This document shows positions 1 to 64,000 of a stretch of DNA of 64,000 nucleotides, one piece after another. Source of the DNA: Candidatus Latescibacterota bacterium (GTDB lineage: Bacteria > Latescibacterota > UBA2968); NCBI GenBank assembly GCA_965204375.1, contig OZ241986.1, forward strand, positions 4,448,001 through 4,512,000. Direction: 5' to 3'. Made by a program: the position numbers and the translations under genes. A model generated the notes under the pieces. That model did not search any database. It was not told where the DNA came from and worked only from the letters and a program-made list of their open reading frames with translations. Within the stretch, counting starts at the first letter, position 1. Each line of letters opens with the position of its first letter.

Positions 1-670
1 CACCAGTCGTAAACGAGTTGCAAGACTGATGCGACAAGCCAATATATGTGGTCTCAGCCGAAGAAAAGGTATCCTGACAACATTCTATCACAGACGAGAA
101 AGTCCCTGATCTGGTTAAGCGAGACTTTAGAGTTGATAAACCGAATAAGCTGTGGGTCGCTGATATTACCTACATAAAAACCTGGTCTGGCTTTTTGTAT
201 CTATCTGTTGTCATAGACGCCTTCTCCAGACGTGTGGTTGGTTGGGCAATGGCCTCACACTTGAAGACGCAACTGGTCTTAGATGCTCTGGATATGGCAC
301 TTTGGAACCGACGATCAGATGGGGTCATTCATCATTCGAATCAAGGGTCTCAATATACCTCCTACGCTTTTGGTCAACGCTGTGCAAAAATGGGGTCAGA
401 CCCTCTGTTGGATCGGTTGGCGATTGTTTTGACAATGCCTTGTGTGAAAGCTTCTTTGCCACCCTTGAGTGCGAGTTGATAGACCGACATAGCTTCCCCA
501 ATCATAGCCAGGCCAAACTGGCGATCTTCGAGTATATTGAAGGGTGGTATAATCCACACCGCAGGCACTCTGCACTGAAGTACCAATCGCCCATCACCTA
601 TGAAAAACTGATGGCAAAAGGTGATTGGGTTGAAAGTTCGACACTATCCACTAAAGCGGTGCTGTTGCCG
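1..670 (+). mobile_element. IS3-family transposase OrfB remnant (frameshifted, runs off window start)
   Basis: rve/DDE motifs spread over three frames: RKRVARLMR, PNKLWVADITYI..W.GFLYL.VVIDAFSRRVVGW, HHSNQGSQYTS, then GDCFDNALCESFFATLECE and IEGWYNPHRRHSAL; frame breaks near 100 and 390; IRR-like CTATCCACTAAAGCGG near 644. Confidence 0.9.
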
Positions 671-842
671 AATTCCGAATTCTGTCTCAATGCAAATAAA
701 CATAAGGCTTACAGAGCCTGAATTCAGGCCACAAACAACAGTTTTTCTAACCGCAGACGCCCTCTTGACCAATTCGGCAACAGCATCTAAAGTGAGGTAA
801 CTCCAAGGTTTCATAAATTGGTTGTGATATCTACCAGAAGCG

Positions 843-1658
843 ATGCGAGAGGATAAGACTTCAATGAATCTAAACAATCCCATTTTTATTGTGGGCTGTG
901 GACGAAGCGGAACATCAATGCTTACAAACATGATGGCAACTCATGAGGATATCGCGGTTTTTCCTCATGAAGGTAATAATTTTTGGCACCCAAAATCTTA
1001 TCCATGGCGACAATCGAAGGGCAATAGAGTACCTATATGGTTAGATCCACGCTGTTTTACACACACTTCATTACAAGATTGGACCGATCAGGACAAAAAA
1101 AAAATAAAAGACACGTTCACCAAATTTCAAAGAATATCTAATAAGGAATATTTCCTAAATAAAAGTACTATGATCATTTTTATGATTGACTTTATTTTAG
1201 AGTTATTTTCCGAAAGTCGTTTTATTCATCTGTATCGTGATGGTAGAGCTGTTGCGTTTTCTCATGGCAGGCGAGAATCTGTAAAAATGCAATTAGATCC
1301 CTTACTCTACAAAACAAGAGGTGTTTATTATTCTTGCGCCACATTATTTGAGAAGTGTGCTATAGCTTGGCGAGATCAAATATTAGAAATGGAGTCACAG
1401 ATAAAAAAACTGCGAAAACGTGGTATTATTCACGAATTGAGTTATGAAACTCTTTGTGAAAGTCCCATTCACTCCCTCGTTGGAATAGCATCCTTCTTAG
1501 GAGCGGATCCAAAGAAGTTCCAAAGAGATATTATTCCCTTAACAAAGAATATGAACTACAAATACAAACAAGCCCTAACACCTTTCTTCATAGACTATTT
1601 AACTGAGTTGATGAAACCTGCGTTAAAAATAAAAGGGTATTTACCGGCAATTGCATAG
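843..1658 (+). CDS. PAPS-dependent sulfotransferase family protein (likely start 864)
   Basis: 5'-PSB loop PIFIVGCGRSGTSML, 3'-PB motif FIHLYRDGRAV, LSYETL; visibly AT-rich. Confidence 0.85.
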   Translation: MREDKTSMNLNNPIFIVGCGRSGTSMLTNMMATHEDIAVFPHEGNNFWHPKSYPWRQSKGNRVPIWLDPRCFTHTSLQDWTDQDKKKIKDTFTKFQRISNKEYFLNKSTMIIFMIDFILELFSESRFIHLYRDGRAVAFSHGRRESVKMQLDPLLYKTRGVYYSCATLFEKCAIAWRDQILEMESQIKKLRKRGIIHELSYETLCESPIHSLVGIASFLGADPKKFQRDIIPLTKNMNYKYKQALTPFFIDYLTELMKPALKIKGYLPAIA

Positions 1659-1883
1659 GAAATTATTATAAGTGCATGGAGTTACCCAACGTCAGCGTCG
1701 AAATCCACAAACCATTTGAGCTTATTAAACAATACTTCGGACAGTTTTTAGGTGTAGATGACCGATGAGAAGCCGGTGGTTTCCTGCCACAATCGGCTTA
1801 GAGAAGCCCTCTATCCGAGTTGCTTGCGTCCAACAAGGGAGGTGAAAAAGTATTACGAGCGCACAATCCGGGACTTATCCATC

Positions 1884-1912
1884 ACTTGTCTGCGCGTTGC
1901 GCGCAAGCAGGC
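1884..1912. repeat. Short palindromic element inserted in frame in the ISL3 remnant (copy 1)
   Basis: ACTTGTCTGCGCG-TTG-CGCGCAAGCAGGC; its reverse complement matches the ends of 2503-2537. Confidence 0.6.
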
Positions 1913-2502
1913 GGGTCGCGCAGTCTATCTGAAGTTGGAAGAACGACAGTTTTTCTGCTCTGACTGCACGCGTCATTTTAGTGAACGCTTCTCCTTTGTC
2001 CGGCCTAATCGAACCACCACAACCCGTTATGAAGCCTACCTTTTTGAGCGTTGTGAGAAGACGCCGATCTCTCAGATAGCAATTTTGGAGAACCTGTGCT
2101 GGGTCTGTGGTGCAGGCGATTTATGTACGTCACGCCAACGATCATATCGCAAGTGCCGAAGGAGTGCGCTTTCTCGGCATTGACGAGTTAGTAGGGACAT
2201 AAAAGCTATGTCATGAGACAACTTCATCAGGCACTTGACAAGTATCGTCGTGCCATGCGCCAGCAGAAGAACCCGGATGAAGAAGCACTCAAACACCTTA
2301 AGTGTATCTTACTTAAAAATTTAGAATACCTAATTTAAGAAGAACCTACACGCATAGAACAGGCATTTCAAGCTTTCCCTCAACTCGAACAAGTCTGGCA
2401 ATTGAAAGAAGACCTGTTCCTGCGATTTGAAACTTCGATATCCGGATCTGTTTGTGGGCACGCTTGAAAGGTGGCGAAAGTATATTGTCGCCTTCTTTCA
2501 GC

Positions 2503-2537
2503 ACCTGCTTGCGCGGAAAACCTGTACACAGGCAAGT
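2503..2537. repeat. Short palindromic element inserted in frame in the ISL3 remnant (copy 2, opposite orientation)
   Basis: ACCTGCTTGCGCG...CAGGCAAGT. Confidence 0.6.
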
Positions 2538-2726
2538 CGGATTACGAATAGACTGATGGAGGGCATCAATAATCTGATCAAAACCATCAAACGAATGGGG
2601 TATGGTTTTCGCAACTTCGACCACTTCCGCATAAGAGTCCTCTGCGAATGTCGAGGATAGACGCTCAGCCTAAAAATCTTACATAAACCAAATTCAAAAA
2701 TAACTTTCTGATCTCGTGAGGAGTAT

Positions 2727-3809
2727 GTGAAAATTATCCTTGTTGCAGGTGCGCGGCCCAATTTTATGAAAGTTGCCCCGCTGTGGAATCAACTGACCGA
2801 GACACCCGATTGGTTTGAGCCGATTCTGGTGCATACGGGCCAACACTACGACGACCTCATGTCCGAGATTTTCTTGCGAGACTTAAATCTACCCAGACCG
2901 CATTATGAATTGAATGTAGGGTCGGGCAGTCACGCGTATCAGACGGCGCAGATCATGACGGGTTTTGAGAAGGTTTTATCGTTGGAAAGACCGGATTGGG
3001 TGCTCGTCGTTGGGGACGTAAATTCCACTTTGGCATGTGCGATGGATGCCGCAAAATTGCAGATTCCCATTGGACACATAGAGGCAGGGTTGCGAAGTTG
3101 GGATCGGTCGATGCCCGAAGAGATCAATCGAATCGTTGTGGATGCCATATCTGATCTTTTGTTTGCACCCTCGAAGCAGGCGTGTGAAAATCTAAGGCGC
3201 GAAGGCATAGAAGATCGCCGCATTCATTTTGTGGGCAATGTGATGATCGATTCTCTGATGTTGCTATCCCCCAAAGCCGATGAATCCCGCATCCTGGACA
3301 TACACGGTTTATCGGTTCGAGAATACGTTTTTCTAACCCTCCATCGCGCCTCAAATGTCGATTGTCCAGATACGTTGGCTGGCATTGTATCCGCGTTGCA
3401 AACCCTCAGATGTCCAATCGCATGGCCTTTGCATCCGAGAACCCGCAATCGCCTGTCCCAATTTGGTTTTTTGAAAAGGCTTGGGAAGATGCGCCATATC
3501 AAACTTATGGATCCCGTTGGCTACCTCGATTCTTTGAAACTTCAGAAAAATGCAAAATTTGTGATGACAGATTCCGGGGGATTGCAAGAAGAGACAACGG
3601 CTTTGGGGGTGCCGTGTTTGACGCTTAGAGAGAATACAGAACGACCAGAGACCATAAATATTGGGACGAATACACTTGTGGGTGTTTGTCCCGAACGCAT
3701 TGTTGCAGAGACTGAATCTGTTTTGAATGGGCAGTATAAATCCGGTTGCTTGCCCGAGTTGTGGGATGGTAATGCCGCAGAGCGTATCGTTGCTGTATTA
3801 AAAAATTAA
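2727..3809 (+). CDS. wecB: UDP-N-acetylglucosamine 2-epimerase (non-hydrolysing)
   Basis: GARPNFMK, HTGQHYD, HIEAGLRS, PEEINR, TDSGGLQEE, RENTERPET motifs; GTG start after GAGGAG RBS. Confidence 0.95.
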   Translation: MKIILVAGARPNFMKVAPLWNQLTETPDWFEPILVHTGQHYDDLMSEIFLRDLNLPRPHYELNVGSGSHAYQTAQIMTGFEKVLSLERPDWVLVVGDVNSTLACAMDAAKLQIPIGHIEAGLRSWDRSMPEEINRIVVDAISDLLFAPSKQACENLRREGIEDRRIHFVGNVMIDSLMLLSPKADESRILDIHGLSVREYVFLTLHRASNVDCPDTLAGIVSALQTLRCPIAWPLHPRTRNRLSQFGFLKRLGKMRHIKLMDPVGYLDSLKLQKNAKFVMTDSGGLQEETTALGVPCLTLRENTERPETINIGTNTLVGVCPERIVAETESVLNGQYKSGCLPELWDGNAAERIVAVLKN

Positions 3810-3854
3810 TCCTGTCCTAAAAATCAAATAGATTTGCTCTGAGAGGATGACACA

Positions 3855-5201
3855 ATGGCTATAACAGAAAGATTACCCTGGAGAATCGCCGATCCCATAC
3901 ATCTGCTAAAAGAGAAGATCGCCTCGCACGAAGCGCAGGTGGCAGTGATGGGATTGGGATATGTGGGATTGCCTTTATCTGTGGCATTGGGTAAGGTGGG
4001 ATTTTCCGTCACGGGAATCGATACATCGGCGCGCAAAGTAGAGCTAATAGAATCGGGAAAGTCCGATGTGCAGGGTGTATCGGAATTTGAGGTGACAAGT
4101 CTTAAAACTGTGGGGAAATTGACAGCGACTCGAGAATGCGATGTGCTCAATGAGGCCGATGTGGTGGTGGTATGTGTGCCCACACCCTTGAATAAAGCAC
4201 GCGACCCAGACGTCTCATTTATACAACAAGCATGTGATGCAATCAAAGACCGACTGCACTGCGGACAACTGGTGATTCTGGAGAGCACGACATATCCAGG
4301 TACGACTCATGAACTGGTATTGCCCCTTCTCGAAGAAAGTGGCTTGAAGGTTGGACGAGATTTTTTTCTGGCATTTTCCCCAGAGCGCGTCGATCCGGGC
4401 AACAGGGTTTATACCATCACCAACACGCCCAAAGTCGTGGGTGGTATTACCCCGTCTTGCACAAAAATAGGCACGCATTTTTACCGACAATCGATCGGCG
4501 AAGTCGTACCGGTCTCATCGACCCAGGCAGCAGAAATGACCAAGTTGCTGGAAAATACTTTTCGCAGTGTAAATATCGGCCTTGTCAATGAAGTGGCCCT
4601 GATGTGTGACCGCCTGGGGGTGGATGTTTGGGAAGTAATCGATGCCGCAGCGACCAAGCCGTTTGGATTTATGCCGTTTTATCCCGGTCCTGGGTTGGGC
4701 GGGCATTGCATCCCGGTTGATCCTCACTTTCTGGCCTGGAAGCTCAAGACCTTGAATTACAATGCGCGCTTTATCGAATTGGCCAGCGAAGTGACGCGTA
4801 GCATGCCGGGCTATGTGGTCGAAAAAATCACCGACGCACTCAACGAATACGAGCGGTGTTTGAAAGGCTCGAACATCCTGATATTGGGCGTGACGTATAA
4901 ACCCGATGTACGCGATATTCGCGAGTCTCCGGCATTGGATATTATAGAAATGCTTCAGGAGAAAGGGGTGAAGGTCTCGTATTGCGATCCGTTTGTAGAT
5001 CACTTGCAGACAGAAAGCCTGGACTTGAAGAGCATTACTTTAAATAAAAAAAATACAACTGAAGCCCATTGTGTGGTGATAGTGACACATCACAGCAATT
5101 GGGATTATGAATGGATAGTAAGGCACGCGCGTTGTATTGTCGATACGCGCAATGCCACGCAGGCTGTATCTGGCAAGAAAGATCACGTTTTTAAATTATA
5201 G
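3855..5201 (+). CDS. UDP-N-acetylhexosamine 6-dehydrogenase (WbpA/WecC-type nucleotide sugar dehydrogenase)
   Basis: GLGYVGLP, CVPTP, ESTTYPGTT, FSPERVDPGN, KLLENTFR, GPGLGGHCIPVDP, DIRESP. Confidence 0.93.
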   Translation: MAITERLPWRIADPIHLLKEKIASHEAQVAVMGLGYVGLPLSVALGKVGFSVTGIDTSARKVELIESGKSDVQGVSEFEVTSLKTVGKLTATRECDVLNEADVVVVCVPTPLNKARDPDVSFIQQACDAIKDRLHCGQLVILESTTYPGTTHELVLPLLEESGLKVGRDFFLAFSPERVDPGNRVYTITNTPKVVGGITPSCTKIGTHFYRQSIGEVVPVSSTQAAEMTKLLENTFRSVNIGLVNEVALMCDRLGVDVWEVIDAAATKPFGFMPFYPGPGLGGHCIPVDPHFLAWKLKTLNYNARFIELASEVTRSMPGYVVEKITDALNEYERCLKGSNILILGVTYKPDVRDIRESPALDIIEMLQEKGVKVSYCDPFVDHLQTESLDLKSITLNKKNTTEAHCVVIVTHHSNWDYEWIVRHARCIVDTRNATQAVSGKKDHVFKL

Positions 5202-5279
5202 CATCGGAGTCCTTGTGGGCTTTTCCTATGAGGGCCTCGCTGATGACTTCTCAGGCACCTTTAGTTCTGCGTTCAGTAT

Positions 5280-5327
5280 TGAAAAGAGCGAGTCCTTTTT
5301 GGCTCGTTCTTTTTTTAATTTAAAATG
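5280..5327 (+). terminator. Terminator half of the repeated terminator-promoter module
   Basis: AAAAGAGCGAGTC-CTTTTT-GGCTCGTTCTTTTTTT..AAAATGC, same as the 5' half of the copies at 21172, 22207, 23226 and 24757. Confidence 0.8.
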
Positions 5328-5405
5328 CCTATTCATCATCATTGCAAGTGTGCCGCAATGTTGTTTAAGATGCGTGGAAATCCTGGTGATCACGACCTCA
5401 TTCAC

Positions 5406-5500
5406 CATCGCGTACCTAAACTGTGTGAATCGTGTGAAAAGAAACACTCGACAACGAGTATTAAAAAATTAAATTTGTTTTTTAAGCCACCTTTCTTACG
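5406..5500 (+). repeat. ~95-bp imperfect inverted repeat, left arm (partner 9481-9576)
   Basis: CATCGCGTA..TGTGTGAATCGTGTGAAA..TCGACAA..GTATT shared with the reverse complement of 9481-9576. Confidence 0.75.
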
Positions 5501-5612
5501 GGTTGGTGATACGGTCAGAGGCGTACTTTGCTTTAGGCAGTGAAGTATGCCTCTATTGTCATCCCGCAAAATGAGCGTATAACATAATGCCCCGCAATTC
5601 AAGACAAAAATG
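5501..5612 (+). repeat. ~115-bp intergenic repeat, family 2, copy A (partner 11166-11285)
   Basis: GGTTGGTG..GAGGCGTACTTTGC..GTGAAGTATGCCT hairpin, then TAATGCCCCGCAATTCAAGACAAAAATG. Confidence 0.8.
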
Positions 5613-5641
5613 CAAGGGACAGTAAGACATCGGAGGTTCCA

Positions 5642-7924
5642 ATGGCAGCCAAACAAAATGAATCGTATGTATGTCCTCCCAAGTGCGAGTCGTTTAATAT
5701 TCCAGAGGATATCATGGATGAGGAGATTAAAATCATATGCAAGAGGCGAAAAAATGTCCAAACCGAGTCCCCCAATTCTGATGAACAAAAAGCCAAAGAA
5801 CCAGAACTCAGGAAAAATCTCGTCGGTCTGGCACTCTCGGGAGGGGGTATCCGGTCAGCGACTTTCTCACTGGGGGTTCTGCAAAGACTCGCCAAAGAGG
5901 ATTGCCTCAAACATGTGGATTACCTCTCGACGGTTTCTGGAGGCGGATACATCGGAGGTGCTTTGACATGGCTCCTCAGCGACAAAGTCAGGAGTCCAAA
6001 AAACGGCAGAGATTTCAGGACCACCAGTGACAAATTTCCTTACGGCGTTGAGGCCCCTCGAGAAGAGCAGCTACGCGAGAACGAGTCCAATATTCTCAAG
6101 CATCTGCGCCTGCACGGCAAATACCTCATGCCCGGCAAGGGAATCACGACAACATCGCTAATCGCCGTGATTCTCCGGGGCATCCTTCTCAATCTTTTGG
6201 TGTGGCTACCGCTGGTGGTCTTGCTTATGGTTGTGCTCATGTTCGTGTCGTGCGCTATTTGGTATATAGGGAGTTTCGGTGAGGCGACCAGCAGTTGGGA
6301 GGCTATATGGAGTGCTATCAAAGAGACCTGCTTGGCATGCATCGCTAAGAACGAGAGGGGACTTAATTTACTACTTTACCCCGCGGGACTCATGGGGGGC
6401 GTGTTCCTACTTGTCAGTATTCTTTATTCACTGTCCACTCGGAAACCCATTCTCAAAGACCCATACCTGAGACGACGAAAATTTGAGGAGTGGATCCGGT
6501 GGGTACTGTGGATAGGTCTGGGGCTCCTCGTGGTAGGATCTCTTCCAGTCGTGGAAAGATGGCTGGGTGACTACCTGGAGGAAGTCGGTGTCGCGTCAGT
6601 CTTGCTCGCTATCGTTAGTGGGGTGTTGGCTTTCCGCTCGGATAGCAATGGCAAAGGAAAGATTCCCCTCGGCGTTCTCGCACCGCTTGCGTCCATTCCG
6701 TTTTTCTATGGACTGGCGTTAGCGTCGTATAAGCTGGCCTTGTTGTACTTGGGGGCTGACCCTACCTGGATCAAATGGGTGCTCTTGGGAGGTAGTGTAT
6801 TCATCCCGCTCTTGACAGGTTGGTGTGTGAATCTCAACTACATCTCGATCCACCGCTACTATCGGGACCGTCTCATGGAAGCTTTCATGCCCTGCCCGAA
6901 TACGGACGGAAAACCCGCTGCAGCAATAAAAGCCGACAAAGCGAAACTGAGTGACATGTGGAGTAAGCACGCGCCTTATCATCTGGTGAATACCAATGTG
7001 ATACTGGTGGACTCGGACGATTCCAGATGGCGGGTGAGGGGTGGAGATGCTTTTCTTTTATCGCCAAAATATTGCGGTAGCACAGCGACGGGTTGGAGAA
7101 AAACCGCCTGTTATATGAAGAAAGACTCCCTTACCCTGGCGACAGCAGTAGCCATATCTGGGGCTGCTGCCAATCCGAACACAGGTGCCGGAGGCTCAGG
7201 ACCTACAAGAAAACCTTTGTTGTCCCTACTGATGTCCTTGCTGAACGTACGCCTCGGTTATTGGGTCCCACATCCCAACCCTGAAAAATCCAAGTTCCGA
7301 ATAGTCGCAAATCACTTTCGCGCTGCCTACCACGAACTAAGTCCGCGCGGCTACACAGAACACCAGAAGTTGCTTCAAATTAGTGACGGCGGTCATTTTG
7401 AAAACCTGGGTGTATATGAGTTGGTGCGCCGCAAAGTGAAACTAATCATCTGTTGCGATGGCAGCGCTGATCCCGAGTTTAGTTTTTCAGATTTGCAAGT
7501 TCTGGTGCGCCGGATCGGCACTGACTTCGGAGCAAAAATCAAATTTGACAGCAACAACTATCTGGAACGCATCATTCCCCGTGATCCCGATCCCCAAAAG
7601 GTCATCGACCGACATCCGAACACCGACGCTTATCCCGTAGGTGTCAAGTTTGCGGAACGAGGCTATATCAAGGGCAAGATTATCTACCGGGACGGGTCCA
7701 AGAGTACGCTGATCCTGCTCAAAACAACAATGATCAAGGGCCTTGGCATACGGCTCAAAGGCTACAAAGGCGCACATCCTGATTTTCCCGATCAGAGCAC
7801 TGCCGACCAGTTCTTTGATGAAGAACAGTTTGAGGCATACCGAAAACTGGGTTACGAGATTGCAAAGAGAATGATCAACGACCCATGGGTAGGTCTTCAG
7901 AGACTGCTGGATGAATGTAGATAG
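5642..7924 (+). CDS. Patatin/cPLA2-like phospholipase with an inserted multi-TM region
   Basis: GLALSGGGIRSA oxyanion motif, STVSGG catalytic Ser, SDGGHFENLG catalytic Asp, about 6 hydrophobic helices in between. Confidence 0.85.
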   Translation: MAAKQNESYVCPPKCESFNIPEDIMDEEIKIICKRRKNVQTESPNSDEQKAKEPELRKNLVGLALSGGGIRSATFSLGVLQRLAKEDCLKHVDYLSTVSGGGYIGGALTWLLSDKVRSPKNGRDFRTTSDKFPYGVEAPREEQLRENESNILKHLRLHGKYLMPGKGITTTSLIAVILRGILLNLLVWLPLVVLLMVVLMFVSCAIWYIGSFGEATSSWEAIWSAIKETCLACIAKNERGLNLLLYPAGLMGGVFLLVSILYSLSTRKPILKDPYLRRRKFEEWIRWVLWIGLGLLVVGSLPVVERWLGDYLEEVGVASVLLAIVSGVLAFRSDSNGKGKIPLGVLAPLASIPFFYGLALASYKLALLYLGADPTWIKWVLLGGSVFIPLLTGWCVNLNYISIHRYYRDRLMEAFMPCPNTDGKPAAAIKADKAKLSDMWSKHAPYHLVNTNVILVDSDDSRWRVRGGDAFLLSPKYCGSTATGWRKTACYMKKDSLTLATAVAISGAAANPNTGAGGSGPTRKPLLSLLMSLLNVRLGYWVPHPNPEKSKFRIVANHFRAAYHELSPRGYTEHQKLLQISDGGHFENLGVYELVRRKVKLIICCDGSADPEFSFSDLQVLVRRIGTDFGAKIKFDSNNYLERIIPRDPDPQKVIDRHPNTDAYPVGVKFAERGYIKGKIIYRDGSKSTLILLKTTMIKGLGIRLKGYKGAHPDFPDQSTADQFFDEEQFEAYRKLGYEIAKRMINDPWVGLQRLLDECR

Positions 7925-8135
7925 TCAAAACAGGCACTCATTAAGAAATGAGGCCGGGCCTGGTGGACCTGTTGCGCCTGCCTGAAGCAACTCTTGAACC
8001 CCTCTCCATTTTGCGCGACCAATGGTGCGCCGAGCGTCCACGGCGACAAATCGACGCGGATTGACCTTTAAATCAGGTGTCGCGTATTGCGGCATTATTG
8101 TAAGAGGAAAACGAATGGTAGGAGGAATTAGGATA

Positions 8136-8774
8136 ATGAAAAGAGGATGCATCTCAGTGGATGATATTGATTGCTCAAAGCCCAAGCCCGTTGAGGAGTT
8201 CAGTTGTAGGTCCAATAACAGAAGACAAGGAGATTCAACGCTTGCTGATCTTGTCTCCGATTATATCGAAAAATATAGGGGCGGAATGAAGCGACGCTTA
8301 AGAGATTATAAGGATCAGCTCACCCTGAATGATGCGATTGAAATCGCTGCACTCTGCGTATCGTCCAATGGCAAACGTCATGGACACCAAAGGAGAATAA
8401 CACAGTCTGCACTTAATGAATCAGCAAGGAGACTCCTTGGTGTTCAGGACGAAATCAAAATGTGCAGGGACTTTGATAGTTTGAGAGGTTTTGTAGATAG
8501 CACAGTAAGGGGTATCCGTGGCATTGGACCTCTCACTATTTATGACACTGCACTGAGAATCGGAGCAAAACTTGACTTATATCCCAAGGCTGTCTATCTG
8601 TACAGAGGAGTGATTAGTGGCGCAAAGGCTCTTGGACTAAATTACAGGCAAAAATCAATACCAATTGAGGACATACCAGAGCCTATTTCGAGCAATCTTG
8701 AGCCTTATGAAATTGAGGATTTTCTATGTATCTACAAAGGGAATTTGTGGAATCTCAGGAGCAAAAATACATAA
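8136..8774 (+). CDS. Helix-hairpin-helix (HhH-GPD-like) hypothetical protein
   Basis: IRGIGPLTIYD HhH motif, C-terminal EIEDFLCIYK; ATG 8136 after GGAGGA preferred over ORF start 8022. Confidence 0.6.
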   Translation: MKRGCISVDDIDCSKPKPVEEFSCRSNNRRQGDSTLADLVSDYIEKYRGGMKRRLRDYKDQLTLNDAIEIAALCVSSNGKRHGHQRRITQSALNESARRLLGVQDEIKMCRDFDSLRGFVDSTVRGIRGIGPLTIYDTALRIGAKLDLYPKAVYLYRGVISGAKALGLNYRQKSIPIEDIPEPISSNLEPYEIEDFLCIYKGNLWNLRSKNT

Positions 8775-8854
8775 TCCCGTAACCGCCCGCTCTTTATAGT
8801 CGCTGATAACCTGCTATCGCAGTTGTACCCCGCTACGCGCCTCAAGTATAACAT

Positions 8855-8893
8855 AAAAGCCTGCTGATCACAACCGATCAACGGGCTTTTTTT
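8855..8893. terminator. Bidirectional intrinsic terminator between convergent genes
   Basis: AAAAGCCTGCTGATC-ACAACC-GATCAACGGGCTTTTTTT. Confidence 0.7.
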
Positions 8894-8939
8894 ATAGTCA
8901 TCAGCACCGACGCACCACACTATCCTCTGCATGCCATTT

Positions 8940-9455
8940 TCAAACAAGCGGCCAAATTTGTTTCCCAAACACCTCATCTGGATAGAGCCCTATCACTGCC
9001 TTCTGTGACAAATGCTCTGCGTTTTTCGTCGGCTTGCTATTCAAAAACTCTTGAATGGTCTGAATAACTACCTTCGGTTTCAGATGCGGCTGTGCCCCAG
9101 GAACAACCGTGCGAATAAAGTCTATTGGTACATTTGGGAAGGCTCCTACACACCCAAAGTTGCGTTTGACTGCTCGAGACAACCGCGGTTTGTCCGAATT
9201 CTGTGCGTAAAAAAAATGAACATCAAAATCTTTTACTCCGCAACCACGACCTAAATACTGAAGCGCAGCACCTTGACATAGAGCTACGAGGATCAAGCGT
9301 TGGCGGTAAAATCCGATCAAGTGCGAATTGCGCTCAAAGAACGCCTTTTCCTCCTCGGCTGCTAGTGTTGCTAAGCTTCGAAGTTCATCCAAGGTCACTG
9401 GCTGATCAATATAGCTATTTTCCATAATAGACCTCATGCATTTAGGGATGGGCAC
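8940..9455 (-). CDS. Pol-beta-like nucleotidyltransferase-fold hypothetical protein
   Basis: LCQGAALQY...GVKDFDVHFFY resembles the G[SA]-x-D-x-D signature, with a later VPIDFI acidic strand. Confidence 0.55.
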   Translation of the reverse strand: MPIPKCMRSIMENSYIDQPVTLDELRSLATLAAEEEKAFFERNSHLIGFYRQRLILVALCQGAALQYLGRGCGVKDFDVHFFYAQNSDKPRLSRAVKRNFGCVGAFPNVPIDFIRTVVPGAQPHLKPKVVIQTIQEFLNSKPTKNAEHLSQKAVIGLYPDEVFGKQIWPLV

Positions 9456-9480
9456 GAGGAAGTCGTCAAACAGGCTCTTG

Positions 9481-9576
9481 TACAGGAAAGTGAGTTGGCA
9501 AAAAAATTTATATTATTCAATACCTATTGTCGAACTTTTTCTTTCACACGATTCACACATTTGAGATTACGCGATG
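9481..9576 (-). repeat. ~95-bp imperfect inverted repeat, right arm
   Basis: TTTCACACGATTCACACA..TACGCGATG is the reverse complement of the 5406-5500 core. Confidence 0.75.
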
Positions 9577-9649
9577 AATTGACAGGCTATATTCCTTTTC
9601 TCAATCACAATAGTATTCGTCGTCACACTGTCATTGGGATATAGCACAC

Positions 9650-9691
9650 AATACGGTTCGTTGACACTCCTTTGGCTTTGGGCTATATTGC
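9650..9691 (+). promoter_or_regulatory. Promoter half of the repeated module (sigma70-type)
   Basis: TTGACA 9661-9666, 17-nt spacer, TATATT 9684-9689; near-identical to 22285-22325. Confidence 0.85.
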
Positions 9692-9724
9692 AAAATAAGA
9701 AGTGTGAATTGGAAGATTTAAGTC

Positions 9725-9967
9725 ATGAATACTTATCGCAGGCGTCTTGTAGTCCAAGACCCCAAACAGATTGTGCTTTCTGATGTTCCTTTTCAAACAG
9801 GTCAAGAAGTGGAAATTACCCTGCGTTCAGTAGAGCAGCCCACAGTAGAGCGGAAGAATGAGTTACGCGCTCTGTTTAAGAAGACGCAATCACTTCCTCA
9901 GATTCAAACCCTCACAGAAGAGGATATTCTTGCTGAGATTGAAGCCTATCGGATTCGTATCAGCTAA
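9725..9967 (+). CDS. Small AbrB-like/antitoxin-like protein (paralogue of 22359-22598)
   Basis: IVLSDVPFQTGQEVEITL hairpin plus TEEDILAEIEAYR tail typical of antitoxin-like proteins; near-identical duplicate. Confidence 0.6.
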   Translation: MNTYRRRLVVQDPKQIVLSDVPFQTGQEVEITLRSVEQPTVERKNELRALFKKTQSLPQIQTLTEEDILAEIEAYRIRIS

Positions 9968-10032
9968 CTGCTGCCCGCTGACCACTATCTTATAGTCACA
10001 CCTGACGTGAACATAAAACAAAAGGCAGTACA

Positions 10033-10347
10033 ATGCTGGACCAATCAACATTGGACGACATCATCCGGCGCATTGTAGAGGTCGCTCATCCGGAGAAGAT
10101 CATTCTCTTTGGGTCCGCCGCGAGGGACGACCTGAACCGCCATAGCGACGTTGACCTGCTCGTCGTAAAGGACGACAGTGATCCGTGGGCTGTTATGGGA
10201 GACATCTACGGGAATCTGCGCGGCGTTGGTGTGGCAGTCGATGCAATCGTGGTCACGCCAGCGCAGATGGAACGTTACAAGGATAGTCACGCACTGGTGA
10301 TCAAGCCCGCACTGCGGGAGGGAAGAGTCATATATGAAGCCGCCTGA
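10033..10347 (+). CDS. Minimal nucleotidyltransferase (MNT) antitoxin
   Basis: IILFGSAARDD..HSDVDLLVV, VDAIV, ALREGRVIYE. Confidence 0.9.
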   Translation: MLDQSTLDDIIRRIVEVAHPEKIILFGSAARDDLNRHSDVDLLVVKDDSDPWAVMGDIYGNLRGVGVAVDAIVVTPAQMERYKDSHALVIKPALREGRVIYEAA

Positions 10348-10432
10348 ACGCTTCCCACTCGACGATCCTCGGGAATGGCTGAACCGCGCCAGAAGCAACC
10401 TGGTTCGGGCAAAAAACCGATTACCTTGTTGA
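10334..10432 (+). pseudogene. Truncated HEPN toxin (32 codons)
   Basis: Overlaps MNT stop; MKPPERFPLDDPREWLNRARSNLVRAK is a HEPN N-terminal helix, then TGA with no Rx4-6H motif. Confidence 0.75.
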
Positions 10433-10525
10433 CGACCTGCTTGGGCAATGGTTCTACATCCGCTTCGGCATTTGCCCCTTCTTCTGTTCTAAGGTCAGGT
10501 TAGGAGAAGAGAAAGGAGACATCCG

Positions 10526-11050
10526 ATGATCGCAAAAACCGTGTTGTTCGTGTTCGTCATTCTATTTCTTCCGCTTCAAAAGGGCGATGCCCAAGACCAA
10601 GAAGGGCGCGCCGAAGTCTTCCTTGCGATGGGCAGGCATGTCGAACTCAATGAGTTAGACGATTTGGGACCGCGGGATAACAAAATGTATCTGGCGGGAC
10701 ACCTGCTCTATAATTTTTCTGAAACGCAGTCCATCGGTGTGCGGTTTGGGCGCACAGCGCATTCAAAGATCGAATGGTTTGCCACATATCGGCATAGTTG
10801 GCGACAAAGACAGCCCACACGCATTTATTTTGGGGCTGGATTGGGTGCGAGCGAGTCTCTTGAAACTTTTTACGGCGGAGGTATGCGATTTTCTATGTCC
10901 TTCGCGGTGGGGATAAAGCGTTTTTTGGGAGAACATTGGTCTTTGGATCTTGAATCGAGAGGTGTGGGCTTTACGCAGAAAAAGGATCCATTTACAGATG
11001 AGACAGTCACTGTCAATGAACTCACATTTGCATTGGGATACCTGTTCTAA
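10526..11050 (+). CDS. Outer-membrane beta-barrel protein
   Basis: Signal peptide, amphipathic strands (IYFGAGLG, WSLDLESR), C-terminal LGYLF. Confidence 0.75.
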   Translation: MIAKTVLFVFVILFLPLQKGDAQDQEGRAEVFLAMGRHVELNELDDLGPRDNKMYLAGHLLYNFSETQSIGVRFGRTAHSKIEWFATYRHSWRQRQPTRIYFGAGLGASESLETFYGGGMRFSMSFAVGIKRFLGEHWSLDLESRGVGFTQKKDPFTDETVTVNELTFALGYLF

Positions 11051-11165
11051 CACGCAATGAAAGCGATTTTATATTTCGCAATGGTGCTGTTTTGGACTTG
11101 ACCCGTTTTGGTGGGTACCTTTCAAACGATACACAATGTTGTATTCCCATTTCGACCAGCCATCA

Positions 11166-11285
11166 GGTTGGTGGTACGATCGGAGGCATACTTTGCTTTG
11201 ACAGGTGAAGTATGCCTTCTCTTTTTATTTTTTGTTCTACAAAATAAGCGTATCATGTAATGCCCCGCAATTCAAGACAAAAATG
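11166..11285 (+). repeat. Intergenic repeat, family 2, copy B
   Basis: Matches 5501-5612; the hairpin here is followed by a T-rich tract. Confidence 0.8.
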
Positions 11286-11296
11286 TACCAGTCCTG

Positions 11297-12484
11297 ATGA
11301 CACCAAACTCTCGAGGTGGTGCGATGAACACTCAAAGCGAGCACAGAGACCAAATCCTCACAGCCCTTGAAGAGACGGCGAGCCATTACAAGGCGATCCT
11401 GGAAACCACCGTTGACGCGATTATCACGATTGACAGTCAGGGAATTGTACAAACATTCAATTCCGCTGCCGAGAAAATATTCGGCTATCAGGCTGAGGAA
11501 GTGATCGGAAACAATGTCAAGATGCTGATGCCCGAACCCTATCGAAGTGAACATGACAACTATATTGGCAGATATCTCAAAACCGGCGTACCCAAAATTA
11601 TCGGAATAGGACGTCAGGTGAACGGCCTGCGTAAAGATGGGACTGAATTTCCAATGGATCTGGCTGTCAGCGAGGTCCCCTTAAAAGACAAGCGATTATT
11701 TGCTGGCATTATCCGCGACATGACAGAGCGCATACTTTTGGAGGAGCAATTGGTGCAATCAACCAAACTCGCAGCCGTGGGGAGATTGATTAGCGGGATT
11801 GCACATGAGGTGAACAACCCCGTGAGCATTATCAAACTCCATATCGCCAGTGTGATGCAAAATATCGAAAGTCAAAAATTGCCAGAGGACCTGATCGAGA
11901 CACTAAGGGTCATTCAACGCCAGAACAATAAGATCGGGCAGATCATATCGGGGCTACAGGCTTTTTCTCGGCAGGAATCTTTCAGCCCTGACTGGATCAA
12001 TGTCAACCAGACCGTGCATACTGCCTTGAGACTGGTTGAAAATACGCTACAAAATCAGGACATTGTGTATCAGGCTGAATTGGAAGACAGTTTGCCCAAA
12101 GTGTTTTTGGATCCCATACGCATAGAGCAGGTGTTTTTGAACCTGTTTAACAATGCGATTGAAGCGATGCCCGATGGCGGTGTTTTGACCGTATCAACGA
12201 CACTGGAGACAGACCAGACAGATGAAGATTGGATGGTGATTCGGGTAAGAGATACAGGCACAGGCATTGAGAAAGAACATCTCACCCAGCTATTTGATCC
12301 ATTTTTTACAACCAAAGAAGTGGGTGAAGGAACGGGGCTGGGTCTTTCGGTCAGTTATGGTTTAATTCAAGAGCATGGAGGCCGAATTGAGGTGAGCAGT
12401 CAACCGGGCAAAGGCAGTGAGTTCCAGATTTATCTTCCCTTTAGACGAATAGACGAATCAACGAATAGACGGAACGGGGTATAA
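11297..12484 (+). CDS. PAS-domain sensor histidine kinase (FixL-like heme-PAS)
   Basis: LMPEPYRSEHDNYIGRYLKTG..IIGIGR..GLRKDGTEFP PAS; AHEVNNP H-box; N, G1, F and G2 boxes. Confidence 0.92.
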   Translation: MTPNSRGGAMNTQSEHRDQILTALEETASHYKAILETTVDAIITIDSQGIVQTFNSAAEKIFGYQAEEVIGNNVKMLMPEPYRSEHDNYIGRYLKTGVPKIIGIGRQVNGLRKDGTEFPMDLAVSEVPLKDKRLFAGIIRDMTERILLEEQLVQSTKLAAVGRLISGIAHEVNNPVSIIKLHIASVMQNIESQKLPEDLIETLRVIQRQNNKIGQIISGLQAFSRQESFSPDWINVNQTVHTALRLVENTLQNQDIVYQAELEDSLPKVFLDPIRIEQVFLNLFNNAIEAMPDGGVLTVSTTLETDQTDEDWMVIRVRDTGTGIEKEHLTQLFDPFFTTKEVGEGTGLGLSVSYGLIQEHGGRIEVSSQPGKGSEFQIYLPFRRIDESTNRRNGV

Positions 12485-12551
12485 CTGGTCGTTCCCAGAC
12501 CAGTTCATCAACGGAGCGGTGTAAAACTGGTCGTCTCCCAGACCAGTTCAT
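12469..12551. repeat. Two tandem REP-like hairpins
   Basis: GTATAACTGGTC..GACCAGTTCAT and GTAAAACTGGTC..GACCAGTTCAT, flanked by TAGACGAA motifs. Confidence 0.7.
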
Positions 12552-12648
12552 AGACGAATCCCGCCACCCAAAATGTATCCGCAGATGGACGCAGATGGGG
12601 AAGGCGCAGCTATACACCGTTTTGTACAGATGCACAGCGGAGAAAAAT

Positions 12649-14004
12649 ATGGACAAAGAGAAAATCCTCATCATAGATGACGAGCGGGACATGTTGCGCG
12701 GTTGCCAGAAGTTTTTGGGGACAGCAGGATACGCTGTTGTCGTGGCAGAATCAGGTGAGGATGGTCTCGCGTTGTTCGAGACAGAAAACCCCGACCTGAC
12801 CATTGTGGATTTGAAGATGCCCGGAATGGACGGGATGGCAGTACTTGAAAGCATTATGGCACGCGATCAAGAGGCTGTTGTGATCGTCTTTACCGGGTAT
12901 GGAACCATCGAGAGTGCCGTGAAAGCGATCAGGGCAGGCGCGTTCGACTTTGTTCAGAAACCATTTGATCCAGATGCATTTCTAATCGTGATAGAACGAG
13001 CATTGAAACTGCGGCAGGTGAGGATGGAGAACATAGCTCTGAAGCAAATGCTGGACACGCGGTTTCGATTCGAAAATATCATTGGGAATAGTGAGGCAAT
13101 CTCTCAGGTTTTTGATTTGATACGAAAAATCAGTAATACACCTGCCAATGTCCTGATCACAGGAGAGAGCGGAACGGGAAAAGAACTGGTGGCCCGGTGT
13201 ATTCATGCCAATAGCAAGCGCAGCCATAAGCCGTTTGTTCCGCTCAACTGCGGGGGCCTGCCAGAGCCTCTCATTGAAAGTGAGATATTTGGTCATACAG
13301 AGGGAGCATTCACAGATGCGAAACAGAACCGCGTAGGGTTAATCGAACACGCTAAGGGCGGGACATTTTTTCTCGATGAAATCGGGGAATTGCCCATGTC
13401 CCTTCAGGTGAAATTCTTGCGGGTTTTGGAAGACCACAAAATTCGCAGGCTGGGAAGCAATGAGGAGATAGAAATCGACATCCGTCTCATCTCAGCGACC
13501 AATCAGAATATCGAGGCGTTGATTGGAGAGGGCAGGTTTCGAGAAGATTTATTTTATCGACTTAACACATTTGAAATTCACTTACCGCCTCTCAGGGAAC
13601 GGCAGGGAGATATTCAACTTCTTACTCATCACTTTTTGAACTACTTCGCCGAGACCTCTGAAAAGGCGATTCAAGGTATTTCAACTGAGGCGATGGATGT
13701 ATTGTGCGAATATACCTGGCCAGGCAATGTGCGGGAATTGATGCATGTGATGGAGCGAGCCGTTGCCCTGTCAGAAGAAGATCGTGAAATTACGCCTGAT
13801 TTGTTCCCAGAGCCTATTGGGGGTAGCCTGGGGGTAGAGCCACAGACTAAAGGCCATTTAAAAGCGAGGGTCGCGGAGTTTGAAAAGCATATAATCCAGG
13901 ATGTGCTCAAGAAACACGCAGGCAATATCACGCATGCAGCTAAAGAATTAGGGCTGACCCGCGATGGTTTAATAAAAAAGATGGAGCGTCTAAAGATGCG
14001 TTAG
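12649..14004 (+). CDS. Sigma54-dependent response regulator (NtrC/AtoC family)
   Basis: REC (IDDE, DLKMPGMDG, KPF), GESGTGKE, GAFTDA, FLDEIGE, WPGNVREL, Fis-type HTH. Confidence 0.95.
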   Translation: MDKEKILIIDDERDMLRGCQKFLGTAGYAVVVAESGEDGLALFETENPDLTIVDLKMPGMDGMAVLESIMARDQEAVVIVFTGYGTIESAVKAIRAGAFDFVQKPFDPDAFLIVIERALKLRQVRMENIALKQMLDTRFRFENIIGNSEAISQVFDLIRKISNTPANVLITGESGTGKELVARCIHANSKRSHKPFVPLNCGGLPEPLIESEIFGHTEGAFTDAKQNRVGLIEHAKGGTFFLDEIGELPMSLQVKFLRVLEDHKIRRLGSNEEIEIDIRLISATNQNIEALIGEGRFREDLFYRLNTFEIHLPPLRERQGDIQLLTHHFLNYFAETSEKAIQGISTEAMDVLCEYTWPGNVRELMHVMERAVALSEEDREITPDLFPEPIGGSLGVEPQTKGHLKARVAEFEKHIIQDVLKKHAGNITHAAKELGLTRDGLIKKMERLKMR

Positions 14005-14027
14005 CAAATCGGACGTGACCTTGTGAG

Positions 14028-14078
14028 GTGTATAATTTTTTCGTGGTTTCTTTTCCAATCGTATAAAAAATTATACAC
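14028..14078. promoter_or_regulatory. Putative enhancer (UAS) for a sigma54 activator
   Basis: Perfect 14-bp inverted repeat GTGTATAATTTTTT / AAAAAATTATACAC, 110-160 bp upstream of a sigma54 promoter. Confidence 0.6.
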
Positions 14079-14185
14079 TCGCAGAAAGCGACAACTTATA
14101 GCACCTGAAACATAAAAATTTTATCTTTTTGTTTTTTCAAGCACTTGAGCGTTTTCAAGTGCTTTTTTTATTTTAAATGAACTTA

Positions 14186-14201
14186 TGGCACAAATTTTGC
14201 T
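14186..14201 (+). promoter_or_regulatory. Sigma54 -24/-12 promoter
   Basis: TGGCAC-AAATT-TTGCT matches consensus with exact spacing. Confidence 0.85.
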
Positions 14202-14256
14202 TAATAATAAAAGCGAAGACAGCAATAACATGAGATTTTTACATGTGAGGTGACTT

Positions 14257-14460
14257 ATGGTTATCCAGGAGCCTTTAACAAAACGTCTGGCGTATCGGTC
14301 TCTGATTTATGCCATGTTGGGCGACAAAACTCAATCTGAAGCATTGCGCGCAACGATGGATCGACTGAATCATCAAAGAGCAGGTTTAGAAGGTCAGTCA
14401 GGCAAAGACGATTCTGCAAAATCTTACCCCGGACCACAGGATACGATCTTTGAACGTTAA
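14257..14460 (+). CDS. Small hypothetical protein or gene remnant downstream of the sigma54 promoter
   Basis: GAGGTG RBS before ATG; no recognisable domain. Confidence 0.35.
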   Translation: MVIQEPLTKRLAYRSLIYAMLGDKTQSEALRATMDRLNHQRAGLEGQSGKDDSAKSYPGPQDTIFER

Positions 14461-14682
14461 TCGCATATCTTTAGGCGCGCTATCGCCATTAACTGGCAGT
14501 TGATGATGTATATTTGAGAGTGCTGGCTAAAGCGAATAACTGCTATGAGACAGACCTGATTGACCTGTTCAATACCCTTCGCAACATCTATGGGATTACA
14601 CCTGAGCATATTCATAAGTTCGCGGATCGAAATTCTACACTCCCACCAGACGCTCAAAAAAGAAAACAGAATGCCTGTTATA

Positions 14683-14722
14683 TGACAATTTTCAATACGT
14701 TTTTTCGGCACTGAATGTACAA
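14683..14722 (+). repeat. 40-bp perfect direct repeat, copy 1
   Basis: TGACAATTTTCAATACGTTTTTTCGGCACTGAATGTACAA identical to 19008-19047. Confidence 0.9.
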
Positions 14723-14749
14723 TCGAAGAGATTAAAAACTGAGGGAGGA

Positions 14750-16450
14750 ATGACCATGAAATCTCTCAAGATATGGCTCGTATTGCTTTCGATTGGATTC
14801 TTGCAGTGTGGCAAGTCTCCGGATTATTCTCAGGGACCGACAAGTTCTGGCGGTGAGGTTAGTATTCATCTGCTGAGTGTTGTGTATCAGCCGGACAAGG
14901 GTGCTGTTCTAATTCAATGGAACCAGACGGGTGATGCCGGCAAGGGCAATTTTCACATCCAACGCAAAGCAAGCGGTGGCGAGTTTGCAGAAATCGGTCA
15001 GAAAGCCGCTGATAGTTCGGGTTCTGATGCGGGCATTTTCTCTTTTTTAGACACAGAAGCACTTGCTGGCGAATTGATGTCTTATCGGGTAGTCTTGCGT
15101 TTGGAAGATAAGTGGACCTCTCCAAGCAATGTGCTGCAAACCCAGATACCTGGTGCAAGGTTGTTGGATGTGCGTCTTGACCCAAAGGCTGCAACGGTTC
15201 AGATACGTTGGTGGAATCCCGATGTAGAGCAGGGGATGACTTATGAGGTGGTTCGACGCATTGGAGAGGATTCAGAAGCAGTGGTGTATCGGACGATGGA
15301 TGCAGTGTCGAAAGCGTTTGTGGATGGACCGATAGTGGGAAACGAAGTGCATACATATTGGATTCGCACGCTGACGCAGGGGGGATCGAAGTTGGAAAGC
15401 AGGTCTCATGAAACGGGTCTCTACCTCCCATCTTACTCGACTCAGTTTACGAAAACACCCGAAATATCCGTACGTCTTGCGGTAGGTACTATTAGTTCCT
15501 ATACGACGCACCCGCTTCTTTGTGTATTTGAGGCTGGTGGTGTGACAATGCACCGCAAGGCATATTACCCACCAGAGAGTCGGGTAGTCCCTCCCGGAAG
15601 ACCGCCGACGGTTGATGAAGCATCTATCTATCTGAATGAGGGTCCTGCTCTGGCAACTTCTTCTATTTCTGCGGCAGGCTCTTCCTTACCAGTGATTTGG
15701 AATCCAGTGACTGCTCGTTTGGATGGCCGCCGCGACGGAGAGACTTTTATTGCGGGTATTGACCCTCATACACGAGCGATTCATATTAAGCTTTTTTCTA
15801 CCGATATGTCCAGATGGATTTTTCAGTTTATGTTACCGTATCCCTATCTATCTGAACCGCCTGTCTGGCATGTTGATTCCACTGACCGTATAGCCATGAC
15901 ACAAGAATTTGTAAAACGGTATGATCAGTATGATCATTGGCGGCTCTACGTGGTCGCAGGTGGCACGCTGAAAATTTTCAACATTTTTCAATTTAGGGAC
16001 CTTCCGAAGAGAGCTGAAATCGTTGAAGTGTGGTCTGAATTCATCCAGGCGACAACTCCACCTTATGATCTGTTATTCTGGAAAAACACGCTCTGGATGT
16101 CCTTTCCCAAAGAACACCGCCTTGTAAAAGCACAGATCGACTTTAGCAATGATGAAAAACCTCAGAATATTATCTGGCGCGATATTCCGCTGATGGATGG
16201 TATGCAGCCCAGCGCATTGACAGTCAATTTTTCAGGTCAGTTGTGTGTGCTGGATATGCACAACAGTAAAATTTGGATGCTAAATCAAGATGGCGATCCC
16301 ATAACCCATATTGAAGTCAAAGGTCCGGGTTTTATGCAGGACGGGCGCCTGAATGGCGATCTTGTCTCTGGTCTCGAAGAGGGACAGGATGTGCTCTATG
16401 TGCTCAAACCATCGGGTCATCTGATGGTGCTTAAGACCGAGATGCCATGA
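14750..16450 (+). CDS. Putative lipoprotein with two FN3-like domains and a beta-propeller-like C-terminus
   Basis: Lipobox-like FLQC, W...F/Y.I.R and F.D...Y.V FN3 patterns twice, PSALTVN..GQLCVLD NHL-like blade. Confidence 0.6.
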   Translation: MTMKSLKIWLVLLSIGFLQCGKSPDYSQGPTSSGGEVSIHLLSVVYQPDKGAVLIQWNQTGDAGKGNFHIQRKASGGEFAEIGQKAADSSGSDAGIFSFLDTEALAGELMSYRVVLRLEDKWTSPSNVLQTQIPGARLLDVRLDPKAATVQIRWWNPDVEQGMTYEVVRRIGEDSEAVVYRTMDAVSKAFVDGPIVGNEVHTYWIRTLTQGGSKLESRSHETGLYLPSYSTQFTKTPEISVRLAVGTISSYTTHPLLCVFEAGGVTMHRKAYYPPESRVVPPGRPPTVDEASIYLNEGPALATSSISAAGSSLPVIWNPVTARLDGRRDGETFIAGIDPHTRAIHIKLFSTDMSRWIFQFMLPYPYLSEPPVWHVDSTDRIAMTQEFVKRYDQYDHWRLYVVAGGTLKIFNIFQFRDLPKRAEIVEVWSEFIQATTPPYDLLFWKNTLWMSFPKEHRLVKAQIDFSNDEKPQNIIWRDIPLMDGMQPSALTVNFSGQLCVLDMHNSKIWMLNQDGDPITHIEVKGPGFMQDGRLNGDLVSGLEEGQDVLYVLKPSGHLMVLKTEMP

Positions 16451-16473
16451 TGGTATGACAGAGAAATGGGTCG

Positions 16474-18867
16474 ATGCTCAAAAATTACTTCACAGTTTCA
16501 ATTCGAAACGTACTGCGAAACCGCATCTATTCCCTGATCAATATTTTGGGCCTGGCAATGGGCATCGCGCTTTGCATTCTGGTCTATCTCTATGTTTATC
16601 ACGAGTGGACTTACGACACATTTCACGAAAATGCAGACCGCATTTACAGGGTCTATAAAATAGAAGAGCGGGCACGCGGTCAAACATCACATGGGGCCTA
16701 TGTTCGCGCCCCCTTATCACTGGCACTTGAGAATCGATTCGCGGACATTGAGCACTGCGTTAGACTCACAAAAAAGAAGGTCCAGGTGAATTATGGCGAT
16801 AACGCCTTTCATGAAAATATACTCTTTGTCGATACGGGTTTTTTCGATGTATTCACTTTTCCGCTGCTTCAGGGACAATCTGAATCTGTTTTCAGGCATA
16901 AAAATGCGATTATTTTGAGCGAGAGGATGGCCCGTAAATATTTCGGTGATGAATATCCTCTATATGAAAAACTCTCAATAAAATTATGGGAAGTACACGA
17001 ATTTATCGTCACGGGAATTGTGCAAAATCCTCCTGAAAACTCCAGTATTCAATTTGATTTTTTACTCCCCTATCAGAGCATGCCTCTTTTTGGAACGGAT
17101 ATCGACAGTTGGAATATTTATATGCCAACTTCGCTTTATGTCCAATTGCCCGGTACGGCACGGGCGACAGACCTTGAAGCGCGATTTCCAGACCTTGTTG
17201 AAGCGGTCATAAATAAAAGCGCGAGCAGGTTCCCATTCCAGTTAAAACTGCAACCGATAACAGACATACATCTCAATCCCGACATTCCTGGCCCTGAATC
17301 TGTGGGCAATCCGATATATGCCTATATTTTATCGGGCATTGCACTGGGAGTTCTCCTGATTGCGTGTATCAATTTTATGAACCTGTCCATTGCGGTTTCT
17401 TTCACGCGCGCAAAAGAAATTGGCATGCGCAAGGTGGTTGGTGCTTCACGCACGCAACTCGTTCAGCAATTCTGGTGTGAGTCATTTTTGTTGACATTGA
17501 TCTCCTGTGTTCTTGGCGCGGTGCTGGCAGCCTCTTTTTTGCCGACCTTTAATCGTTTGATAGATAAACATCTCTCTGTTGATTATTACATCCATAACAT
17601 GACGCTTGTCATCCTTCTTGGCCTGATCTTTTGCGTGAGCTTTATTGCTGGCGGTTATCCCGCAGCATTCTTATCGGGGTTTCGTCCTGTAGAATCATTA
17701 AAAAATACATTGAATATCGAGTGGAGAAATTATTTTCGTCAGGGTTTTGTCCTTTTTCAGTTCATCCTATCTACATTTTTTATCATCAGCACGATTCTTA
17801 TGTACAGTCAAATAGGTTTTTTGAAATCCAAAAATTTGGGTTTTGATGCAGAGCAAATCGTTGTATTCCGCATCGGCAATTTGGAATCTTCTGATCAGGC
17901 GAGGATGCTGGATATTTTCAAGAATGAATTACCCAAACATCCTGCCATCATCGGGGTCTCTGGGGCTTCTTTTATATTTAACGATCCATTCATCGGACGC
18001 GCTTTTTATTCGATAAAAAAAGGGGATAGAAAACGAACTGAGATTCATCGTTTGGGTGTTGATTCCAATTTTTTTAGTATGCTCGATATTGACTTAGATA
18101 GTGGTCGCGGTTTTAGGCAGAGGATCGCGCCCGATGGCATTGTGATAAACAATGCGTGGAAAGAGACTTTTAAGTGGGATGAACCGACGGAAAATCATGT
18201 CAGATATAGATTTGAAGACTTGCGATATCCCACACTCCAAAATCCTCGAGTAATCGGCGTTGTAGAAGATTTTCATTATCTGTCACTACATCATGCGATT
18301 AAACCCACCATTTTCTATCAGACTTCCTCACCCAGATATTTGTACGTTAAAATTCGTTCTGACAATATCTCCACTGCGCTATCATTAATAAAAGATAGGT
18401 GGAACGAATTCGATGCTGGCCTTCCTCTCGAATACATATTTCTCGACAAACACGTTGAACGTCAGTATCAAGAAGAAGAAAGGTGGGGACAAGTTGTTGC
18501 CTACGCTTCCTGTTTTGCAATTGTTATCGCCTGCCTCGGTGCCTTTGGCTCGACAATGCTTGCAATGACCCGGAGAACAAAAGAGATTGGCATTCGAAAA
18601 ATTCTCGGTGCTTCTGTAATGCATATTATCTCGTTGGTTTCAAGAGACTTTATACGACTGGTGTTCATTGGCAATATGATTGCCTGGCCTATTGTCTATT
18701 ATGTGATAGATCGATGGTTACAGGATTTTTCTTACCGCATTGATCCCAATATTGGGCATTTTCTATGCGGCGGGGGACTCGTCGTGCTCATCGTATTTTT
18801 GACGGTGGGCTGTTTAGCTGTCAAAGTCGCCAAAAATGATCCCGTGAAAGCCATTCGGTATGAATAG
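16474..18867 (+). CDS. ABC transporter permease, MacB/FtsX family (duplicated type)
   Basis: MLKNYF start, LQPITDIHL, ACINFMNL, RAKEIGMRKVVGA and RTKEIGIRKILGAS, DPVKAIRYE end. Confidence 0.93.
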   Translation: MLKNYFTVSIRNVLRNRIYSLINILGLAMGIALCILVYLYVYHEWTYDTFHENADRIYRVYKIEERARGQTSHGAYVRAPLSLALENRFADIEHCVRLTKKKVQVNYGDNAFHENILFVDTGFFDVFTFPLLQGQSESVFRHKNAIILSERMARKYFGDEYPLYEKLSIKLWEVHEFIVTGIVQNPPENSSIQFDFLLPYQSMPLFGTDIDSWNIYMPTSLYVQLPGTARATDLEARFPDLVEAVINKSASRFPFQLKLQPITDIHLNPDIPGPESVGNPIYAYILSGIALGVLLIACINFMNLSIAVSFTRAKEIGMRKVVGASRTQLVQQFWCESFLLTLISCVLGAVLAASFLPTFNRLIDKHLSVDYYIHNMTLVILLGLIFCVSFIAGGYPAAFLSGFRPVESLKNTLNIEWRNYFRQGFVLFQFILSTFFIISTILMYSQIGFLKSKNLGFDAEQIVVFRIGNLESSDQARMLDIFKNELPKHPAIIGVSGASFIFNDPFIGRAFYSIKKGDRKRTEIHRLGVDSNFFSMLDIDLDSGRGFRQRIAPDGIVINNAWKETFKWDEPTENHVRYRFEDLRYPTLQNPRVIGVVEDFHYLSLHHAIKPTIFYQTSSPRYLYVKIRSDNISTALSLIKDRWNEFDAGLPLEYIFLDKHVERQYQEEERWGQVVAYASCFAIVIACLGAFGSTMLAMTRRTKEIGIRKILGASVMHIISLVSRDFIRLVFIGNMIAWPIVYYVIDRWLQDFSYRIDPNIGHFLCGGGLVVLIVFLTVGCLAVKVAKNDPVKAIRYE

Positions 18868-19007
18868 GCGCACTTTTATACTATTTACGGTAAGACAGGA
18901 AATTTATAGAAATGAGATATTCTCTTTCAATTTTATTCCTCGTGTTTTCTGCGTCGCGGCTAAATCCAGTGATCCTTATGGTGACGCACTCAGCCCATCC
19001 ACAACAT

Positions 19008-19047
19008 TGACAATTTTCAATACGTTTTTTCGGCACTGAATGTACAA
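19008..19047 (+). repeat. 40-bp perfect direct repeat, copy 2
   Basis: Identical to 14683-14722, directly before a GGAGG RBS. Confidence 0.9.
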
Positions 19048-19057
19048 GGGAGGAGAT

Positions 19058-19711
19058 ATGAGATACTTTATGGGTATTCTGATATTAGCGGTCCTGTTCT
19101 ATCCCGCCTCGATTCTTGGACAACCGACACTCTCTATTAGGGAGGGCCTGAATCTGGCAACCTTGAGCGGAGAGATAATGGATAGGCATCCAGTGAATGC
19201 ACGCGCCACCCTCAAGATGGGTGTTTCCGGGACTTTTCCAGTACGGGGCAGATTTGGCTTTCAACTCAATGGTGACTATGTGCAAAAGGGTGCTCATGAC
19301 TTCTTATACGATTTCATCATAGAAGTTGACTATATTGAGTTTTCTGGGCTAGTCAATATCACACTTATCTCCCCCTATCGTGCCCCTTCTTTATTTATAC
19401 TCGCAGGGCCATCAGTGGCATTCAAAGTTAGGAGCGAGGGCGAACAGTTAGCGAGAAGACACTGGAGAGACCGCTTCGAGTTCAAGACCACAGACTTTGG
19501 TATCATTGTAGGACTTGGCACGCAAATGACATTTTCTGAAGCGATGATACTCAAGGCAGAATTGCTATACACCGAGGGCATCCAATCTATTAACAAAACC
19601 ATTTTCGATGATCCCAACTATAGAATGGGAAAAGCCAATAGTATTAGAAACCGAGCGCTCTCCGTCTGTGTCGGATTCGGTTTTCCTTATGGGCGAAGAA
19701 CGGGAGGTTAA
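19058..19711 (+). CDS. Porin-family / outer-membrane beta-barrel protein
   Basis: Signal peptide, GLNLA, YVQKG, AGPSVAF, DFGIIVGLG, NRALSVCVGF pattern. Confidence 0.8.
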   Translation: MRYFMGILILAVLFYPASILGQPTLSIREGLNLATLSGEIMDRHPVNARATLKMGVSGTFPVRGRFGFQLNGDYVQKGAHDFLYDFIIEVDYIEFSGLVNITLISPYRAPSLFILAGPSVAFKVRSEGEQLARRHWRDRFEFKTTDFGIIVGLGTQMTFSEAMILKAELLYTEGIQSINKTIFDDPNYRMGKANSIRNRALSVCVGFGFPYGRRTGG

Positions 19712-19712
19712 A

Positions 19713-21107
19713 ATGGACTCTGTCATGTCAACATGTATTCGCATGATCATCGTGGTAGCAATAGCTACTGGTGTGATGGAGAGCACTGGATGGGCACAGG
19801 AGATTGAGCCGGCTGTGACTTCATTTGTGATAGGCGGCGTGACACTCCAGGAAGATGTGAAGAATCCCCCCGTGCCGAGTGGCATGCAGAGATTTGAAAT
19901 TACAATGAATAAACCAGTCGTAACTTTTAACGAATTGAGGGAACCTGAAACTTTGCCCTATTTCGATGGCGACAGCATTGCTATAGCAACTATCACTAAG
20001 TACTTTGATATTGACCGAGATTTTATTTCCTATCCTCCTGATCTGATTGTAGAAGTTCTAACTGCTCCTGACCTATCAGCCAGTGCGGATGGCTTTACAT
20101 TAACAGGGACTATCAATTTGCCTGACAGTATGAGCTACCAGGTACTTATTGGTGAGTCGGATCCAGACCCTATTGATGAACAGCAGCAATATTTCTTTGG
20201 GACTTCAGAACTGCCAGATGCTGTTATTTCCGGTGTAGGCACCTTACCTGATGGTTTTACAGTCAACACGCGGTCACACCCAGGCGGAGCCATAATTATT
20301 GACCCTGAACGATTTGTGACGGCTTTCCCATACTACCAAGAATGGGATGATCTGATCATATTATCTATGGTTCGCATTGCCGATTTCAATGAACAACAGA
20401 TGTTTGAGATAAAACATGTCCCTGATGGCGCTTATGCAATGATAATGGGAGCGGATCTGCTCGATTCAGTGGGAAATAGGTTTCAGTCACTTACTCCCAG
20501 AGGAATCAATCTTACGACAGGTGAGGTCGATTCTACCGAATTTGTTCATGTCATTGGTGGCAAAAGTGTAACAGATTTACAAATGATGTTACAGATAGTA
20601 CCGCGGGATCCAGAGCCACAGATTTCTGAAATTCTGGAGGTCAGGGTTCAAAGCGTCAATGCTGAAACAAAATCTTTTGTCATTCAACCTGGCAACCAAC
20701 AGATACAGATAGATGCTTCAGAGGCCCTGGCAGTTTCCCCAGACCAAATAAGTGCTGAGGAGATACTCAAGATCTTTTTGTTCAATTCTGATGATTTCGC
20801 ACGAATCATTTTTCCTATTACCGACCTGATGGTAGGAGATACCGTTTCTCTCCTGGGAACATACACTTCTAAAACGATGTTCCAGGCCTTTATAGTAATC
20901 CGCCATGAATCGCCTCTGGCACGGAATGGAGATATAGATGGGGACGGAGATGTCGATTTCTCTGATTTTATACTTTTTACTTCTGCCTTCGGCACAATTG
21001 AAGGGGGAATAGGATACAATCCCGCAGCAGATTTGGACGGGGATGGTGCGGTCGTCTTCTCAGACTTTCTGATATTTGCCAGTGCCTTTGGCAAGCCCGT
21101 GGGTTAG
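19713..21107 (+). CDS. Secreted protein with a C-terminal dockerin/EF-hand-like double repeat
   Basis: Signal peptide; GDIDGDGDVDFSDFILFTSAFG...ADLDGDGAVVFSDFLIFASAFGK. Confidence 0.8.
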   Translation: MDSVMSTCIRMIIVVAIATGVMESTGWAQEIEPAVTSFVIGGVTLQEDVKNPPVPSGMQRFEITMNKPVVTFNELREPETLPYFDGDSIAIATITKYFDIDRDFISYPPDLIVEVLTAPDLSASADGFTLTGTINLPDSMSYQVLIGESDPDPIDEQQQYFFGTSELPDAVISGVGTLPDGFTVNTRSHPGGAIIIDPERFVTAFPYYQEWDDLIILSMVRIADFNEQQMFEIKHVPDGAYAMIMGADLLDSVGNRFQSLTPRGINLTTGEVDSTEFVHVIGGKSVTDLQMMLQIVPRDPEPQISEILEVRVQSVNAETKSFVIQPGNQQIQIDASEALAVSPDQISAEEILKIFLFNSDDFARIIFPITDLMVGDTVSLLGTYTSKTMFQAFIVIRHESPLARNGDIDGDGDVDFSDFILFTSAFGTIEGGIGYNPAADLDGDGAVVFSDFLIFASAFGKPVG

Positions 21108-21128
21108 GCGTATGGTATGACACACCAT

Positions 21129-21161
21129 AAACAGCCCAGAGGCTGCCCCCCGGGCTGTTTT
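21129..21161 (+). terminator. Intrinsic terminator
   Basis: AAACAGCCC..GGGCTGTTTT. Confidence 0.65.
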
Positions 21162-21171
21162 CTATTTCTCT

Positions 21172-21291
21172 AAAATGAAAAGATCGAGTCCTTTTTAGCT
21201 CGCTCTTTTTTTGCTAAAATGCTTCATTGTGCTACGCGGGGCATAATTTAATACGGCTCGTTGACACCCTTTTGAATTTGGGCTATATTGC
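21172..21291 (+). repeat. Terminator-palindrome-promoter module, copy 1
   Basis: Hairpin plus T-tract, ATTGTGC..GCATAAT core, TTGACA 21261 / TATATT 21284. Confidence 0.92.
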
Positions 21292-21336
21292 TTGAAATGA
21301 TCAAGATCACCTGAAAATCAGTTCTGGAGTTTAATA

Positions 21337-21717
21337 ATGGCAACATTTACTGTTGATGAATTGGTCAAAGCTGCTGAGAAATTGCCTCAAATAGATTTGG
21401 AAAATTTGACAGCGCAGGTACTTACTCTCAAGGCAAGACGCGCAGCACCAGAGTTGTCAAAAAATGAAGCCAAGTTGCTCCGGAATATCAACCGGGGAAT
21501 GCCCGATGCGTTACAGAATCGATATCGGGAACTCATCGCTGGCAGACGCGCAGAAACACTGACTGAATCCGAACATGCCGAATTGCTTCATCTGACAAAT
21601 CAGGTTGAAAAACATGATACAGAACGACTGAAATATCTTACCGAACTTGCACGTATTCGAAAAATTTCTCTGACCGACCTTTTGGATGAACTCGGCATTG
21701 AACCAGCCTATAAATAA
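21337..21717 (+). CDS. Putative antitoxin partner of the HNH nuclease
   Basis: EAKLLRNIN..RYREL..LTESEHAELL..RLKYLTELARIR pattern, 3 bp upstream of the HNH gene. Confidence 0.7.
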   Translation: MATFTVDELVKAAEKLPQIDLENLTAQVLTLKARRAAPELSKNEAKLLRNINRGMPDALQNRYRELIAGRRAETLTESEHAELLHLTNQVEKHDTERLKYLTELARIRKISLTDLLDELGIEPAYK

Positions 21718-21720
21718 ACT

Positions 21721-22149
21721 GTGAATGCAAGACTGAAACAAGCCGTTATTCATCGTGCTCAGGGATGTTGTGAATACTGTCAGAGCCAGGCTCGTTTTGC
21801 AACCCACCCATTCTCTATTGAGCATATTCATCCACTTAGCCAAGGTGGCGAAGATACGCTCAATAATTTGGCTCTGGCTTGCCAGGGATGTAACAACTAC
21901 AAATACACCAAAGTCGAGGCACTTGATCCCGTCAATGGTCAGCCTGTTCCACTCTTTCATCCAAGACAGCAATATTGGACAGATCATTTTAGATGGGCGG
22001 ATGGCTTCACTCACATTGTAGGAATTACGCCAACAGGTCGTGCAACTGTAGAGGCTTTACAACTAAACCGTAGAGGTCTTGTAAACTTGCGTCGAATCCT
22101 ATTTTCCGTAGGTGTACACCCTCCATCAAATTCTAACCGCAATGAATAA
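21721..22149 (+). CDS. HNH endonuclease (TA-type)
   Basis: RAQGCCEYC, IEHIHP..GG..NLALACQGCNNYK, LFHPR..W.DHF.W, TPTGRATV.ALQLN. Confidence 0.92.
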   Translation: MNARLKQAVIHRAQGCCEYCQSQARFATHPFSIEHIHPLSQGGEDTLNNLALACQGCNNYKYTKVEALDPVNGQPVPLFHPRQQYWTDHFRWADGFTHIVGITPTGRATVEALQLNRRGLVNLRRILFSVGVHPPSNSNRNE

Positions 22150-22206
22150 ATCTCCATAACTTCAAAGATCGGATTGGCAAACACAAAAAGCCCTCACATT
22201 TGAACT

Positions 22207-22325
22207 AAAATGAAAAAAGCGAGTCATTTCTGGCTCGCTCTTTTTGCTTAAAATGATTCATTGTGCTGCGCGGAGCATAATTCAAGACGGCTCGTTGACA
22301 CTCCTTTGGCTTTGGGCTATATTGC
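22207..22325 (+). repeat. Terminator-palindrome-promoter module, copy 2
   Basis: TTGACA 22295 / TATATT 22318. Confidence 0.92.
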
Positions 22326-22358
22326 AAAATAAGAAGTGTGAATTGGAGGATTTAAGTC

Positions 22359-22598
22359 ATGAATACTTATCGCAGGCGTCTTGTAGTCCAAGACCCCAAA
22401 CAGATTGTGCTTTCTGATGTTCCTTTTCAAACAGGTCAAGAAGTGGAAATTACCCTGCGTTCAATAGAGCAACCCACAGTAGAGCAGAAGAATGAGTTAC
22501 GCGCCCTGTTGAAGAAGACGCAATCACTTCCTCAGATTCAAACCATTACAGAAGAGGATATTTTTGCTGAGATTGAAGCCTATCGGAAAGGCCAATGA
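22359..22598 (+). CDS. Small antitoxin-like protein (duplicate of 9725-9967)
   Basis: Near-identical protein and upstream DNA. Confidence 0.65.
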   Translation: MNTYRRRLVVQDPKQIVLSDVPFQTGQEVEITLRSIEQPTVEQKNELRALLKKTQSLPQIQTITEEDIFAEIEAYRKGQ

Positions 22599-22987
22599 AA
22601 GTTGTCAGGGACGCTATGATGACACAGGAACAAAATGAGAAAGTCCAGACCATTGTCCGCGAGACCCTTGCGGAACGCTTCTCGTCGGACGAGTTCGTGT
22701 TCGACCCCATTGTGGTGGTACCGACTGTTGATGAATACGGTTCTGACGCCAGCGGCGAAACGTATCTTAGTATCATTATTGTCTTTGAGGGCGATCAGAA
22801 GCAACTCGACTCCAGTTGGACATCCAGCTTCATCAGACGCATTCGCCCGAAGCTGATTGAGGCAGGCATAGAAGAGTTCCCCAGTCCGTCATGGGTTGAG
22901 AAATTTGAGTGGTGGAGTCTGTATCCCAAATGGCGACAACAACACCCAGAGGTAACTATTGAAACCGCCCGTTACATTGGAGTCTAA
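22595..22987 (+). CDS. Hypothetical protein (duplicate of 24924-25295; likely start 22617)
   Basis: Near-identical paralogue, with mostly synonymous or conservative differences by eye. Confidence 0.7.
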   Translation: MKVVRDAMMTQEQNEKVQTIVRETLAERFSSDEFVFDPIVVVPTVDEYGSDASGETYLSIIIVFEGDQKQLDSSWTSSFIRRIRPKLIEAGIEEFPSPSWVEKFEWWSLYPKWRQQHPEVTIETARYIGV

Positions 22988-22992
22988 GCGAT

Positions 22993-23196
22993 ATGGACAA
23001 TGGAAATTATCGAGGCAGGATTGCGGTTGATCCCCAAATTCATTTTGGTAAGCCTTGTGTGGCAGGAACGCGGATTCCCGTAGTTGATGTTCTCGAATTG
23101 GTGCGTGAGGGAATTGCGTTTAAGACGATCCTCCCTGATTATTTTCCCAACCTTCAAGAAGACGACATTCGCGCTTGCATTCATTATGCGCTCTGA
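22993..23196 (+). pseudogene. DUF433 antitoxin, C-terminally truncated copy lacking the PIN partner
   Basis: IAVDPQIHFGKPCVAGTRIPV; similarity to 25301-25546 stops at 23190. Confidence 0.8.
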
Positions 23197-23225
23197 ACCT
23201 TGAAAACTGACTGAAACCTTGAACT

Positions 23226-23345
23226 AAATGAAAAGAGCGAGTCTTTTTTGACTCGCTCTTTTTTGCTTAAAATGCTTCGTTGTGCTGCGCGAGACATAAT
23301 GTTAATACAGTTCGTTGACACCCTTTGGGATTTGGGCTATATTGC
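23226..23345 (+). repeat. Terminator-palindrome-promoter module, copy 3
   Basis: Perfect stem GAGCGAGTC/GACTCGCTC; TTGACA 23315 / TATATT 23338. Confidence 0.92.
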
Positions 23346-23401
23346 ACAAAAGGTCACTATAATTATTCGAAATACGACCTTAGAGGAGAATAATCCAGAG
23401 A

Positions 23402-24358
23402 ATGAATACGCATAATTGGACATTTATTGATTTGTTTGCTGGCATTGGCGGGATGCGTATTCCGTTTGAAGACTTAGGTGGCACCTGTGTGTTTAGTTCT
23501 GAGTGGGACGAACCTGCTCAACAGACCTATTATCACAACTTTGGCGAAATGCCAGTGGGCGACATTACGCAAATTGAGGAAGATACGCTTCCGAAACACG
23601 ATATTTTATTGGCTGGGTTCCCTTGCCAACCGTTTAGTATTATCGGCAACAAACAGGGGTTTGAAGATACGCGAGGCACGTTGTTCTTTGATATAGAACG
23701 GATTTTAAGAGCAAAGCAACCACAGGCATTTCTTCTTGAAAATGTGAGGCAGTTGGTGAGCCACGATAGTGGAAGAACCTTTCGGGTGATATGCGAACAT
23801 CTTCAAGAACTGGGGTACACTATATACCATAAAATTTTGAACGCTCTCGATTTTGGAGTGCCTCAAAAGAGAGAACGGATTTTTATTGTCGGATTTCGGG
23901 AACCCATCGCATTCACTTTTCCGACCGGTAACGGGTATTATAAGCCCCTATCAGAGATTATCGAGCCAGATAGCGAAGTAGATCCAAGTTTGTTTGCATC
24001 GGAGAGAATCCGAAAATCGCGTTTTGAAAAATGCAAAATTGAGCCGTTTTATCCCTCTATCTGGCATGAGAATAAAGGTGGTAATATATCAGTATTGCCG
24101 TTTTCATGTGCTTTGCGAGCCGGGGCATCTTATAACTATCTTCTGGTCAATGGCATTCGTCGCCTTTCAGGGCGAGAACTCTTGCGGCTACAAGGTTTCC
24201 CCGAAGATTTTAAGATTGTCGTAAATATCACACAACTTCGGAAGCAGACCGGAAATAGTGTGGCAATTCCAGTAATTCGCGCTATTGCAGAGCAAATGCA
24301 GGAAGCCCTAATACAACGGAACCGCGCAGAACTTATTTTGGCGTCGCTATTCAAATAA
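23402..24358 (+). CDS. C5-cytosine DNA methyltransferase (probably M.HaeII-like)
   Basis: FIDLFAGIGG, GFPCQPFS, ENV, QKRERIFIVG, RLQGFP, GNSV motifs I-X. Confidence 0.95.
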   Translation: MNTHNWTFIDLFAGIGGMRIPFEDLGGTCVFSSEWDEPAQQTYYHNFGEMPVGDITQIEEDTLPKHDILLAGFPCQPFSIIGNKQGFEDTRGTLFFDIERILRAKQPQAFLLENVRQLVSHDSGRTFRVICEHLQELGYTIYHKILNALDFGVPQKRERIFIVGFREPIAFTFPTGNGYYKPLSEIIEPDSEVDPSLFASERIRKSRFEKCKIEPFYPSIWHENKGGNISVLPFSCALRAGASYNYLLVNGIRRLSGRELLRLQGFPEDFKIVVNITQLRKQTGNSVAIPVIRAIAEQMQEALIQRNRAELILASLFK

Positions 24359-24702
24359 AGCATTTATCCCTGACGCCCGAAATGGCAGACGATATCTCTA
24401 ATAACATTTCAGCCGATAGAATCATCATTGTTTGCAAAGCGTGCGAGAAAGACGTTCTAATTTCGGTATTGCGACAATTTGGTGGTGCGAACAGAATTCA
24501 AAGCGTAATAACAGAAGATGAGCTTGATGTATGGTACGAAAAAGCCTTACAGGGAAAATCGGCAATACTAATAGGCGACAAAGTCCTGCAAAGATTGGAG
24601 AACGAAATCACTGTTGAATTTCCTTCCACGGTCGAGTTTGATAAATTTTTCAAGTCGCGGAGCTACCATCAGTTGCCAATTCGCGATATCTGGCGCGATT
24701 GA
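24337..24702 (+). pseudogene. C-terminal remnant of a HaeII-family restriction endonuclease
   Basis: In-frame FGVAIQIKHLSLTPEMADDISNNISADRIIIVCK...IQSVITEDEL..WYEKAL.GK...EFPS recalls the RE_HaeII C-terminus; N-terminus missing, remnant begins inside the last MTase codons. Confidence 0.7.
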
Positions 24703-24756
24703 ACCTTTGTTGCCAGACCATTTCGCGACCGTCCTATGTGACCTCGGGAATCACTG

Positions 24757-24874
24757 AAATGAAAAGAGCGAGTCCTTTTTGGCTCGCTCTTTTTTATTGA
24801 AATACTTCATTGTGCTGCGCGGGGCATAATTTAATACGGCTCGTTGACACCCTTTTCGATTTGGGCTATATTGC
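24757..24874 (+). repeat. Terminator-palindrome-promoter module, copy 4
   Basis: TTGACA 24844 / TATATT 24867. Confidence 0.92.
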
Positions 24875-24923
24875 ACAAAATATCATCCGCAGAAGAAGGA
24901 TCCTATACATTGACGGAGACGCT

Positions 24924-25295
24924 ATGATGACACAGGAACAAAATGAGAAGATCCAGACCATTGTCCGCGAGACTATTGAGGAACGTTTCTCGTCGGATGA
25001 GTTCGTGTTCGACCCCATTGTGGTGGTACCGACTGTTGATGAATACGGTTCTGACGCCAGCGGTGAAACGTATCTTAGCATCATTATTGTCTTTGAGGGC
25101 GATCAGAAGCAACTCGACTCCAGTTGGACATCCAGCTTCATCAGACGCATTCGCCCGAAGCTGATTGAGGCAGGCATAGAAGAGTTCCCCAGTCCGTCAT
25201 GGGTCGAAAAATCTGAGTGGTGGAGTCTGTATCCCAAATGGCGGCACCAACACCCAGAGGTAAACATTGAAACTACTCGTTACATTGGAGCTTAA
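24924..25295 (+). CDS. Hypothetical protein (paralogue of 22595-22987)
   Basis: GGAG RBS before ATG 24924; the ORF extension to 24810 merely reads through the repeat. Confidence 0.7.
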   Translation: MMTQEQNEKIQTIVRETIEERFSSDEFVFDPIVVVPTVDEYGSDASGETYLSIIIVFEGDQKQLDSSWTSSFIRRIRPKLIEAGIEEFPSPSWVEKSEWWSLYPKWRHQHPEVNIETTRYIGA

Positions 25296-25300
25296 GCGAT

Positions 25301-25546
25301 ATGGAAAATGGAAATTATCGAGGTAGAATTGCGGTTGATCCCCAGATTCATTTTGGTAAGCCTTGTGTTGCAGGAACCCGAATCCCCGTCGTTGATGTTC
25401 TCGAATTGGTGCGTGAGGGAATCTCGTTTAAGACGATCCTCTCTGATTATTTTCCCGACCTTCAAGAAGACGACATTCGCGCTTGCATTCATTATGCGAT
25501 TAACTTAGTGCAGGTCGAAGATATTCATATTTCAGAGGCGAGATGA
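25301..25546 (+). CDS. DUF433 antitoxin
   Basis: DPQIHFGKPCVAGTRIPV, YFPDL.EDDIRACI.YA. Confidence 0.9.
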   Translation: MENGNYRGRIAVDPQIHFGKPCVAGTRIPVVDVLELVREGISFKTILSDYFPDLQEDDIRACIHYAINLVQVEDIHISEAR

Positions 25547-25911
25547 GGTTATTTCTCGATCACGATGTCTATGCAATTACAACGCAATTTCTCAAAGATC
25601 TTGGGCATGATGTAGTGACTGCGAGTGAATCGGGACATGCACAAACTGACGATAGTGAGTTGTTGCGTATTGCGCGTAATGATGACAGGCTTCTGGTAAC
25701 CCGAGATCGAGATTTTGGTCGTCTTGTGTTTGTTTTCCGCGCAGGTTCAGGTGTCATATATCTACGGCTTAATCCCACAAATCTATCTGTGGTTCACGAG
25801 GAATTGAAACGCGTTTTAGAAACGTACTCTGAATCAGAACTCAAAGAAGCATTTGTCGTGGTCGAGACAGGACGACATCGTTTTCGCAATGTTGCTGGAT
25901 TTGGGGATTGA
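25543..25911 (+). CDS. DUF5615/Mut7-C-type PIN toxin
   Basis: MRLFLDHDV, LGHDV, DDSELL..A...RLLVTRDRDFG; ATGA overlap with DUF433. Confidence 0.9.
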   Translation: MRLFLDHDVYAITTQFLKDLGHDVVTASESGHAQTDDSELLRIARNDDRLLVTRDRDFGRLVFVFRAGSGVIYLRLNPTNLSVVHEELKRVLETYSESELKEAFVVVETGRHRFRNVAGFGD

Positions 25912-25951
25912 CTGAAATTGTCCCGTTACGCGATATGTCGGAAGAAATTCA

Positions 25952-25977
25952 AAAGCCCCCACATTATGCGGGGGCTT
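25952..25977. terminator. Hairpin terminator between convergent genes
   Basis: AAGCCCCC-ACATTATGC-GGGGGCTT. Confidence 0.6.
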
Positions 25978-26006
25978 GTAGATTACTGCATCATATCCTT
26001 TAGCAA

Positions 26007-26507
26007 CTACTGAGCCTTTATTGGCAATATAAGTTGCATCCTGAATGTGGTGCTTTTGTCTTCAACGCTAAGATCAGTGCGAATTTTGGGATTGTCTTTA
26101 TTTCTGATTGATATATTGCAAGGGGTTGAAAATATCACCTGTCGGTGGGCTTGTTGGTTGATCTCAACGAGACCGGGAAAAATATTAATCACTGCGCGTT
26201 GATTAATCTCGCGAACACGGTCAAAGGAACCATACTCGCTTATGACGCCCTCAGCCAGGCCACCCACTCGCCTACAGGTCTCGACAGCGGATTTCACAGA
26301 GGAATATTGCTGATTAACAGTAAATTTGACAAACTTTTGATCATTTTCAAACCTTGCAAGAGCGTCCAAACCCCACAACTTCCCTTTATAGCTCCCCTTA
26401 TCTGGTCCCACTTCTACTTTTTTCCATGTTTCTTCTGCTCGGATGGATGACGTATGCAAAGTCACCCAAAAGAAACATAGTGTTGCTAAAATCACACTGG
26501 CCCTCAT
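26007..26507 (-). CDS. Secreted hypothetical protein
   Basis: MRASVILATLCFFWV..SIRA signal peptide after GAGG RBS; the longer ORF overlaps nadE. Confidence 0.65.
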   Translation of the reverse strand: MRASVILATLCFFWVTLHTSSIRAEETWKKVEVGPDKGSYKGKLWGLDALARFENDQKFVKFTVNQQYSSVKSAVETCRRVGGLAEGVISEYGSFDRVREINQRAVINIFPGLVEINQQAHRQVIFSTPCNISIRNKDNPKIRTDLSVEDKSTTFRMQLILPIKAQ

Positions 26508-26520
26508 AGCATCCTCGCAC

Positions 26521-28248
26521 CTAATATTCCCTGCACCGATTCGTAATCGGCAAGCGCCTATCGCGACCGAAAGCGCGGGGCGTAATCTTGATACCCGGAG
26601 GTGCCTGACGGCGTTTGTACTCGTTGATATCCACCGTGCGGATAACCCGGGTAACGAGTTCCTCGTCATAGCCCAGCGCGATAATATCTTGCAAACTGGC
26701 ATCGTCCTCCACATACGCTTTGAGAATGGGATCCAGCACCGGATAAGGAGGCAAACTATCCGTATCTTTCTGGTCATCGCGCAACTCAGCCGTGGGCGGT
26801 CGCTCAATAATCGAAACGGGAATAACGGGATGATCCGACAGACCATTGCGATAATGCGCCAGATCATAAACAACCGTCTTGTAAATATCCTTAATAACCG
26901 CAAACCCACCCGCCATATCGCCGTAAAGCGTGGCATAACCCATACTCAGTTCGCTTTTATTCCCCGGCGCCAGCACGAGCGCACGGAACTTATTGGCAAG
27001 CGCCATCAGCAAAGTACCCCGAATGCGCGGCTGGATATTCTCCTCCGCAGTATCAGAAGGCAAATCGCCAAACTCATCCGCAAGAAGACCGAGATACTGG
27101 TCGAACAACTTTTGAATCGGCAACGTCAGAATGCGAATATCGAGATTACCCGCCATCTGCAGGGCATCGTTAAACGTGCCCTCTGAAGAGAACTGGGTAG
27201 GCATCGTCACACACACCACATTCTCTCTCCCCAGCGCATCATAGGCAACAGCCGTGACAAGTGCCGAGTCAATCCCACCAGACAACCCGATAAAAACCTT
27301 CTCAAACCCATTCTTCACAACATAATCGCGCGTACCCAGAACAAGCGCATCGTAAATATTCTCGAGACGCTCATCTGGACGCGGAAAATCGGGGCTCTCA
27401 GACGGAGAAAGACAGACAGCTTTGGGTTTCAGATCGGGCAAATCAATGGCAGTCGGAGCAGAAACATCGCGCTTCTCCTTGCGCCGACGCGAATCGTGCA
27501 GGCGATTGCGAAAAACAGCCTCAACATCAACATCCGCCACCAGCAAATCTTCCTCAAACCGGGGTGCCCGCGCAACAACGCGCCCTTCCTGATCAACGAT
27601 CAAGCTGCCTCCATCAAAAATCAACTCATCCTGCCCGCCGACGAGATTGCAAAAAGCCAGAACAGCACTATTATCAGTCGCGCGCGTAGCAATCATCTGC
27701 TCGCGCAACAACTCTTTGCCATCGTGGAAAGGAGAGGAAGAAATATTGATCAGCACCTCGGCATCGCCGGCAAGTGCTTGCTCCCGGGCGGGACCGCCGG
27801 GATACCAGATATCTTCGCAGATTGTAACCCCAAAAGTGATACCATTGAGGCGATACACCCCCGCGGTCTTCCCAGATTGGAAATAGCGGTCTTCGTCAAA
27901 GACGCCGTAATTGGGCAAATAGGTCTTGTGATAAACATCGATCAAGCGCCCATCGCAAGCAACAGCTGCGGCATTGTAGATATCGTCGTGACGATCCACA
28001 AAACCGAAAATCGCAGCAATACCCTGCGTCGCCCGAACGAGTTCATTCAACACATCGAGGTTGGATTGGATAAACCGGGGCTTAAAAAGCAAATCCTCGG
28101 GCGGATAGCCCGGAATCGCGAGTTCGGGAAAAACGACAACATGCGCCCCCAAATCGCGTGCACTGTGAACATGGTCGAGAATTTTATCACGGTTGCCCGC
28201 AAGATCACCGACGGTAACATTGATTTGCGATAGGGCAAGGCGAATCAC
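26521..28248 (-). CDS. nadE: Glutamine-dependent NAD+ synthetase
   Basis: Nitrilase domain (FPEL..GYPPEDL, ICEDIW) plus GLSGGIDS, ENIQPRIRG, NKSE..GYATLYGD, EYKRRQAPPG. Confidence 0.97.
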   Translation of the reverse strand: MIRLALSQINVTVGDLAGNRDKILDHVHSARDLGAHVVVFPELAIPGYPPEDLLFKPRFIQSNLDVLNELVRATQGIAAIFGFVDRHDDIYNAAAVACDGRLIDVYHKTYLPNYGVFDEDRYFQSGKTAGVYRLNGITFGVTICEDIWYPGGPAREQALAGDAEVLINISSSPFHDGKELLREQMIATRATDNSAVLAFCNLVGGQDELIFDGGSLIVDQEGRVVARAPRFEEDLLVADVDVEAVFRNRLHDSRRRKEKRDVSAPTAIDLPDLKPKAVCLSPSESPDFPRPDERLENIYDALVLGTRDYVVKNGFEKVFIGLSGGIDSALVTAVAYDALGRENVVCVTMPTQFSSEGTFNDALQMAGNLDIRILTLPIQKLFDQYLGLLADEFGDLPSDTAEENIQPRIRGTLLMALANKFRALVLAPGNKSELSMGYATLYGDMAGGFAVIKDIYKTVVYDLAHYRNGLSDHPVIPVSIIERPPTAELRDDQKDTDSLPPYPVLDPILKAYVEDDASLQDIIALGYDEELVTRVIRTVDINEYKRRQAPPGIKITPRAFGRDRRLPITNRCREY

Positions 28249-28260
28249 GTGTCCGGTCCT

Positions 28261-30084
28261 CTAATAATCGGAGTAGAAGAAGTGACGATAATCGACAATC
28301 TCGGCATTCTCTCGCAAATCGGCAAACCAGGCAGTGAAAACCTCCTGGCGTTTTTGTGAAAGCACCTGCTGCAATAACGTCCCTTTTGCCGACCCTAAAC
28401 CCGTTTCATCAACAGATTGTCTTTCCTCCACGCGCAAAATATAAGCCCCGCGGTCAGTCTTGACGACCTCGCTGGTCTGACCCGTTGACAAACGAAATGC
28501 CGCGCCCACAAAAGCATTGCGACTGCCCACACTGGGAACAAAGCCCGTGCGCGCAAAAGACTGCGGTGTCTGAACCGTGAGATTGAAAAACTCGGCTGCC
28601 TCTTCGAGTGATTTGCCCGTCTTGATCTGCCCCATCACCTCGGCCAGCCGACCGGCGGCAACCTCGACCTTCTTTTTATTTATCAAACTCGCCTCAATCT
28701 GCGGTTTAACCTCGTCCAGAGGCTGGGGACCTGCCTCGCGGATCTCCCGCAAAGCGAAAACGTGGATGCCCTGGTCATTTTCATAAACACTGGAAACATC
28801 ACCCGGAGAACCGCGCAGGAATTTATTGACCAACCCCGACGTACTATTGCCCAGCAAGGGGAAAAAGCTGCCAGCGGTAATAAACTCCGAGTCCTGACTC
28901 TGCAAATCCCTCTGATTGACAGCTGCGTCAAACCCGATATCTTCGGCTATCTCTGCAAACTCTTCGACAACCACGCGCAAACTATCGAGCGTATCGCGCC
29001 CGGGACGCACCTCAATGAGAATATGCCGCGCGTGAACCTCAAGGCTATCAGCCGCGCCTCTCGTCTCCTCCACCTTAATAACATGCCAGCCAAACTGCGT
29101 TTTGACCGGATCGGATATTTCCCCCGCATTGAGCGCGAAAGCTGCATCTTCAAAAGGCTTGACCATGCGACCTCGCCCAAAGAAGCCGAGATCGCCACCG
29201 CGCGGGCCACTTGGCCCATCGGAATACACCCTGGCGAGTTCGGCAAAATCATCACCGGCTTTGGCCTCGGCGAAAACCCGATCAATCTCGGCTTTGGCTT
29301 CGGCCTCATCGCGTGCGGTTGCCGTTTTTTGCAACGAAACAAAAGCGACGCGCACGGCGGCATCTTCCTGGTATTCATCCCGATGCGCTTCGTAATAAGT
29401 TTGAATCTCAGCATCCGCGACCAGCGCGAGCGAGTCGGGAATGGCATTGACATCAAAGCCGACATAAGACACGCGCACTTTTTCGTTCTGTTCGATATAC
29501 GCCTGCTCAATCTCCGCATCGGAAACTTTGACCGAACCAACAATAAGGGTCTCGAGCTTTTGCGAAAGCAACTGGCTTCGCGCATTCTCTTCGGCAAACA
29601 GAACAAACTGCTTCATTCGGGGATCGCTGTACGTGCTGGGATCGTCGAGAAACTGGTTATATTTAGCGGGATCAAATGTACCGTCAGTCTGGAAAAATTC
29701 TTGTTGTTGTATCCACTCAGCGGGTTGTGTGCGGTTGATGTGATCGACCTCAGCATCGGAAACCGCAATACCGTATTTGTCAATCTGTTGCCCAAACAGG
29801 GTTTGCGTAACCACGCGTTCCCACGTCTGAGAAATAATCTGACTGACATCGGGATCTTCATTACCCCGCGCTTTGGCCTGCTGAAGATCATTTCGGATTT
29901 CGGCTTCAAACTGCTTGACAGAAATATCCTGACCATTCACAGAACCGATATTGTCACCAACAGCGGCAAACCCCCGACTGCTAAAATCAGCCCCCCATTC
30001 AAACACCATAAGGCCGACAAAAGCAACAGCAACAATAATCATCATCGCCTTGATAAAAGTAGCACTACGCATTTGAGCGAGCAT
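28261..30084 (-). CDS. PpiD/SurA-like parvulin peptidyl-prolyl isomerase
   Basis: N-terminal membrane anchor, SurA_N-like region, [35 protein letters not shown]. Confidence 0.92.
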
Positions 30085-30228
30085 TGGGACTTTCCTCCAG
30101 ATAGGATCAGGATTAACAGGATAAACAGGATTGTACAGGATGCCACCCAGCCACACCAGTTTTGTAATCTACTTGTTGGACTTTGTACTGGCAAGGTTTT
30201 TTTATGTAAATGCAAGCAATTCAGCTTC

Positions 30229-30257
30229 TTGACGAGGATGAGCAAAAGCCCTATAAT
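30229..30257 (+). promoter_or_regulatory. Sigma70-type promoter for the M23 peptidase operon
   Basis: TTGACG-N17-TATAAT. Confidence 0.75.
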
Positions 30258-30326
30258 GAAAAGTTAGAAGTGAGAAGTGAGAAGTGAGAAAGCCCCACCC
30301 AACCGCCCAAAGGCGGCACCTCATTC

Positions 30327-30529
30327 CACTTCACACTTCACACTTCACACTTCACACTTCACACTTCACACTTCACACTTCACACTTCACACTTCACACT
30401 TCACACTTCACACTTCACACTTCACACTTCACACTTCACACTTCACACTTCACACTTCACACTTCACACTTCACACTTCACACTTCACACTTCACACTTC
30501 ACACTTCATCCTTCACACTTCACACTTCA
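30327..30529 (+). repeat. Tandem heptamer (CACTTCA) x29, one unit variant
   Basis: 203 bp = 29 units, one TCCTTCA; ends 1 bp before ATG 30531; near-complementary (AGAAGTG)x3 at about 30266-30286. Confidence 0.97.
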
Positions 30530-30530
30530 C

Positions 30531-32540
30531 ATGCTCCGCATATCTGCCATAACTTATATTCTCCTATCCTTCATCACCACTGCACACGCAGAAAATTATC
30601 ACTGGCCCATGGATGCCCCCCCGGCATTGACATCGACCTTTGGCGAATACCGGGGGGGGCGATTGCACGCGGCCATTGACCTGAAAACCTATGGCAAAGA
30701 AGGGTATCCCATAACAGCGATTGCCGATGGGTACGTCTGGCGGGTCCGCACATCGCCCTGGGGATACGGGCGAGTGGTATATGTACAACTCGACAACGGC
30801 AAGTTCGCACTCTGGGCGCACTTATCGGGATTTTCCAAACGCATCGAAAAATACGTCCAGCAAGAACAAGACCGCCGCGGAACATACAGCGTAAACCTGT
30901 ATTTTCGCCCCGATCAAATCCCCGTCAAACGCGGAGAAGTATTGGGCTATTCGGGCAGCACGGGCATTGGCGTACCGCATCTGCACTTCGAATTGCGCGA
31001 CGCAAAACACCGCCCCATCAATCCCCTGCTCCATGGATTTGATATCAAAGACACCATACCCCCAACCATACAGGCGATCGGCCTCGTACCCTTAAACGCA
31101 AATGCACGGGTCAAAGGCAGACACAAGCCAGTGTCACATCGCCTCGCCTATCGAAAAAAAGAAAAGATCTTCACACATCCCGATACCATATCAGTCTGGG
31201 GACCTATTGGTATTGGCCTGAAAGCGTTTGACCGCGCAAATGACTCGCAACTAACAAATCGATTGGCCCCTTATCGCATGCGACTCCTAATAAATGGCGA
31301 AGAGATATTTCAAAAAACCTGTGGCCTGTTTGGATACGACGTAACGCGCCACGGAGAACTCGCCTATGACTTTTACATGAGCCGTCGCGGCCTGGGGCGA
31401 TTTCACAGCATGTATCGCAAACCCGGCAATCGCCTGCCTTTCTACGGCAATTACAAAGTGGGAGCAGGCGTATTATTTGCGGGGACAAAAACCAACGGTG
31501 CGGGGCATGAACTCTCGCCAGGCGTACATCGCCTGCAGATTATTGCTGAAGACGTAAAGGGAAATCGCGCAAAAGCAGTCGTATTTCTTCGGGTGCAGAA
31601 CGCGGATAAAATATTCCCCTCAAAAAATTCACCACAGCACACCCCAAAAATAACCAGCAAAATATCGTATTTCCCCACCTTCGCAGTTATCGACATCGCA
31701 ACCACTCAGACCCTATCAGAAACACCAATCGTCCGAGCACAACTTTCCAAACAATGGACGCGAACCCTCGCAGTTCAACAGACAGGTTTGAAAACATATC
31801 AGACTATCATCCCATTTGATGAAAAGCACGCCGACGACATAGACCTGCAAATTGAAACAAACGGACAAACACAGAAACTGCAAATCACCCAGCAAACCGT
31901 CACACCAGATGGCGGAGAAATGCGCTCGGATGACGGATTGGTGCGGGTGCGATTTGAGAAAGAAGGCGTTTACGAAACCCTATTTGGACGCATAGAGTCC
32001 GAAAGCCAGATAAAGGACAAACGCATGGTGGGAACCGCATTCCGGATAATGCCCGGAGACGTGGCATTCAAAGGGGCAGAAATCGCGTTTATCTATCCTC
32101 CTGATCATCCCAACATAGACAAGCTCGGCATCTATAAATGGAACGGAAGAAACCACTGGACTTTTGTCGATATGGAGCGCAATTCAAAGCAAGGTACTAT
32201 AACGGGAAACGTGCGAAACTTTGGCGTATTTGCATTGCTCGCCGACACTGTACCCCCCAGAATTGCCAGCATAACCCCTGCCAACGGCACAGTACTCACA
32301 CAGCGCCAACCCAGAGTTGCAGCTTCTGTGTGGGATACATCTTCGGGTATCTGGCGAGAGAAAGATATGATCATGCGCATCGACGGCAAAGCGCTCATTG
32401 TGGAATACGACCCGGAAGAAAATCGCATCTTTGCCAAACCGCGAAAACCCCTGCCTCCCGGATCGCACAAACTGGAAGTTATCATACGCGACATCTGTGG
32501 CAATGAATCGCGGCGCACCACCACATTCAGGACCAAATAG
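30531..32540 (+). CDS. M23-family metallopeptidase with a C-terminal Ig-like domain
   Basis: Signal peptide, TFGEYR..HAAIDLK, GYSGSTG..PHLHFELRD, DTVPPRI. Confidence 0.92.
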   Translation: MLRISAITYILLSFITTAHAENYHWPMDAPPALTSTFGEYRGGRLHAAIDLKTYGKEGYPITAIADGYVWRVRTSPWGYGRVVYVQLDNGKFALWAHLSGFSKRIEKYVQQEQDRRGTYSVNLYFRPDQIPVKRGEVLGYSGSTGIGVPHLHFELRDAKHRPINPLLHGFDIKDTIPPTIQAIGLVPLNANARVKGRHKPVSHRLAYRKKEKIFTHPDTISVWGPIGIGLKAFDRANDSQLTNRLAPYRMRLLINGEEIFQKTCGLFGYDVTRHGELAYDFYMSRRGLGRFHSMYRKPGNRLPFYGNYKVGAGVLFAGTKTNGAGHELSPGVHRLQIIAEDVKGNRAKAVVFLRVQNADKIFPSKNSPQHTPKITSKISYFPTFAVIDIATTQTLSETPIVRAQLSKQWTRTLAVQQTGLKTYQTIIPFDEKHADDIDLQIETNGQTQKLQITQQTVTPDGGEMRSDDGLVRVRFEKEGVYETLFGRIESESQIKDKRMVGTAFRIMPGDVAFKGAEIAFIYPPDHPNIDKLGIYKWNGRNHWTFVDMERNSKQGTITGNVRNFGVFALLADTVPPRIASITPANGTVLTQRQPRVAASVWDTSSGIWREKDMIMRIDGKALIVEYDPEENRIFAKPRKPLPPGSHKLEVIIRDICGNESRRTTTFRTK

Positions 32541-32542
32541 CC

Positions 32543-33229
32543 ATGATGATCCCCCTCAAAGACGAACACCCTTCGGGAAGCGTACCCGTATTGGTGATCG
32601 GCATATTGTTGGCCAATGTGGGCATCTTTGCGTACGCCTGGTCATTGGGCGACATCGGATTTCACGTATTTACCGCGCGATATGGGACAATCCCCTTTGA
32701 AATCATGCACGGTGTTGACGCAATCTCTCCCACACCCATCCCCCTGTATCTCACGCTATTATCGTCGATGTTTATGCACGGCGGCATATTACATCTGGGC
32801 GGCAATATGCTGTATCTGTGGATATTTGGGAACAATATAGAAGCCGCGCTGGGACGTACGCGATTCTTGTTTTTCTATTTATTTTGCGGCGTGATCGCAA
32901 CACTATCACATGTGATTTCCGAACCGGAATCCACCATACCGATGGTGGGAGCCAGCGGCGCGATAGCGGGAATATTGGGAGGCTATCTGGCGGCATTTCC
33001 CGGCACGCGAATACTGGTACTCGTATTTTATTTCATCCTCCGCGTACCCGCCCTGATCGTACTCGGCGGATGGTTTGTCATTCAGTTGCTCAACGCCTCA
33101 AGTGCCAGCGGCACAAGCGACGTCGCCTGGTTCGCCCACATTGCCGGATTTGTCGTAGGCTATATACTCATGCGCCAGTGGAAAAACAAAATCCCGGCCA
33201 AAAGAGTATATGAGCAGTGGGAGTATTGA
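32543..33229 (+). CDS. Rhomboid intramembrane serine protease
   Basis: SMFMHGG..HLGGNM.YLWIFG.NIE, VGASGAI, VAWFAHIAGF. Confidence 0.95.
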   Translation: MMIPLKDEHPSGSVPVLVIGILLANVGIFAYAWSLGDIGFHVFTARYGTIPFEIMHGVDAISPTPIPLYLTLLSSMFMHGGILHLGGNMLYLWIFGNNIEAALGRTRFLFFYLFCGVIATLSHVISEPESTIPMVGASGAIAGILGGYLAAFPGTRILVLVFYFILRVPALIVLGGWFVIQLLNASSASGTSDVAWFAHIAGFVVGYILMRQWKNKIPAKRVYEQWEY

Positions 33230-33311
33230 AAGCGGATCAGGATGATCGGGATTAAAGGATGATCAGGATATTTCTCAGCGGTCAGCAAAGCAGGTGCTGT
33301 ACATAAAAACC

Positions 33312-33344
33312 GTCATTGCGGCATGGTTTTGAGCCGCAATCCAG
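33312..33344 (+). repeat. 33-bp REP-like palindrome (inverted partner at 40312-40344)
   Basis: GTCATTGCGGCATGGTTTTGAGCCGCAATCCAG; 32/33 identical to the reverse complement of the partner. Confidence 0.85.
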
Positions 33345-33355
33345 AAGGTTTTTTG

Positions 33356-34618
33356 TCATTCCGCTTGTGAAAGCGTTTCTCCCCACGTTGCAAGGGGAGC
33401 AGCGAGCGCGTCAATAATACATTCTTCGAGTTCTCCCCTATCCTCCAAATCAATTACTGTACTGAGATTCAATTCCCGAGAGACCAAGAACCCCGGTACG
33501 ACATTGAGGCTCTGCCGTTTTGTATTATTGAACTCGGCTTCAATTTTCTCACGATCAGCCGAACGGATAAGATGCTTGCGCTCCCATTTTTTGACCAAGC
33601 GCAATAATTTGTCCCGATCCATTTTCCCATACAACGACCTATACCCATCGGCAAAGTAGTCAAAGTAGTCAAGTGTTTCCCAGGTGGTTTCAGCCCAAAT
33701 CAAGTGCTTGCTCGCAAAGGAGAAATGGAGATTGGGCATGACCTTCCAATCGTTGGACGCTTGCAAGGCAAGAAAAGCATTCTTGTTAACGGTGGCAAAA
33801 AAACGACTGGCCTGTCCGACTGTGTCTGCCGGAGCAAGCTCTACCTTGAGTTTCCCGGATTCCACATGAATCATAATTCTCTCAGCAATTTTATTCGGGC
33901 GAAATAGATAGGCCCCCTTATTATCCTCCCTGCTTTCTATGCGTAACTTCTTGACCAAATCATATACTAGAATGTTTTTCCGCCTACGTAGTGCTTCAGG
34001 TCTCTTACCACAGAGCTTAAAGGTGCGGTAGGGAGTCAATTTAGGATGGACATTTTCCATGAAAGACAAAAAATCGCGAGCAATTCCGCGGGTACAAAAA
34101 CACGCGCGATCAGAGTCGGCATAATTGAACACCCATTCCAGAATCTCCGACCACTCCAAGCATACCGCCGAATCATGTAATCTGATATCGTTAATATCAC
34201 CCCGTAACGAATTTCGGTTCGGCGACAACTGCTCTCTCCACACATTACCATGAGCAAGTTTGTTTTCGATGATCAAGGTCATGCGATCTGGATACTCAAT
34301 AATCCCATCGTATATGGGATCACGCTCTGACCACTCAACCCTTATTGTCTCTTGAATTAGGCTATCGGTAAGTAAAACAGAAACAAAGGGACTGGTAGAA
34401 GATTCAATCCACTTAGTCTGCGTTGAGACGTTCACTGGTTCCCAAGTATTGTTGTAATGCCGGAGTTCGGGAGGTAGCCGAGATTCTATCAGTTCACGCA
34501 GAAAGTTCTGTAAGAACGAATCGTATCTGAGAAATACCAGAAATGCCCAGGTCAAGCGATCTTCATGATGCCTAGACCGTGAATCAAAGGGATTAAACAG
34601 GTTTATGCGGTTCATCAT
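33356..34618 (-). CDS. PD-(D/E)XK nuclease-like protein
   Basis: HEDRLTWAF..., IYDGII...LIIENK...QL catalytic pattern. Confidence 0.65.
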   Translation of the reverse strand: MMNRINLFNPFDSRSRHHEDRLTWAFLVFLRYDSFLQNFLRELIESRLPPELRHYNNTWEPVNVSTQTKWIESSTSPFVSVLLTDSLIQETIRVEWSERDPIYDGIIEYPDRMTLIIENKLAHGNVWREQLSPNRNSLRGDINDIRLHDSAVCLEWSEILEWVFNYADSDRACFCTRGIARDFLSFMENVHPKLTPYRTFKLCGKRPEALRRRKNILVYDLVKKLRIESREDNKGAYLFRPNKIAERIMIHVESGKLKVELAPADTVGQASRFFATVNKNAFLALQASNDWKVMPNLHFSFASKHLIWAETTWETLDYFDYFADGYRSLYGKMDRDKLLRLVKKWERKHLIRSADREKIEAEFNNTKRQSLNVVPGFLVSRELNLSTVIDLEDRGELEECIIDALAAPLATWGETLSQAE

Positions 34619-34694
34619 TTATTTTTCCTAAAAAATTGTGAAATTTTTTATAAATTCAACGCTTGAGCAGAATTGTCGTCCGATGCAGTCCTGA

Positions 34695-35803
34695 TTAGAC
34701 TCCTTTTTCTTTTAAGCTTAGACGCTTTTTGAACTCACTCATTACATCCTCTGGTGACGGAATCTCGCCGCCAGAATCAATAAATAGTGTCGCAAGTGCC
34801 GCAATGTATAGTTCACCAAGTGCAACAGTGAGCGTAGTGGCGGTAGTTGCTGAAATCGCTCCTCCGGCGAAAGTGCCTGCAGCAGGAACGATCTTCAACA
34901 GATTGGCAACGATAGCCCGACCAGCAAAAGTAGCACCTGTTGTACCAGCCATAGTTGCAACGAGAGTGCTAAGGAAGGCGGCAGAGAGTTCCAGCCCGAA
35001 GGCAGACGATATACTGGCAAGCATTCCAATCTGAATGGGGATTAGGAGCGCTGCATCAGCAAATGGTATAGGTGCTGCGCCTGTCGCACCTGCCGCTACT
35101 GCCGCTGCAATGACAATCTTGTGTGCTTCACTCTTTTTCTTTTCGACCGACGCCTTTTGAGCAGCCGCAAATGCACGCCGAACAGCGTCCGGAATTACCT
35201 CCATCGTCAATTCCACAAGCTCAATCAAACCCATTGGTGGAATAACATGGCCATCGTCTAATTTCTCAGCTAAAGCGCGAACCCGGACAACATTTTTTGT
35301 CTCTGGTAGAAGGCGCTGAACTTCATCTCTAAAGCCCTGGTCAGCGCGTGCTTTTGTGATGACACCAATGACTGGCATATGGTTTGCCAAGGTCTTATGA
35401 AGCTCAATCTCTGCCTCTTCGACGCGCCTGCCATCTTCATGAATGCACAACCATGCAACGTGGATATGCCTTTTAAAGTCTGTTTCTCCTGCACGTGAGA
35501 TTACAAGTTGCTCCAGTTCATCTATGGTTTCTTTAAAATCTTTCAATTCCAGCCCTCTGGTATCCCATATCGCCAATGGAATACCTTCTTTTGTTATCTC
35601 ACGAGTAAATTGGGTAACCGGACGTCCTTGCCCTGTACTGGCCATCTTTCCTTGAAATATCTCATTTATCAATGTGCTTTTCCCGACGCCAGTGCGACCA
35701 GCAATCAGAACATTAACCTGGCCGAGTTCTCCTCTGGTTTTTTTTAATGCCTCTTCAATCATCTCCGCTATGTTTAAATCTGAAAAGTCCTTTGGGCGTG
35801 TCA
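34695..35803 (-). CDS. TRAFAC-class GTPase with a DUF697/YcjF-like membrane C-terminus
   Basis: GRTGVGKST, DTRG, ITKA; APIPFADA..L.PIQI.M DUF697 motif; start at MTRPK after AGGAG. Confidence 0.85.
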
Positions 35804-36158
35804 TTGGATATTTCTCCTTAATAAACGTCATATGTGACTTCAAATCGACCAAGTTTAGGTTGTGCAATTAGACACACGTTTGCGTTAGTATAAAAAAAAT
35901 ATATATCATGTGCAACTTTGAAATTGTAAAACATCATACCATCGCTGTCTGGATCAATGGCCTTCACCAATGCATGCCATCGAACTCTGGTCCTGAGACA
36001 GGACCGATAAGACATCCGTGTAAAGACTTGTATAAGATTGTAAATCAAAAAATTTCAAATGATGTTTCTATTTAGAGTCAAAGAGGTTTCCAGACACCAG
36101 CTATGTTCAGCTATCTATATGAAAATGCCTCATATAGAGTGTCGCAGGTTAATCTCTA

Positions 36159-39100
36159 CTAATCATAAAAAATATCACGCTCAGCCTCACGCTCCGCTTC
36201 TCGTTCGTATCTTTCGGCAAATTCTCGCATAGCATCCGCAAAACGCGAATAGCCCTTAGAGCGAATAGCCTTAGCTTTGTCATGATTTAGCTGTGCAAGT
36301 TCGCGTTCCTCTCTTCCAGCAGTATAGCTATAAACGCCTCTTTGATTAAACAACTCCGTAGTGAACCCCGAGCGCATCTCTTCCGCATCCCTACCATCCA
36401 GCACCGAAGCGACAGCCTCGTGAATCCAAAGTCCATCAGGGCCATCAAGATCAGCGGGTGCATGTGTTAATATATGACCAATCTGAAGTTGTGCCACCTC
36501 CCCGTGTCCTGTCTCTTCAGTAATTCTCCTGGCCTCGTTTATCCAAGTGTTAAAGGCATCGACATCCAGCGTACCGTCGGGCAGAGTCCCAGGACACTTT
36601 TTCCACTCTCTCAGTAAATTATATGCGTTGCGGCCAAAATTCTGCTTTTGTTCATCCGGTTCAACATCTTCCTCTTCATCGTTCTTTGAATGAAAAACAA
36701 TCTTCACAATTTCTGCAAAGAAAGCTGGGTCTGAAGCAAGGTGTTTCTCAAGTGTAATTGGAGAACCGGAGGAGAACCGGTCTAACCAGGGTAAAAAGTG
36801 CCATTCGATTTTGAATAAGGCATCCTGGTCGGTATCTGGCGATTTTTGAAGGCGTTTGATTAATTCGACTGTAGTGTAGTAGTCCAACTGGTCAGGGGCC
36901 GACGAGGCTTCGAGCAAGGCTAACAATGCCTCTGTAGCAAGACTCACGTCGAACTGGTTATCGTATATCGCAGTTCTCGAAATACACTCGACGGCAGCAT
37001 TTGCTCGCCCATATTTGAGGAATTTTTGGATCGCAATCGTCGGATTTTGGTCAAAGCCTACTCTCGTCTTCTGCCAATAGAGCTTCTCATTTTGTTTGCC
37101 CAAATGTACGGAAACCCTATGCCAGACTTTTTCCTCAAAAGGCAAGAGCATGAGGAATGTAGCTTTTTGTTCTGCATTCCAATTTCTTTTAAGAACAGCG
37201 TCAACCCAGGTCCACTTAAGTTCTCGATACCGCATCCACACGAAGCCAGCTACAACCTGCCTCATCGTTTCATCCTCAGTATTCAGTTGCGTCGGTAGAA
37301 TCTCGTCCTCTACCTCCGTCGGGGCTATAACACCCAGCGCTCGTCCAACCTCATAGGGTGCCGGTACGCTTTGTGCAAACGCCAGTACGGCAGGCAAACC
37401 TCCCGTTTCAAAGATAGTTTTCACAGCAGACTGGCGGGCTTCGTCAAGACGTTTTTGTTGTTCGTCATAATCACTATTTTCGTCGAATAGATCGAAATCC
37501 CGATCACTAAAAAGATAGTGATACTTTAACTCCGGGGCTTGCGGCACCAACGCATTCGCGGTCTCTTCAATTTTTTTAACTACTTCCTCAGGAAGTGCCC
37601 AATCAGCGTCAGAAAACCTTCGGTGGTGTCGCACTAAACTTTCGAGTTTCTCCCAAATCGGGAGTCGTTCAGCCTCGGGTAATGCCACAACTTCTTCTGA
37701 TGTGAGATGGAGAAGAATTCTCTCCTGAGCAGGCTCTGACAAATCCGAAAGACGGTTTATCAGTTCACCTAATTTCTCAGTATCTTTCTTTCCGAGATCA
37801 ATCGCAAGTTCAGTGTAGGCTGTGATCTGTTCCCAATACTCGCTCAGGAGGACACTATTCTTCCAGTCGCGAGGAATATATTCTTGCCAGGTAGGACGAT
37901 GGCATCCGCTTGTAAATTCATGACTATGTGGTAAGAGAGATAAAAGCAGATGCCAGCCGATCAGCGGTTGTTCACGGAGCACAGTTTTAACCGCAGTCTT
38001 TCGTTCCTCAAAGGAGGCTACTGTCTGCACAAGCCACGGTATGAAGATGGTGGCTAACGAATTGGCGGGACGATTCCCCCAGTTTCCGCCCGGATCAATT
38101 GATGCAAGATCGGCAAGGATCAGCGCCACCCGCGACAGGTAATCGGGGTTCCAGACCAATCCTTCAAGTGCCCACAGAAGACCACTTATGTAAGTTCCAC
38201 CGTCAAAACTACCACTTCCTTCTTGAGCAAAAATCTCATGAAACGGAGTATTCTTCAGATCGACCAGAGCCAATTCGACCGCTTTGAGAAACTCGTCAGG
38301 CGCAGCTTCTGCCAGCAATGGTAAAAGCAAATCCAAGCTACTCCATTGGTCCCAACTTGCGTTGCGCAGCAAGCATCGAACAACACGATTAGCCGTGTTT
38401 TCAGCTTTATGGAGCGAACAAGAAGAAAGAAATTTTGGCCGACTCCCGACTAATGCGAGTGTTTCAGCAAGACCTTCTCTCAAAAGGCTGGAGTGTTTCA
38501 GGGTTTTGTTATGAATAGCGGCGGCGTATCGTTCTTCTTTCGGTAAGTCGAACTGTGGGTCCCGTTCTCCCAACACGACAACTGCAGTCTCTTCAAGCCT
38601 ATCCAGATCGTCATCCGTGATGCGATTGCCCAGTGCGTTCCACGCTTCACCACGCGCAACGAACCGCCACTTCTCATCGGATTGAATCAGGGGAGAGTCC
38701 GAGCGAATTACATCAGGTCTCAGAGTCTCGATCCACTCCCCGTATCCTTTTCCCTGCAACATCTCCAAAGCAGACCGATCCGCCTGATTTTTTGCATCCC
38801 ATTTTCCAGCAAGCCCGGCTTGTGCAAACCGATCTGCATTTTCCCAGTTCGCATACGGAGGCAGTGTCCCAAGGCCCTGTAAATGTCTCCTCAGAGCGGA
38901 AAGTCTATCTCCTCCTGCTCTCGCCAGTTCTTGAGCACGAATCTCTGGATATCCTGCTTCATTAAGTACTGCCTCGATCTGCGATTGCGTCGGGCTTCGT
39001 AGTTTGATGATTTCAGGGTTGTTGCCTGACCAAGCCCCACATAGTGGAATGATTACAGCATGTCCCTTCTGTCGGGCTTTTGACAGAAGGTGGGATCCCG

Positions 39101-40010
39101 CATCGGTCTCCAGTCCGAGCTGCGGATCAGCTACCAATACATGTGATGTTCGTAACTCCACGACGCTTAGCCAAGCGTCCTCTTCGTTGATGTAAAGACA
39201 TCGGTTGGTGTAGTTTTGCGCCATCTCCAGATCTATTGTCTCAAGATATGCCGCAACAAAATCGGCTACATCTTGACGGCTCTCGGCAAACAATAGCAGT
39301 GGCGTTTGAGATGTGTCTTCAAACAATTTTTGTAAGGCTTCGTAAGCATTGTCGCGGCCTAACGTGAATAACTTAGCAGGCAAGGGCGGATCGCTTTTGT
39401 CGCCTTCCAAACATATCAGATCCCAATGCTCAGATGGGGTAGTAATTGCGCCTAAATTGGAGGCAATGCCGATTTTTTTCGCTATCCACCTACCGATAGC
39501 TGGAAACTCTCTAACCCAATCGGCGAGTTTATCGCCGTCAATAATGTGAATCCGTTTCCAGCCTCTATCTTTTCTTTTTTCCTTCCATCTTGTTTGTCCA
39601 GGCTCATTCCATCCACCGGAAGCAGAAGATCGTGGCGTCACAAAAACAAATGATGCCTGTGATCGATCTGCCTTGGTAATCGCCGCTGTTCTTTTCTTAA
39701 AGTCCTCAGTCGCCTTGTTCTGCGGGTTTCTCTCTGTACTGATCTCCCAATACGATTTTCCTTTCGGAACGAATTCAAGAAACGACTCTTCGATTTCGAC
39801 GATCCCATCCCAACCCGGCTGATTAACCTTATCCCCGTAAGGAATGCGGCAAACATAGGGCGGCGGCTCCGATTGTTTCACAAGCCAATAGATCAATTCT
39901 GGGATAACTGCCTCGCTATCTCGAGTATCCGAGTATCGATCCAAATCGTTGACCGTAACGATATGGGTATGATCCATCTTGTCCTCTATTGGTTGTAACT
40001 TAACGACCAT
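36159..40010 (-). CDS. Large hypothetical protein: REase-like N-terminus and long helical C-terminus (likely start near 39977)
   Basis: PGWDG...SYWEIS...FVFVTPR...IIDGDKL.DW; no intact Walker A seen; 1283-aa open frame. Confidence 0.6.
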   Translation of the reverse strand: MVVKLQPIEDKMDHTHIVTVNDLDRYSDTRDSEAVIPELIYWLVKQSEPPPYVCRIPYGDKVNQPGWDGIVEIEESFLEFVPKGKSYWEISTERNPQNKATEDFKKRTAAITKADRSQASFVFVTPRSSASGGWNEPGQTRWKEKRKDRGWKRIHIIDGDKLADWVREFPAIGRWIAKKIGIASNLGAITTPSEHWDLICLEGDKSDPPLPAKLFTLGRDNAYEALQKLFEDTSQTPLLLFAESRQDVADFVAAYLETIDLEMAQNYTNRCLYINEEDAWLSVVELRTSHVLVADPQLGLETDAGSHLLSKARQKGHAVIIPLCGAWSGNNPEIIKLRSPTQSQIEAVLNEAGYPEIRAQELARAGGDRLSALRRHLQGLGTLPPYANWENADRFAQAGLAGKWDAKNQADRSALEMLQGKGYGEWIETLRPDVIRSDSPLIQSDEKWRFVARGEAWNALGNRITDDDLDRLEETAVVVLGERDPQFDLPKEERYAAAIHNKTLKHSSLLREGLAETLALVGSRPKFLSSCSLHKAENTANRVVRCLLRNASWDQWSSLDLLLPLLAEAAPDEFLKAVELALVDLKNTPFHEIFAQEGSGSFDGGTYISGLLWALEGLVWNPDYLSRVALILADLASIDPGGNWGNRPANSLATIFIPWLVQTVASFEERKTAVKTVLREQPLIGWHLLLSLLPHSHEFTSGCHRPTWQEYIPRDWKNSVLLSEYWEQITAYTELAIDLGKKDTEKLGELINRLSDLSEPAQERILLHLTSEEVVALPEAERLPIWEKLESLVRHHRRFSDADWALPEEVVKKIEETANALVPQAPELKYHYLFSDRDFDLFDENSDYDEQQKRLDEARQSAVKTIFETGGLPAVLAFAQSVPAPYEVGRALGVIAPTEVEDEILPTQLNTEDETMRQVVAGFVWMRYRELKWTWVDAVLKRNWNAEQKATFLMLLPFEEKVWHRVSVHLGKQNEKLYWQKTRVGFDQNPTIAIQKFLKYGRANAAVECISRTAIYDNQFDVSLATEALLALLEASSAPDQLDYYTTVELIKRLQKSPDTDQDALFKIEWHFLPWLDRFSSGSPITLEKHLASDPAFFAEIVKIVFHSKNDEEEDVEPDEQKQNFGRNAYNLLREWKKCPGTLPDGTLDVDAFNTWINEARRITEETGHGEVAQLQIGHILTHAPADLDGPDGLWIHEAVASVLDGRDAEEMRSGFTTELFNQRGVYSYTAGREERELAQLNHDKAKAIRSKGYSRFADAMREFAERYEREAEREAERDIFYD

Positions 40011-40311
40011 TGCCCCTTACTCAGATTTGGGTGGCAACGGAATATCGAACTATTTTCATTTGCCCAATTCAGGGTTTCTTTTTGTGCATATAAAACCGTT
40101 TTCAGGCGCAATTGTATTCATCTATGACATCGAGGAAAACGTAACGTATTTTCATAAAGATTCAAGCAATTTTTGTGTGTTTTTATCGGACCAGCTCAAT
40201 TGTTGCGACAGCGTAGCAACTATTTCTCCTTTTGGAATGACGACTTTTACGCGAAGGTTGCGGTTGATGGCTGGAATTGGCGCATCAGATTGAGTTACTT
40301 CTTTGATTCCG

Positions 40312-40344
40312 CTGGATTGCGGCTCAAAATCATGCCGCAATGAC
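40312..40344 (-). repeat. 33-bp REP-like palindrome, second copy
   Basis: CTGGATTGCGGCTCAAAATCATGCCGCAATGAC. Confidence 0.85.
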
Positions 40345-40558
40345 AATCGCAAGATCAATATGAACAGCCTTTTTTCCCGCGATGCAGTAATTTCTAATAA
40401 AAAAGGGATGCGGATAGGTTCGCATCCCTTTGTCAATACAATCTTTATGGTTGGATACCGGATTGGGCGAGTTCGAGGAGGTCAAGCGGTGCGCTCACAA
40501 AACTCGTGCTGGAGAGGTTGTTTGAGAGGACTCAAGGGCAGAATGTGAGGCCAGTTCA

Positions 40559-40583
40559 ATTGTCGTATCAGTGATACGACAAT
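40559..40583. promoter_or_regulatory. Perfect 25-bp palindrome of unknown function
   Basis: ATTGTCGTATCA-G-TGATACGACAAT. Confidence 0.5.
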
Positions 40584-40734
40584 CTAGGAACCACACCAGA
40601 CGATTATTAAAAAATCAGAAAGGTGAGTGTAAAAGCAAAAAGACCTGTAGGCACAAAAGTCTGTACTATATTTTTTTAGGGACCTTACGCTTACAGGCTT
40701 ATTGGTAAGTAAAAAGGCTACCTTGTTCGGTAGC

Positions 40735-41064
40735 CTATTTGTTAAGTAAATCAAACATTTTATCGAAGAGCATTTTGATAATGCTTAGTAGTCCTACAAC
40801 AACCACGAAAATTACGCCTATTGTCCCTCCGTAGATCCAATTCTTTATTTTTTGGACCTCTTCTCTCGTGGCAAAATAATTGGTAAGTGTTTCTAGGGAG
40901 GTCAGGCGACGTTCGGTCTCAAGTTCTACACTTCTAGGGGCAGTCCGATTATCAGGATTATCAGGATTTGAGGAACTACTTTTATCCACGACCTTCCCTC
41001 CGTGCTTCAGCTCTATCCATCCAGTCCCATATAGTCCTATAACTATAACCAGAATAACTGCCAT
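40735..41064 (-). CDS. Small coiled-coil plus TM protein (DUF1640/XhlA-like; start likely near 40989)
   Basis: ERRLTSLE...ATREEV..IKNWIYG followed by a hydrophobic helix. Confidence 0.5.
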   Translation of the reverse strand: MAVILVIVIGLYGTGWIELKHGGKVVDKSSSSNPDNPDNRTAPRSVELETERRLTSLETLTNYFATREEVQKIKNWIYGGTIGVIFVVVVGLLSIIKMLFDKMFDLLNK

Positions 41065-41314
41065 TTAACTTAAAGACAATACCATTAGCACCTTCAATAC
41101 GATTCGTTCCTTTAAGCCCTATGGAAGTTGCTACTTCATCTGAAATTTCTGTACTTGAAATAAGAAAACAATTATCTGCTATTCGGCAATAATCGTGGTA
41201 TGTATTCGCAATCTTCACTTTAACAGCTTCTTGGTTTGTTTCTGCTAAAATAATGACAAACGTGCTCCAATCTTTTTCAGATAGTAATATTCTCTCTAAT
41301 TGGCTTCTGTCCAT
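40982..41314 (-). CDS. Hypothetical protein
   Basis: GGAG RBS, 110-aa ORF overlapping the next gene. Confidence 0.55.
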   Translation of the reverse strand: MDRSQLERILLSEKDWSTFVIILAETNQEAVKVKIANTYHDYCRIADNCFLISSTEISDEVATSIGLKGTNRIEGANGIVFKLNGSYSGYSYRTIWDWMDRAEARREGRG

Positions 41315-41421
41315 CTCCTATCTCCTCGCTCCATTTTTGACATCATGTCTTGTTTTGAAATGCTATTATAATATAAAGAAAACAGGGGACAATACAAATC
41401 GCCCTCGTTAATCACTCGATT

Positions 41422-41589
41422 TTACTCAGCTTCATCTCTCTCGGCACGCATTAGGGCGAAATACTCAAAAGGATACGATCTATTTGAAGTTGCAGAAATT
41501 ACGCTGAAATCAGTGGCTAAGAAGCCATTTGAGCCGTGTATATCTAACTGCTCTTTCAGGTCTTCAGGACTTGTAGCTCTCACCGATAG
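41422..41589 (-). pseudogene. Small DUF4177-like ORF truncated at its 5' end by IS256
   Basis: Hand translation LSVRATSPEDLKEQLDIHGSNGFLATDFSV...EYFALMRAERDEAE*; the frame runs into the IS end. Confidence 0.4.
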
Positions 41590-42911
41590 CGTCCGTATAT
41601 TTCTGTAAAATTAAAAAAGTCACCGTAGCTCCGAGAAAAATCTTAAAATAGGGGTGAACGAAGTAATATAAACCCTAACCTTGGAGGCTACGATGACTCA
41701 CCCCAAAGATATACAAATAACCGCGCCAGAGCAATTCGTACTTTTGAATGACCCTGATTTTCTCAATCAGGCTGTGACCCGCTTCCTCCAGCAGTTTATA
41801 GAAGCGGAGATCACATCGTTTTTACAAGCAGACCCTTATGAGCGAACCACACAGCGAACGGGCTACCGTAACGGGTATAAACCTCGGATTGTCAAAACGC
41901 GCGTAGGTCGTATCGAGCTTAGCGTTCCTCAAGATCGAGAAGGGCGATTCCACAGTGGCTTATTTGCACGCTTTCAACGCAGTGAAAAAGCGCTTATTCT
42001 TGCCCTTCAAGAGGCGTATCTGCAAGGGGTCTCCACACGCAAAGTAACCAAGATCACAGAACAGTTATGTGGTACCAGCGTCTCAAAGTCTCAGGTCTCT
42101 GATCTGTGTCAAGAACTTGATGCAGACATAAACGCATGGCGCGATCGCCTCCTCGAACAGGCATACCCTTATCTGATCATTGATGCGACCTATCTCCACA
42201 TCCGCTCTGGCGGACAGGTCGCTACTCAAGGCGTCTTAATCGTTTCTGGGATCGCAGAGAGTGGACATCGAGACATCCTATCCATAGATGTGGCGCACAC
42301 TGAGACAGAAGCCACGTATGCTGATCTGTTTAAAGACCTTAAAAAGCGTGGGTTAAAGGGCGTGCAACTCGTCATCTCTGACCACCACGAAGGCTTACAA
42401 AACGCCATCAAACGACACTTTCAAGGGGCCTCTTGGCAGCATTGTCAAACCCATTTTCACCGAAACATCAAAGGCATCACACCCCCCAAGCATCAACGTG
42501 AGGTTGCCGAGGCACTTAAAGACGTTTTCAATGCACCAGATTACAACACCGCACAACAGCGCCTATCGCTACTGATGGACACCTATGAAGAGATACTGCC
42601 CAATGTGGTGGACAAAATAGACCAGGATATTATCCATTGTCTGGCCTGCTTCCACTTTCCAAAGAAGCACCAAAGACGCATCCGGACCACCAACCTGTTG
42701 GAACGACTCAATCGGGAGATCAAAAGACGGGCTGATGTGGTGCAGATCTTCCCCAATCAGGAGGCTTGTCAACGTCTGATCGGCGCCTTGTGTATGGAGT
42801 GGTCTGAAGAGTGGATCACCGGCAGACGCTATCTGGACATGAGGTATTTGAAATAAAAGCTCTGACCCCTATTTCACGGAACTACCTTTTTACAGAACTT
42901 TGGTCGGACTT
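41589..42911 (+). mobile_element. IS256-family insertion sequence (ends approximate)
   Basis: Imperfect IRs GTCCG..TTCTGTAAA / TTTACAGAA..CGGAC; no flanking TSD visible. Confidence 0.85.
41681..42856 (+). CDS. IS256-family (Mutator) transposase, apparently intact
   Basis: YRNGYKPR, VPQDREG, GVSTRKV, IIDATY, ISDHHEGL, CQTHF, RTTNLLERLNREIKRR. Confidence 0.97.
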   Translation: MEATMTHPKDIQITAPEQFVLLNDPDFLNQAVTRFLQQFIEAEITSFLQADPYERTTQRTGYRNGYKPRIVKTRVGRIELSVPQDREGRFHSGLFARFQRSEKALILALQEAYLQGVSTRKVTKITEQLCGTSVSKSQVSDLCQELDADINAWRDRLLEQAYPYLIIDATYLHIRSGGQVATQGVLIVSGIAESGHRDILSIDVAHTETEATYADLFKDLKKRGLKGVQLVISDHHEGLQNAIKRHFQGASWQHCQTHFHRNIKGITPPKHQREVAEALKDVFNAPDYNTAQQRLSLLMDTYEEILPNVVDKIDQDIIHCLACFHFPKKHQRRIRTTNLLERLNREIKRRADVVQIFPNQEACQRLIGALCMEWSEEWITGRRYLDMRYLK

Positions 42912-43103
42912 GGAAGCGAGGAAGATATTATAGCAGTGAGGGCAAACTTTACAAAGTCCAGCAGAATGCAACTCAAAAAGGTTGGAGAATTAGAAAGAGG
43001 GGATGATTTAGTAGTTGAGTGTGTCGTTGCAGGAATTGACAAGGACAACAATATTCATCTCAACGAATCTCGCATTATAGTCGAAGGTGTTGTCAGAAGG
43101 TAG
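42912..43103 (+). pseudogene. OB-fold-like gene tail truncated by IS256
   Basis: LERGDDLVVECVVAG...IHLNESRI; no start outside the IS end. Confidence 0.4.
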
Positions 43104-43259
43104 AAGTTGAATGTGTAAATTTTCTCTTGTGCATTAGAGAGAGTTTGTCTAAATTCAAAGAAACAACAATTATAGTGGGATCGACCGAGCACCATTCGGT
43201 CGATCCCGTTTGCCATTTTGAACCAATCTCCTTAGAGGAGACCCATAAAGGGATCAAAA

Positions 43260-43436
43260 ATGACAAATAAACAAGAGATTATCAACTTTTACTGTGACAG
43301 TCTGAGCCATCTGGCAATGATGCTGAAAATTAATAGAGCGAAAGGATACCAACTAACAGACTACAAAATTGTAGAGAAACAATTCAGTTACGGAATCCAG
43401 GTCGATCACTACATCCAGATGAAATTACAAAATTAA
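43260..43436 (+). CDS. Small hypothetical protein (58 aa)
   Basis: Hand translation MTNKQEIINFYCDSL...HYIQMKLQN*; AAGGGA RBS-like site. Confidence 0.4.
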   Translation: MTNKQEIINFYCDSLSHLAMMLKINRAKGYQLTDYKIVEKQFSYGIQVDHYIQMKLQN

Positions 43437-43529
43437 CTGTCGGACGGACGGGAAGCCAAGCCTTGCGAGATATGTAGTTAGAAAATCAAACATTTGCAGA
43501 GAGTAAATTAACCTGAGAGGAGAACAGTA

Positions 43530-43754
43530 ATGGCTAAGAAATTTGACCATACGTTAAAATACGTATGCTTTGAAGTAAAAACAGAACCACCTGAATTCAT
43601 ATCACATACGGGACGAAACCAAACTTTAGAAGAAGCCTTAAGAGGGTATAGAGAATACAAAGTAATACATATAGAAAGTATGCCAGGAGATCACAAAAAT
43701 GAAAGAATATACTTCGTTGTTATGGAGTATGAAGGTGTAGAGGAGGAAGTATAA
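43530..43754 (+). CDS. Small hypothetical protein
   Basis: Strong GAGGAG RBS, 74 aa. Confidence 0.6.
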   Translation: MAKKFDHTLKYVCFEVKTEPPEFISHTGRNQTLEEALRGYREYKVIHIESMPGDHKNERIYFVVMEYEGVEEEV

Positions 43755-43907
43755 TAATTATAAGAGAGATAGCAAGCAGTAGAAACAACTAAAATCAATC
43801 AAATAAACAACGCGGAGGTCGTCTCAGACAGGAGACGACCTTTTGTTAGTAAGTGACTGTGAACTAATAATTTAGAGAATAAGCCTGTAAGCGTAAGGAC
43901 CCTTTTT

Positions 43908-44087
43908 TTAATTCTTTTTCTCGTCTGAATCCTTTTCCACGCCATTATTGGCATGAATGATTGACAAATCAATCTCGGGATATGCTTTTTTGATGGCGTC
44001 AAGAATTTCTTGACGGCCTTCCTGGAGACCTTCTTGACGACCCTCTTCACGACGTTTTTCAAAGAAACGTTCCAGTGCCCAATTCAT
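43908..44087 (-). CDS. Small Rpn C-terminal-like protein
   Basis: REEGRQEGLQEGRQE repeat; GAGGGGAG RBS before ATG 44087. Confidence 0.55.
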   Translation of the reverse strand: MNWALERFFEKRREEGRQEGLQEGRQEILDAIKKAYPEIDLSIIHANNGVEKDSDEKKN

Positions 44088-44146
44088 GGTATCTCTCCCC
44101 TCAAAACTATCGAGACAATTATTGCGACAGTGTAGCAACAATCTCC

Positions 44147-46516
44147 TCACCGCTCAACAGACCCCATACTATCTGCCTCTCTCGGCGGCGTCCCCAATTT
44201 CCATCTGTCTATAAGCCTGCGTATATCTTCGGGATTTTCAAGCGGTGGACCCAGGCGGAGCAGGTTTTCAAGCGAAGAAACAGCACGAGTTATATCACCC
44301 GACTCGTAAAAATAGATAGCCAGCGCGTGATAGTGTGTGCCAACGAGTTGCCATGTCTCTGGGAAATCGAGCGCGTATGGAGGCACGCGTTTTTCGACTT
44401 CCAAGAGAACATCATAAGCCTCTCTGTGCATACCCAGCCGAATGTACGCGCGGACAAGCCCATCAAAGAGAATCAAGTAATTGCTGAGCAAACGGCGAGC
44501 AACCGGGTCTTTGTGAACCGTACTATCCGCAACGCCGGTGTACCGATAGACATCGAGCAAATTGCGCCTGATCTTTTCCTCCTCAAACTGCTCGGGTCCC
44601 CGGGTCCTGACCAATTTATACGCCATCCCCTCCATAGACAAATAAGACTTCAAACCCGCCATATTAATATCGGGTACGGTCACGGCAAAATAAATGGGCC
44701 GCTTTTCCCAGTTGTGTTTCACAACGCGCCATATCATCAAAGTATGGGGTTCCAGAACCGGCACCGTCTCTCTGCCTCTGCCCGTGGGATACCCGACTAT
44801 GGGAAGATCCCCCCCCTCGAGTTTAAGACCTGCTACCTCTACGCTTCTGTCGTAATCCCAGGGAAGAGCCCCAAGCCATTCTTCAATCTCATCATCCTCC
44901 AGATCAAATTCAATACCGAGCCTCTTCAGCTGTTTAATGTACCACGAAGTCTTAATCAAACTGAGATTGACAATTTGAATATCGTTTCGCACGCCCTCAA
45001 CGCCCTGCAAAAACCACAGAGGATACGTATCGTTATCCCCATTGGTAAACAAAATCGCATTCTCCTCACAGGTAGCCATAATATTATAGGCATAATCATA
45101 GGACACAAAATCGCCCGTGCGATCGTGTACGTGATAATTTTTCACCAGAATACCCGATGGCACCAGAAGCATGAGGATCGCCGCGACACCTGCCAGTGAT
45201 GGCGTCTTCATCCAGGCGATAAGCCCCGCAGCACCAATACCCATCCATACACCAAAAAATGTATAAGCCCCCACAAAGATATATTCGCGCTCGCGGGGTT
45301 CTGGATCGGGCATATTGAGATAAAGCACAAGCCCCACGCCCATCAGGGCAAACATGGCAAAAAGGGAAGCAAAGCGTTTCCAATCCATACGCAGGTGATA
45401 CACAGCACCGCCAATGCCGAGCGCGAGCGTAATCAGAGAATATTGAATGATCTGATATCGGCTCATATAAACATCTACGGCACGGCGAAAAACTGCGGAG
45501 ATCCCATCAAAAAACGGAAACTGCTGGAGAAAATATTTGATAAAAATATTAAACTGAAAAGCCCAGGGTTCGGCGCGGCGTGGAAAAACAAGGTGGATCC
45601 CGTATTGCTGGCGCCCCATAAATGCTTTGAAATTCTCCCAGGTCTCGGGATCGTTCATATCAATCACAGGATTGAGACCCGAACGGATAAAAAGGGCGAA
45701 ATACGTGGAAAAACCCAGCGCACCGATGACAACTCCCAAAACCCAGAACTGAGGGCTGCGCCACTCAGGTCTCAAAATGAGCAACCCGATGATGACAGCA
45801 CCCGTCAGGAGTGCGGCGACACCAATGGGAAAAACAATAGATAAGAAAGGATAGAGGGTAAGCCCCACGACCACGAGCACCTGATGCTTAAGTGGTCGAT
45901 CTTCCATCAAATCGGTAAAAAGCAGAATGAGAATACCGGGAATGGTGAGCAAACACTGGAGATGTACACCTGCGCCGAGTCCAAAAAGATAGGCAATAAA
46001 GAGCAAGAGGCGATCGCTATTGTGGTCTTTGTGCGCGTCATCCCAGCGCAGAGCCACCCACACCGCCAGCATGGTAATACACATCGACAGGCCATAAACC
46101 TCGGCTTCGATGGCGTTATTCCAAAAAGAAAAAGAGAAAGCCGTGCTGAGGGAGGCAACCACACCACCAACAAGGATAGCGACTTGTTGGATAGTATCTT
46201 CGCGATCCAACCAGGAGGAGAGCAAACGGACAGTACACAAATAGATGAGAACAACTGTGGCAATACCAGCAGCAGCCGACAGGAGATTCACGCGAAAAGC
46301 GATTTCTCCAAAAGGCAACATGGAAAAGATACGCCCCAGCAAAGTATAGAACGGCGCGCCGGGGGGATGGGGAATGCCCAGAGTATAAGCAGTGGTGATG
46401 AACTCGCCACAGTCCCAAAATGCAACAGTAGGTGCCAGTGTCGAGAGATAGATAACAGTCGTGACAAAAAATACCAGACCAGCGACGATCTTATTGCGCT
46501 GTCCAAATCCGTTCAT
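44147..46516 (-). CDS. DUF2723 / TMEM260-like GT-C membrane glycosyltransferase
   Basis: LAPTVAFWDCGEFI..LGIPHPPG.P, EAEVY, REREY, FTNGDNDTYPLW.LQ.VEG.R.D. Confidence 0.92.
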   Translation of the reverse strand: MNGFGQRNKIVAGLVFFVTTVIYLSTLAPTVAFWDCGEFITTAYTLGIPHPPGAPFYTLLGRIFSMLPFGEIAFRVNLLSAAAGIATVVLIYLCTVRLLSSWLDREDTIQQVAILVGGVVASLSTAFSFSFWNNAIEAEVYGLSMCITMLAVWVALRWDDAHKDHNSDRLLLFIAYLFGLGAGVHLQCLLTIPGILILLFTDLMEDRPLKHQVLVVVGLTLYPFLSIVFPIGVAALLTGAVIIGLLILRPEWRSPQFWVLGVVIGALGFSTYFALFIRSGLNPVIDMNDPETWENFKAFMGRQQYGIHLVFPRRAEPWAFQFNIFIKYFLQQFPFFDGISAVFRRAVDVYMSRYQIIQYSLITLALGIGGAVYHLRMDWKRFASLFAMFALMGVGLVLYLNMPDPEPREREYIFVGAYTFFGVWMGIGAAGLIAWMKTPSLAGVAAILMLLVPSGILVKNYHVHDRTGDFVSYDYAYNIMATCEENAILFTNGDNDTYPLWFLQGVEGVRNDIQIVNLSLIKTSWYIKQLKRLGIEFDLEDDEIEEWLGALPWDYDRSVEVAGLKLEGGDLPIVGYPTGRGRETVPVLEPHTLMIWRVVKHNWEKRPIYFAVTVPDINMAGLKSYLSMEGMAYKLVRTRGPEQFEEEKIRRNLLDVYRYTGVADSTVHKDPVARRLLSNYLILFDGLVRAYIRLGMHREAYDVLLEVEKRVPPYALDFPETWQLVGTHYHALAIYFYESGDITRAVSSLENLLRLGPPLENPEDIRRLIDRWKLGTPPREADSMGSVER

Positions 46517-46543
46517 AGTATTTCTACTCGCAAGTATGGGTTC

Positions 46544-47224
46544 TCACTCTGGAAGGTCTTCGGGTCGCTCAATTTCAATATCGACAAACGTGCCGTCAAC
46601 CCGTGCCATAACATAAAAAACCTCATTGCCCCTCAAGACCCATACTGAACTACCTGTACCGTGCATGAGAACGGGTTCAGAGGGACCATAGGTATTGGGA
46701 GGCAGGTCTTCGGGTCCATAAATCTGCACACTCCCATACGTGGGATCCCATTTCAAAAAAAAGAGACTATCGCCCTTCAAAACCCAAGCTCTGGACCCAC
46801 CACCAGCCATCATAATCGGTTCCGATCCAGCATCTGAATCCGGAAGTTCTTCAGGACGCTCGACTTCCAGTCTCACAAACGTACCTTCGCGTTTTGCAGC
46901 GACAAAATAGACATCGTCGCCCCGCAGTATCCATGCAAAATCACCCGTGCTTTGCAGGATCAGAACTTCTTTGATATCCTCACCACCGATTTCCTGGGGA
47001 CCGTAAATCTGCGCTTGTTCAAACTCCCTATCCCATTTGAGATAGTAAATTTTATTGCCTTTCAAAATCCAGGATGTCACCCCGCTACCGCCTATCATAG
47101 CGGGTTCGGGTTCTTCTTCATCCTGGGCAAAAACAGGCGCGGGTTTAGACAGCGATAAGCTTGTGCAAGCAGTGGAAAGTAAAAACAGAGCAAGGAGCAC
47201 ATAGAAAAAACGCCGATTAGACAT
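46544..47224 (-). CDS. Putative lipoprotein with an internal tandem duplication
   Basis: LSTAC lipobox; two ~90-aa repeats each with W.LKG..LKWD..QIYGP and W.LRG..GTFV..E.ERPE.LP. Confidence 0.7.
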   Translation of the reverse strand: MSNRRFFYVLLALFLLSTACTSLSLSKPAPVFAQDEEEPEPAMIGGSGVTSWILKGNKIYYLKWDREFEQAQIYGPQEIGGEDIKEVLILQSTGDFAWILRGDDVYFVAAKREGTFVRLEVERPEELPDSDAGSEPIMMAGGGSRAWVLKGDSLFFLKWDPTYGSVQIYGPEDLPPNTYGPSEPVLMHGTGSSVWVLRGNEVFYVMARVDGTFVDIEIERPEDLPE

Positions 47225-47384
47225 GTGTGATCCTCCGGTTGAGATAAAAAAATTTTTAGACGGACAAATGTATGGGTTATGGAAGAATGAGTCAAGGGGC
47301 GGCGAGACGTGAATGGCTCCCCCCTCTTACCTCTCACCTTTAAACTATACACCCCAGCAAACCAAAAGTTCTAACCAAAAAAAT

Positions 47385-47421
47385 AATAGGCCACATCGGG
47401 CGAACCCGTTTGTGGCCTATT
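47385..47421 (-). terminator. Intrinsic terminator after the sigma factor gene
   Basis: AATAGGCCACA..TGTGGCCTATT with an adjacent A-run on the + strand. Confidence 0.7.
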
Positions 47422-47437
47422 GGAATAGCGGTCCGTA

Positions 47438-48295
47438 TTAATGCAAATAAGATTTCAGCGGACGGCTGCGCGAAGTATGGCGCAATCGCCGAAGTGCTTT
47501 CTCTTTAATCTGACGCACGCGCTCTCGAGTCAATCCAAAACGTTCGCCAATTTCCTCGAGGGTAAGTGGCTGTTCGCGATTGATGCCAAAATAAAGTGTA
47601 ATAACTTCGGCTTCACGAGGGGTGAGGGTAGCGAGGGCTTTTTCTATTTCTCGTCTGAGTGCGTCATCGAGAAGTGGATCGTCGGGAGGGGGTTGCATGC
47701 CGTCTTCGAGCACATCGAGCAGATTATTGTCTTCGCCATCTTTAAATGGCGCATCCAGTGAGAGATGCCGGCTCGAAATTTTGAGTGTATCGCGCACTTC
47801 AAAATCATTCATGCCGAGTTCATCGGCAATTTCACCTGGACTGGGTTCGCGACCATACTCCTGTTCGAGACCACTCGATGCCTTGCCAATTTTGTGGAGC
47901 GCGCCAACTCGATTCAGCGGCAGGCGCACAATGCGAGATTGCTCGGCCAGAGCCTGTAAAATCGCCTGTCGGATCCACCACACGGCATAAGAAATAAATT
48001 TGAAACCCTTAGTTTCATCAAAACGTTTGGCAGCTTTGATAAGCCCAAGATTTCCTTCATTTATCAGGTCGCCCATCGAAAGGCCCTGATTCTGGTATTG
48101 TTTGGCGACACTTACCACAAATCTCAGGTTGGCTGTGGTCAATTCTTCCAGGGCACCTTGATCGCCCTTTTTTATTCGTTTGGCCAGCACGACTTCCTGG
48201 TCTGCTGTAAGCAACGCGACTTCGCCAATTTCTTGCAAATACTGATCCAGTGATTCGTCTTCACGAGCATAAGGTCTTTTAGATAGTCTTGGCAC
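47438..48295 (-). CDS. RNA polymerase sigma factor, RpoD/SigA family, short FCB-type (no region 1.1)
   Basis: [62 protein letters not shown]; GTG start after GGAGAGG. Confidence 0.93.
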
Positions 48296-48496
48296 TTCGT
48301 CAACCTCTCCTTCTTTGCACAGGGGATTTGCGCAGGTAGATAACACCTGCAAGGATAAAGGACAAAGGTCTGTGAAACGACAAAGGGAGAATCTTACATG
48401 AATACCTCCTATCTTTACCCGATTGCCATGCTAAATCCCTTCCCTTTCTCGACACGGCAACGAGGCTCTAACTTCTGGTGGGGCCAGAAGAAGTTT

Positions 48497-48814
48497 CTAA
48501 TCTTCTCTATCTGATTCTTGTAATGTTTTGAATTGCGCTTCCTGATTTTGCAATTGCTCTTCGAGCTTGCCAATAGTCGCGATTTGACCTTGAACCGCTT
48601 CAGTTTGTGCCTCAATGGCGGCCTCATGATCTTTGAGTTCCTCGTATATTTGTCCGCCAAGTTCAGTAAATGCATCGTGAATATCGTGGCGGGTACGTGC
48701 AATATCGAGGCGTGCGCGGCCGAGTTTGCCCAGATGTTCGGCTTTTTCCGCAGCTGTAGCTGCGCCATCGCGAAGACCTTGCTTGATTTTTTCCCAAAGA
48801 GTTTCGGAATTCAT
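48497..48814 (-). CDS. Coiled-coil hypothetical protein
   Basis: LWEKIKQGL..KAEHLGKLGR.RLDI...ELGGQIYE; GGAG RBS. Confidence 0.7.
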   Translation of the reverse strand: MNSETLWEKIKQGLRDGAATAAEKAEHLGKLGRARLDIARTRHDIHDAFTELGGQIYEELKDHEAAIEAQTEAVQGQIATIGKLEEQLQNQEAQFKTLQESDRED

Positions 48815-48830
48815 TGTGTTTGCTCCAGCA

Positions 48831-49286
48831 TTAAGCGTCAGTTTGATTTCTTTTTGCACTGCGAAGTTCGGATAGCAACTGCGCTCGATTTGCGCGTGAA
48901 ATCTCCCGCCCCTGAATATTAATACCCGGCGTTTCACGAGCAATCTGGCGCAGGCGATGTACCGGCAGATTTTCGAGATCCTCTTCGTTCTCTTCGCCTA
49001 CTTCATCCGCTTTTTCCACCAACCCAAAAACATCGACGAGATCTTCGTGTGGATTCGGGATCACGTGATGCGCCACCAGAGTGCCCACCTGTTGCGCAGC
49101 CTGCACACCAGCTTCAACCGCAGCCTGCACTGCGCCAACATCGCCTAAAACGCGAATCGAAATAATACCACCTTCTATTTGTTCAACAGCAGACAACTCA
49201 ACAGCCGCGGCTTTGGTTGCTGCATCGGCAGCTTCTGTAACGCCGACAAAACCCAGCGTTTCAATGAGTCCGAGGGCAGGTTTCAT
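48831..49286 (-). CDS. Bacterial microcompartment hexamer shell protein (BMC-H) with a C-terminal extension
   Basis: ALGLIETLG..EAADAATKAA.V, GDVGAVQAAVEAG, HVIPNPH; acidic linker then a ~40-aa helical domain. Confidence 0.93.
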   Translation of the reverse strand: MKPALGLIETLGFVGVTEAADAATKAAAVELSAVEQIEGGIISIRVLGDVGAVQAAVEAGVQAAQQVGTLVAHHVIPNPHEDLVDVFGLVEKADEVGEENEEDLENLPVHRLRQIARETPGINIQGREISRANRAQLLSELRSAKRNQTDA

Positions 49287-49586
49287 AAATGCTTATTTCC
49301 AAACAAAGAAAAGCGGCTACTCAAAACGCCATGTGCGTATGAACAGCCGCCGAACAAATCTATTCAACGGTGTGTATTTTTGGCAGAGAAAATGAAAATG
49401 ATGGTATGATCCAACGGAAGGTTCATTAGACTTGCCAATCTACTAATGTGTGGATTTATATGGATACCGCGAGAGTCAAAAGTAACAAATTTAAGGCCAG
49501 ATGTCACGCATTTTTTTACATGTGAAAGCTGTCCTAATGTTATGTATTGTAATATAGTTACATAGCTTATAAAATATATCCGCGAG

Positions 49587-51023
49587 TTACCTGCGAAAAC
49601 GACTCAGCCCCTCAGCAGTGCCAAACCAGACATATCCGCCATCTCGAAGAACAACCTGTACCCGCGTGTGTGCAAGACCATCGTACATCGTGTAATGTGT
49701 CCAGAGGTGGCGCGGCACATCCAGAAGAAAAGCTCCTGCGCTCGTGGCAACCCACACCTCATCGTTATTGGCCTCAATTGAGACGCGGTCTCTCCCGCCT
49801 ATCTCGGAGAGGGGATATTCGCGCCAGGTATTATCTCCCGGTCTATATCGCACGGCTGCTGATGGGACGTTTGTAGCAAGCCACAGATCATTGTTGTGCA
49901 TAGCCAGCGCGCGTACCTTTCGTTTGGCAATATTATGGGCCACAGGCCGCCAGGTGCGATCTCCTCGGGCACATTGAAAAAGACCGCTCTCAGTACCTGC
50001 CCATATATAATCGGGACCCGCAACCAGAGCATTGATAATCGCGTATTCGCTACCCTGCACATAGTCGAGCGAGTCTGCTTTAATATCCAGCATCGCCAAA
50101 CCGCGTTCCGATCCAATCCAGAGAATGTCGTTATCGCGTGCCAGTGCCTGCACCTGTCCCCAAAGGCGGGTCTCGCGATAAGTAAACCATTGTCCAGTGC
50201 GTCTGTAATACCGCATCAGACCATTGTGGGTGCCAAACCACACATTCTCACCCCCGGGTAATATCGTAACAATCTGAGGATCATCCAGACCGATGATGCG
50301 GTTAGCCTCAAAATATTCCCACGTATTCGTACCAGAGCGATATCGGGTAATGCCTCGCGCAGGTGCGCGATAAGTGTCCGCACCCCCAATCCACAACACA
50401 TCGCCATCGCGTGCAATAGCAGTGACGTTTTCTTCCAGCGGACCATAAGTGAGAAATGAAAGCTGACCATCGAGGAGTTCGGCCTGCCCCACGCCCAGCC
50501 CCCACGTGGCGATCCAGAGATGGCGCCACGAGTCAATCAACACATCTGTAATCGCATAGTTGCGCCGGGGACCTATGACCTGGTGCTCATCGACATAATA
50601 CCCAAAAGGCGGAAAAATCGGTGGAATTTGGGGAACTGACCGCGGATTGTGGAGATGTGCAGGAGGCCTGCCCCCCGGCATGACGCTCTGTACACCAGTA
50701 AGCCATCGCCCCACACCCGAAGGCGTTTCAAACCACAGGTCACCTGTATCGCTATCATAAGCAATCCGCTGCACCCTATTATCCGGCAGGCCATCGCGGG
50801 TTGTTACCGGGCTCAACCATGTCTTGGCAAACCGATCATAACGGCGAATGCCCCCAGTCGTCGCCACAAAAATGACCGTCGGGCTTTCCGCTATGGACGT
50901 GACGTAATTCATGCTGGTAAAATTTTCCCAGCGATCACGGTCATACGCGGATGAAGGCGCGGAGAGCAGAACGGTCAGAAGCGCGATAGAGAATCGCACT
51001 GCACGTCGGTAAATTAAAAACAT
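49587..51023 (-). CDS. Secreted beta-propeller (Reg_prop-like) protein
   Basis: Signal peptide; repeated DGLPDNRV, LWIATWG.G, VWFGT..GL blades. Confidence 0.8.
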   Translation of the reverse strand: MFLIYRRAVRFSIALLTVLLSAPSSAYDRDRWENFTSMNYVTSIAESPTVIFVATTGGIRRYDRFAKTWLSPVTTRDGLPDNRVQRIAYDSDTGDLWFETPSGVGRWLTGVQSVMPGGRPPAHLHNPRSVPQIPPIFPPFGYYVDEHQVIGPRRNYAITDVLIDSWRHLWIATWGLGVGQAELLDGQLSFLTYGPLEENVTAIARDGDVLWIGGADTYRAPARGITRYRSGTNTWEYFEANRIIGLDDPQIVTILPGGENVWFGTHNGLMRYYRRTGQWFTYRETRLWGQVQALARDNDILWIGSERGLAMLDIKADSLDYVQGSEYAIINALVAGPDYIWAGTESGLFQCARGDRTWRPVAHNIAKRKVRALAMHNNDLWLATNVPSAAVRYRPGDNTWREYPLSEIGGRDRVSIEANNDEVWVATSAGAFLLDVPRHLWTHYTMYDGLAHTRVQVVLRDGGYVWFGTAEGLSRFRR

Positions 51024-52279
51024 TACAACTCATCCAAATCAATATAGGCGTCTTTATTTCCTTGTTCTCTGTCTTTTTCTGCACGACGTAAATCTTTAAT
51101 AGCTTTGTCATCCAATGGGATCTCGAACATAGCACTCGCCGCCTCAAATTCGGGTATCGATGTCTTGCCATTGAGACTGAGTTCAGACAAAATGCGCCCC
51201 GTGAGCGGCCCGAACTTAAAACCGTGCCCTGAAAAGCCCGCGCCGATAACCACATTGGGATTATCTGGATGGACATCCAGAATAAAATCCTCAGTACCCG
51301 TATTGGTATAAAGACACGTCTCCCAATCGAGAAACCGCTCAACCGGCGGAACAAATTGCTCTTTAATAAATACGCGAAGATCCTCAATCGCGTCTTCCGG
51401 CATCTGCGTGGGCACATCGTCGGGGTCGTCGTCAACGCCACTGACAATATGTTTGGCCAGCTTGATCCCCTCGCGTCCAAATTGCGGAAGACCGTAATAA
51501 CTAATATCGCCTTTTTGCAGAAGATAACCCCAAACCGGAAAAGCCCCGGGTTGAAATTCCTCCCGCGCCCCCTCAAGCTGGAAAAACCCAACCGTCTGAC
51601 GCGCCACAGCAACCCGCGACTTGAGAACCGGAAGCAGGTGAGACACCCAAGGACCAGCCGTCACAATCAGGCGTTCCGTCTCAAAATCCCCCGCAGAAGT
51701 CTCTACGCGAATGGGATCTCGGGTAATGTCAACGCACTGCACAGTCGTATTTTCCCGGATCCCCCCATCCCAACTGCGAATCAGATCGATAAGAGACTGA
51801 ACAGCCTGCGCGGCAGCCACAAGCCCGGCTGTACGATCGTACAGAACACCCGCAGCATCTTCAAAGCGAAAAACCGGAAAGCGTTTCCGCCCCTCTTCGG
51901 GCGTGAGAGTTTCAACATCCACACCCACCTCTGTCACAGCCTCGGCATAGCTCGTGTATTTTCCCCCAGGCGGACCAAAAAAACAGCCCGGCGTGGGATA
52001 GATAAGCTGAACGCCAGCATCGCGCTCGAGTTGGGGCCACGACTCCCCGTGTGCAATTTGCATAAGACGCACATAATCTGCATTCACATAAGCACTGCGG
52101 GTAATGCGCGAATCCCCATGTGAACTGCCCCGACCGTGAGCGAGTCCAAATTGTTCAATCAGCCCAACATCGCGTATGCCCTGACGCAAAAGATGATAGC
52201 ATGTACACAGGCCATTAATCCCCGCGCCAATAATAAGTGTGTGGTATGTAGAAGACATCGTTTTCTCGGGAAGAACCAA
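51023..52279 (-). CDS. solA: Monomeric sarcosine oxidase / N-methyltryptophan oxidase family
   Basis: IIGAGING, GSSHGDSRITR, CLYTNT..DFILD.HP, GFSGHGFKF. Confidence 0.85.
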   Translation of the reverse strand: MVLPEKTMSSTYHTLIIGAGINGLCTCYHLLRQGIRDVGLIEQFGLAHGRGSSHGDSRITRSAYVNADYVRLMQIAHGESWPQLERDAGVQLIYPTPGCFFGPPGGKYTSYAEAVTEVGVDVETLTPEEGRKRFPVFRFEDAAGVLYDRTAGLVAAAQAVQSLIDLIRSWDGGIRENTTVQCVDITRDPIRVETSAGDFETERLIVTAGPWVSHLLPVLKSRVAVARQTVGFFQLEGAREEFQPGAFPVWGYLLQKGDISYYGLPQFGREGIKLAKHIVSGVDDDPDDVPTQMPEDAIEDLRVFIKEQFVPPVERFLDWETCLYTNTGTEDFILDVHPDNPNVVIGAGFSGHGFKFGPLTGRILSELSLNGKTSIPEFEAASAMFEIPLDDKAIKDLRRAEKDREQGNKDAYIDLDEL

Positions 52280-52467
52280 ATGTTTATCCTCTCCAATATA
52301 CCGAAACCCGCAACGCGTTTCCAGCGTGAAATAACATCAGTCTGAGCGTGACACACCTGCCATTATGACTGAAATCGGGTAGCAAAATCGGCACCCCTTG
52401 GATTAAATATTGGAACAAAAATTGGTATTTAGTTGTAAATAAAGTAATTAGCTAAATTTAAAATTTC

Positions 52468-52483
52468 AGGCACGGATATTGCT
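52468..52483 (+). promoter_or_regulatory. Sigma54-type promoter upstream of lon
   Basis: AGGCAC-GGATA-TTGCT with exact GG-N10-GC spacing, AT-rich upstream. Confidence 0.7.
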
Positions 52484-52531
52484 TAAAAAATGGTAAAGTT
52501 AATACACCACCATTCCAAGGAGCATCTGATC

Positions 52532-54934
52532 ATGCCAAACGACAACCCCCTCACAAGCGTAAACGCAATCGAAGCGTATAGCATCCCCTCTGAATTACCC
52601 ATGCTCGTAACATCAGAAGTGGTGATTTATCCCCTGATGGCTGCCCCCTTGTTATTGGAAGACGAACGCGCAGTAAAAGCCGCGCAAGCGGCAATAGACG
52701 CCGGGCACAAAGTACTCGCCATCTTTGGAGAACTGGAAGAAAGCGATGCCGAAGAAGACATCCGCCGAGAGTCTCTATATCCCGTAGGCACTGCAATCTA
52801 CATTGCGCGATCGGCGGAAATGCCCGATGGCCGCATGCAAGTACTCGTACAGGGCATGGCGCGACTGGCACTCGTAGATGTATTGCAATCGCAACCTTAT
52901 CCCGTGGCGAAAGTCGAGAAGGTAGCGTCAGACATAGAACACAACACAGAACTGGAAGCTCTCGCGCGCAACATATTCGGCCAGTTCAAAAAAGCCGTAG
53001 CACTCGCCCCCAATGTACCCAGAGAAGTCGGGGAAGCCCTGGACGCCCTCTCAGAAATATCCCACAAGGCAGACTTCATCGCCTCACAACTCAATGTGGA
53101 TTTTGAAGAGCAACAAAAAATACTAACCGAGCGCAATCTGTACCGACGACTGGAAGCCATCAATCAATGCTTAAATCGCGAAGTTGAAATTCTGGAACTG
53201 CGGGAAAAAATCAGCTCGGAAGCCGCGGGATCCATGGAAGATGCACAAAAAGAGTACTTTTTGCGCCAGCAACTGCGGGCAATTCAAGATGAACTGGGCG
53301 AAGGAGAGGATATCGGCGTCGAAATCGAAGAACTGCGCGAAAAGATCGAAGCCGCCAGCATGTCCGAAGAAGCAAAAACAGAAGCCGAGCGAGAACTAAA
53401 ACGCATGGCGCGCATGCCCGAAGCCTCTGCCGAATACACCGTATCGCGCACCTATCTGGACTGGCTCGTCGAACTCCCCTGGAACAAAAAGACAAGCGAT
53501 CAATTAGACATCGCAAAAGCCGAGCGCGTCTTGAACGCAGACCACTATGGATTGGAAAAACCCAAAGAGCGCATCCTGGAGTACCTGTCCGTGCGCCAAT
53601 TAAAAGACGACATGCGCGGGCCTATTTTGTTACTCGTCGGCCCCCCGGGCACCGGCAAAACATCACTGGGCAAATCCGTCGCACGCGCACTCAACCGCGA
53701 ATTTGTCAGAATGTCATTGGGCGGCATCCGCGACGAATCGGAAATCCGAGGACACCGCCGCACCTACATCGGCGCACTGCCCGGACGCATCATACAGGGC
53801 TTGCGACGCGCCGGCACAAAAAACCCTGTATTTATGCTGGATGAAATCGACAAACTCGGCACGGATTTTCGCGGCGATCCCTCCGCAGCACTGCTGGAAG
53901 TCCTGGACCCGGCGCAAAACAACACCTTTGTGGATCACTACCTCGACGTCGCCTTTGACCTCTCAGAAGTCTTATTCCTCGCCACTGCCAACTCGCTCCA
54001 CACAATCCCACCGGCACTCATGGACCGGATGGAAGTACTGGAAGTCTCGGGATATACCGAGGCCGAAAAAATGGAAATCGCGCGTCGGTATCTGGTCAAA
54101 CGCCAGATCTCAGAACACGGATTGACCCCCCAAAAAGCATCCTTCGACAAAGCCGCCCTGCAAGAAGTGATCCAGCACTACACCCGCGAGGCCGGCGTGC
54201 GAAATCTGGAGCGCGAAATTGCAACCGTAGCGCGCAAAGTAGCCCGCAAATTCGCCCAGGGCCGCAAACGGCGCGTACACATCCATCAAAAAAACATCGC
54301 CGAATATCTGGGACCACAAAAATTCCGCCACGAAGTAGCCGAAGAAGATCACGAAGTGGGAGTTGCCGCTGGCCTGGCCGTAACATCTACCGGTGGTGAT
54401 GTCCTCTTTGTCGAAGCAACAGTCATACCCGGTAAAGGCGAGTTAAATCTAACCGGACAGGTCGGCGACGTAATGAAAGAATCTGCGCATGCAGCCATGA
54501 CCTATGTGCGATCGCGCTGGCATGAACTGGGCCTAAACGCGCAGTTTAACGAAAAAAAAGATGTACACGTCCACGTACCCGCAGGCGCCGTGCCCAAAGA
54601 CGGCCCCTCGGCAGGCATTACCATGGCAACCGTACTCGCATCGGTATTCACCAATCGGCCTATCCGAAAAGACGTGGCAATGACAGGCGAAATTACACTG
54701 CGCGGCAAAGTACTGCCCATCGGCGGCGTACGCGATAAAGTCCTATCAGCACACCGCGCAGGTGTAAAAACAGTAATCCTACCCGAAGAGAACCGCAAAG
54801 ATACACACGAAATACCCGACACAGCGCGCAAAGACATAAGAATAGTATTTGCATCTCACATGGATCAAGTTCTGGAAACCGCCCTCATGAAACGCCCCCG
54901 CAAGCCAATGGTCGATGTGGTGAGTATGAATTGA
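52532..54934 (+). CDS. lon: ATP-dependent protease La
   Basis: LON N-domain, GPPGTGKT, RGHRRTYIGALPG, PKDGPSAG, GGVRDK; AAGGAG RBS. Confidence 0.97.
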   Translation: MPNDNPLTSVNAIEAYSIPSELPMLVTSEVVIYPLMAAPLLLEDERAVKAAQAAIDAGHKVLAIFGELEESDAEEDIRRESLYPVGTAIYIARSAEMPDGRMQVLVQGMARLALVDVLQSQPYPVAKVEKVASDIEHNTELEALARNIFGQFKKAVALAPNVPREVGEALDALSEISHKADFIASQLNVDFEEQQKILTERNLYRRLEAINQCLNREVEILELREKISSEAAGSMEDAQKEYFLRQQLRAIQDELGEGEDIGVEIEELREKIEAASMSEEAKTEAERELKRMARMPEASAEYTVSRTYLDWLVELPWNKKTSDQLDIAKAERVLNADHYGLEKPKERILEYLSVRQLKDDMRGPILLLVGPPGTGKTSLGKSVARALNREFVRMSLGGIRDESEIRGHRRTYIGALPGRIIQGLRRAGTKNPVFMLDEIDKLGTDFRGDPSAALLEVLDPAQNNTFVDHYLDVAFDLSEVLFLATANSLHTIPPALMDRMEVLEVSGYTEAEKMEIARRYLVKRQISEHGLTPQKASFDKAALQEVIQHYTREAGVRNLEREIATVARKVARKFAQGRKRRVHIHQKNIAEYLGPQKFRHEVAEEDHEVGVAAGLAVTSTGGDVLFVEATVIPGKGELNLTGQVGDVMKESAHAAMTYVRSRWHELGLNAQFNEKKDVHVHVPAGAVPKDGPSAGITMATVLASVFTNRPIRKDVAMTGEITLRGKVLPIGGVRDKVLSAHRAGVKTVILPEENRKDTHEIPDTARKDIRIVFASHMDQVLETALMKRPRKPMVDVVSMN

Positions 54935-54941
54935 TCTCTTC

Positions 54942-55433
54942 TCACCCTTCAAAATACTCCACAAACTTCTCAAAAACAGGTTCCGGAACATAGCGTCTCA
55001 CAACATCTTGCCAGCCATCGGGCCCCACCAGCCCTTTGATAAAACTGGAACTGATCTCCGCAATCTCGCGCGGGGGCATCAAAAAGATAGTCTTAATCGT
55101 ATCGTCGAGATCGCTATTGATATAGCGCATCCTGCGTTCAAACTCATAATCGCTCTGCGTGCGAATACCCCGCACAATATAACCCGCCCCAATGCCGCGT
55201 GCATAATTGACCAGGAATTGATTTTCGTAACTGGCGACCGCGACATTGTCGAACTGCGACGTGGTCTCACAAAGCAGATCCAGCCTTTCCTCAAGTGAAA
55301 ACGTATAGTCTTTATCCGGATTGATCCCAATAGCGACAACGAGCTGATCGAAAAGCTGCGCAGCCTCCTGAATAACCCACAAATGGCCGTGAGTAACCGG
55401 ATCAAAACTGGCGGCATAAACGGCTTTTTTCAT
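54942..55433 (-). CDS. coaD: Pantetheine-phosphate adenylyltransferase
   Basis: [30 protein letters not shown]. Confidence 0.95.
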
Positions 55434-55441
55434 CGTTTTCC

Positions 55442-56146
55442 TCATGAAATATCGGTGAGTGCCCAGGCAATAAGGCCGAAAGTAATGAGTTGTGGTCGGC
55501 GGTCTTCATCCAGCAAATAGTGGACGGGCAAGATACCTTCGCCAGATTGAACAAACGTTTTATAAGAGCTGGTAGAGAGTTCAACTGACCCGTCGGAAAC
55601 GAGCTTGTGATTGGATCGCAAGAGGGACAGATCTTGAATCAGATCAAATTCCATTGGCAGGGGATGCTTTCCACATAGCAAAATGTGGGGAAGTGTCCAA
55701 TGGCTGAAGACCGAACGCATTGCGCGGTATTTGTATGCACCATCTCCCGACTGGATATGACCATTGTTATTTTCCCAGCTTTCGCGCAGTTCAGAAATCG
55801 GAATCGGCTTACCCTCGGCATCGGCGCGATAAGTGTGCAGCGTCCAGGATTTGAGGGTATCGTCGGGATTGCAGATCACATCCGCGTCAAAAATAGTCGG
55901 CTCGCCGCCAATGCGGGTTTGCTGGCGGATGCGATACGCCCCGCCCTGTCCGCGCCCAATAGTCACCGAGCCATACACGCTATTGGGACAAGGCGGCGGT
56001 TGCGCGGGCGCGAAGGACCAGTTGAGAATATCGTAAGTGAGCGTGGCGCACTCGGCATCCACGATAGACGTCTGGACCGGCGTGAAACCCGCGAGAAAAT
56101 CTCGGATAGGTTGAACGGCATAGGGGCCAATAGTGTCAATTGCCAT
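55442..56146 (-). CDS. Hypothetical protein
   Basis: ORF fills the gap between the sulfatase and coaD with tight spacing. Confidence 0.65.
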
Positions 56147-56150
56147 GGGG

Positions 56151-57458
56151 TCAGGCCTCGTTGAGAACGGAAAGATACCAGTCGATATAGTCGCGATAGA
56201 CATTGCCGCGCTTCAGCCTGCCGAGATCGTTTTCTGGTTCGGGATACATTTCAATTTGGGATATGTACTCGCGAAAATGTGCCCGATGGCGTGCGACAAT
56301 ATCTGCACAGTGCGCTTCATCGGCGAGGTCTTGTGTTTCGAGCGGATCGTTTTCAAGATCGTAGAGACGCGTATTATCCCGTTCAATAATACTTTTGTAG
56401 CGCACATCGCGCACGGCAACCGATAGCCGACCAATAGAAGTCTCACCGATGACATAGGTGCGCCACGGGACATCGCGCCGTTCAAAAATGGGACGCAATG
56501 AACGCGCAATAGTGGTCTTAGGCAAGGGCGGCGCGCCAGCATAGTCGCATATCGTGGCGGGAATATCGACGCCAGAGATGAGGTGCTCGGCATCCCGCAC
56601 GCCTTCGGGAATACGCCCGGGCCACCACGAAATGGTGGGAACGCGAAACGCTTCTTCTTCGAGAAAGCCCTTGCTGGTATTGCTGTGAAAGCCGAGGCCA
56701 TCGCCGTGGTCAGAGGCAAAGATGACGAGGGTATTGCCAGCGTAAGGCGATGCGCGAAGGGCGTGCATAACGCGGCCGACTTCGGCGTCAACCATCTCGA
56801 CCATACGATAATACTGATAAATGTAATACTGCCAATCGCGGCGCGACCAGTGGCGAGTACTGGGCCGACCGCGCCCGGCATATTCGTCATCGAAATTGTC
56901 CGGAAGAGGCGGGAGATCGCCCTCAATTTTCGATGCAAAACCGTATTTGCCCGGGCCGCCGTGGGACATCGCGGGAAAGCAGCAATCGTGCGGGTTGAGA
57001 AATCCAACGCTCAAAAAGAAGGGTTTATCAGACGTGCGATTTTTCAGATAGGCGACAGCTGATCGGGCGACATTGCCGTCGTTGAGTTCTCCCATACCGT
57101 GCTGGGGTTGCAACACGTCAAAACTCGCGTGCAAATCGCGTCCCGTGACGTGCCATTTGCCCGTGTACACACACTCATAGTCTTCGCGGCGCAGCCACTG
57201 GCCCAGATCTGGAATATTGGGATCAATGGGATAGGAATTGACGACAACGCCGTGTTCTTTGGACATGCGCCCCGTGTACCAACACGCGCGCGATGGACAA
57301 CACTGGGGCATGGCGCAATAGGCATTGGTGAACGTATAGCCCTCGCGCACGAGTTCGTCAATAGCAGGCGTGTGTACGTATTCACAGCCGAGCGCAGAGA
57401 TCGCATCGGCGTGCATTTGATCGACGTGTATAAAGAGAATATTGGGTTTCATAAGCAT
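56151..57458 (-). CDS. Cys-type (formylglycine) sulfatase
   Basis: PNILFIHVDQ, CCPSRACWYTG (CxPxR), GKWH, SDHGD, LYDLENDPLE. Confidence 0.95.
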   Translation of the reverse strand: MLMKPNILFIHVDQMHADAISALGCEYVHTPAIDELVREGYTFTNAYCAMPQCCPSRACWYTGRMSKEHGVVVNSYPIDPNIPDLGQWLRREDYECVYTGKWHVTGRDLHASFDVLQPQHGMGELNDGNVARSAVAYLKNRTSDKPFFLSVGFLNPHDCCFPAMSHGGPGKYGFASKIEGDLPPLPDNFDDEYAGRGRPSTRHWSRRDWQYYIYQYYRMVEMVDAEVGRVMHALRASPYAGNTLVIFASDHGDGLGFHSNTSKGFLEEEAFRVPTISWWPGRIPEGVRDAEHLISGVDIPATICDYAGAPPLPKTTIARSLRPIFERRDVPWRTYVIGETSIGRLSVAVRDVRYKSIIERDNTRLYDLENDPLETQDLADEAHCADIVARHRAHFREYISQIEMYPEPENDLGRLKRGNVYRDYIDWYLSVLNEA

Positions 57459-58909
57459 TATTGTTGAGCCACGAGGCGGTCTTCATTGAGCAAATTGCCA
57501 TCCACCCCAAAATGTCGAAAAATGAGAACGGGAACATCGTTCTCGCGATCCACCACACCCTCCAGAAAACCACCGATAACATTGAGATAGCGGTGCTCGG
57601 GCAACCGCTTATCATTAGACCATCCGCCGGCGTGTTCATCGCTGGCAGGACCACAGGAATATTCTCGCACACCTGTTTCCCCATCAACAGAAACGTATTG
57701 CCAGTGCCGGTCTCCGCAAACAACGACCATATTTTTTTGCCCGGCGATAAACTGGCGCAACTCATCCCCTTCATGCGAGAACCCCTCATTGGCGTGATTG
57801 TCATTTTTTCTCTCGCGGTCGGGACCAACCACTGGCGTGGGACTAATGAGAACGCGGAACGTGGCATCGGAAGCTCGCACAGTATCTTTAAACCAGGCCT
57901 TTTGCTCCTTTCCCCAGATGGTCTTCTCAGGACCATCTGCCATAGGATTGGGGCTTCGAAAATCGCGGCCCTCAACCATCCAGATCTGCAAATCTTTACC
58001 CCAGCGCACCGTTCGATACGTGCGGTCACCCATCCCAACCTGCTCCCGAAAAACAGCCAGACCCTGCTCAAAGGTAAATTCGCCCATAAATAGCGTCTGT
58101 TGCCCCGGCCAACAATCATTCATCCAGGTATCGTGATCGTCCTTAATAAAATAACTGGCAACCTCCCGGTGAAATGCGACATTGGTAGGCAGACTGTACA
58201 TCCGCGCCCAGTGCCACCGCGCCAGAGACAGATTCTTTGCCCGGCTGTCGTAATAGACAATATCGCCTGCATGCACAAAAAAATCGGGATCGCGCTTTAA
58301 TATACTCGCGTAAATGCGATAGCCCCCCTCAGGTGCATCTTGATCGCCATAAGCCTGACAGGTAGAAACGTGAAAAACAACACGGGCAGATTGATCTACA
58401 GAAGGTGCCGTGCGAAAACGCCCCGAGACCATTTGTCCATCTGTCGCTCCGCGAGACTGCACCTCAATTTGATAGCGCGTACCCGGCTTTAGATCCATCA
58501 GCTTGATCTGCCGCGTAAAATCGCGACCGGGATCCACAGCCCCCCAGGGCGTACTCTTCCAGTCATCGGACCCTTCAATCGCATACCGCACGCGCACATC
58601 CCCCAACGTACCGGGAACCGCCCCCTCAATCGTATGGATATCGGAACTATCGGGAAATAGAACAACGGGTTTCAGAGAACGTCGCCCCTGGCGCCGTTCC
58701 AATTCACCCGTCTCGGGATTTCGATAGCGCACAGTGGGCCTGGGATGACTTTTATCCATCCGCTGTGGAATTTTGGTCAAACGCGTCCAGACAATCGCAC
58801 TGGTCTGATCCACCTCGCAAATTTTAATCCCCGTAGCCTGATAAGGACCACTACCATAGCTATTGGCAAACAGTGCCAACATGCAAAAACCGGCAAATAG
58901 CGTCTTCAT
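57458..58909 (-). CDS. PhoD-family alkaline phosphatase/phosphodiesterase
   Basis: AIVWTR, GRFRTAP, FFVHAGDIVYYD, KDDHD, CGDRHWQY. Confidence 0.88.
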   Translation of the reverse strand: MKTLFAGFCMLALFANSYGSGPYQATGIKICEVDQTSAIVWTRLTKIPQRMDKSHPRPTVRYRNPETGELERRQGRRSLKPVVLFPDSSDIHTIEGAVPGTLGDVRVRYAIEGSDDWKSTPWGAVDPGRDFTRQIKLMDLKPGTRYQIEVQSRGATDGQMVSGRFRTAPSVDQSARVVFHVSTCQAYGDQDAPEGGYRIYASILKRDPDFFVHAGDIVYYDSRAKNLSLARWHWARMYSLPTNVAFHREVASYFIKDDHDTWMNDCWPGQQTLFMGEFTFEQGLAVFREQVGMGDRTYRTVRWGKDLQIWMVEGRDFRSPNPMADGPEKTIWGKEQKAWFKDTVRASDATFRVLISPTPVVGPDRERKNDNHANEGFSHEGDELRQFIAGQKNMVVVCGDRHWQYVSVDGETGVREYSCGPASDEHAGGWSNDKRLPEHRYLNVIGGFLEGVVDRENDVPVLIFRHFGVDGNLLNEDRLVAQQ

Positions 58910-58927
58910 TCATTCTTCTCCTGTGGT

Positions 58928-61336
58928 TCACCTCGCCGCCTCGGGCAACGTATCCCTCACCCTCTGAACACCTGATGGTTCAACGAGCACCGAGGCATTG
59001 GACGCGCAGTGCCGTTCTCCGCCTACCGCAAGGACATCCACACCAAGGGCAACATCCTTGTCCCCATGGCGAATCTCAAGCGCGGGACCTCGACCGGGAT
59101 TTAACTCTCCCCGAATAATCCAGTCACCAATAGAAACACAATCATCTCTCTGAACAGGATCTCGAAACCGCGTTTCATCTTCCCGATCACGCACCTGAAA
59201 AACAGCGAGAAAACGCATAATACGACACACCCTCTCAGGCGAAACCGCGACGTGCCATTGATCGGGAAAAATCGCCATATTTTGTCCTAAAAAAGTCTTA
59301 TTACCTCCCCAGTTGACAGCGGGTGGATCAAAAACCGTATCGATATCAATATGCAATTTTTGCGACCCAAAAATATTCACCTGACTGCGCGCAGTACGAG
59401 TCTGAGTATGCAACCGCTGATGGCGAACATCAGCAATAATTTCCCGATCCCCGTGGACGAGCCATTGCCAGCGGGCGTCGTGGTCGGCTTCCAGATCATC
59501 GTAAACCACCAGAATATTGGGCCTCAAAAGTACCAGATGCCGGCAAAAACGCCTGAGACCCGCATCCCCATACGCATTGGACGCATCCCCGAGCGCGTAA
59601 GCGATGTATTTTCCATCGAGGAAACGGGAAATTATACCATAGCTCTCAGCACCTCGGGGCTGGCCCTTGCCATCTATGAGAACCGAATTGTGTCCGCGCG
59701 TGGCCCTGTACCATTGCTTTGAATGATCGTCACCCGCAGACGTGTAATAGCCCGAATTCCTGAAAAGAGGCTCCCCCCCATAAAAAATATTGAACCCATT
59801 CTGACACTCGTGAGAATGGAGAAGCGAGCCATAGGGACTGGACCGCATGCCCACCATGAGATCTCGTTGGGTATTTGCGAGATCCGTATGCAGTGACACA
59901 ATACCAACATCGGCAAAACACCTGCCCTGCGGCAATGTCCTGGGCGAACGCGGGCACAGTCTTACCTTTTGATCTTTGAGCTTGTGCCAGACGAGCAACG
60001 GATTGCGCTCCTCTTCTACCTCTTCCCTCCACTGCTGCACATACCACGCGGCATAAGGATCGTCAAACCGGACAGCCATATCCTCGACAAAATCGAGATG
60101 ATTACCCGTCGGACGCGCCTTCAGTTCCGTACCATCGCCAAAGCCGTCCGAACGCGAATGGGGCGGCCATGTATAAAGCAAAAAACTGGCACTATTTTTA
60201 TACCATGCATCCTGAAAAAGATCCACACCGCTAAGCTGTCCAATACGCGACGGGAGAACCAGCAGCGTTTCGACATTCGTGCCAAAATAAGAATTGCCAT
60301 TTGCCCAGCCCCCATCTGCACCTCCCATAAGGGGAAAGCGGGCAATCCACAGCTCGTACACAAAGCGCACCCACTGTGCCGCATCGGGATACGCGTGCAA
60401 AATTGCAAAAGCGACTTCGGAAAACTCGATAAGCAAATGTTGCCAAAAATGGCTGCGAAAAACCAGCGTCTCGATCTTATTCGTCTCCTCCCGAAAAAAC
60501 CGCTCTGCCCGCACAACCATTGCCGCGCGAAGGCACGTGCGCTGGGATTCCGTAAGCAAGTCAAAACAAGAATCGTAAACACCCGCCATAACGCGCATAC
60601 AAGACCCATCGGCAAAATCGCTAATAACGGGATTGGTGTACCCATCCGCATCCCAATTCGCAACGTGAAGCCCCCGGCGTATCGCCTCCCGAGCATAGCA
60701 TTCATCACCCGAAAGCAAATAAGCCGGAATAAGCCATTGCACAGCCGAAGCCATACCACCCGCAAGCGCTTTGCTACCCCACCTGTGAAATTTGAAAACC
60801 TGATACTCGTCCTCCCCTTTATCCGGCGGCATCGCATCATCCTTGAGCGGCGCATTGAGAAACTGATCCGCACGCGACGTAAACCGCTTGCTATGGCCTT
60901 TGAGATCCGCACCCCCATCTGGCAACACCCAGAGACGCGGATGCGTCTTCGGACAAGCCGCAATCACATCTATTGCCGGCGGAGTCTCCATGCACCGAAC
61001 CGAATCAGCAATCTCAAAATCATACCTATCAGACCAGCAATAGGGACCACCATCTATTGACGTACCGTATTGCCAATACCAGATTCCAGACGCGAGTATT
61101 TGATGCGGATTGAACATCGCCCAGGGAAAACCCTCTTCCGCGACAGTACCGCACTCTGGAAAACCGGAATCTTGAGACAAACGAACCGCATATCGCACAT
61201 CCTCACCCCTCTCAGCGGGCCAGAGCAGTGGTGGGGGATTGCGGTCAACGCGCTTATTATCAATCGGAAATGGCGCAATGCGCGGTTGGGCGTGAATGAC
61301 TCTCATAACAATGGACTCGCAGCTTTTGGTGATCAC
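58928..61336 (-). CDS. DUF4962 + heparinase II/III-like polysaccharide lyase
   Basis: NPPPLLWP, HPRLW, DGGWANGNSYF, SSPYGS..HSH..QNGF, HNSVLIDGKGQ. Confidence 0.88.
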   Translation of the reverse strand: MITKSCESIVMRVIHAQPRIAPFPIDNKRVDRNPPPLLWPAERGEDVRYAVRLSQDSGFPECGTVAEEGFPWAMFNPHQILASGIWYWQYGTSIDGGPYCWSDRYDFEIADSVRCMETPPAIDVIAACPKTHPRLWVLPDGGADLKGHSKRFTSRADQFLNAPLKDDAMPPDKGEDEYQVFKFHRWGSKALAGGMASAVQWLIPAYLLSGDECYAREAIRRGLHVANWDADGYTNPVISDFADGSCMRVMAGVYDSCFDLLTESQRTCLRAAMVVRAERFFREETNKIETLVFRSHFWQHLLIEFSEVAFAILHAYPDAAQWVRFVYELWIARFPLMGGADGGWANGNSYFGTNVETLLVLPSRIGQLSGVDLFQDAWYKNSASFLLYTWPPHSRSDGFGDGTELKARPTGNHLDFVEDMAVRFDDPYAAWYVQQWREEVEEERNPLLVWHKLKDQKVRLCPRSPRTLPQGRCFADVGIVSLHTDLANTQRDLMVGMRSSPYGSLLHSHECQNGFNIFYGGEPLFRNSGYYTSAGDDHSKQWYRATRGHNSVLIDGKGQPRGAESYGIISRFLDGKYIAYALGDASNAYGDAGLRRFCRHLVLLRPNILVVYDDLEADHDARWQWLVHGDREIIADVRHQRLHTQTRTARSQVNIFGSQKLHIDIDTVFDPPAVNWGGNKTFLGQNMAIFPDQWHVAVSPERVCRIMRFLAVFQVRDREDETRFRDPVQRDDCVSIGDWIIRGELNPGRGPALEIRHGDKDVALGVDVLAVGGERHCASNASVLVEPSGVQRVRDTLPEAAR

Positions 61337-61400
61337 TCAAGTAGCACTGTCATAATAATCGGCACACAGACGTAATACAAGGAGGAAATAAAGTCCCACA

Positions 61401-61429
61401 TTGACCGGCTATAGTGATTGTGGTATATT
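61401..61429 (+). promoter_or_regulatory. Sigma70-type promoter
   Basis: TTGACC-N17-TATATT with extended -10 TG. Confidence 0.65.
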
Positions 61430-61464
61430 TTTTTTACATTACACACAAAATAAAGGGATAAGAC

Positions 61465-61758
61465 ATGGCCCAGATGATACAGTTGCAGAACAGCGATGAA
61501 ACATTACGCCGGATGGTCGAAACGTGTCGGAACCAAAATGAAGAATGCGTAATTCAGGATAATCAGAATCGTCCTGTAGCAGTTATGATGCCCATTGAAC
61601 GCTATGAATCCTATCAGGCTTATCTGAAGCAGAAGGAGAAAAATTTTGTGATTCTTGATAAAGTAGCTGAAGATTTAAAAAATTATGAACCTGATTTTAT
61701 AGAGAATCAGATCGAAAAAGCAATGCAGGAAGTAAAAGCTGAGGCTAAAGAACAATAA
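61465..61758 (+). CDS. Phd/YefM-like antitoxin (orphan)
   Basis: ECVIQ..NRPVAVMMPIERYE motif; followed directly by a terminator. Confidence 0.7.
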   Translation: MAQMIQLQNSDETLRRMVETCRNQNEECVIQDNQNRPVAVMMPIERYESYQAYLKQKEKNFVILDKVAEDLKNYEPDFIENQIEKAMQEVKAEAKEQ

Positions 61759-61774
61759 AACGAGAGAGAATAGC

Positions 61775-61815
61775 AAAAGCCGATGTCGTTTAGATAGACA
61801 TCGGCTTTTTTATTT
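61775..61815. terminator. Bidirectional intrinsic terminator
   Basis: AAAAGCCGATGTC-N9-GACATCGGCTTTTTT. Confidence 0.85.
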
Positions 61816-61826
61816 TTAGGCATCAC

Positions 61827-62270
61827 TTATTCTTCTGCTTCGGTGGATTCACGCATCTCTATTTGTGTCAAAAAATCATCAACCGTTATAATTTCAATTC
61901 CTCGAAATGGATGTAAAGCCAGCAAGTCATTGTCACCACTAATGATATAATGCGCCTTACCACTCACCGCCAGTTCGAAAAATTTGTCGTCTTTAGGATC
62001 GCGGCACACCTGAATCCGTTCTGTTGATGTGATGAATTTTGCACGCTCGACGAAGGAGTCGAGAAATTCCTCCCGTTCTTTTTCCGAAACGTAGCGTTCA
62101 AATTTCTCGCGGCTTAAAACGTCATTCAATTCTTCCAAAACTTGAAGGGACAACAAAACTTGACCGGTATCAAGTGCCCGTCGAAATGCTCGACCAGGTC
62201 TTGAATGTTCGAATATGAGTGCGCTGATCAATACATTGGTATCGAAGACGTATCGTTTGGGATCATTCAT
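61827..62270 (-). CDS. PIN-domain (VapC-like) toxin
   Basis: VFDTNVLISAL, CRDPKDDKFFELA, IISGDNDLL. Confidence 0.93.
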   Translation of the reverse strand: MNDPKRYVFDTNVLISALIFEHSRPGRAFRRALDTGQVLLSLQVLEELNDVLSREKFERYVSEKEREEFLDSFVERAKFITSTERIQVCRDPKDDKFFELAVSGKAHYIISGDNDLLALHPFRGIEIITVDDFLTQIEMRESTEAEE

Positions 62271-62487
62271 TGAGAATGGAATCTAAAATATCTGGTGTCA
62301 TTCCCCGCTGTTGTGCTTTGCGACTGATGTCACTCATAATTTCTTCAAGAGATCGTTTCCCTCGGTTAACTTCGCTGAGTTTGAGACTGAGCAGTGCATC
62401 CAGCTTGCGCTGTTGTTCGTTGGGGGCTGATTCATAAGTCTGAGCCGCTTCTGGGCTTACGCGAATCCGGATGGTTTGTGTTTCCAT
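62263..62487 (-). CDS. Antitoxin partner of the PIN toxin
   Basis: AGGAG RBS; AQQRGMTPDILDSIL tail; overlaps the PIN start. Confidence 0.8.
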   Translation of the reverse strand: METQTIRIRVSPEAAQTYESAPNEQQRKLDALLSLKLSEVNRGKRSLEEIMSDISRKAQQRGMTPDILDSILNE

Positions 62488-62556
62488 ATCTACTCCTTTG
62501 TCGTTCAGAGCTTTTATATTTTTGGGCATCGCTCAAATCTTACTGCGTCTGGCACA

Positions 62557-62811
62557 TTACATCCTTTCACGCTGTCGGCGGAGCATAAGGCTAATCATTA
62601 CAAGTGTATCCGAAGAACTGACTTCGAAAGTACCGTGTTTTACAGGGTGAACTTCAACTGAAAACTCTGGACGATTGACCAGTGTCTCTATCAGATCTTT
62701 GACCATAACATATGCTTCTTTTTTCGTATATCCCTGAGTCATAGCGTCGAGCATTGGGATTTCCGCAAGCCAAAATTTTCCATCCTTATAAACTTTACCT
62801 TGAAACCGCAT
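62557..62811 (-). pseudogene. HicB-like antitoxin, apparently truncated at the start of its HTH
   Basis: WLAEIPMLDAMTQG.TKKEA HicB fold; ends LMLRRQRERM*; no hicA upstream. Confidence 0.6.
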
Positions 62812-62825
62812 GTCAATTTCTCCTT

Positions 62826-64000
62826 TTAAAACCGCAACGTAAAAACAGTTTCTTCTTCAGGCTTAGACTGAACACTTATCGTACCGCGATGAACGCGCAT
62901 AATCTGGCGGGAAAGTGCGAGACCAATACCCGAACCATCGCGTTTGGTCGTAAAAAAGGGAATAAAAATCCGCTCCTGCACATCCTCTAAAATACCTGGC
63001 CCATTATCCTGCACGCGGATGACAACCCGGCCTCGCCCATCGAGTTGCGCTGAAAGATCCACGCGGGCATTGGAACGACCTGCAAGAGCTTCCACAGCAT
63101 TCCGCATCAAATTGATCAACACCTGCTCGATGAAATCGGGATCGGCAGTAAGCTCGAGCGTCCTGGGATCAATTGCCGTATGAAGAGCAATATTATTCTT
63201 ATCGCACTCACCCTGCATCAGAAAAACAACGCGGGCAAAAAGTTCGGAAATCTGAAAAATTTGAAAATCCGGACGCGATATATTCGTAAGTTGGCGATAC
63301 GCCTCGACAAAATGGAGAAGCCCTTCGCTGCGCGACTGAATCGTTTCCAGAGCAGTGTGAACATCGGGCAGCGTATCGGGATCAAGCGATGACGCGCGCT
63401 CAGAATCGGGCAAAAGACCGCGCACTGTGGAAGCCAGAGAAGAAATCGGCGTGATCGAATTCATGATCTCATGGGTCAACACCCGAATCAGCTTTTGCCA
63501 CGCCTCCATCTCCTGTTCTTCGAGTTCGCTCTGGATATTTTGAACAGACGCCAGAATAAAAGACTCGCCCCGCATCCGCAGTTCGGTCGCATAGACGATA
63601 ATCTGGAGCAATTCGTCCTCATCCTGAATTTTGACCAGCGTCTTATCGCCCGAGCGAAGTTTGAGCAGTGCCTCTGAAAACGCCTTACTAACCGTCTCCA
63701 ACTCGCGCACATCGCGCATATAGGGTTTGCGAAGCAAACGCTGCGCCGCCGTATTCATCAGCTCAATACGACCTTCGGGCGTATAGCAAATCAGACCAAT
63801 GCCCACATGCTGGACAACGGTCTGGAGATACTGAAAATTCTCTTCTCTCTCTGCGCGCGTCTTGCGAAAAGCCTCGAGCACCTCGTTAAACGCATCCTTG
63901 AGATTGTTGTACGCCGACCCCAACCCGGCACCCGTAAAAGACTGGGAAAAATCCTCATAGCGAATCGCCTGCAAAAACCGCGTGAGATCGCGCTGCGTGC
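62826..64000 (-). CDS. NtrY-like PAS sensor histidine kinase (5' end outside window)
   Basis: EAWQKLIRVLTHEIMNSITPI, QVLINLMRNA, DNGPGI, FIPFFTTK..GSGIGL. Confidence 0.93.
   Translation of the reverse strand, partial: TQRDLTRFLQAIRYEDFSQSFTGAGLGSAYNNLKDAFNEVLEAFRKTRAEREENFQYLQTVVQHVGIGLICYTPEGRIELMNTAAQRLLRKPYMRDVRELETVSKAFSEALLKLRSGDKTLVKIQDEDELLQIIVYATELRMRGESFILASVQNIQSELEEQEMEAWQKLIRVLTHEIMNSITPISSLASTVRGLLPDSERASSLDPDTLPDVHTALETIQSRSEGLLHFVEAYRQLTNISRPDFQIFQISELFARVVFLMQGECDKNNIALHTAIDPRTLELTADPDFIEQVLINLMRNAVEALAGRSNARVDLSAQLDGRGRVVIRVQDNGPGILEDVQERIFIPFFTTKRDGSGIGLALSRQIMRVHRGTISVQSKPEEETVFTLRF

Follow-up and report, generated by a model that had tools for sequence, protein, structure and literature searches.

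Toxin–antitoxin- and restriction–modification-type operons behind copies of one terminator- and promoter-like module in a Latescibacterota chromosome: a probable counterpart of phage PeSL cassettes

Introduction

Described counterparts of the arrangement considered here are the "promoter-early stem-loop" (PeSL) elements of phages, for which the relation between a solo PeSL and a PeSL cassette is seen between phages phi1 and RB49 (PMC2839356), while repeats of the MITE type, for which Correia, ERIC, and REPIN elements are cited, are likewise able to bear promoters and terminators (PMC3575422). In an uncultured Latescibacterota bacterium represented by a MAG (6.34-Mb genome, 5.5% estimated contamination), four operons of TA/RM type stand in a row, each located 3′ of the same "stop, then start" module of ~128 nt. 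As for PeSLs of T4-type phages, a solo module and a module–cargo–module arrangement occur at the same junction in different genomes (G015 and G007 vs. G005), but, unlike in PeSLs, the stem-loop here precedes the −35 box by ~50 nt, and the modules sit on a bacterial chromosome. We regard it as fairly probable that the array is a bacterial chromosomal counterpart of phage PeSL regulatory cassettes, which would be shuffled by homologous recombination.

Results

Anatomy of the module

The window analyzed is a stretch of 64,000 nucleotides, to which all coordinates refer (plus strand unless indicated otherwise). Repeat search of the window followed by alignment confirmed the four-copy unit proposed in the earlier note, all copies being direct and co-oriented: 21170–21299 (copy 1), 22205–22333 (copy 2), 23225–23353 (copy 3), and 24754–24881 (copy 4), with nhmmer E values of 2.2e-40, 7.5e-40, 2.5e-39, and 4e-41, respectively, in the search of the whole 6.34-Mb genome. 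In each copy, a ~14-bp terminator-like hairpin bordered by A- and T-tracts is followed by an AT-rich tract bearing an imperfect 7-N8-7 palindrome and then by TTGACA-N17-TATATT, at these positions: hairpin 21178–21209, palindrome 21226–21247, −35 box 21261–21266, and −10 box 21284–21289 in copy 1; 22213–22244, 22260–22281, 22295–22300, and 22318–22323 in copy 2; 23231–23262, 23279–23300, 23315–23320, and 23338–23343 in copy 3; 24762–24793, 24809–24830, 24844–24849, and 24867–24872 in copy 4. The hairpin described previously (AAAAGAGCGAGTC-loop-GGCTCGCTCTTTT, A-tract 5′ and T-tract 3′) is found in all of them, except that its arm is GATCGAG in the weakened copy 1; the folds amount to −22.2 (copy 3), −20.3 (copy 4), −15.6 (copy 2), and −11.5 kcal/mol (copy 1), and to about −20 kcal/mol in most of the 18 module copies. 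The palindrome ATTGTGC-N8-GCATAAT is likewise present at all four sites, with both arms deviating in copy 3, and its pattern occurs seven times where 0.18 matches are expected (the four sites on the plus strand plus three readings of the reverse strand); for the promoter pattern, five matches compare with 0.00 expected. TTGACA-N17-TATATT is indeed invariant over variable spacer bases, and the four module promoters are the top sigma-70-type matches (11/12 positions) among 23 in 19000–28500. Similarity among copies stops 3–8 nt past the −10 box, the leader and ribosome-binding site being specific to each cargo type.

Taken together, the hairpin would serve as a bidirectional intrinsic terminator ending the upstream operon and shielding the next one, the AT-rich, partly palindromic tract, whose center lies ~60 nt 5′ of the expected start, may be a UP-element-like tract or a regulator site, and the near-consensus sigma-70 promoter is predicted to drive each operon. 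Since the module unites terminator, AT-rich tract, and promoter, each TA/RM operon would be an autonomous, insulated transcription unit. The suggestion that modules delimit self-contained operons is supported. Each copy precedes an operon of TA or RM type, and an "insulator plus expression" role is plausible from this layout. The least variable columns are the −35 box and the arms of hairpin and palindrome, and limitation of variation to few columns is what functional constraint predicts. It also suits a less probable explanation, namely, that the module is a shared regulatory element without any role in mobility and the locus an ordinary accessory-gene hotspot, turned over via recombination in conserved flanking genes and illegitimate deletions, where several TA/RM operons use one conserved terminator and a genus-wide promoter, possibly as a regulon of a palindrome-binding factor.

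Flanks of the variable site

On the left, the array is bordered by a gene of a dockerin-like secreted protein (19608–21107, start codon uncertain), whose Dockerin_1 match at residues 441–489 scores 21.7 bits, under the Pfam cut-off of 22.9 bits, and whose orthologues stand beside the first module with 89–94% amino acid identity in G010, G018, and G015 and 93% in G007. Because this gene has a terminator-like hairpin of its own (21131–21163, CAGCCC…GGGCTG followed by a T-run, as read from the sequence), the hairpin of module 1 is redundant as its terminator; that module 1 keeps it nevertheless argues against a purely regulatory element at a hotspot. The right boundary is formed by a terminator-like hairpin of a convergent small gene (25953–25977, minus strand), in which the terminator scan counts 11 base pairs including 7 G-C and the sequence of which is retained in G006 and G020 and deleted in G018, G004, and G015. 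Further on, both on the minus strand, lie "orfS" (26007–26510), a small conserved ORF of 167 aa downstream of nadE with no Pfam match and 79–95% amino acid identity beside the array in relatives, and nadE itself (26521–28248), encoding glutamine-dependent NAD+ synthetase (Pfam NAD_synthase 2.1e-68, CN_hydrolase 1.9e-34) and present in all 21 of 21 genus genomes.

Cargo of the cassettes

Most cargo assignments made previously are matched by protein families (HNH, two DUF433, C5 MTase, REase remnant, and PIN-like DUF5615), while the label "antitoxin" for the 126-aa product opening cassette 1 finds support in no library. This protein, A126 (ORF 21337–21717), belongs to an unnamed family: it has no match in Pfam, NCBIfam, or PADLOC, and its Atlas clusters are all "hypothetical". 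Its gene leads HNH both in the array and at genome position 2.63 Mb, and of the 42 promoter-core copies, 11 have it as their first ORF. The HNH endonuclease following it (21721–22149, 142 aa; Pfam HNH 6.4e-13, HNH_5 8.6e-12) is PtuB-like according to PADLOC (9.8e-17), the likeness being confined to the HNH domain; the cassette ends within the former terminator of its own HNH gene.

Cassette 2 starts with a 79-aa antitoxin-like protein (22359–22598), the PIN_3 partner gene of which is deleted here: a PIN_3 gene comes after the 79-aa gene in G010 (Pfam 1.3e-18), as does, judging by sequence homology rather than a domain scan, its homologue in G020, and ~407 nt of the G020 and G010 sequence are absent. 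The next ORF (22595–22987, 130 aa; no family match in Pfam, NCBIfam, or PADLOC) fuses the start stub of PIN to the "MMTQ" protein, homology to G020 breaking at 22602–22607 and being picked up again in the MMTQ gene. The third gene is a DUF433 cut short (22993–23196, 67 aa; Pfam 5.5e-20), lacking the DUF5615 gene that follows DUF433 in cassette 4, homology to which stops at 23190.

The C5 cytosine DNA methyltransferase of cassette 3 (23402–24358, 318 aa; Pfam DNA_methylase 8.4e-95, TIGR00675 2.9e-97) has an intact domain and is now an orphan MTase, accompanied by the C-terminal 106 aa of a HaeII-type restriction endonuclease (24382–24702; Pfam RE_HaeII 1.6e-25, model positions 243–338 of 338). 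The intact REase of G018 has 352 aa (RE_HaeII 7.4e-134); ~739 nt are absent here relative to G018, G006, and G020, and the breakpoint in the last cassette of G020 differs from that found here. Cassette 4 comprises the 123-aa MMTQ gene (24924–25295; no family match in Pfam or NCBIfam; 95% nucleotide identity over 300 nt to the copy in cassette 2), preceding other partners in relatives (a 158-aa and a 966-aa gene), a full-length DUF433 (25301–25546, 81 aa; Pfam 1.2e-21), and a putative toxin of DUF5615 type, PIN-like or Mut7-C-like (25543–25911, 122 aa; Pfam DUF5615 4.6e-22, Mut7-C 2.5e-05, and PIN_10 5.3e-05, the last below its cut-off). The cargo of cassettes 2 and 4 differs only in part, the two sharing 589 nt at 93.7%.

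Part-copies and the split module

The four full copies make up the array as delimited previously, and part-copies occur outside its span as well. A promoter half (module positions 79–130) at 9648–9699 (plus strand, nhmmer E 6.7e-11) stands ahead of a paralogue of the 79-aa gene (9725–9967) and an MNT nucleotidyltransferase gene (10033–10347; Pfam NTP_transf_2), this unit matching cassette 2 by 96.4% over 305 nt from module position ~80; the paralogues that cassettes 1 and 2 have at other genomic sites likewise show homology only from position ~80 on, i.e., promoter and cargo. Conversely, a hairpin half (positions 7–55) at 5280–5330 (plus strand, E 2.2e-07) sits 3′ of the UDP-glucose dehydrogenase gene (3855–5201; Pfam), and hairpin-only copies serve ordinary genes as an ordinary terminator. 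Break positions differ between half-copies. The expectation of more copies ahead of unrelated cargo came true for the promoter core, behind which lie 42 first ORFs that fall into 16 clusters, but the module as one portable unit did not hold: the promoter half moves with cargo and the hairpin also stands alone. In line with this, the promoter segment follows the cargo located 3′ of it (0.914 vs. 0.866 identity, a value reached in 0 of 2000 permutations). No tracking of the upstream neighbor by the hairpin segment was found in a comparison of low power, which counts against the PeSL-like reading.

Promoter cores ahead of other gene families at other loci, some of them housekeeping-looking, and the lone hairpin ending the dehydrogenase gene are favorable to the hotspot explanation, against which stands the confinement of the full linker (hairpin and palindrome) to the dock/nadE locus in this genome and in the stretches read in relatives. 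Alternatively, the module might be a MITE (miniature transposable element) of Correia or REPIN type with outward promoter, inserted four times. Its size of ~128 nt, its repetition, and the promoters and terminators known from such repeats agree with this, but it appears very improbable: terminal inverted repeats are absent (internal hairpins are the sole inverted repeats found), target duplications were not found, full copies occupy one locus in one orientation, and the left flanks of modules fall into three extended-homology groups following the upstream gene.

Variation among relatives

Of the 20 genus genomes readable at the dock/nadE locus, 14 bear the module there, eight of them with cargo and six with a module alone. 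Cassette order compared across relatives is variable and the number of cassettes ranges from 0 to 4 or more, both content and order being different between species. Behind the first module, there are A126-HNH (G000, G016), the 79/86-aa gene (G010, G006), MTase-REase (G018, G020), or nothing (G015, G007); in the latter two, the solo module corresponds to module-A126-HNH-module of G005 with an identical right junction, a pair of states hardly expected at a mere hotspot. Cargo is exchanged between species: it is 94.9–96.6% identical to that of G020, the most distant relative, dead REase fragment included, vs. 87.9–90.7% for nadE, ppiD, and orfS. The nearest allele belongs to another genome for 15 of 18 module copies, sharing the upstream neighbor in 4/18 and the downstream cargo in 2/18, and this shuffling of alleles relative to both neighbors again opposes the hotspot explanation. 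The reading of cassettes as exchangeable is accordingly supported in part.

Efficient RecA-dependent exchange in E. coli has a minimum of ~25 nt. The longest perfectly identical tracts between module copies in this genome (15–39 nt) are near or below it, long ones occurring in two pairs only (39 nt for copies 1 and 4, 23 nt for copies 3 and 4). Moreover, module copies are ~86% alike and not homogenized within genomes (85.6% in the same genome vs. 85.5%), and both circumstances count against the PeSL-like reading and favor the hotspot. So do the junctions, many of which are microhomology deletions or truncations, at the expense here of two toxin genes and the greater part of the REase; ordinary illegitimate events therefore explain part of the pattern.

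Recombination machinery and assembly

The palindrome, with its two inverted arms 8 nt apart, is reminiscent of a simple core site of tyrosine recombinases, and site-specific recombination at ATTGTGC-N8-GCATAAT by an unidentified or host-encoded recombinase, integron- or pdif-like with a new site, was considered. It would profit from stronger conservation in the arms than in the 3′ half of the spacer, from several half-modules starting or ending near the palindrome (positions 56–60, 64–65, and 78–80), and from promoter-plus-cargo units starting directly 3′ of the right arm. Nevertheless, we hold it to be unlikely. In agreement with the earlier note, no integron integrase was found (TIGR02249 best 88.6 bits vs. 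a cut-off of 265 bits), nor any attC signature (no attC-type core pairs on either strand, no end-to-end fold); the search for tyrosine recombinases returned just two Xer-like genes, both distant from the array, and neither an Xer site nor a tRNA nor transposon ends turned up. A dif-like site, 4.7 kb from the GC-skew extremum, matches the module at 7/11 positions of the left arm and 1/11 of the right one (counted by eye). Breakpoints are scattered over >25 nt, next to other repeat contexts, cassette 3′ ends are non-uniform, and copy 3 is altered in both arms. The site-specific shuffling admitted in the earlier note is consequently not supported, crossover point, recombinase, and Xer site having all been looked for in vain.

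That the array was merely misassembled in a MAG rich in repeats, conceivable given the estimated contamination and short-read contigs broken by repeats, is the least probable explanation of all. The four copies are 9–14% apart, arrays of the same design occupy the same locus in eight other species, and short-read contigs of DNA run X1 are identical to the array across dock-M1, HNH-M2, M2-79aa, and DUF433′-M3-MTase-REase′-M4, bridging most junctions; these contigs are not independent support, because X1 may be the MAG's own source. No alternative joints appear in X1 contigs, which counts against the PeSL-like reading, though contigs hide rare variants.

Discussion

The array is probably best understood as a PeSL-like system. 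Since its copies recur in direct orientation, the module also provides portable homology, and between copies RecA-type recombination may proceed within the chromosome or with DNA of related species, assisted at this locus by the conserved flanking genes. Its outcomes would be deletion of a cassette leaving a solo module, or insertion and reordering. The promoter half is part of the cargo unit and, as a putative mobile promoter, has spread across the genus to many other genes. Microhomology deletions later erode the array, tending to take out the toxic partner.

Anatomy of the Repeated Module

Four co-oriented non-coding copies of a unit of ~128 nt lie in the window at 21170-21299, 22205-22333, 23225-23353 and 24754-24881, each heading one of cassettes 1-4; repeat finding, alignment and nhmmer agree on them, which confirms the hairpin-palindrome-promoter unit described in the earlier note. 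Pairwise identity of these modules is 86-91% over ~125 nt, and with an nhmmer profile searched against the entire genome, a single contig of 6.34 Mb, the four module copies were returned at E-values of 2e-40 to 4e-41. Every copy contains the hairpin AAAAGAGCGAGTC-loop-GGCTCGCTCTTTT with an A-tract on its 5′ and a T-tract on its 3′ side, the imperfect palindrome ATTGTGC-N8-GCATAAT, from the right arm of which an AT-rich tract begins (read from the sequence as filling the stretch up to the −35 box), and, ~50 nt downstream of the hairpin, the −35 box of the promoter TTGACA-N17-TATATT. The latter, found in 4/4 copies, provides the top four of 23 sigma-70-type matches between 19000 and 28500, with agreement at 11 of 12 positions. 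The palindrome pattern gave seven matches (four on the plus strand and three reverse-strand readings) against 0.18 expected, and the promoter pattern five against 0.00. Homology between copies ends 3-8 nt past the −10 box, beyond which the leader and ribosome-binding site are specific to the cargo type.

The predicted fold of the hairpin reaches about −20 kcal/mol in most of the 18 copies of the genus, copy 1 (−11.5) and copy 2 (−15.6) being weaker. Compensatory pairs in the hairpin were searched for among the module copies and none was found, all changes being one-sided and of G-U type only, while Rfam returned six matches at E-values up to 1, all far under the gathering scores. A small protein encoded on the minus strand of the module (ORFs of 40-45 aa) was considered and rejected, since it is absent in copy 1 and the length of the T-tract differs by 1-2 nt among copies. 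Promoter and terminator activities, as well as the recombination step considered below, are inferred.

Cargo of the Cassettes and Its Decay

Cassette 1 comprises A126, a gene for a 126-aa product of no known family, followed by an HNH endonuclease gene; cassette 2, a 79-aa gene, an ORF ending in MMTQ (a protein of 123 aa) and a shortened DUF433 gene; cassette 3, an intact C5 methyltransferase (MTase) gene followed by the remnant of a HaeII-type endonuclease (REase), its C-terminal 106 aa; cassette 4, MMTQ, DUF433 and the PIN-like DUF5615. The leading genes (A126, 79-aa, MTase and MMTQ) form separate clusters. Toxin or nuclease domains are paired with an MTase or with a small gene located 5′ of them, namely HNH, DUF433 with DUF5615, and C5 MTase with the HaeII fragment here, and the cargo of relatives adds PIN_3, a full HaeII REase and MNT. 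A126, the 79-aa protein and MMTQ are putative antitoxins by position only, and a search of the ESM Atlas with A126 and MMTQ returned "hypothetical" clusters only. The cargo is of the TA/RM type that had been proposed, and the idea that it differs behind each module does not hold throughout, as cassettes 2 and 4 have 589 nt in common at 93.7%.

Comparison with relatives points out what is missing. The PIN_3 toxin gene, which in relatives normally lies 3′ of the 79-aa gene (scanned in genome G010 of the genus), falls within ~407 nt lacking in cassette 2; this cassette also breaks off within DUF433 where cassette 4 continues into DUF5615, and ~739 nt of the REase gene are gone when it is set beside the intact one (352 aa) of G018, G006 and G020. 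In the last cassette of G020, the REase is broken at a different point from that in this genome. In view of these losses, the array consists of two apparently intact units (1 and 4) and two deprived of their toxic partner.

Apart from whole cassettes, their constituents vary. At 9648-10400 of the window, a copy of the promoter half of the module is followed by a second 79-aa gene (96% nucleotide identity to that of cassette 2) and a gene for an MNT-type nucleotidyltransferase, so that the partner of the 79-aa gene is PIN_3 in some genomes and MNT in others. Some relatives carry DUF433 instead of HNH after A126. Contigs of sequencing runs X18 and X4 join window sequence 21582-21711 to 25277-25471 or to 22970-23100. 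Partner swapping by A126, the 79-aa gene and MMTQ suggests mosaicism within cassettes too. In G020, MMTQ and a 158-aa gene are followed by a 966-aa protein with weak N6-MTase and type II MTase similarity (L026:353-3253, on a stretch of that genome), a truncated copy of which is found in G016 (L027:17134-18750); as cargo, this protein could represent a fusion of restriction and modification enzymes.

Variation of the Locus Among Relatives

The array lies between a dockerin-like gene on the left and, on the right, nadE with the small adjoining ORF (orfS). nadE is present and syntenic in 21/21 genomes of the genus, and its neighbourhood could be read in 20 of them, one contig ending at nadE itself. 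Module DNA was matched in 20/20 other genomes of the genus, in 0/4 genomes from the family's other genera and, with a weak match, in 1/16 genomes of a second family. At the array locus, the module is present at least in part in 14/20 genomes, with 0 to 4 or more cassettes; the six without it are G014, G009, G001, G017, G011 and G019, the last four being the most divergent. Cargo occurs in 8/14 module-bearing genomes: the gene pair next to the first module is A126-HNH in G000 and G016 and MTase-REase in G018 and G020, the 79/86-aa gene holds this place in G010 and G006, G002 and G005 show other layouts, and G020 has a long mosaic array. The remaining 6/14 (G015, G007, G012, G003, G008 and G004) have the module only. 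Comparison of relatives at the nadE/dockerin-like site, suggested earlier as a check, thus reveals that cassette content and order both vary across the 20 genomes. The site is a variable, cassette-organized TA/RM islet, the units of which are framed by a conserved terminator-promoter module.

The ends of these arrays are shared in part. A right-hand junction inside the −10 box is common to G005, G012, G015 and G007, and the solo module of G015 and G007 is matched in G005 by module-A126-HNH-module with an identical right end. Another common right junction unites G018 and G004; it falls within the spacer of the promoter, where a few successive bases are identical. The right end of G010 is a stub of the MMTQ gene. 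Core genes of the chromosome make up the flanks, namely nadE, a ppiD-like gene and one for a MacB-type permease. The scan of 15000-32000 found no tRNA, and a tRNA-anchored island was rejected.

Some features adjoining the locus deserve mention on their own. The array of G016 ends with an N-terminally truncated TnpB (OrfB_IS605 and TNB domains) and a DDE (IS5-type) transposase fragment, the latter in place of the small ORF by nadE (L027:19025-19783 and L028:301-873). In the window, the 309-aa ORF listed on the minus strand at 26007-26936 shares about 400 nt with the 3′ end of nadE; relatives conserve its last 167 codons (26007-26510), with a hydrophobic stretch at their start.

Exchange Between Species and Shuffling of Alleles

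Relative to G020, the most distant array-bearing relative, cargo is 94.9-96.6% identical, the dead REase fragment included, versus 87.9-90.7% for nadE, ppiD and orfS; relative to G006, the values are 93.0-96.1% for cargo and 90.6-92.8% for flanks. In the comparison with G016, no excess of cargo over flank identity was detected. These identities point to transfer of cassettes between species after the species diverged. In this respect, the view of the locus as a set of exchangeable cassettes holds as far as variable cassettes moved between species are concerned, and not for a site-specific mechanism or a single portable unit.

The modules themselves have been reassorted. In 15 of the 18 cases, the allele nearest to a given module copy belongs to another genome, and the nearest alleles have the upstream neighbour in common in 4/18 and the downstream cargo in 2/18 cases, with neighbour labels assigned by hand and two rows (a truncated duplicate and a divergent copy) left out. 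Concerted evolution within a genome is rejected, copies of the same genome being 85.6% and copies of different genomes 85.5% identical. Of the module segments, only that of the promoter follows the cargo 3′ of it (0.914 vs 0.866, with 0/2000 permutations as high), a difference to which the "empty" class contributes. In the main rival account, the module serves as a shared control element only, at an ordinary hotspot. In its favour, the longest identical tracts between copies within this genome, 15-39 nt, are of a length marginal for efficient homologous exchange; set against it are alleles scattered among genomes and neighbours, and we regard this account as rather doubtful. Favoured with a moderate degree of confidence is a regulatory cassette system akin to the promoter-early stem-loops (PeSLs) of T4-type phages, in which general recombination would shuffle the units and microhomology deletion would erode them.

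Composite Nature of the Module

Within this genome, the full module is confined to the array, and its parts occur separately: the promoter half in five further places, that at 9648 among them, and the hairpin half in two, including 5280 of the window, behind a UDP-glucose dehydrogenase gene. For paralogues of cassettes 1 and 2 located elsewhere in the genome, homology sets in at position ~80 of the module, shortly before the −35 box, and for the cassette 1 paralogue it ends 12 nt short of the next module, within the former terminator of the HNH gene. With homology beginning at ~80, promoter and cargo act as one unit, and hairpin with palindrome as a linker. The supposition of one portable module is not borne out, given that paralogues share the promoter half and cargo only and that half-copies occur separately. 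RNA-mediated mobility of transcript-shaped units is likewise rejected, as the paralogues have in common the untranscribed promoter and not the hairpin.

A degenerate promoter pattern matched 35 times in 32 loci of species-representative genomes and nine further times in this genome; being built from module copies, it is no measure of constraint. A downstream ORF is present at 42/44 matches, falling in 16 unrelated clusters, and 30 of the 32 loci are titled Latescibacterota. The single matches in Zixiibacteriota (L047:4565-4595) and Thermodesulfobacteriota (L055:6499-6529) MAGs differ in their spacers and are probably due to chance.

Several other loci are related to half-modules. In relatives, three hairpin-half modules are directly followed by a second repeat, in which a separate GC-rich hairpin (ATCGCGGC...GCCGCGAT) is present (L025:6014-6080, L025:14155-14220 and L027:6450-6520), with a weak counterpart in this genome outside the window (~4,706,220-4,706,270 of its contig, C1). 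A decayed locus, also outside the window (C1:3,815,500-3,816,170, minus strand), contains a promoter-half copy, a remnant of the A126 3′ end and then an MMTQ paralogue of 83-85% nucleotide identity. Directly after the solo hairpin, 13 kb upstream of the array, 5642-7924 of the window encodes a protein of 760 aa that contains a patatin-like phospholipase domain and may be a defence-type effector.

Site-Specific Mechanisms

For an integron, an integrase and attC sites would be the first hallmarks. On the whole genome, the IntI model TIGR02249 matched four stretches in two genes with a best score of 88.6 bits versus the 265-bit cut-off, and sub-threshold matches were likewise obtained in all 14 control genomes. 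Pairs of attC cores (RYYYAAC/GTTRRRY) 40-130 nt apart numbered 0 on either strand between 21000 and 26100, and the modules fold as separate local hairpins with no end-to-end fold of attC type. Lacking IntI, attC cores and attC fold, and with its own 11/12 sigma-70 match per cassette, the array does not qualify as an integron, and no evidence was obtained for an integron-like site-specific mechanism. A Xer/pdif site is rejected too: judged with an uncurated dif core motif and counted by eye, the module matches the dif-like left arm at 7/11 and the right arm at 1/11 positions. A dif-like site at C1:1,714,758, outside the window, is probably the terminus site of the chromosome; cumulative GC skew has its maximum 4.7 kb away, at 1.71 Mb, and its minimum at 5.18 Mb. 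A MITE of the Correia or REPIN-like kind was discarded as well, inverted repeats being internal hairpins only, junctions having no duplications and full copies residing at one locus.

The palindrome might suggest a site-specific mechanism of its own, the 3′ half of its spacer being less conserved than its arms; such conservation is compatible with a protein site or an UP-like tract and decides nothing. Half-modules break at positions 42, 53, 56-60, 64-65, 73, 78-80 and 106 and adjoin other repeat contexts, which argues against a single crossover point and makes a mechanism acting at the palindrome improbable.

The Locus in Metagenomes and Metatranscriptomes

Most junctions of the array are reproduced in contigs of the DNA run that covers it best, possibly the sample from which the genome came; no alternative joints were seen among them, bearing in mind that contigs drop rare forms. 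In other runs, labelled as sponge, coral or marine metagenomes, pieces of the locus occur and are frequently joined at modules, a pattern that relatives would be expected to give, and a linker scan of metagenomes yielded six contigs, two of them with a real module followed in both by the 79-aa gene. Two metatranscriptome runs, one from each of two studies, gave RNA contigs that extend over 21290-22169 and 21305-22193, approximately from the −10 box to the terminator of cassette 1. Since the same libraries cover sequence expected to be silent (23230 onward and 56 nt upstream of 21297) and contigs break at repeats, the listed DNA contigs not bridging that start near the −10 box, these ends are at most a weak hint. 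One contig of an RNA run represents the empty-site form of a relative.

Comparison with Known Systems

The closest parallel is offered by PeSLs, described by Arbiol et al. (2010, PMC2839356) as ~100-bp composites in which a promoter of sigma-70 consensus is combined with a terminator stem-loop and with an AT-rich tract 5′ of its −35 box. There, they flank accessory genes in hyperplastic regions, relatives differing by a solo element versus element-gene-element, and homologous recombination between elements, each bringing its own promoter and terminator, was proposed as the driver; mini-circles were detected by inverse PCR, and promoter and terminator activities were shown. The module is similar in its sigma-70 promoter with AT-rich tract (4/4 copies), and the locus in its variability (14/20 genomes), solo versus module-cargo-module states and small accessory genes. 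It differs in residing on a bacterial chromosome of Latescibacterota and not in a T4-type phage, in carrying TA/RM operons of 1-3 genes instead of single ORFans, in having full copies confined to one locus, and in the position of its stem-loop, a stable hairpin with T-run (about −20 kcal/mol) and putative terminator, ~50 nt upstream of −35, whereas that of PeSLs is within or next to the promoter; none of the five PeSL subclasses (PMC2839356) has this placement. The PeSL literature found concerns phages or archaeal viruses only. PeSLs of T4-type phages were reportedly studied further by Comeau et al. in 2014.

Toxin-antitoxin cassettes are common in arrays of integrons and of CALINs (attC clusters without integrase), and the present locus resembles both in its one-directional small unrelated exchangeable cassettes, repeat of ~125 nt and fixed chromosomal site; it departs from them in having no IntI, attC, attI or common Pc, a promoter per cassette and non-uniform cassette ends. 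Cassettes of integrons mostly lack promoters and depend for expression on a common Pc beside attI. Modules of pdif type in Acinetobacter plasmids are rows of small units, often TA, bounded by short conserved sites that bind XerC/XerD around a ~6-nt spacer, and are shuffled between replicons with no dedicated recombinase in the array, whereas the module here has no XerD-type arm and forms direct, not alternating, repeats in a chromosomal array. Minimal mobile elements of Neisseria and hotspots of defence islands offer alternative cassettes between core genes, exchanged by homology after DNA uptake with no mobility genes; alternative cassettes at one site between conserved genes are found here too, but there homology is limited to the flanking core genes, while here an internal repeated module splits the site into stackable units. 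Putative mobile promoters are upstream sequences of unrelated genes that agree in no less than 80% of positions over 50 nt or more, within a genome and across relatives, their mode of spreading being unknown (Nijveen, Matus-Garcia and van Passel, 2012, PMC3575422). The promoter half falls under this definition, as modules that precede different, unrelated genes are 86-91% identical over ~125 nt; it differs in being joined to a terminator and palindrome, in tandem at one hotspot, with TA/defence cargo, and arrays are not described in that survey (PMC3575422).

Biological Meaning

The PeSL-like reading would carry from phage genomes to a bacterial chromosome the principle that a repeated stop-and-start element both expresses accessory genes and supplies the homology for their shuffling, and would give an integrase-free explanation for integron-like arrays devoid of integron hallmarks. 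The wider proposition that bacteria, besides T4-type phages, use terminator-promoter regulatory cassettes for recombinase-free gene capture is tentative, possible rather than probable; if true, it would mean integron-like stacking and interspecies exchange of defence genes by general recombination alone. An operon bounded by modules could then loop out as a circle with one chimeric module, and the circle could re-enter at any other module; a bolder version of this proposition would make the 7-N8-7 palindrome the site of an undiscovered recombinase. For a phylum in which no cultured model exists, the module is also a source of candidate parts, namely strong promoters and terminators. The locus itself represents a natural series of TA/RM decay, in which two toxin genes and one nuclease are lost and antitoxin-like genes with an orphan methyltransferase are left, and so bears on the erosion of defence islands.
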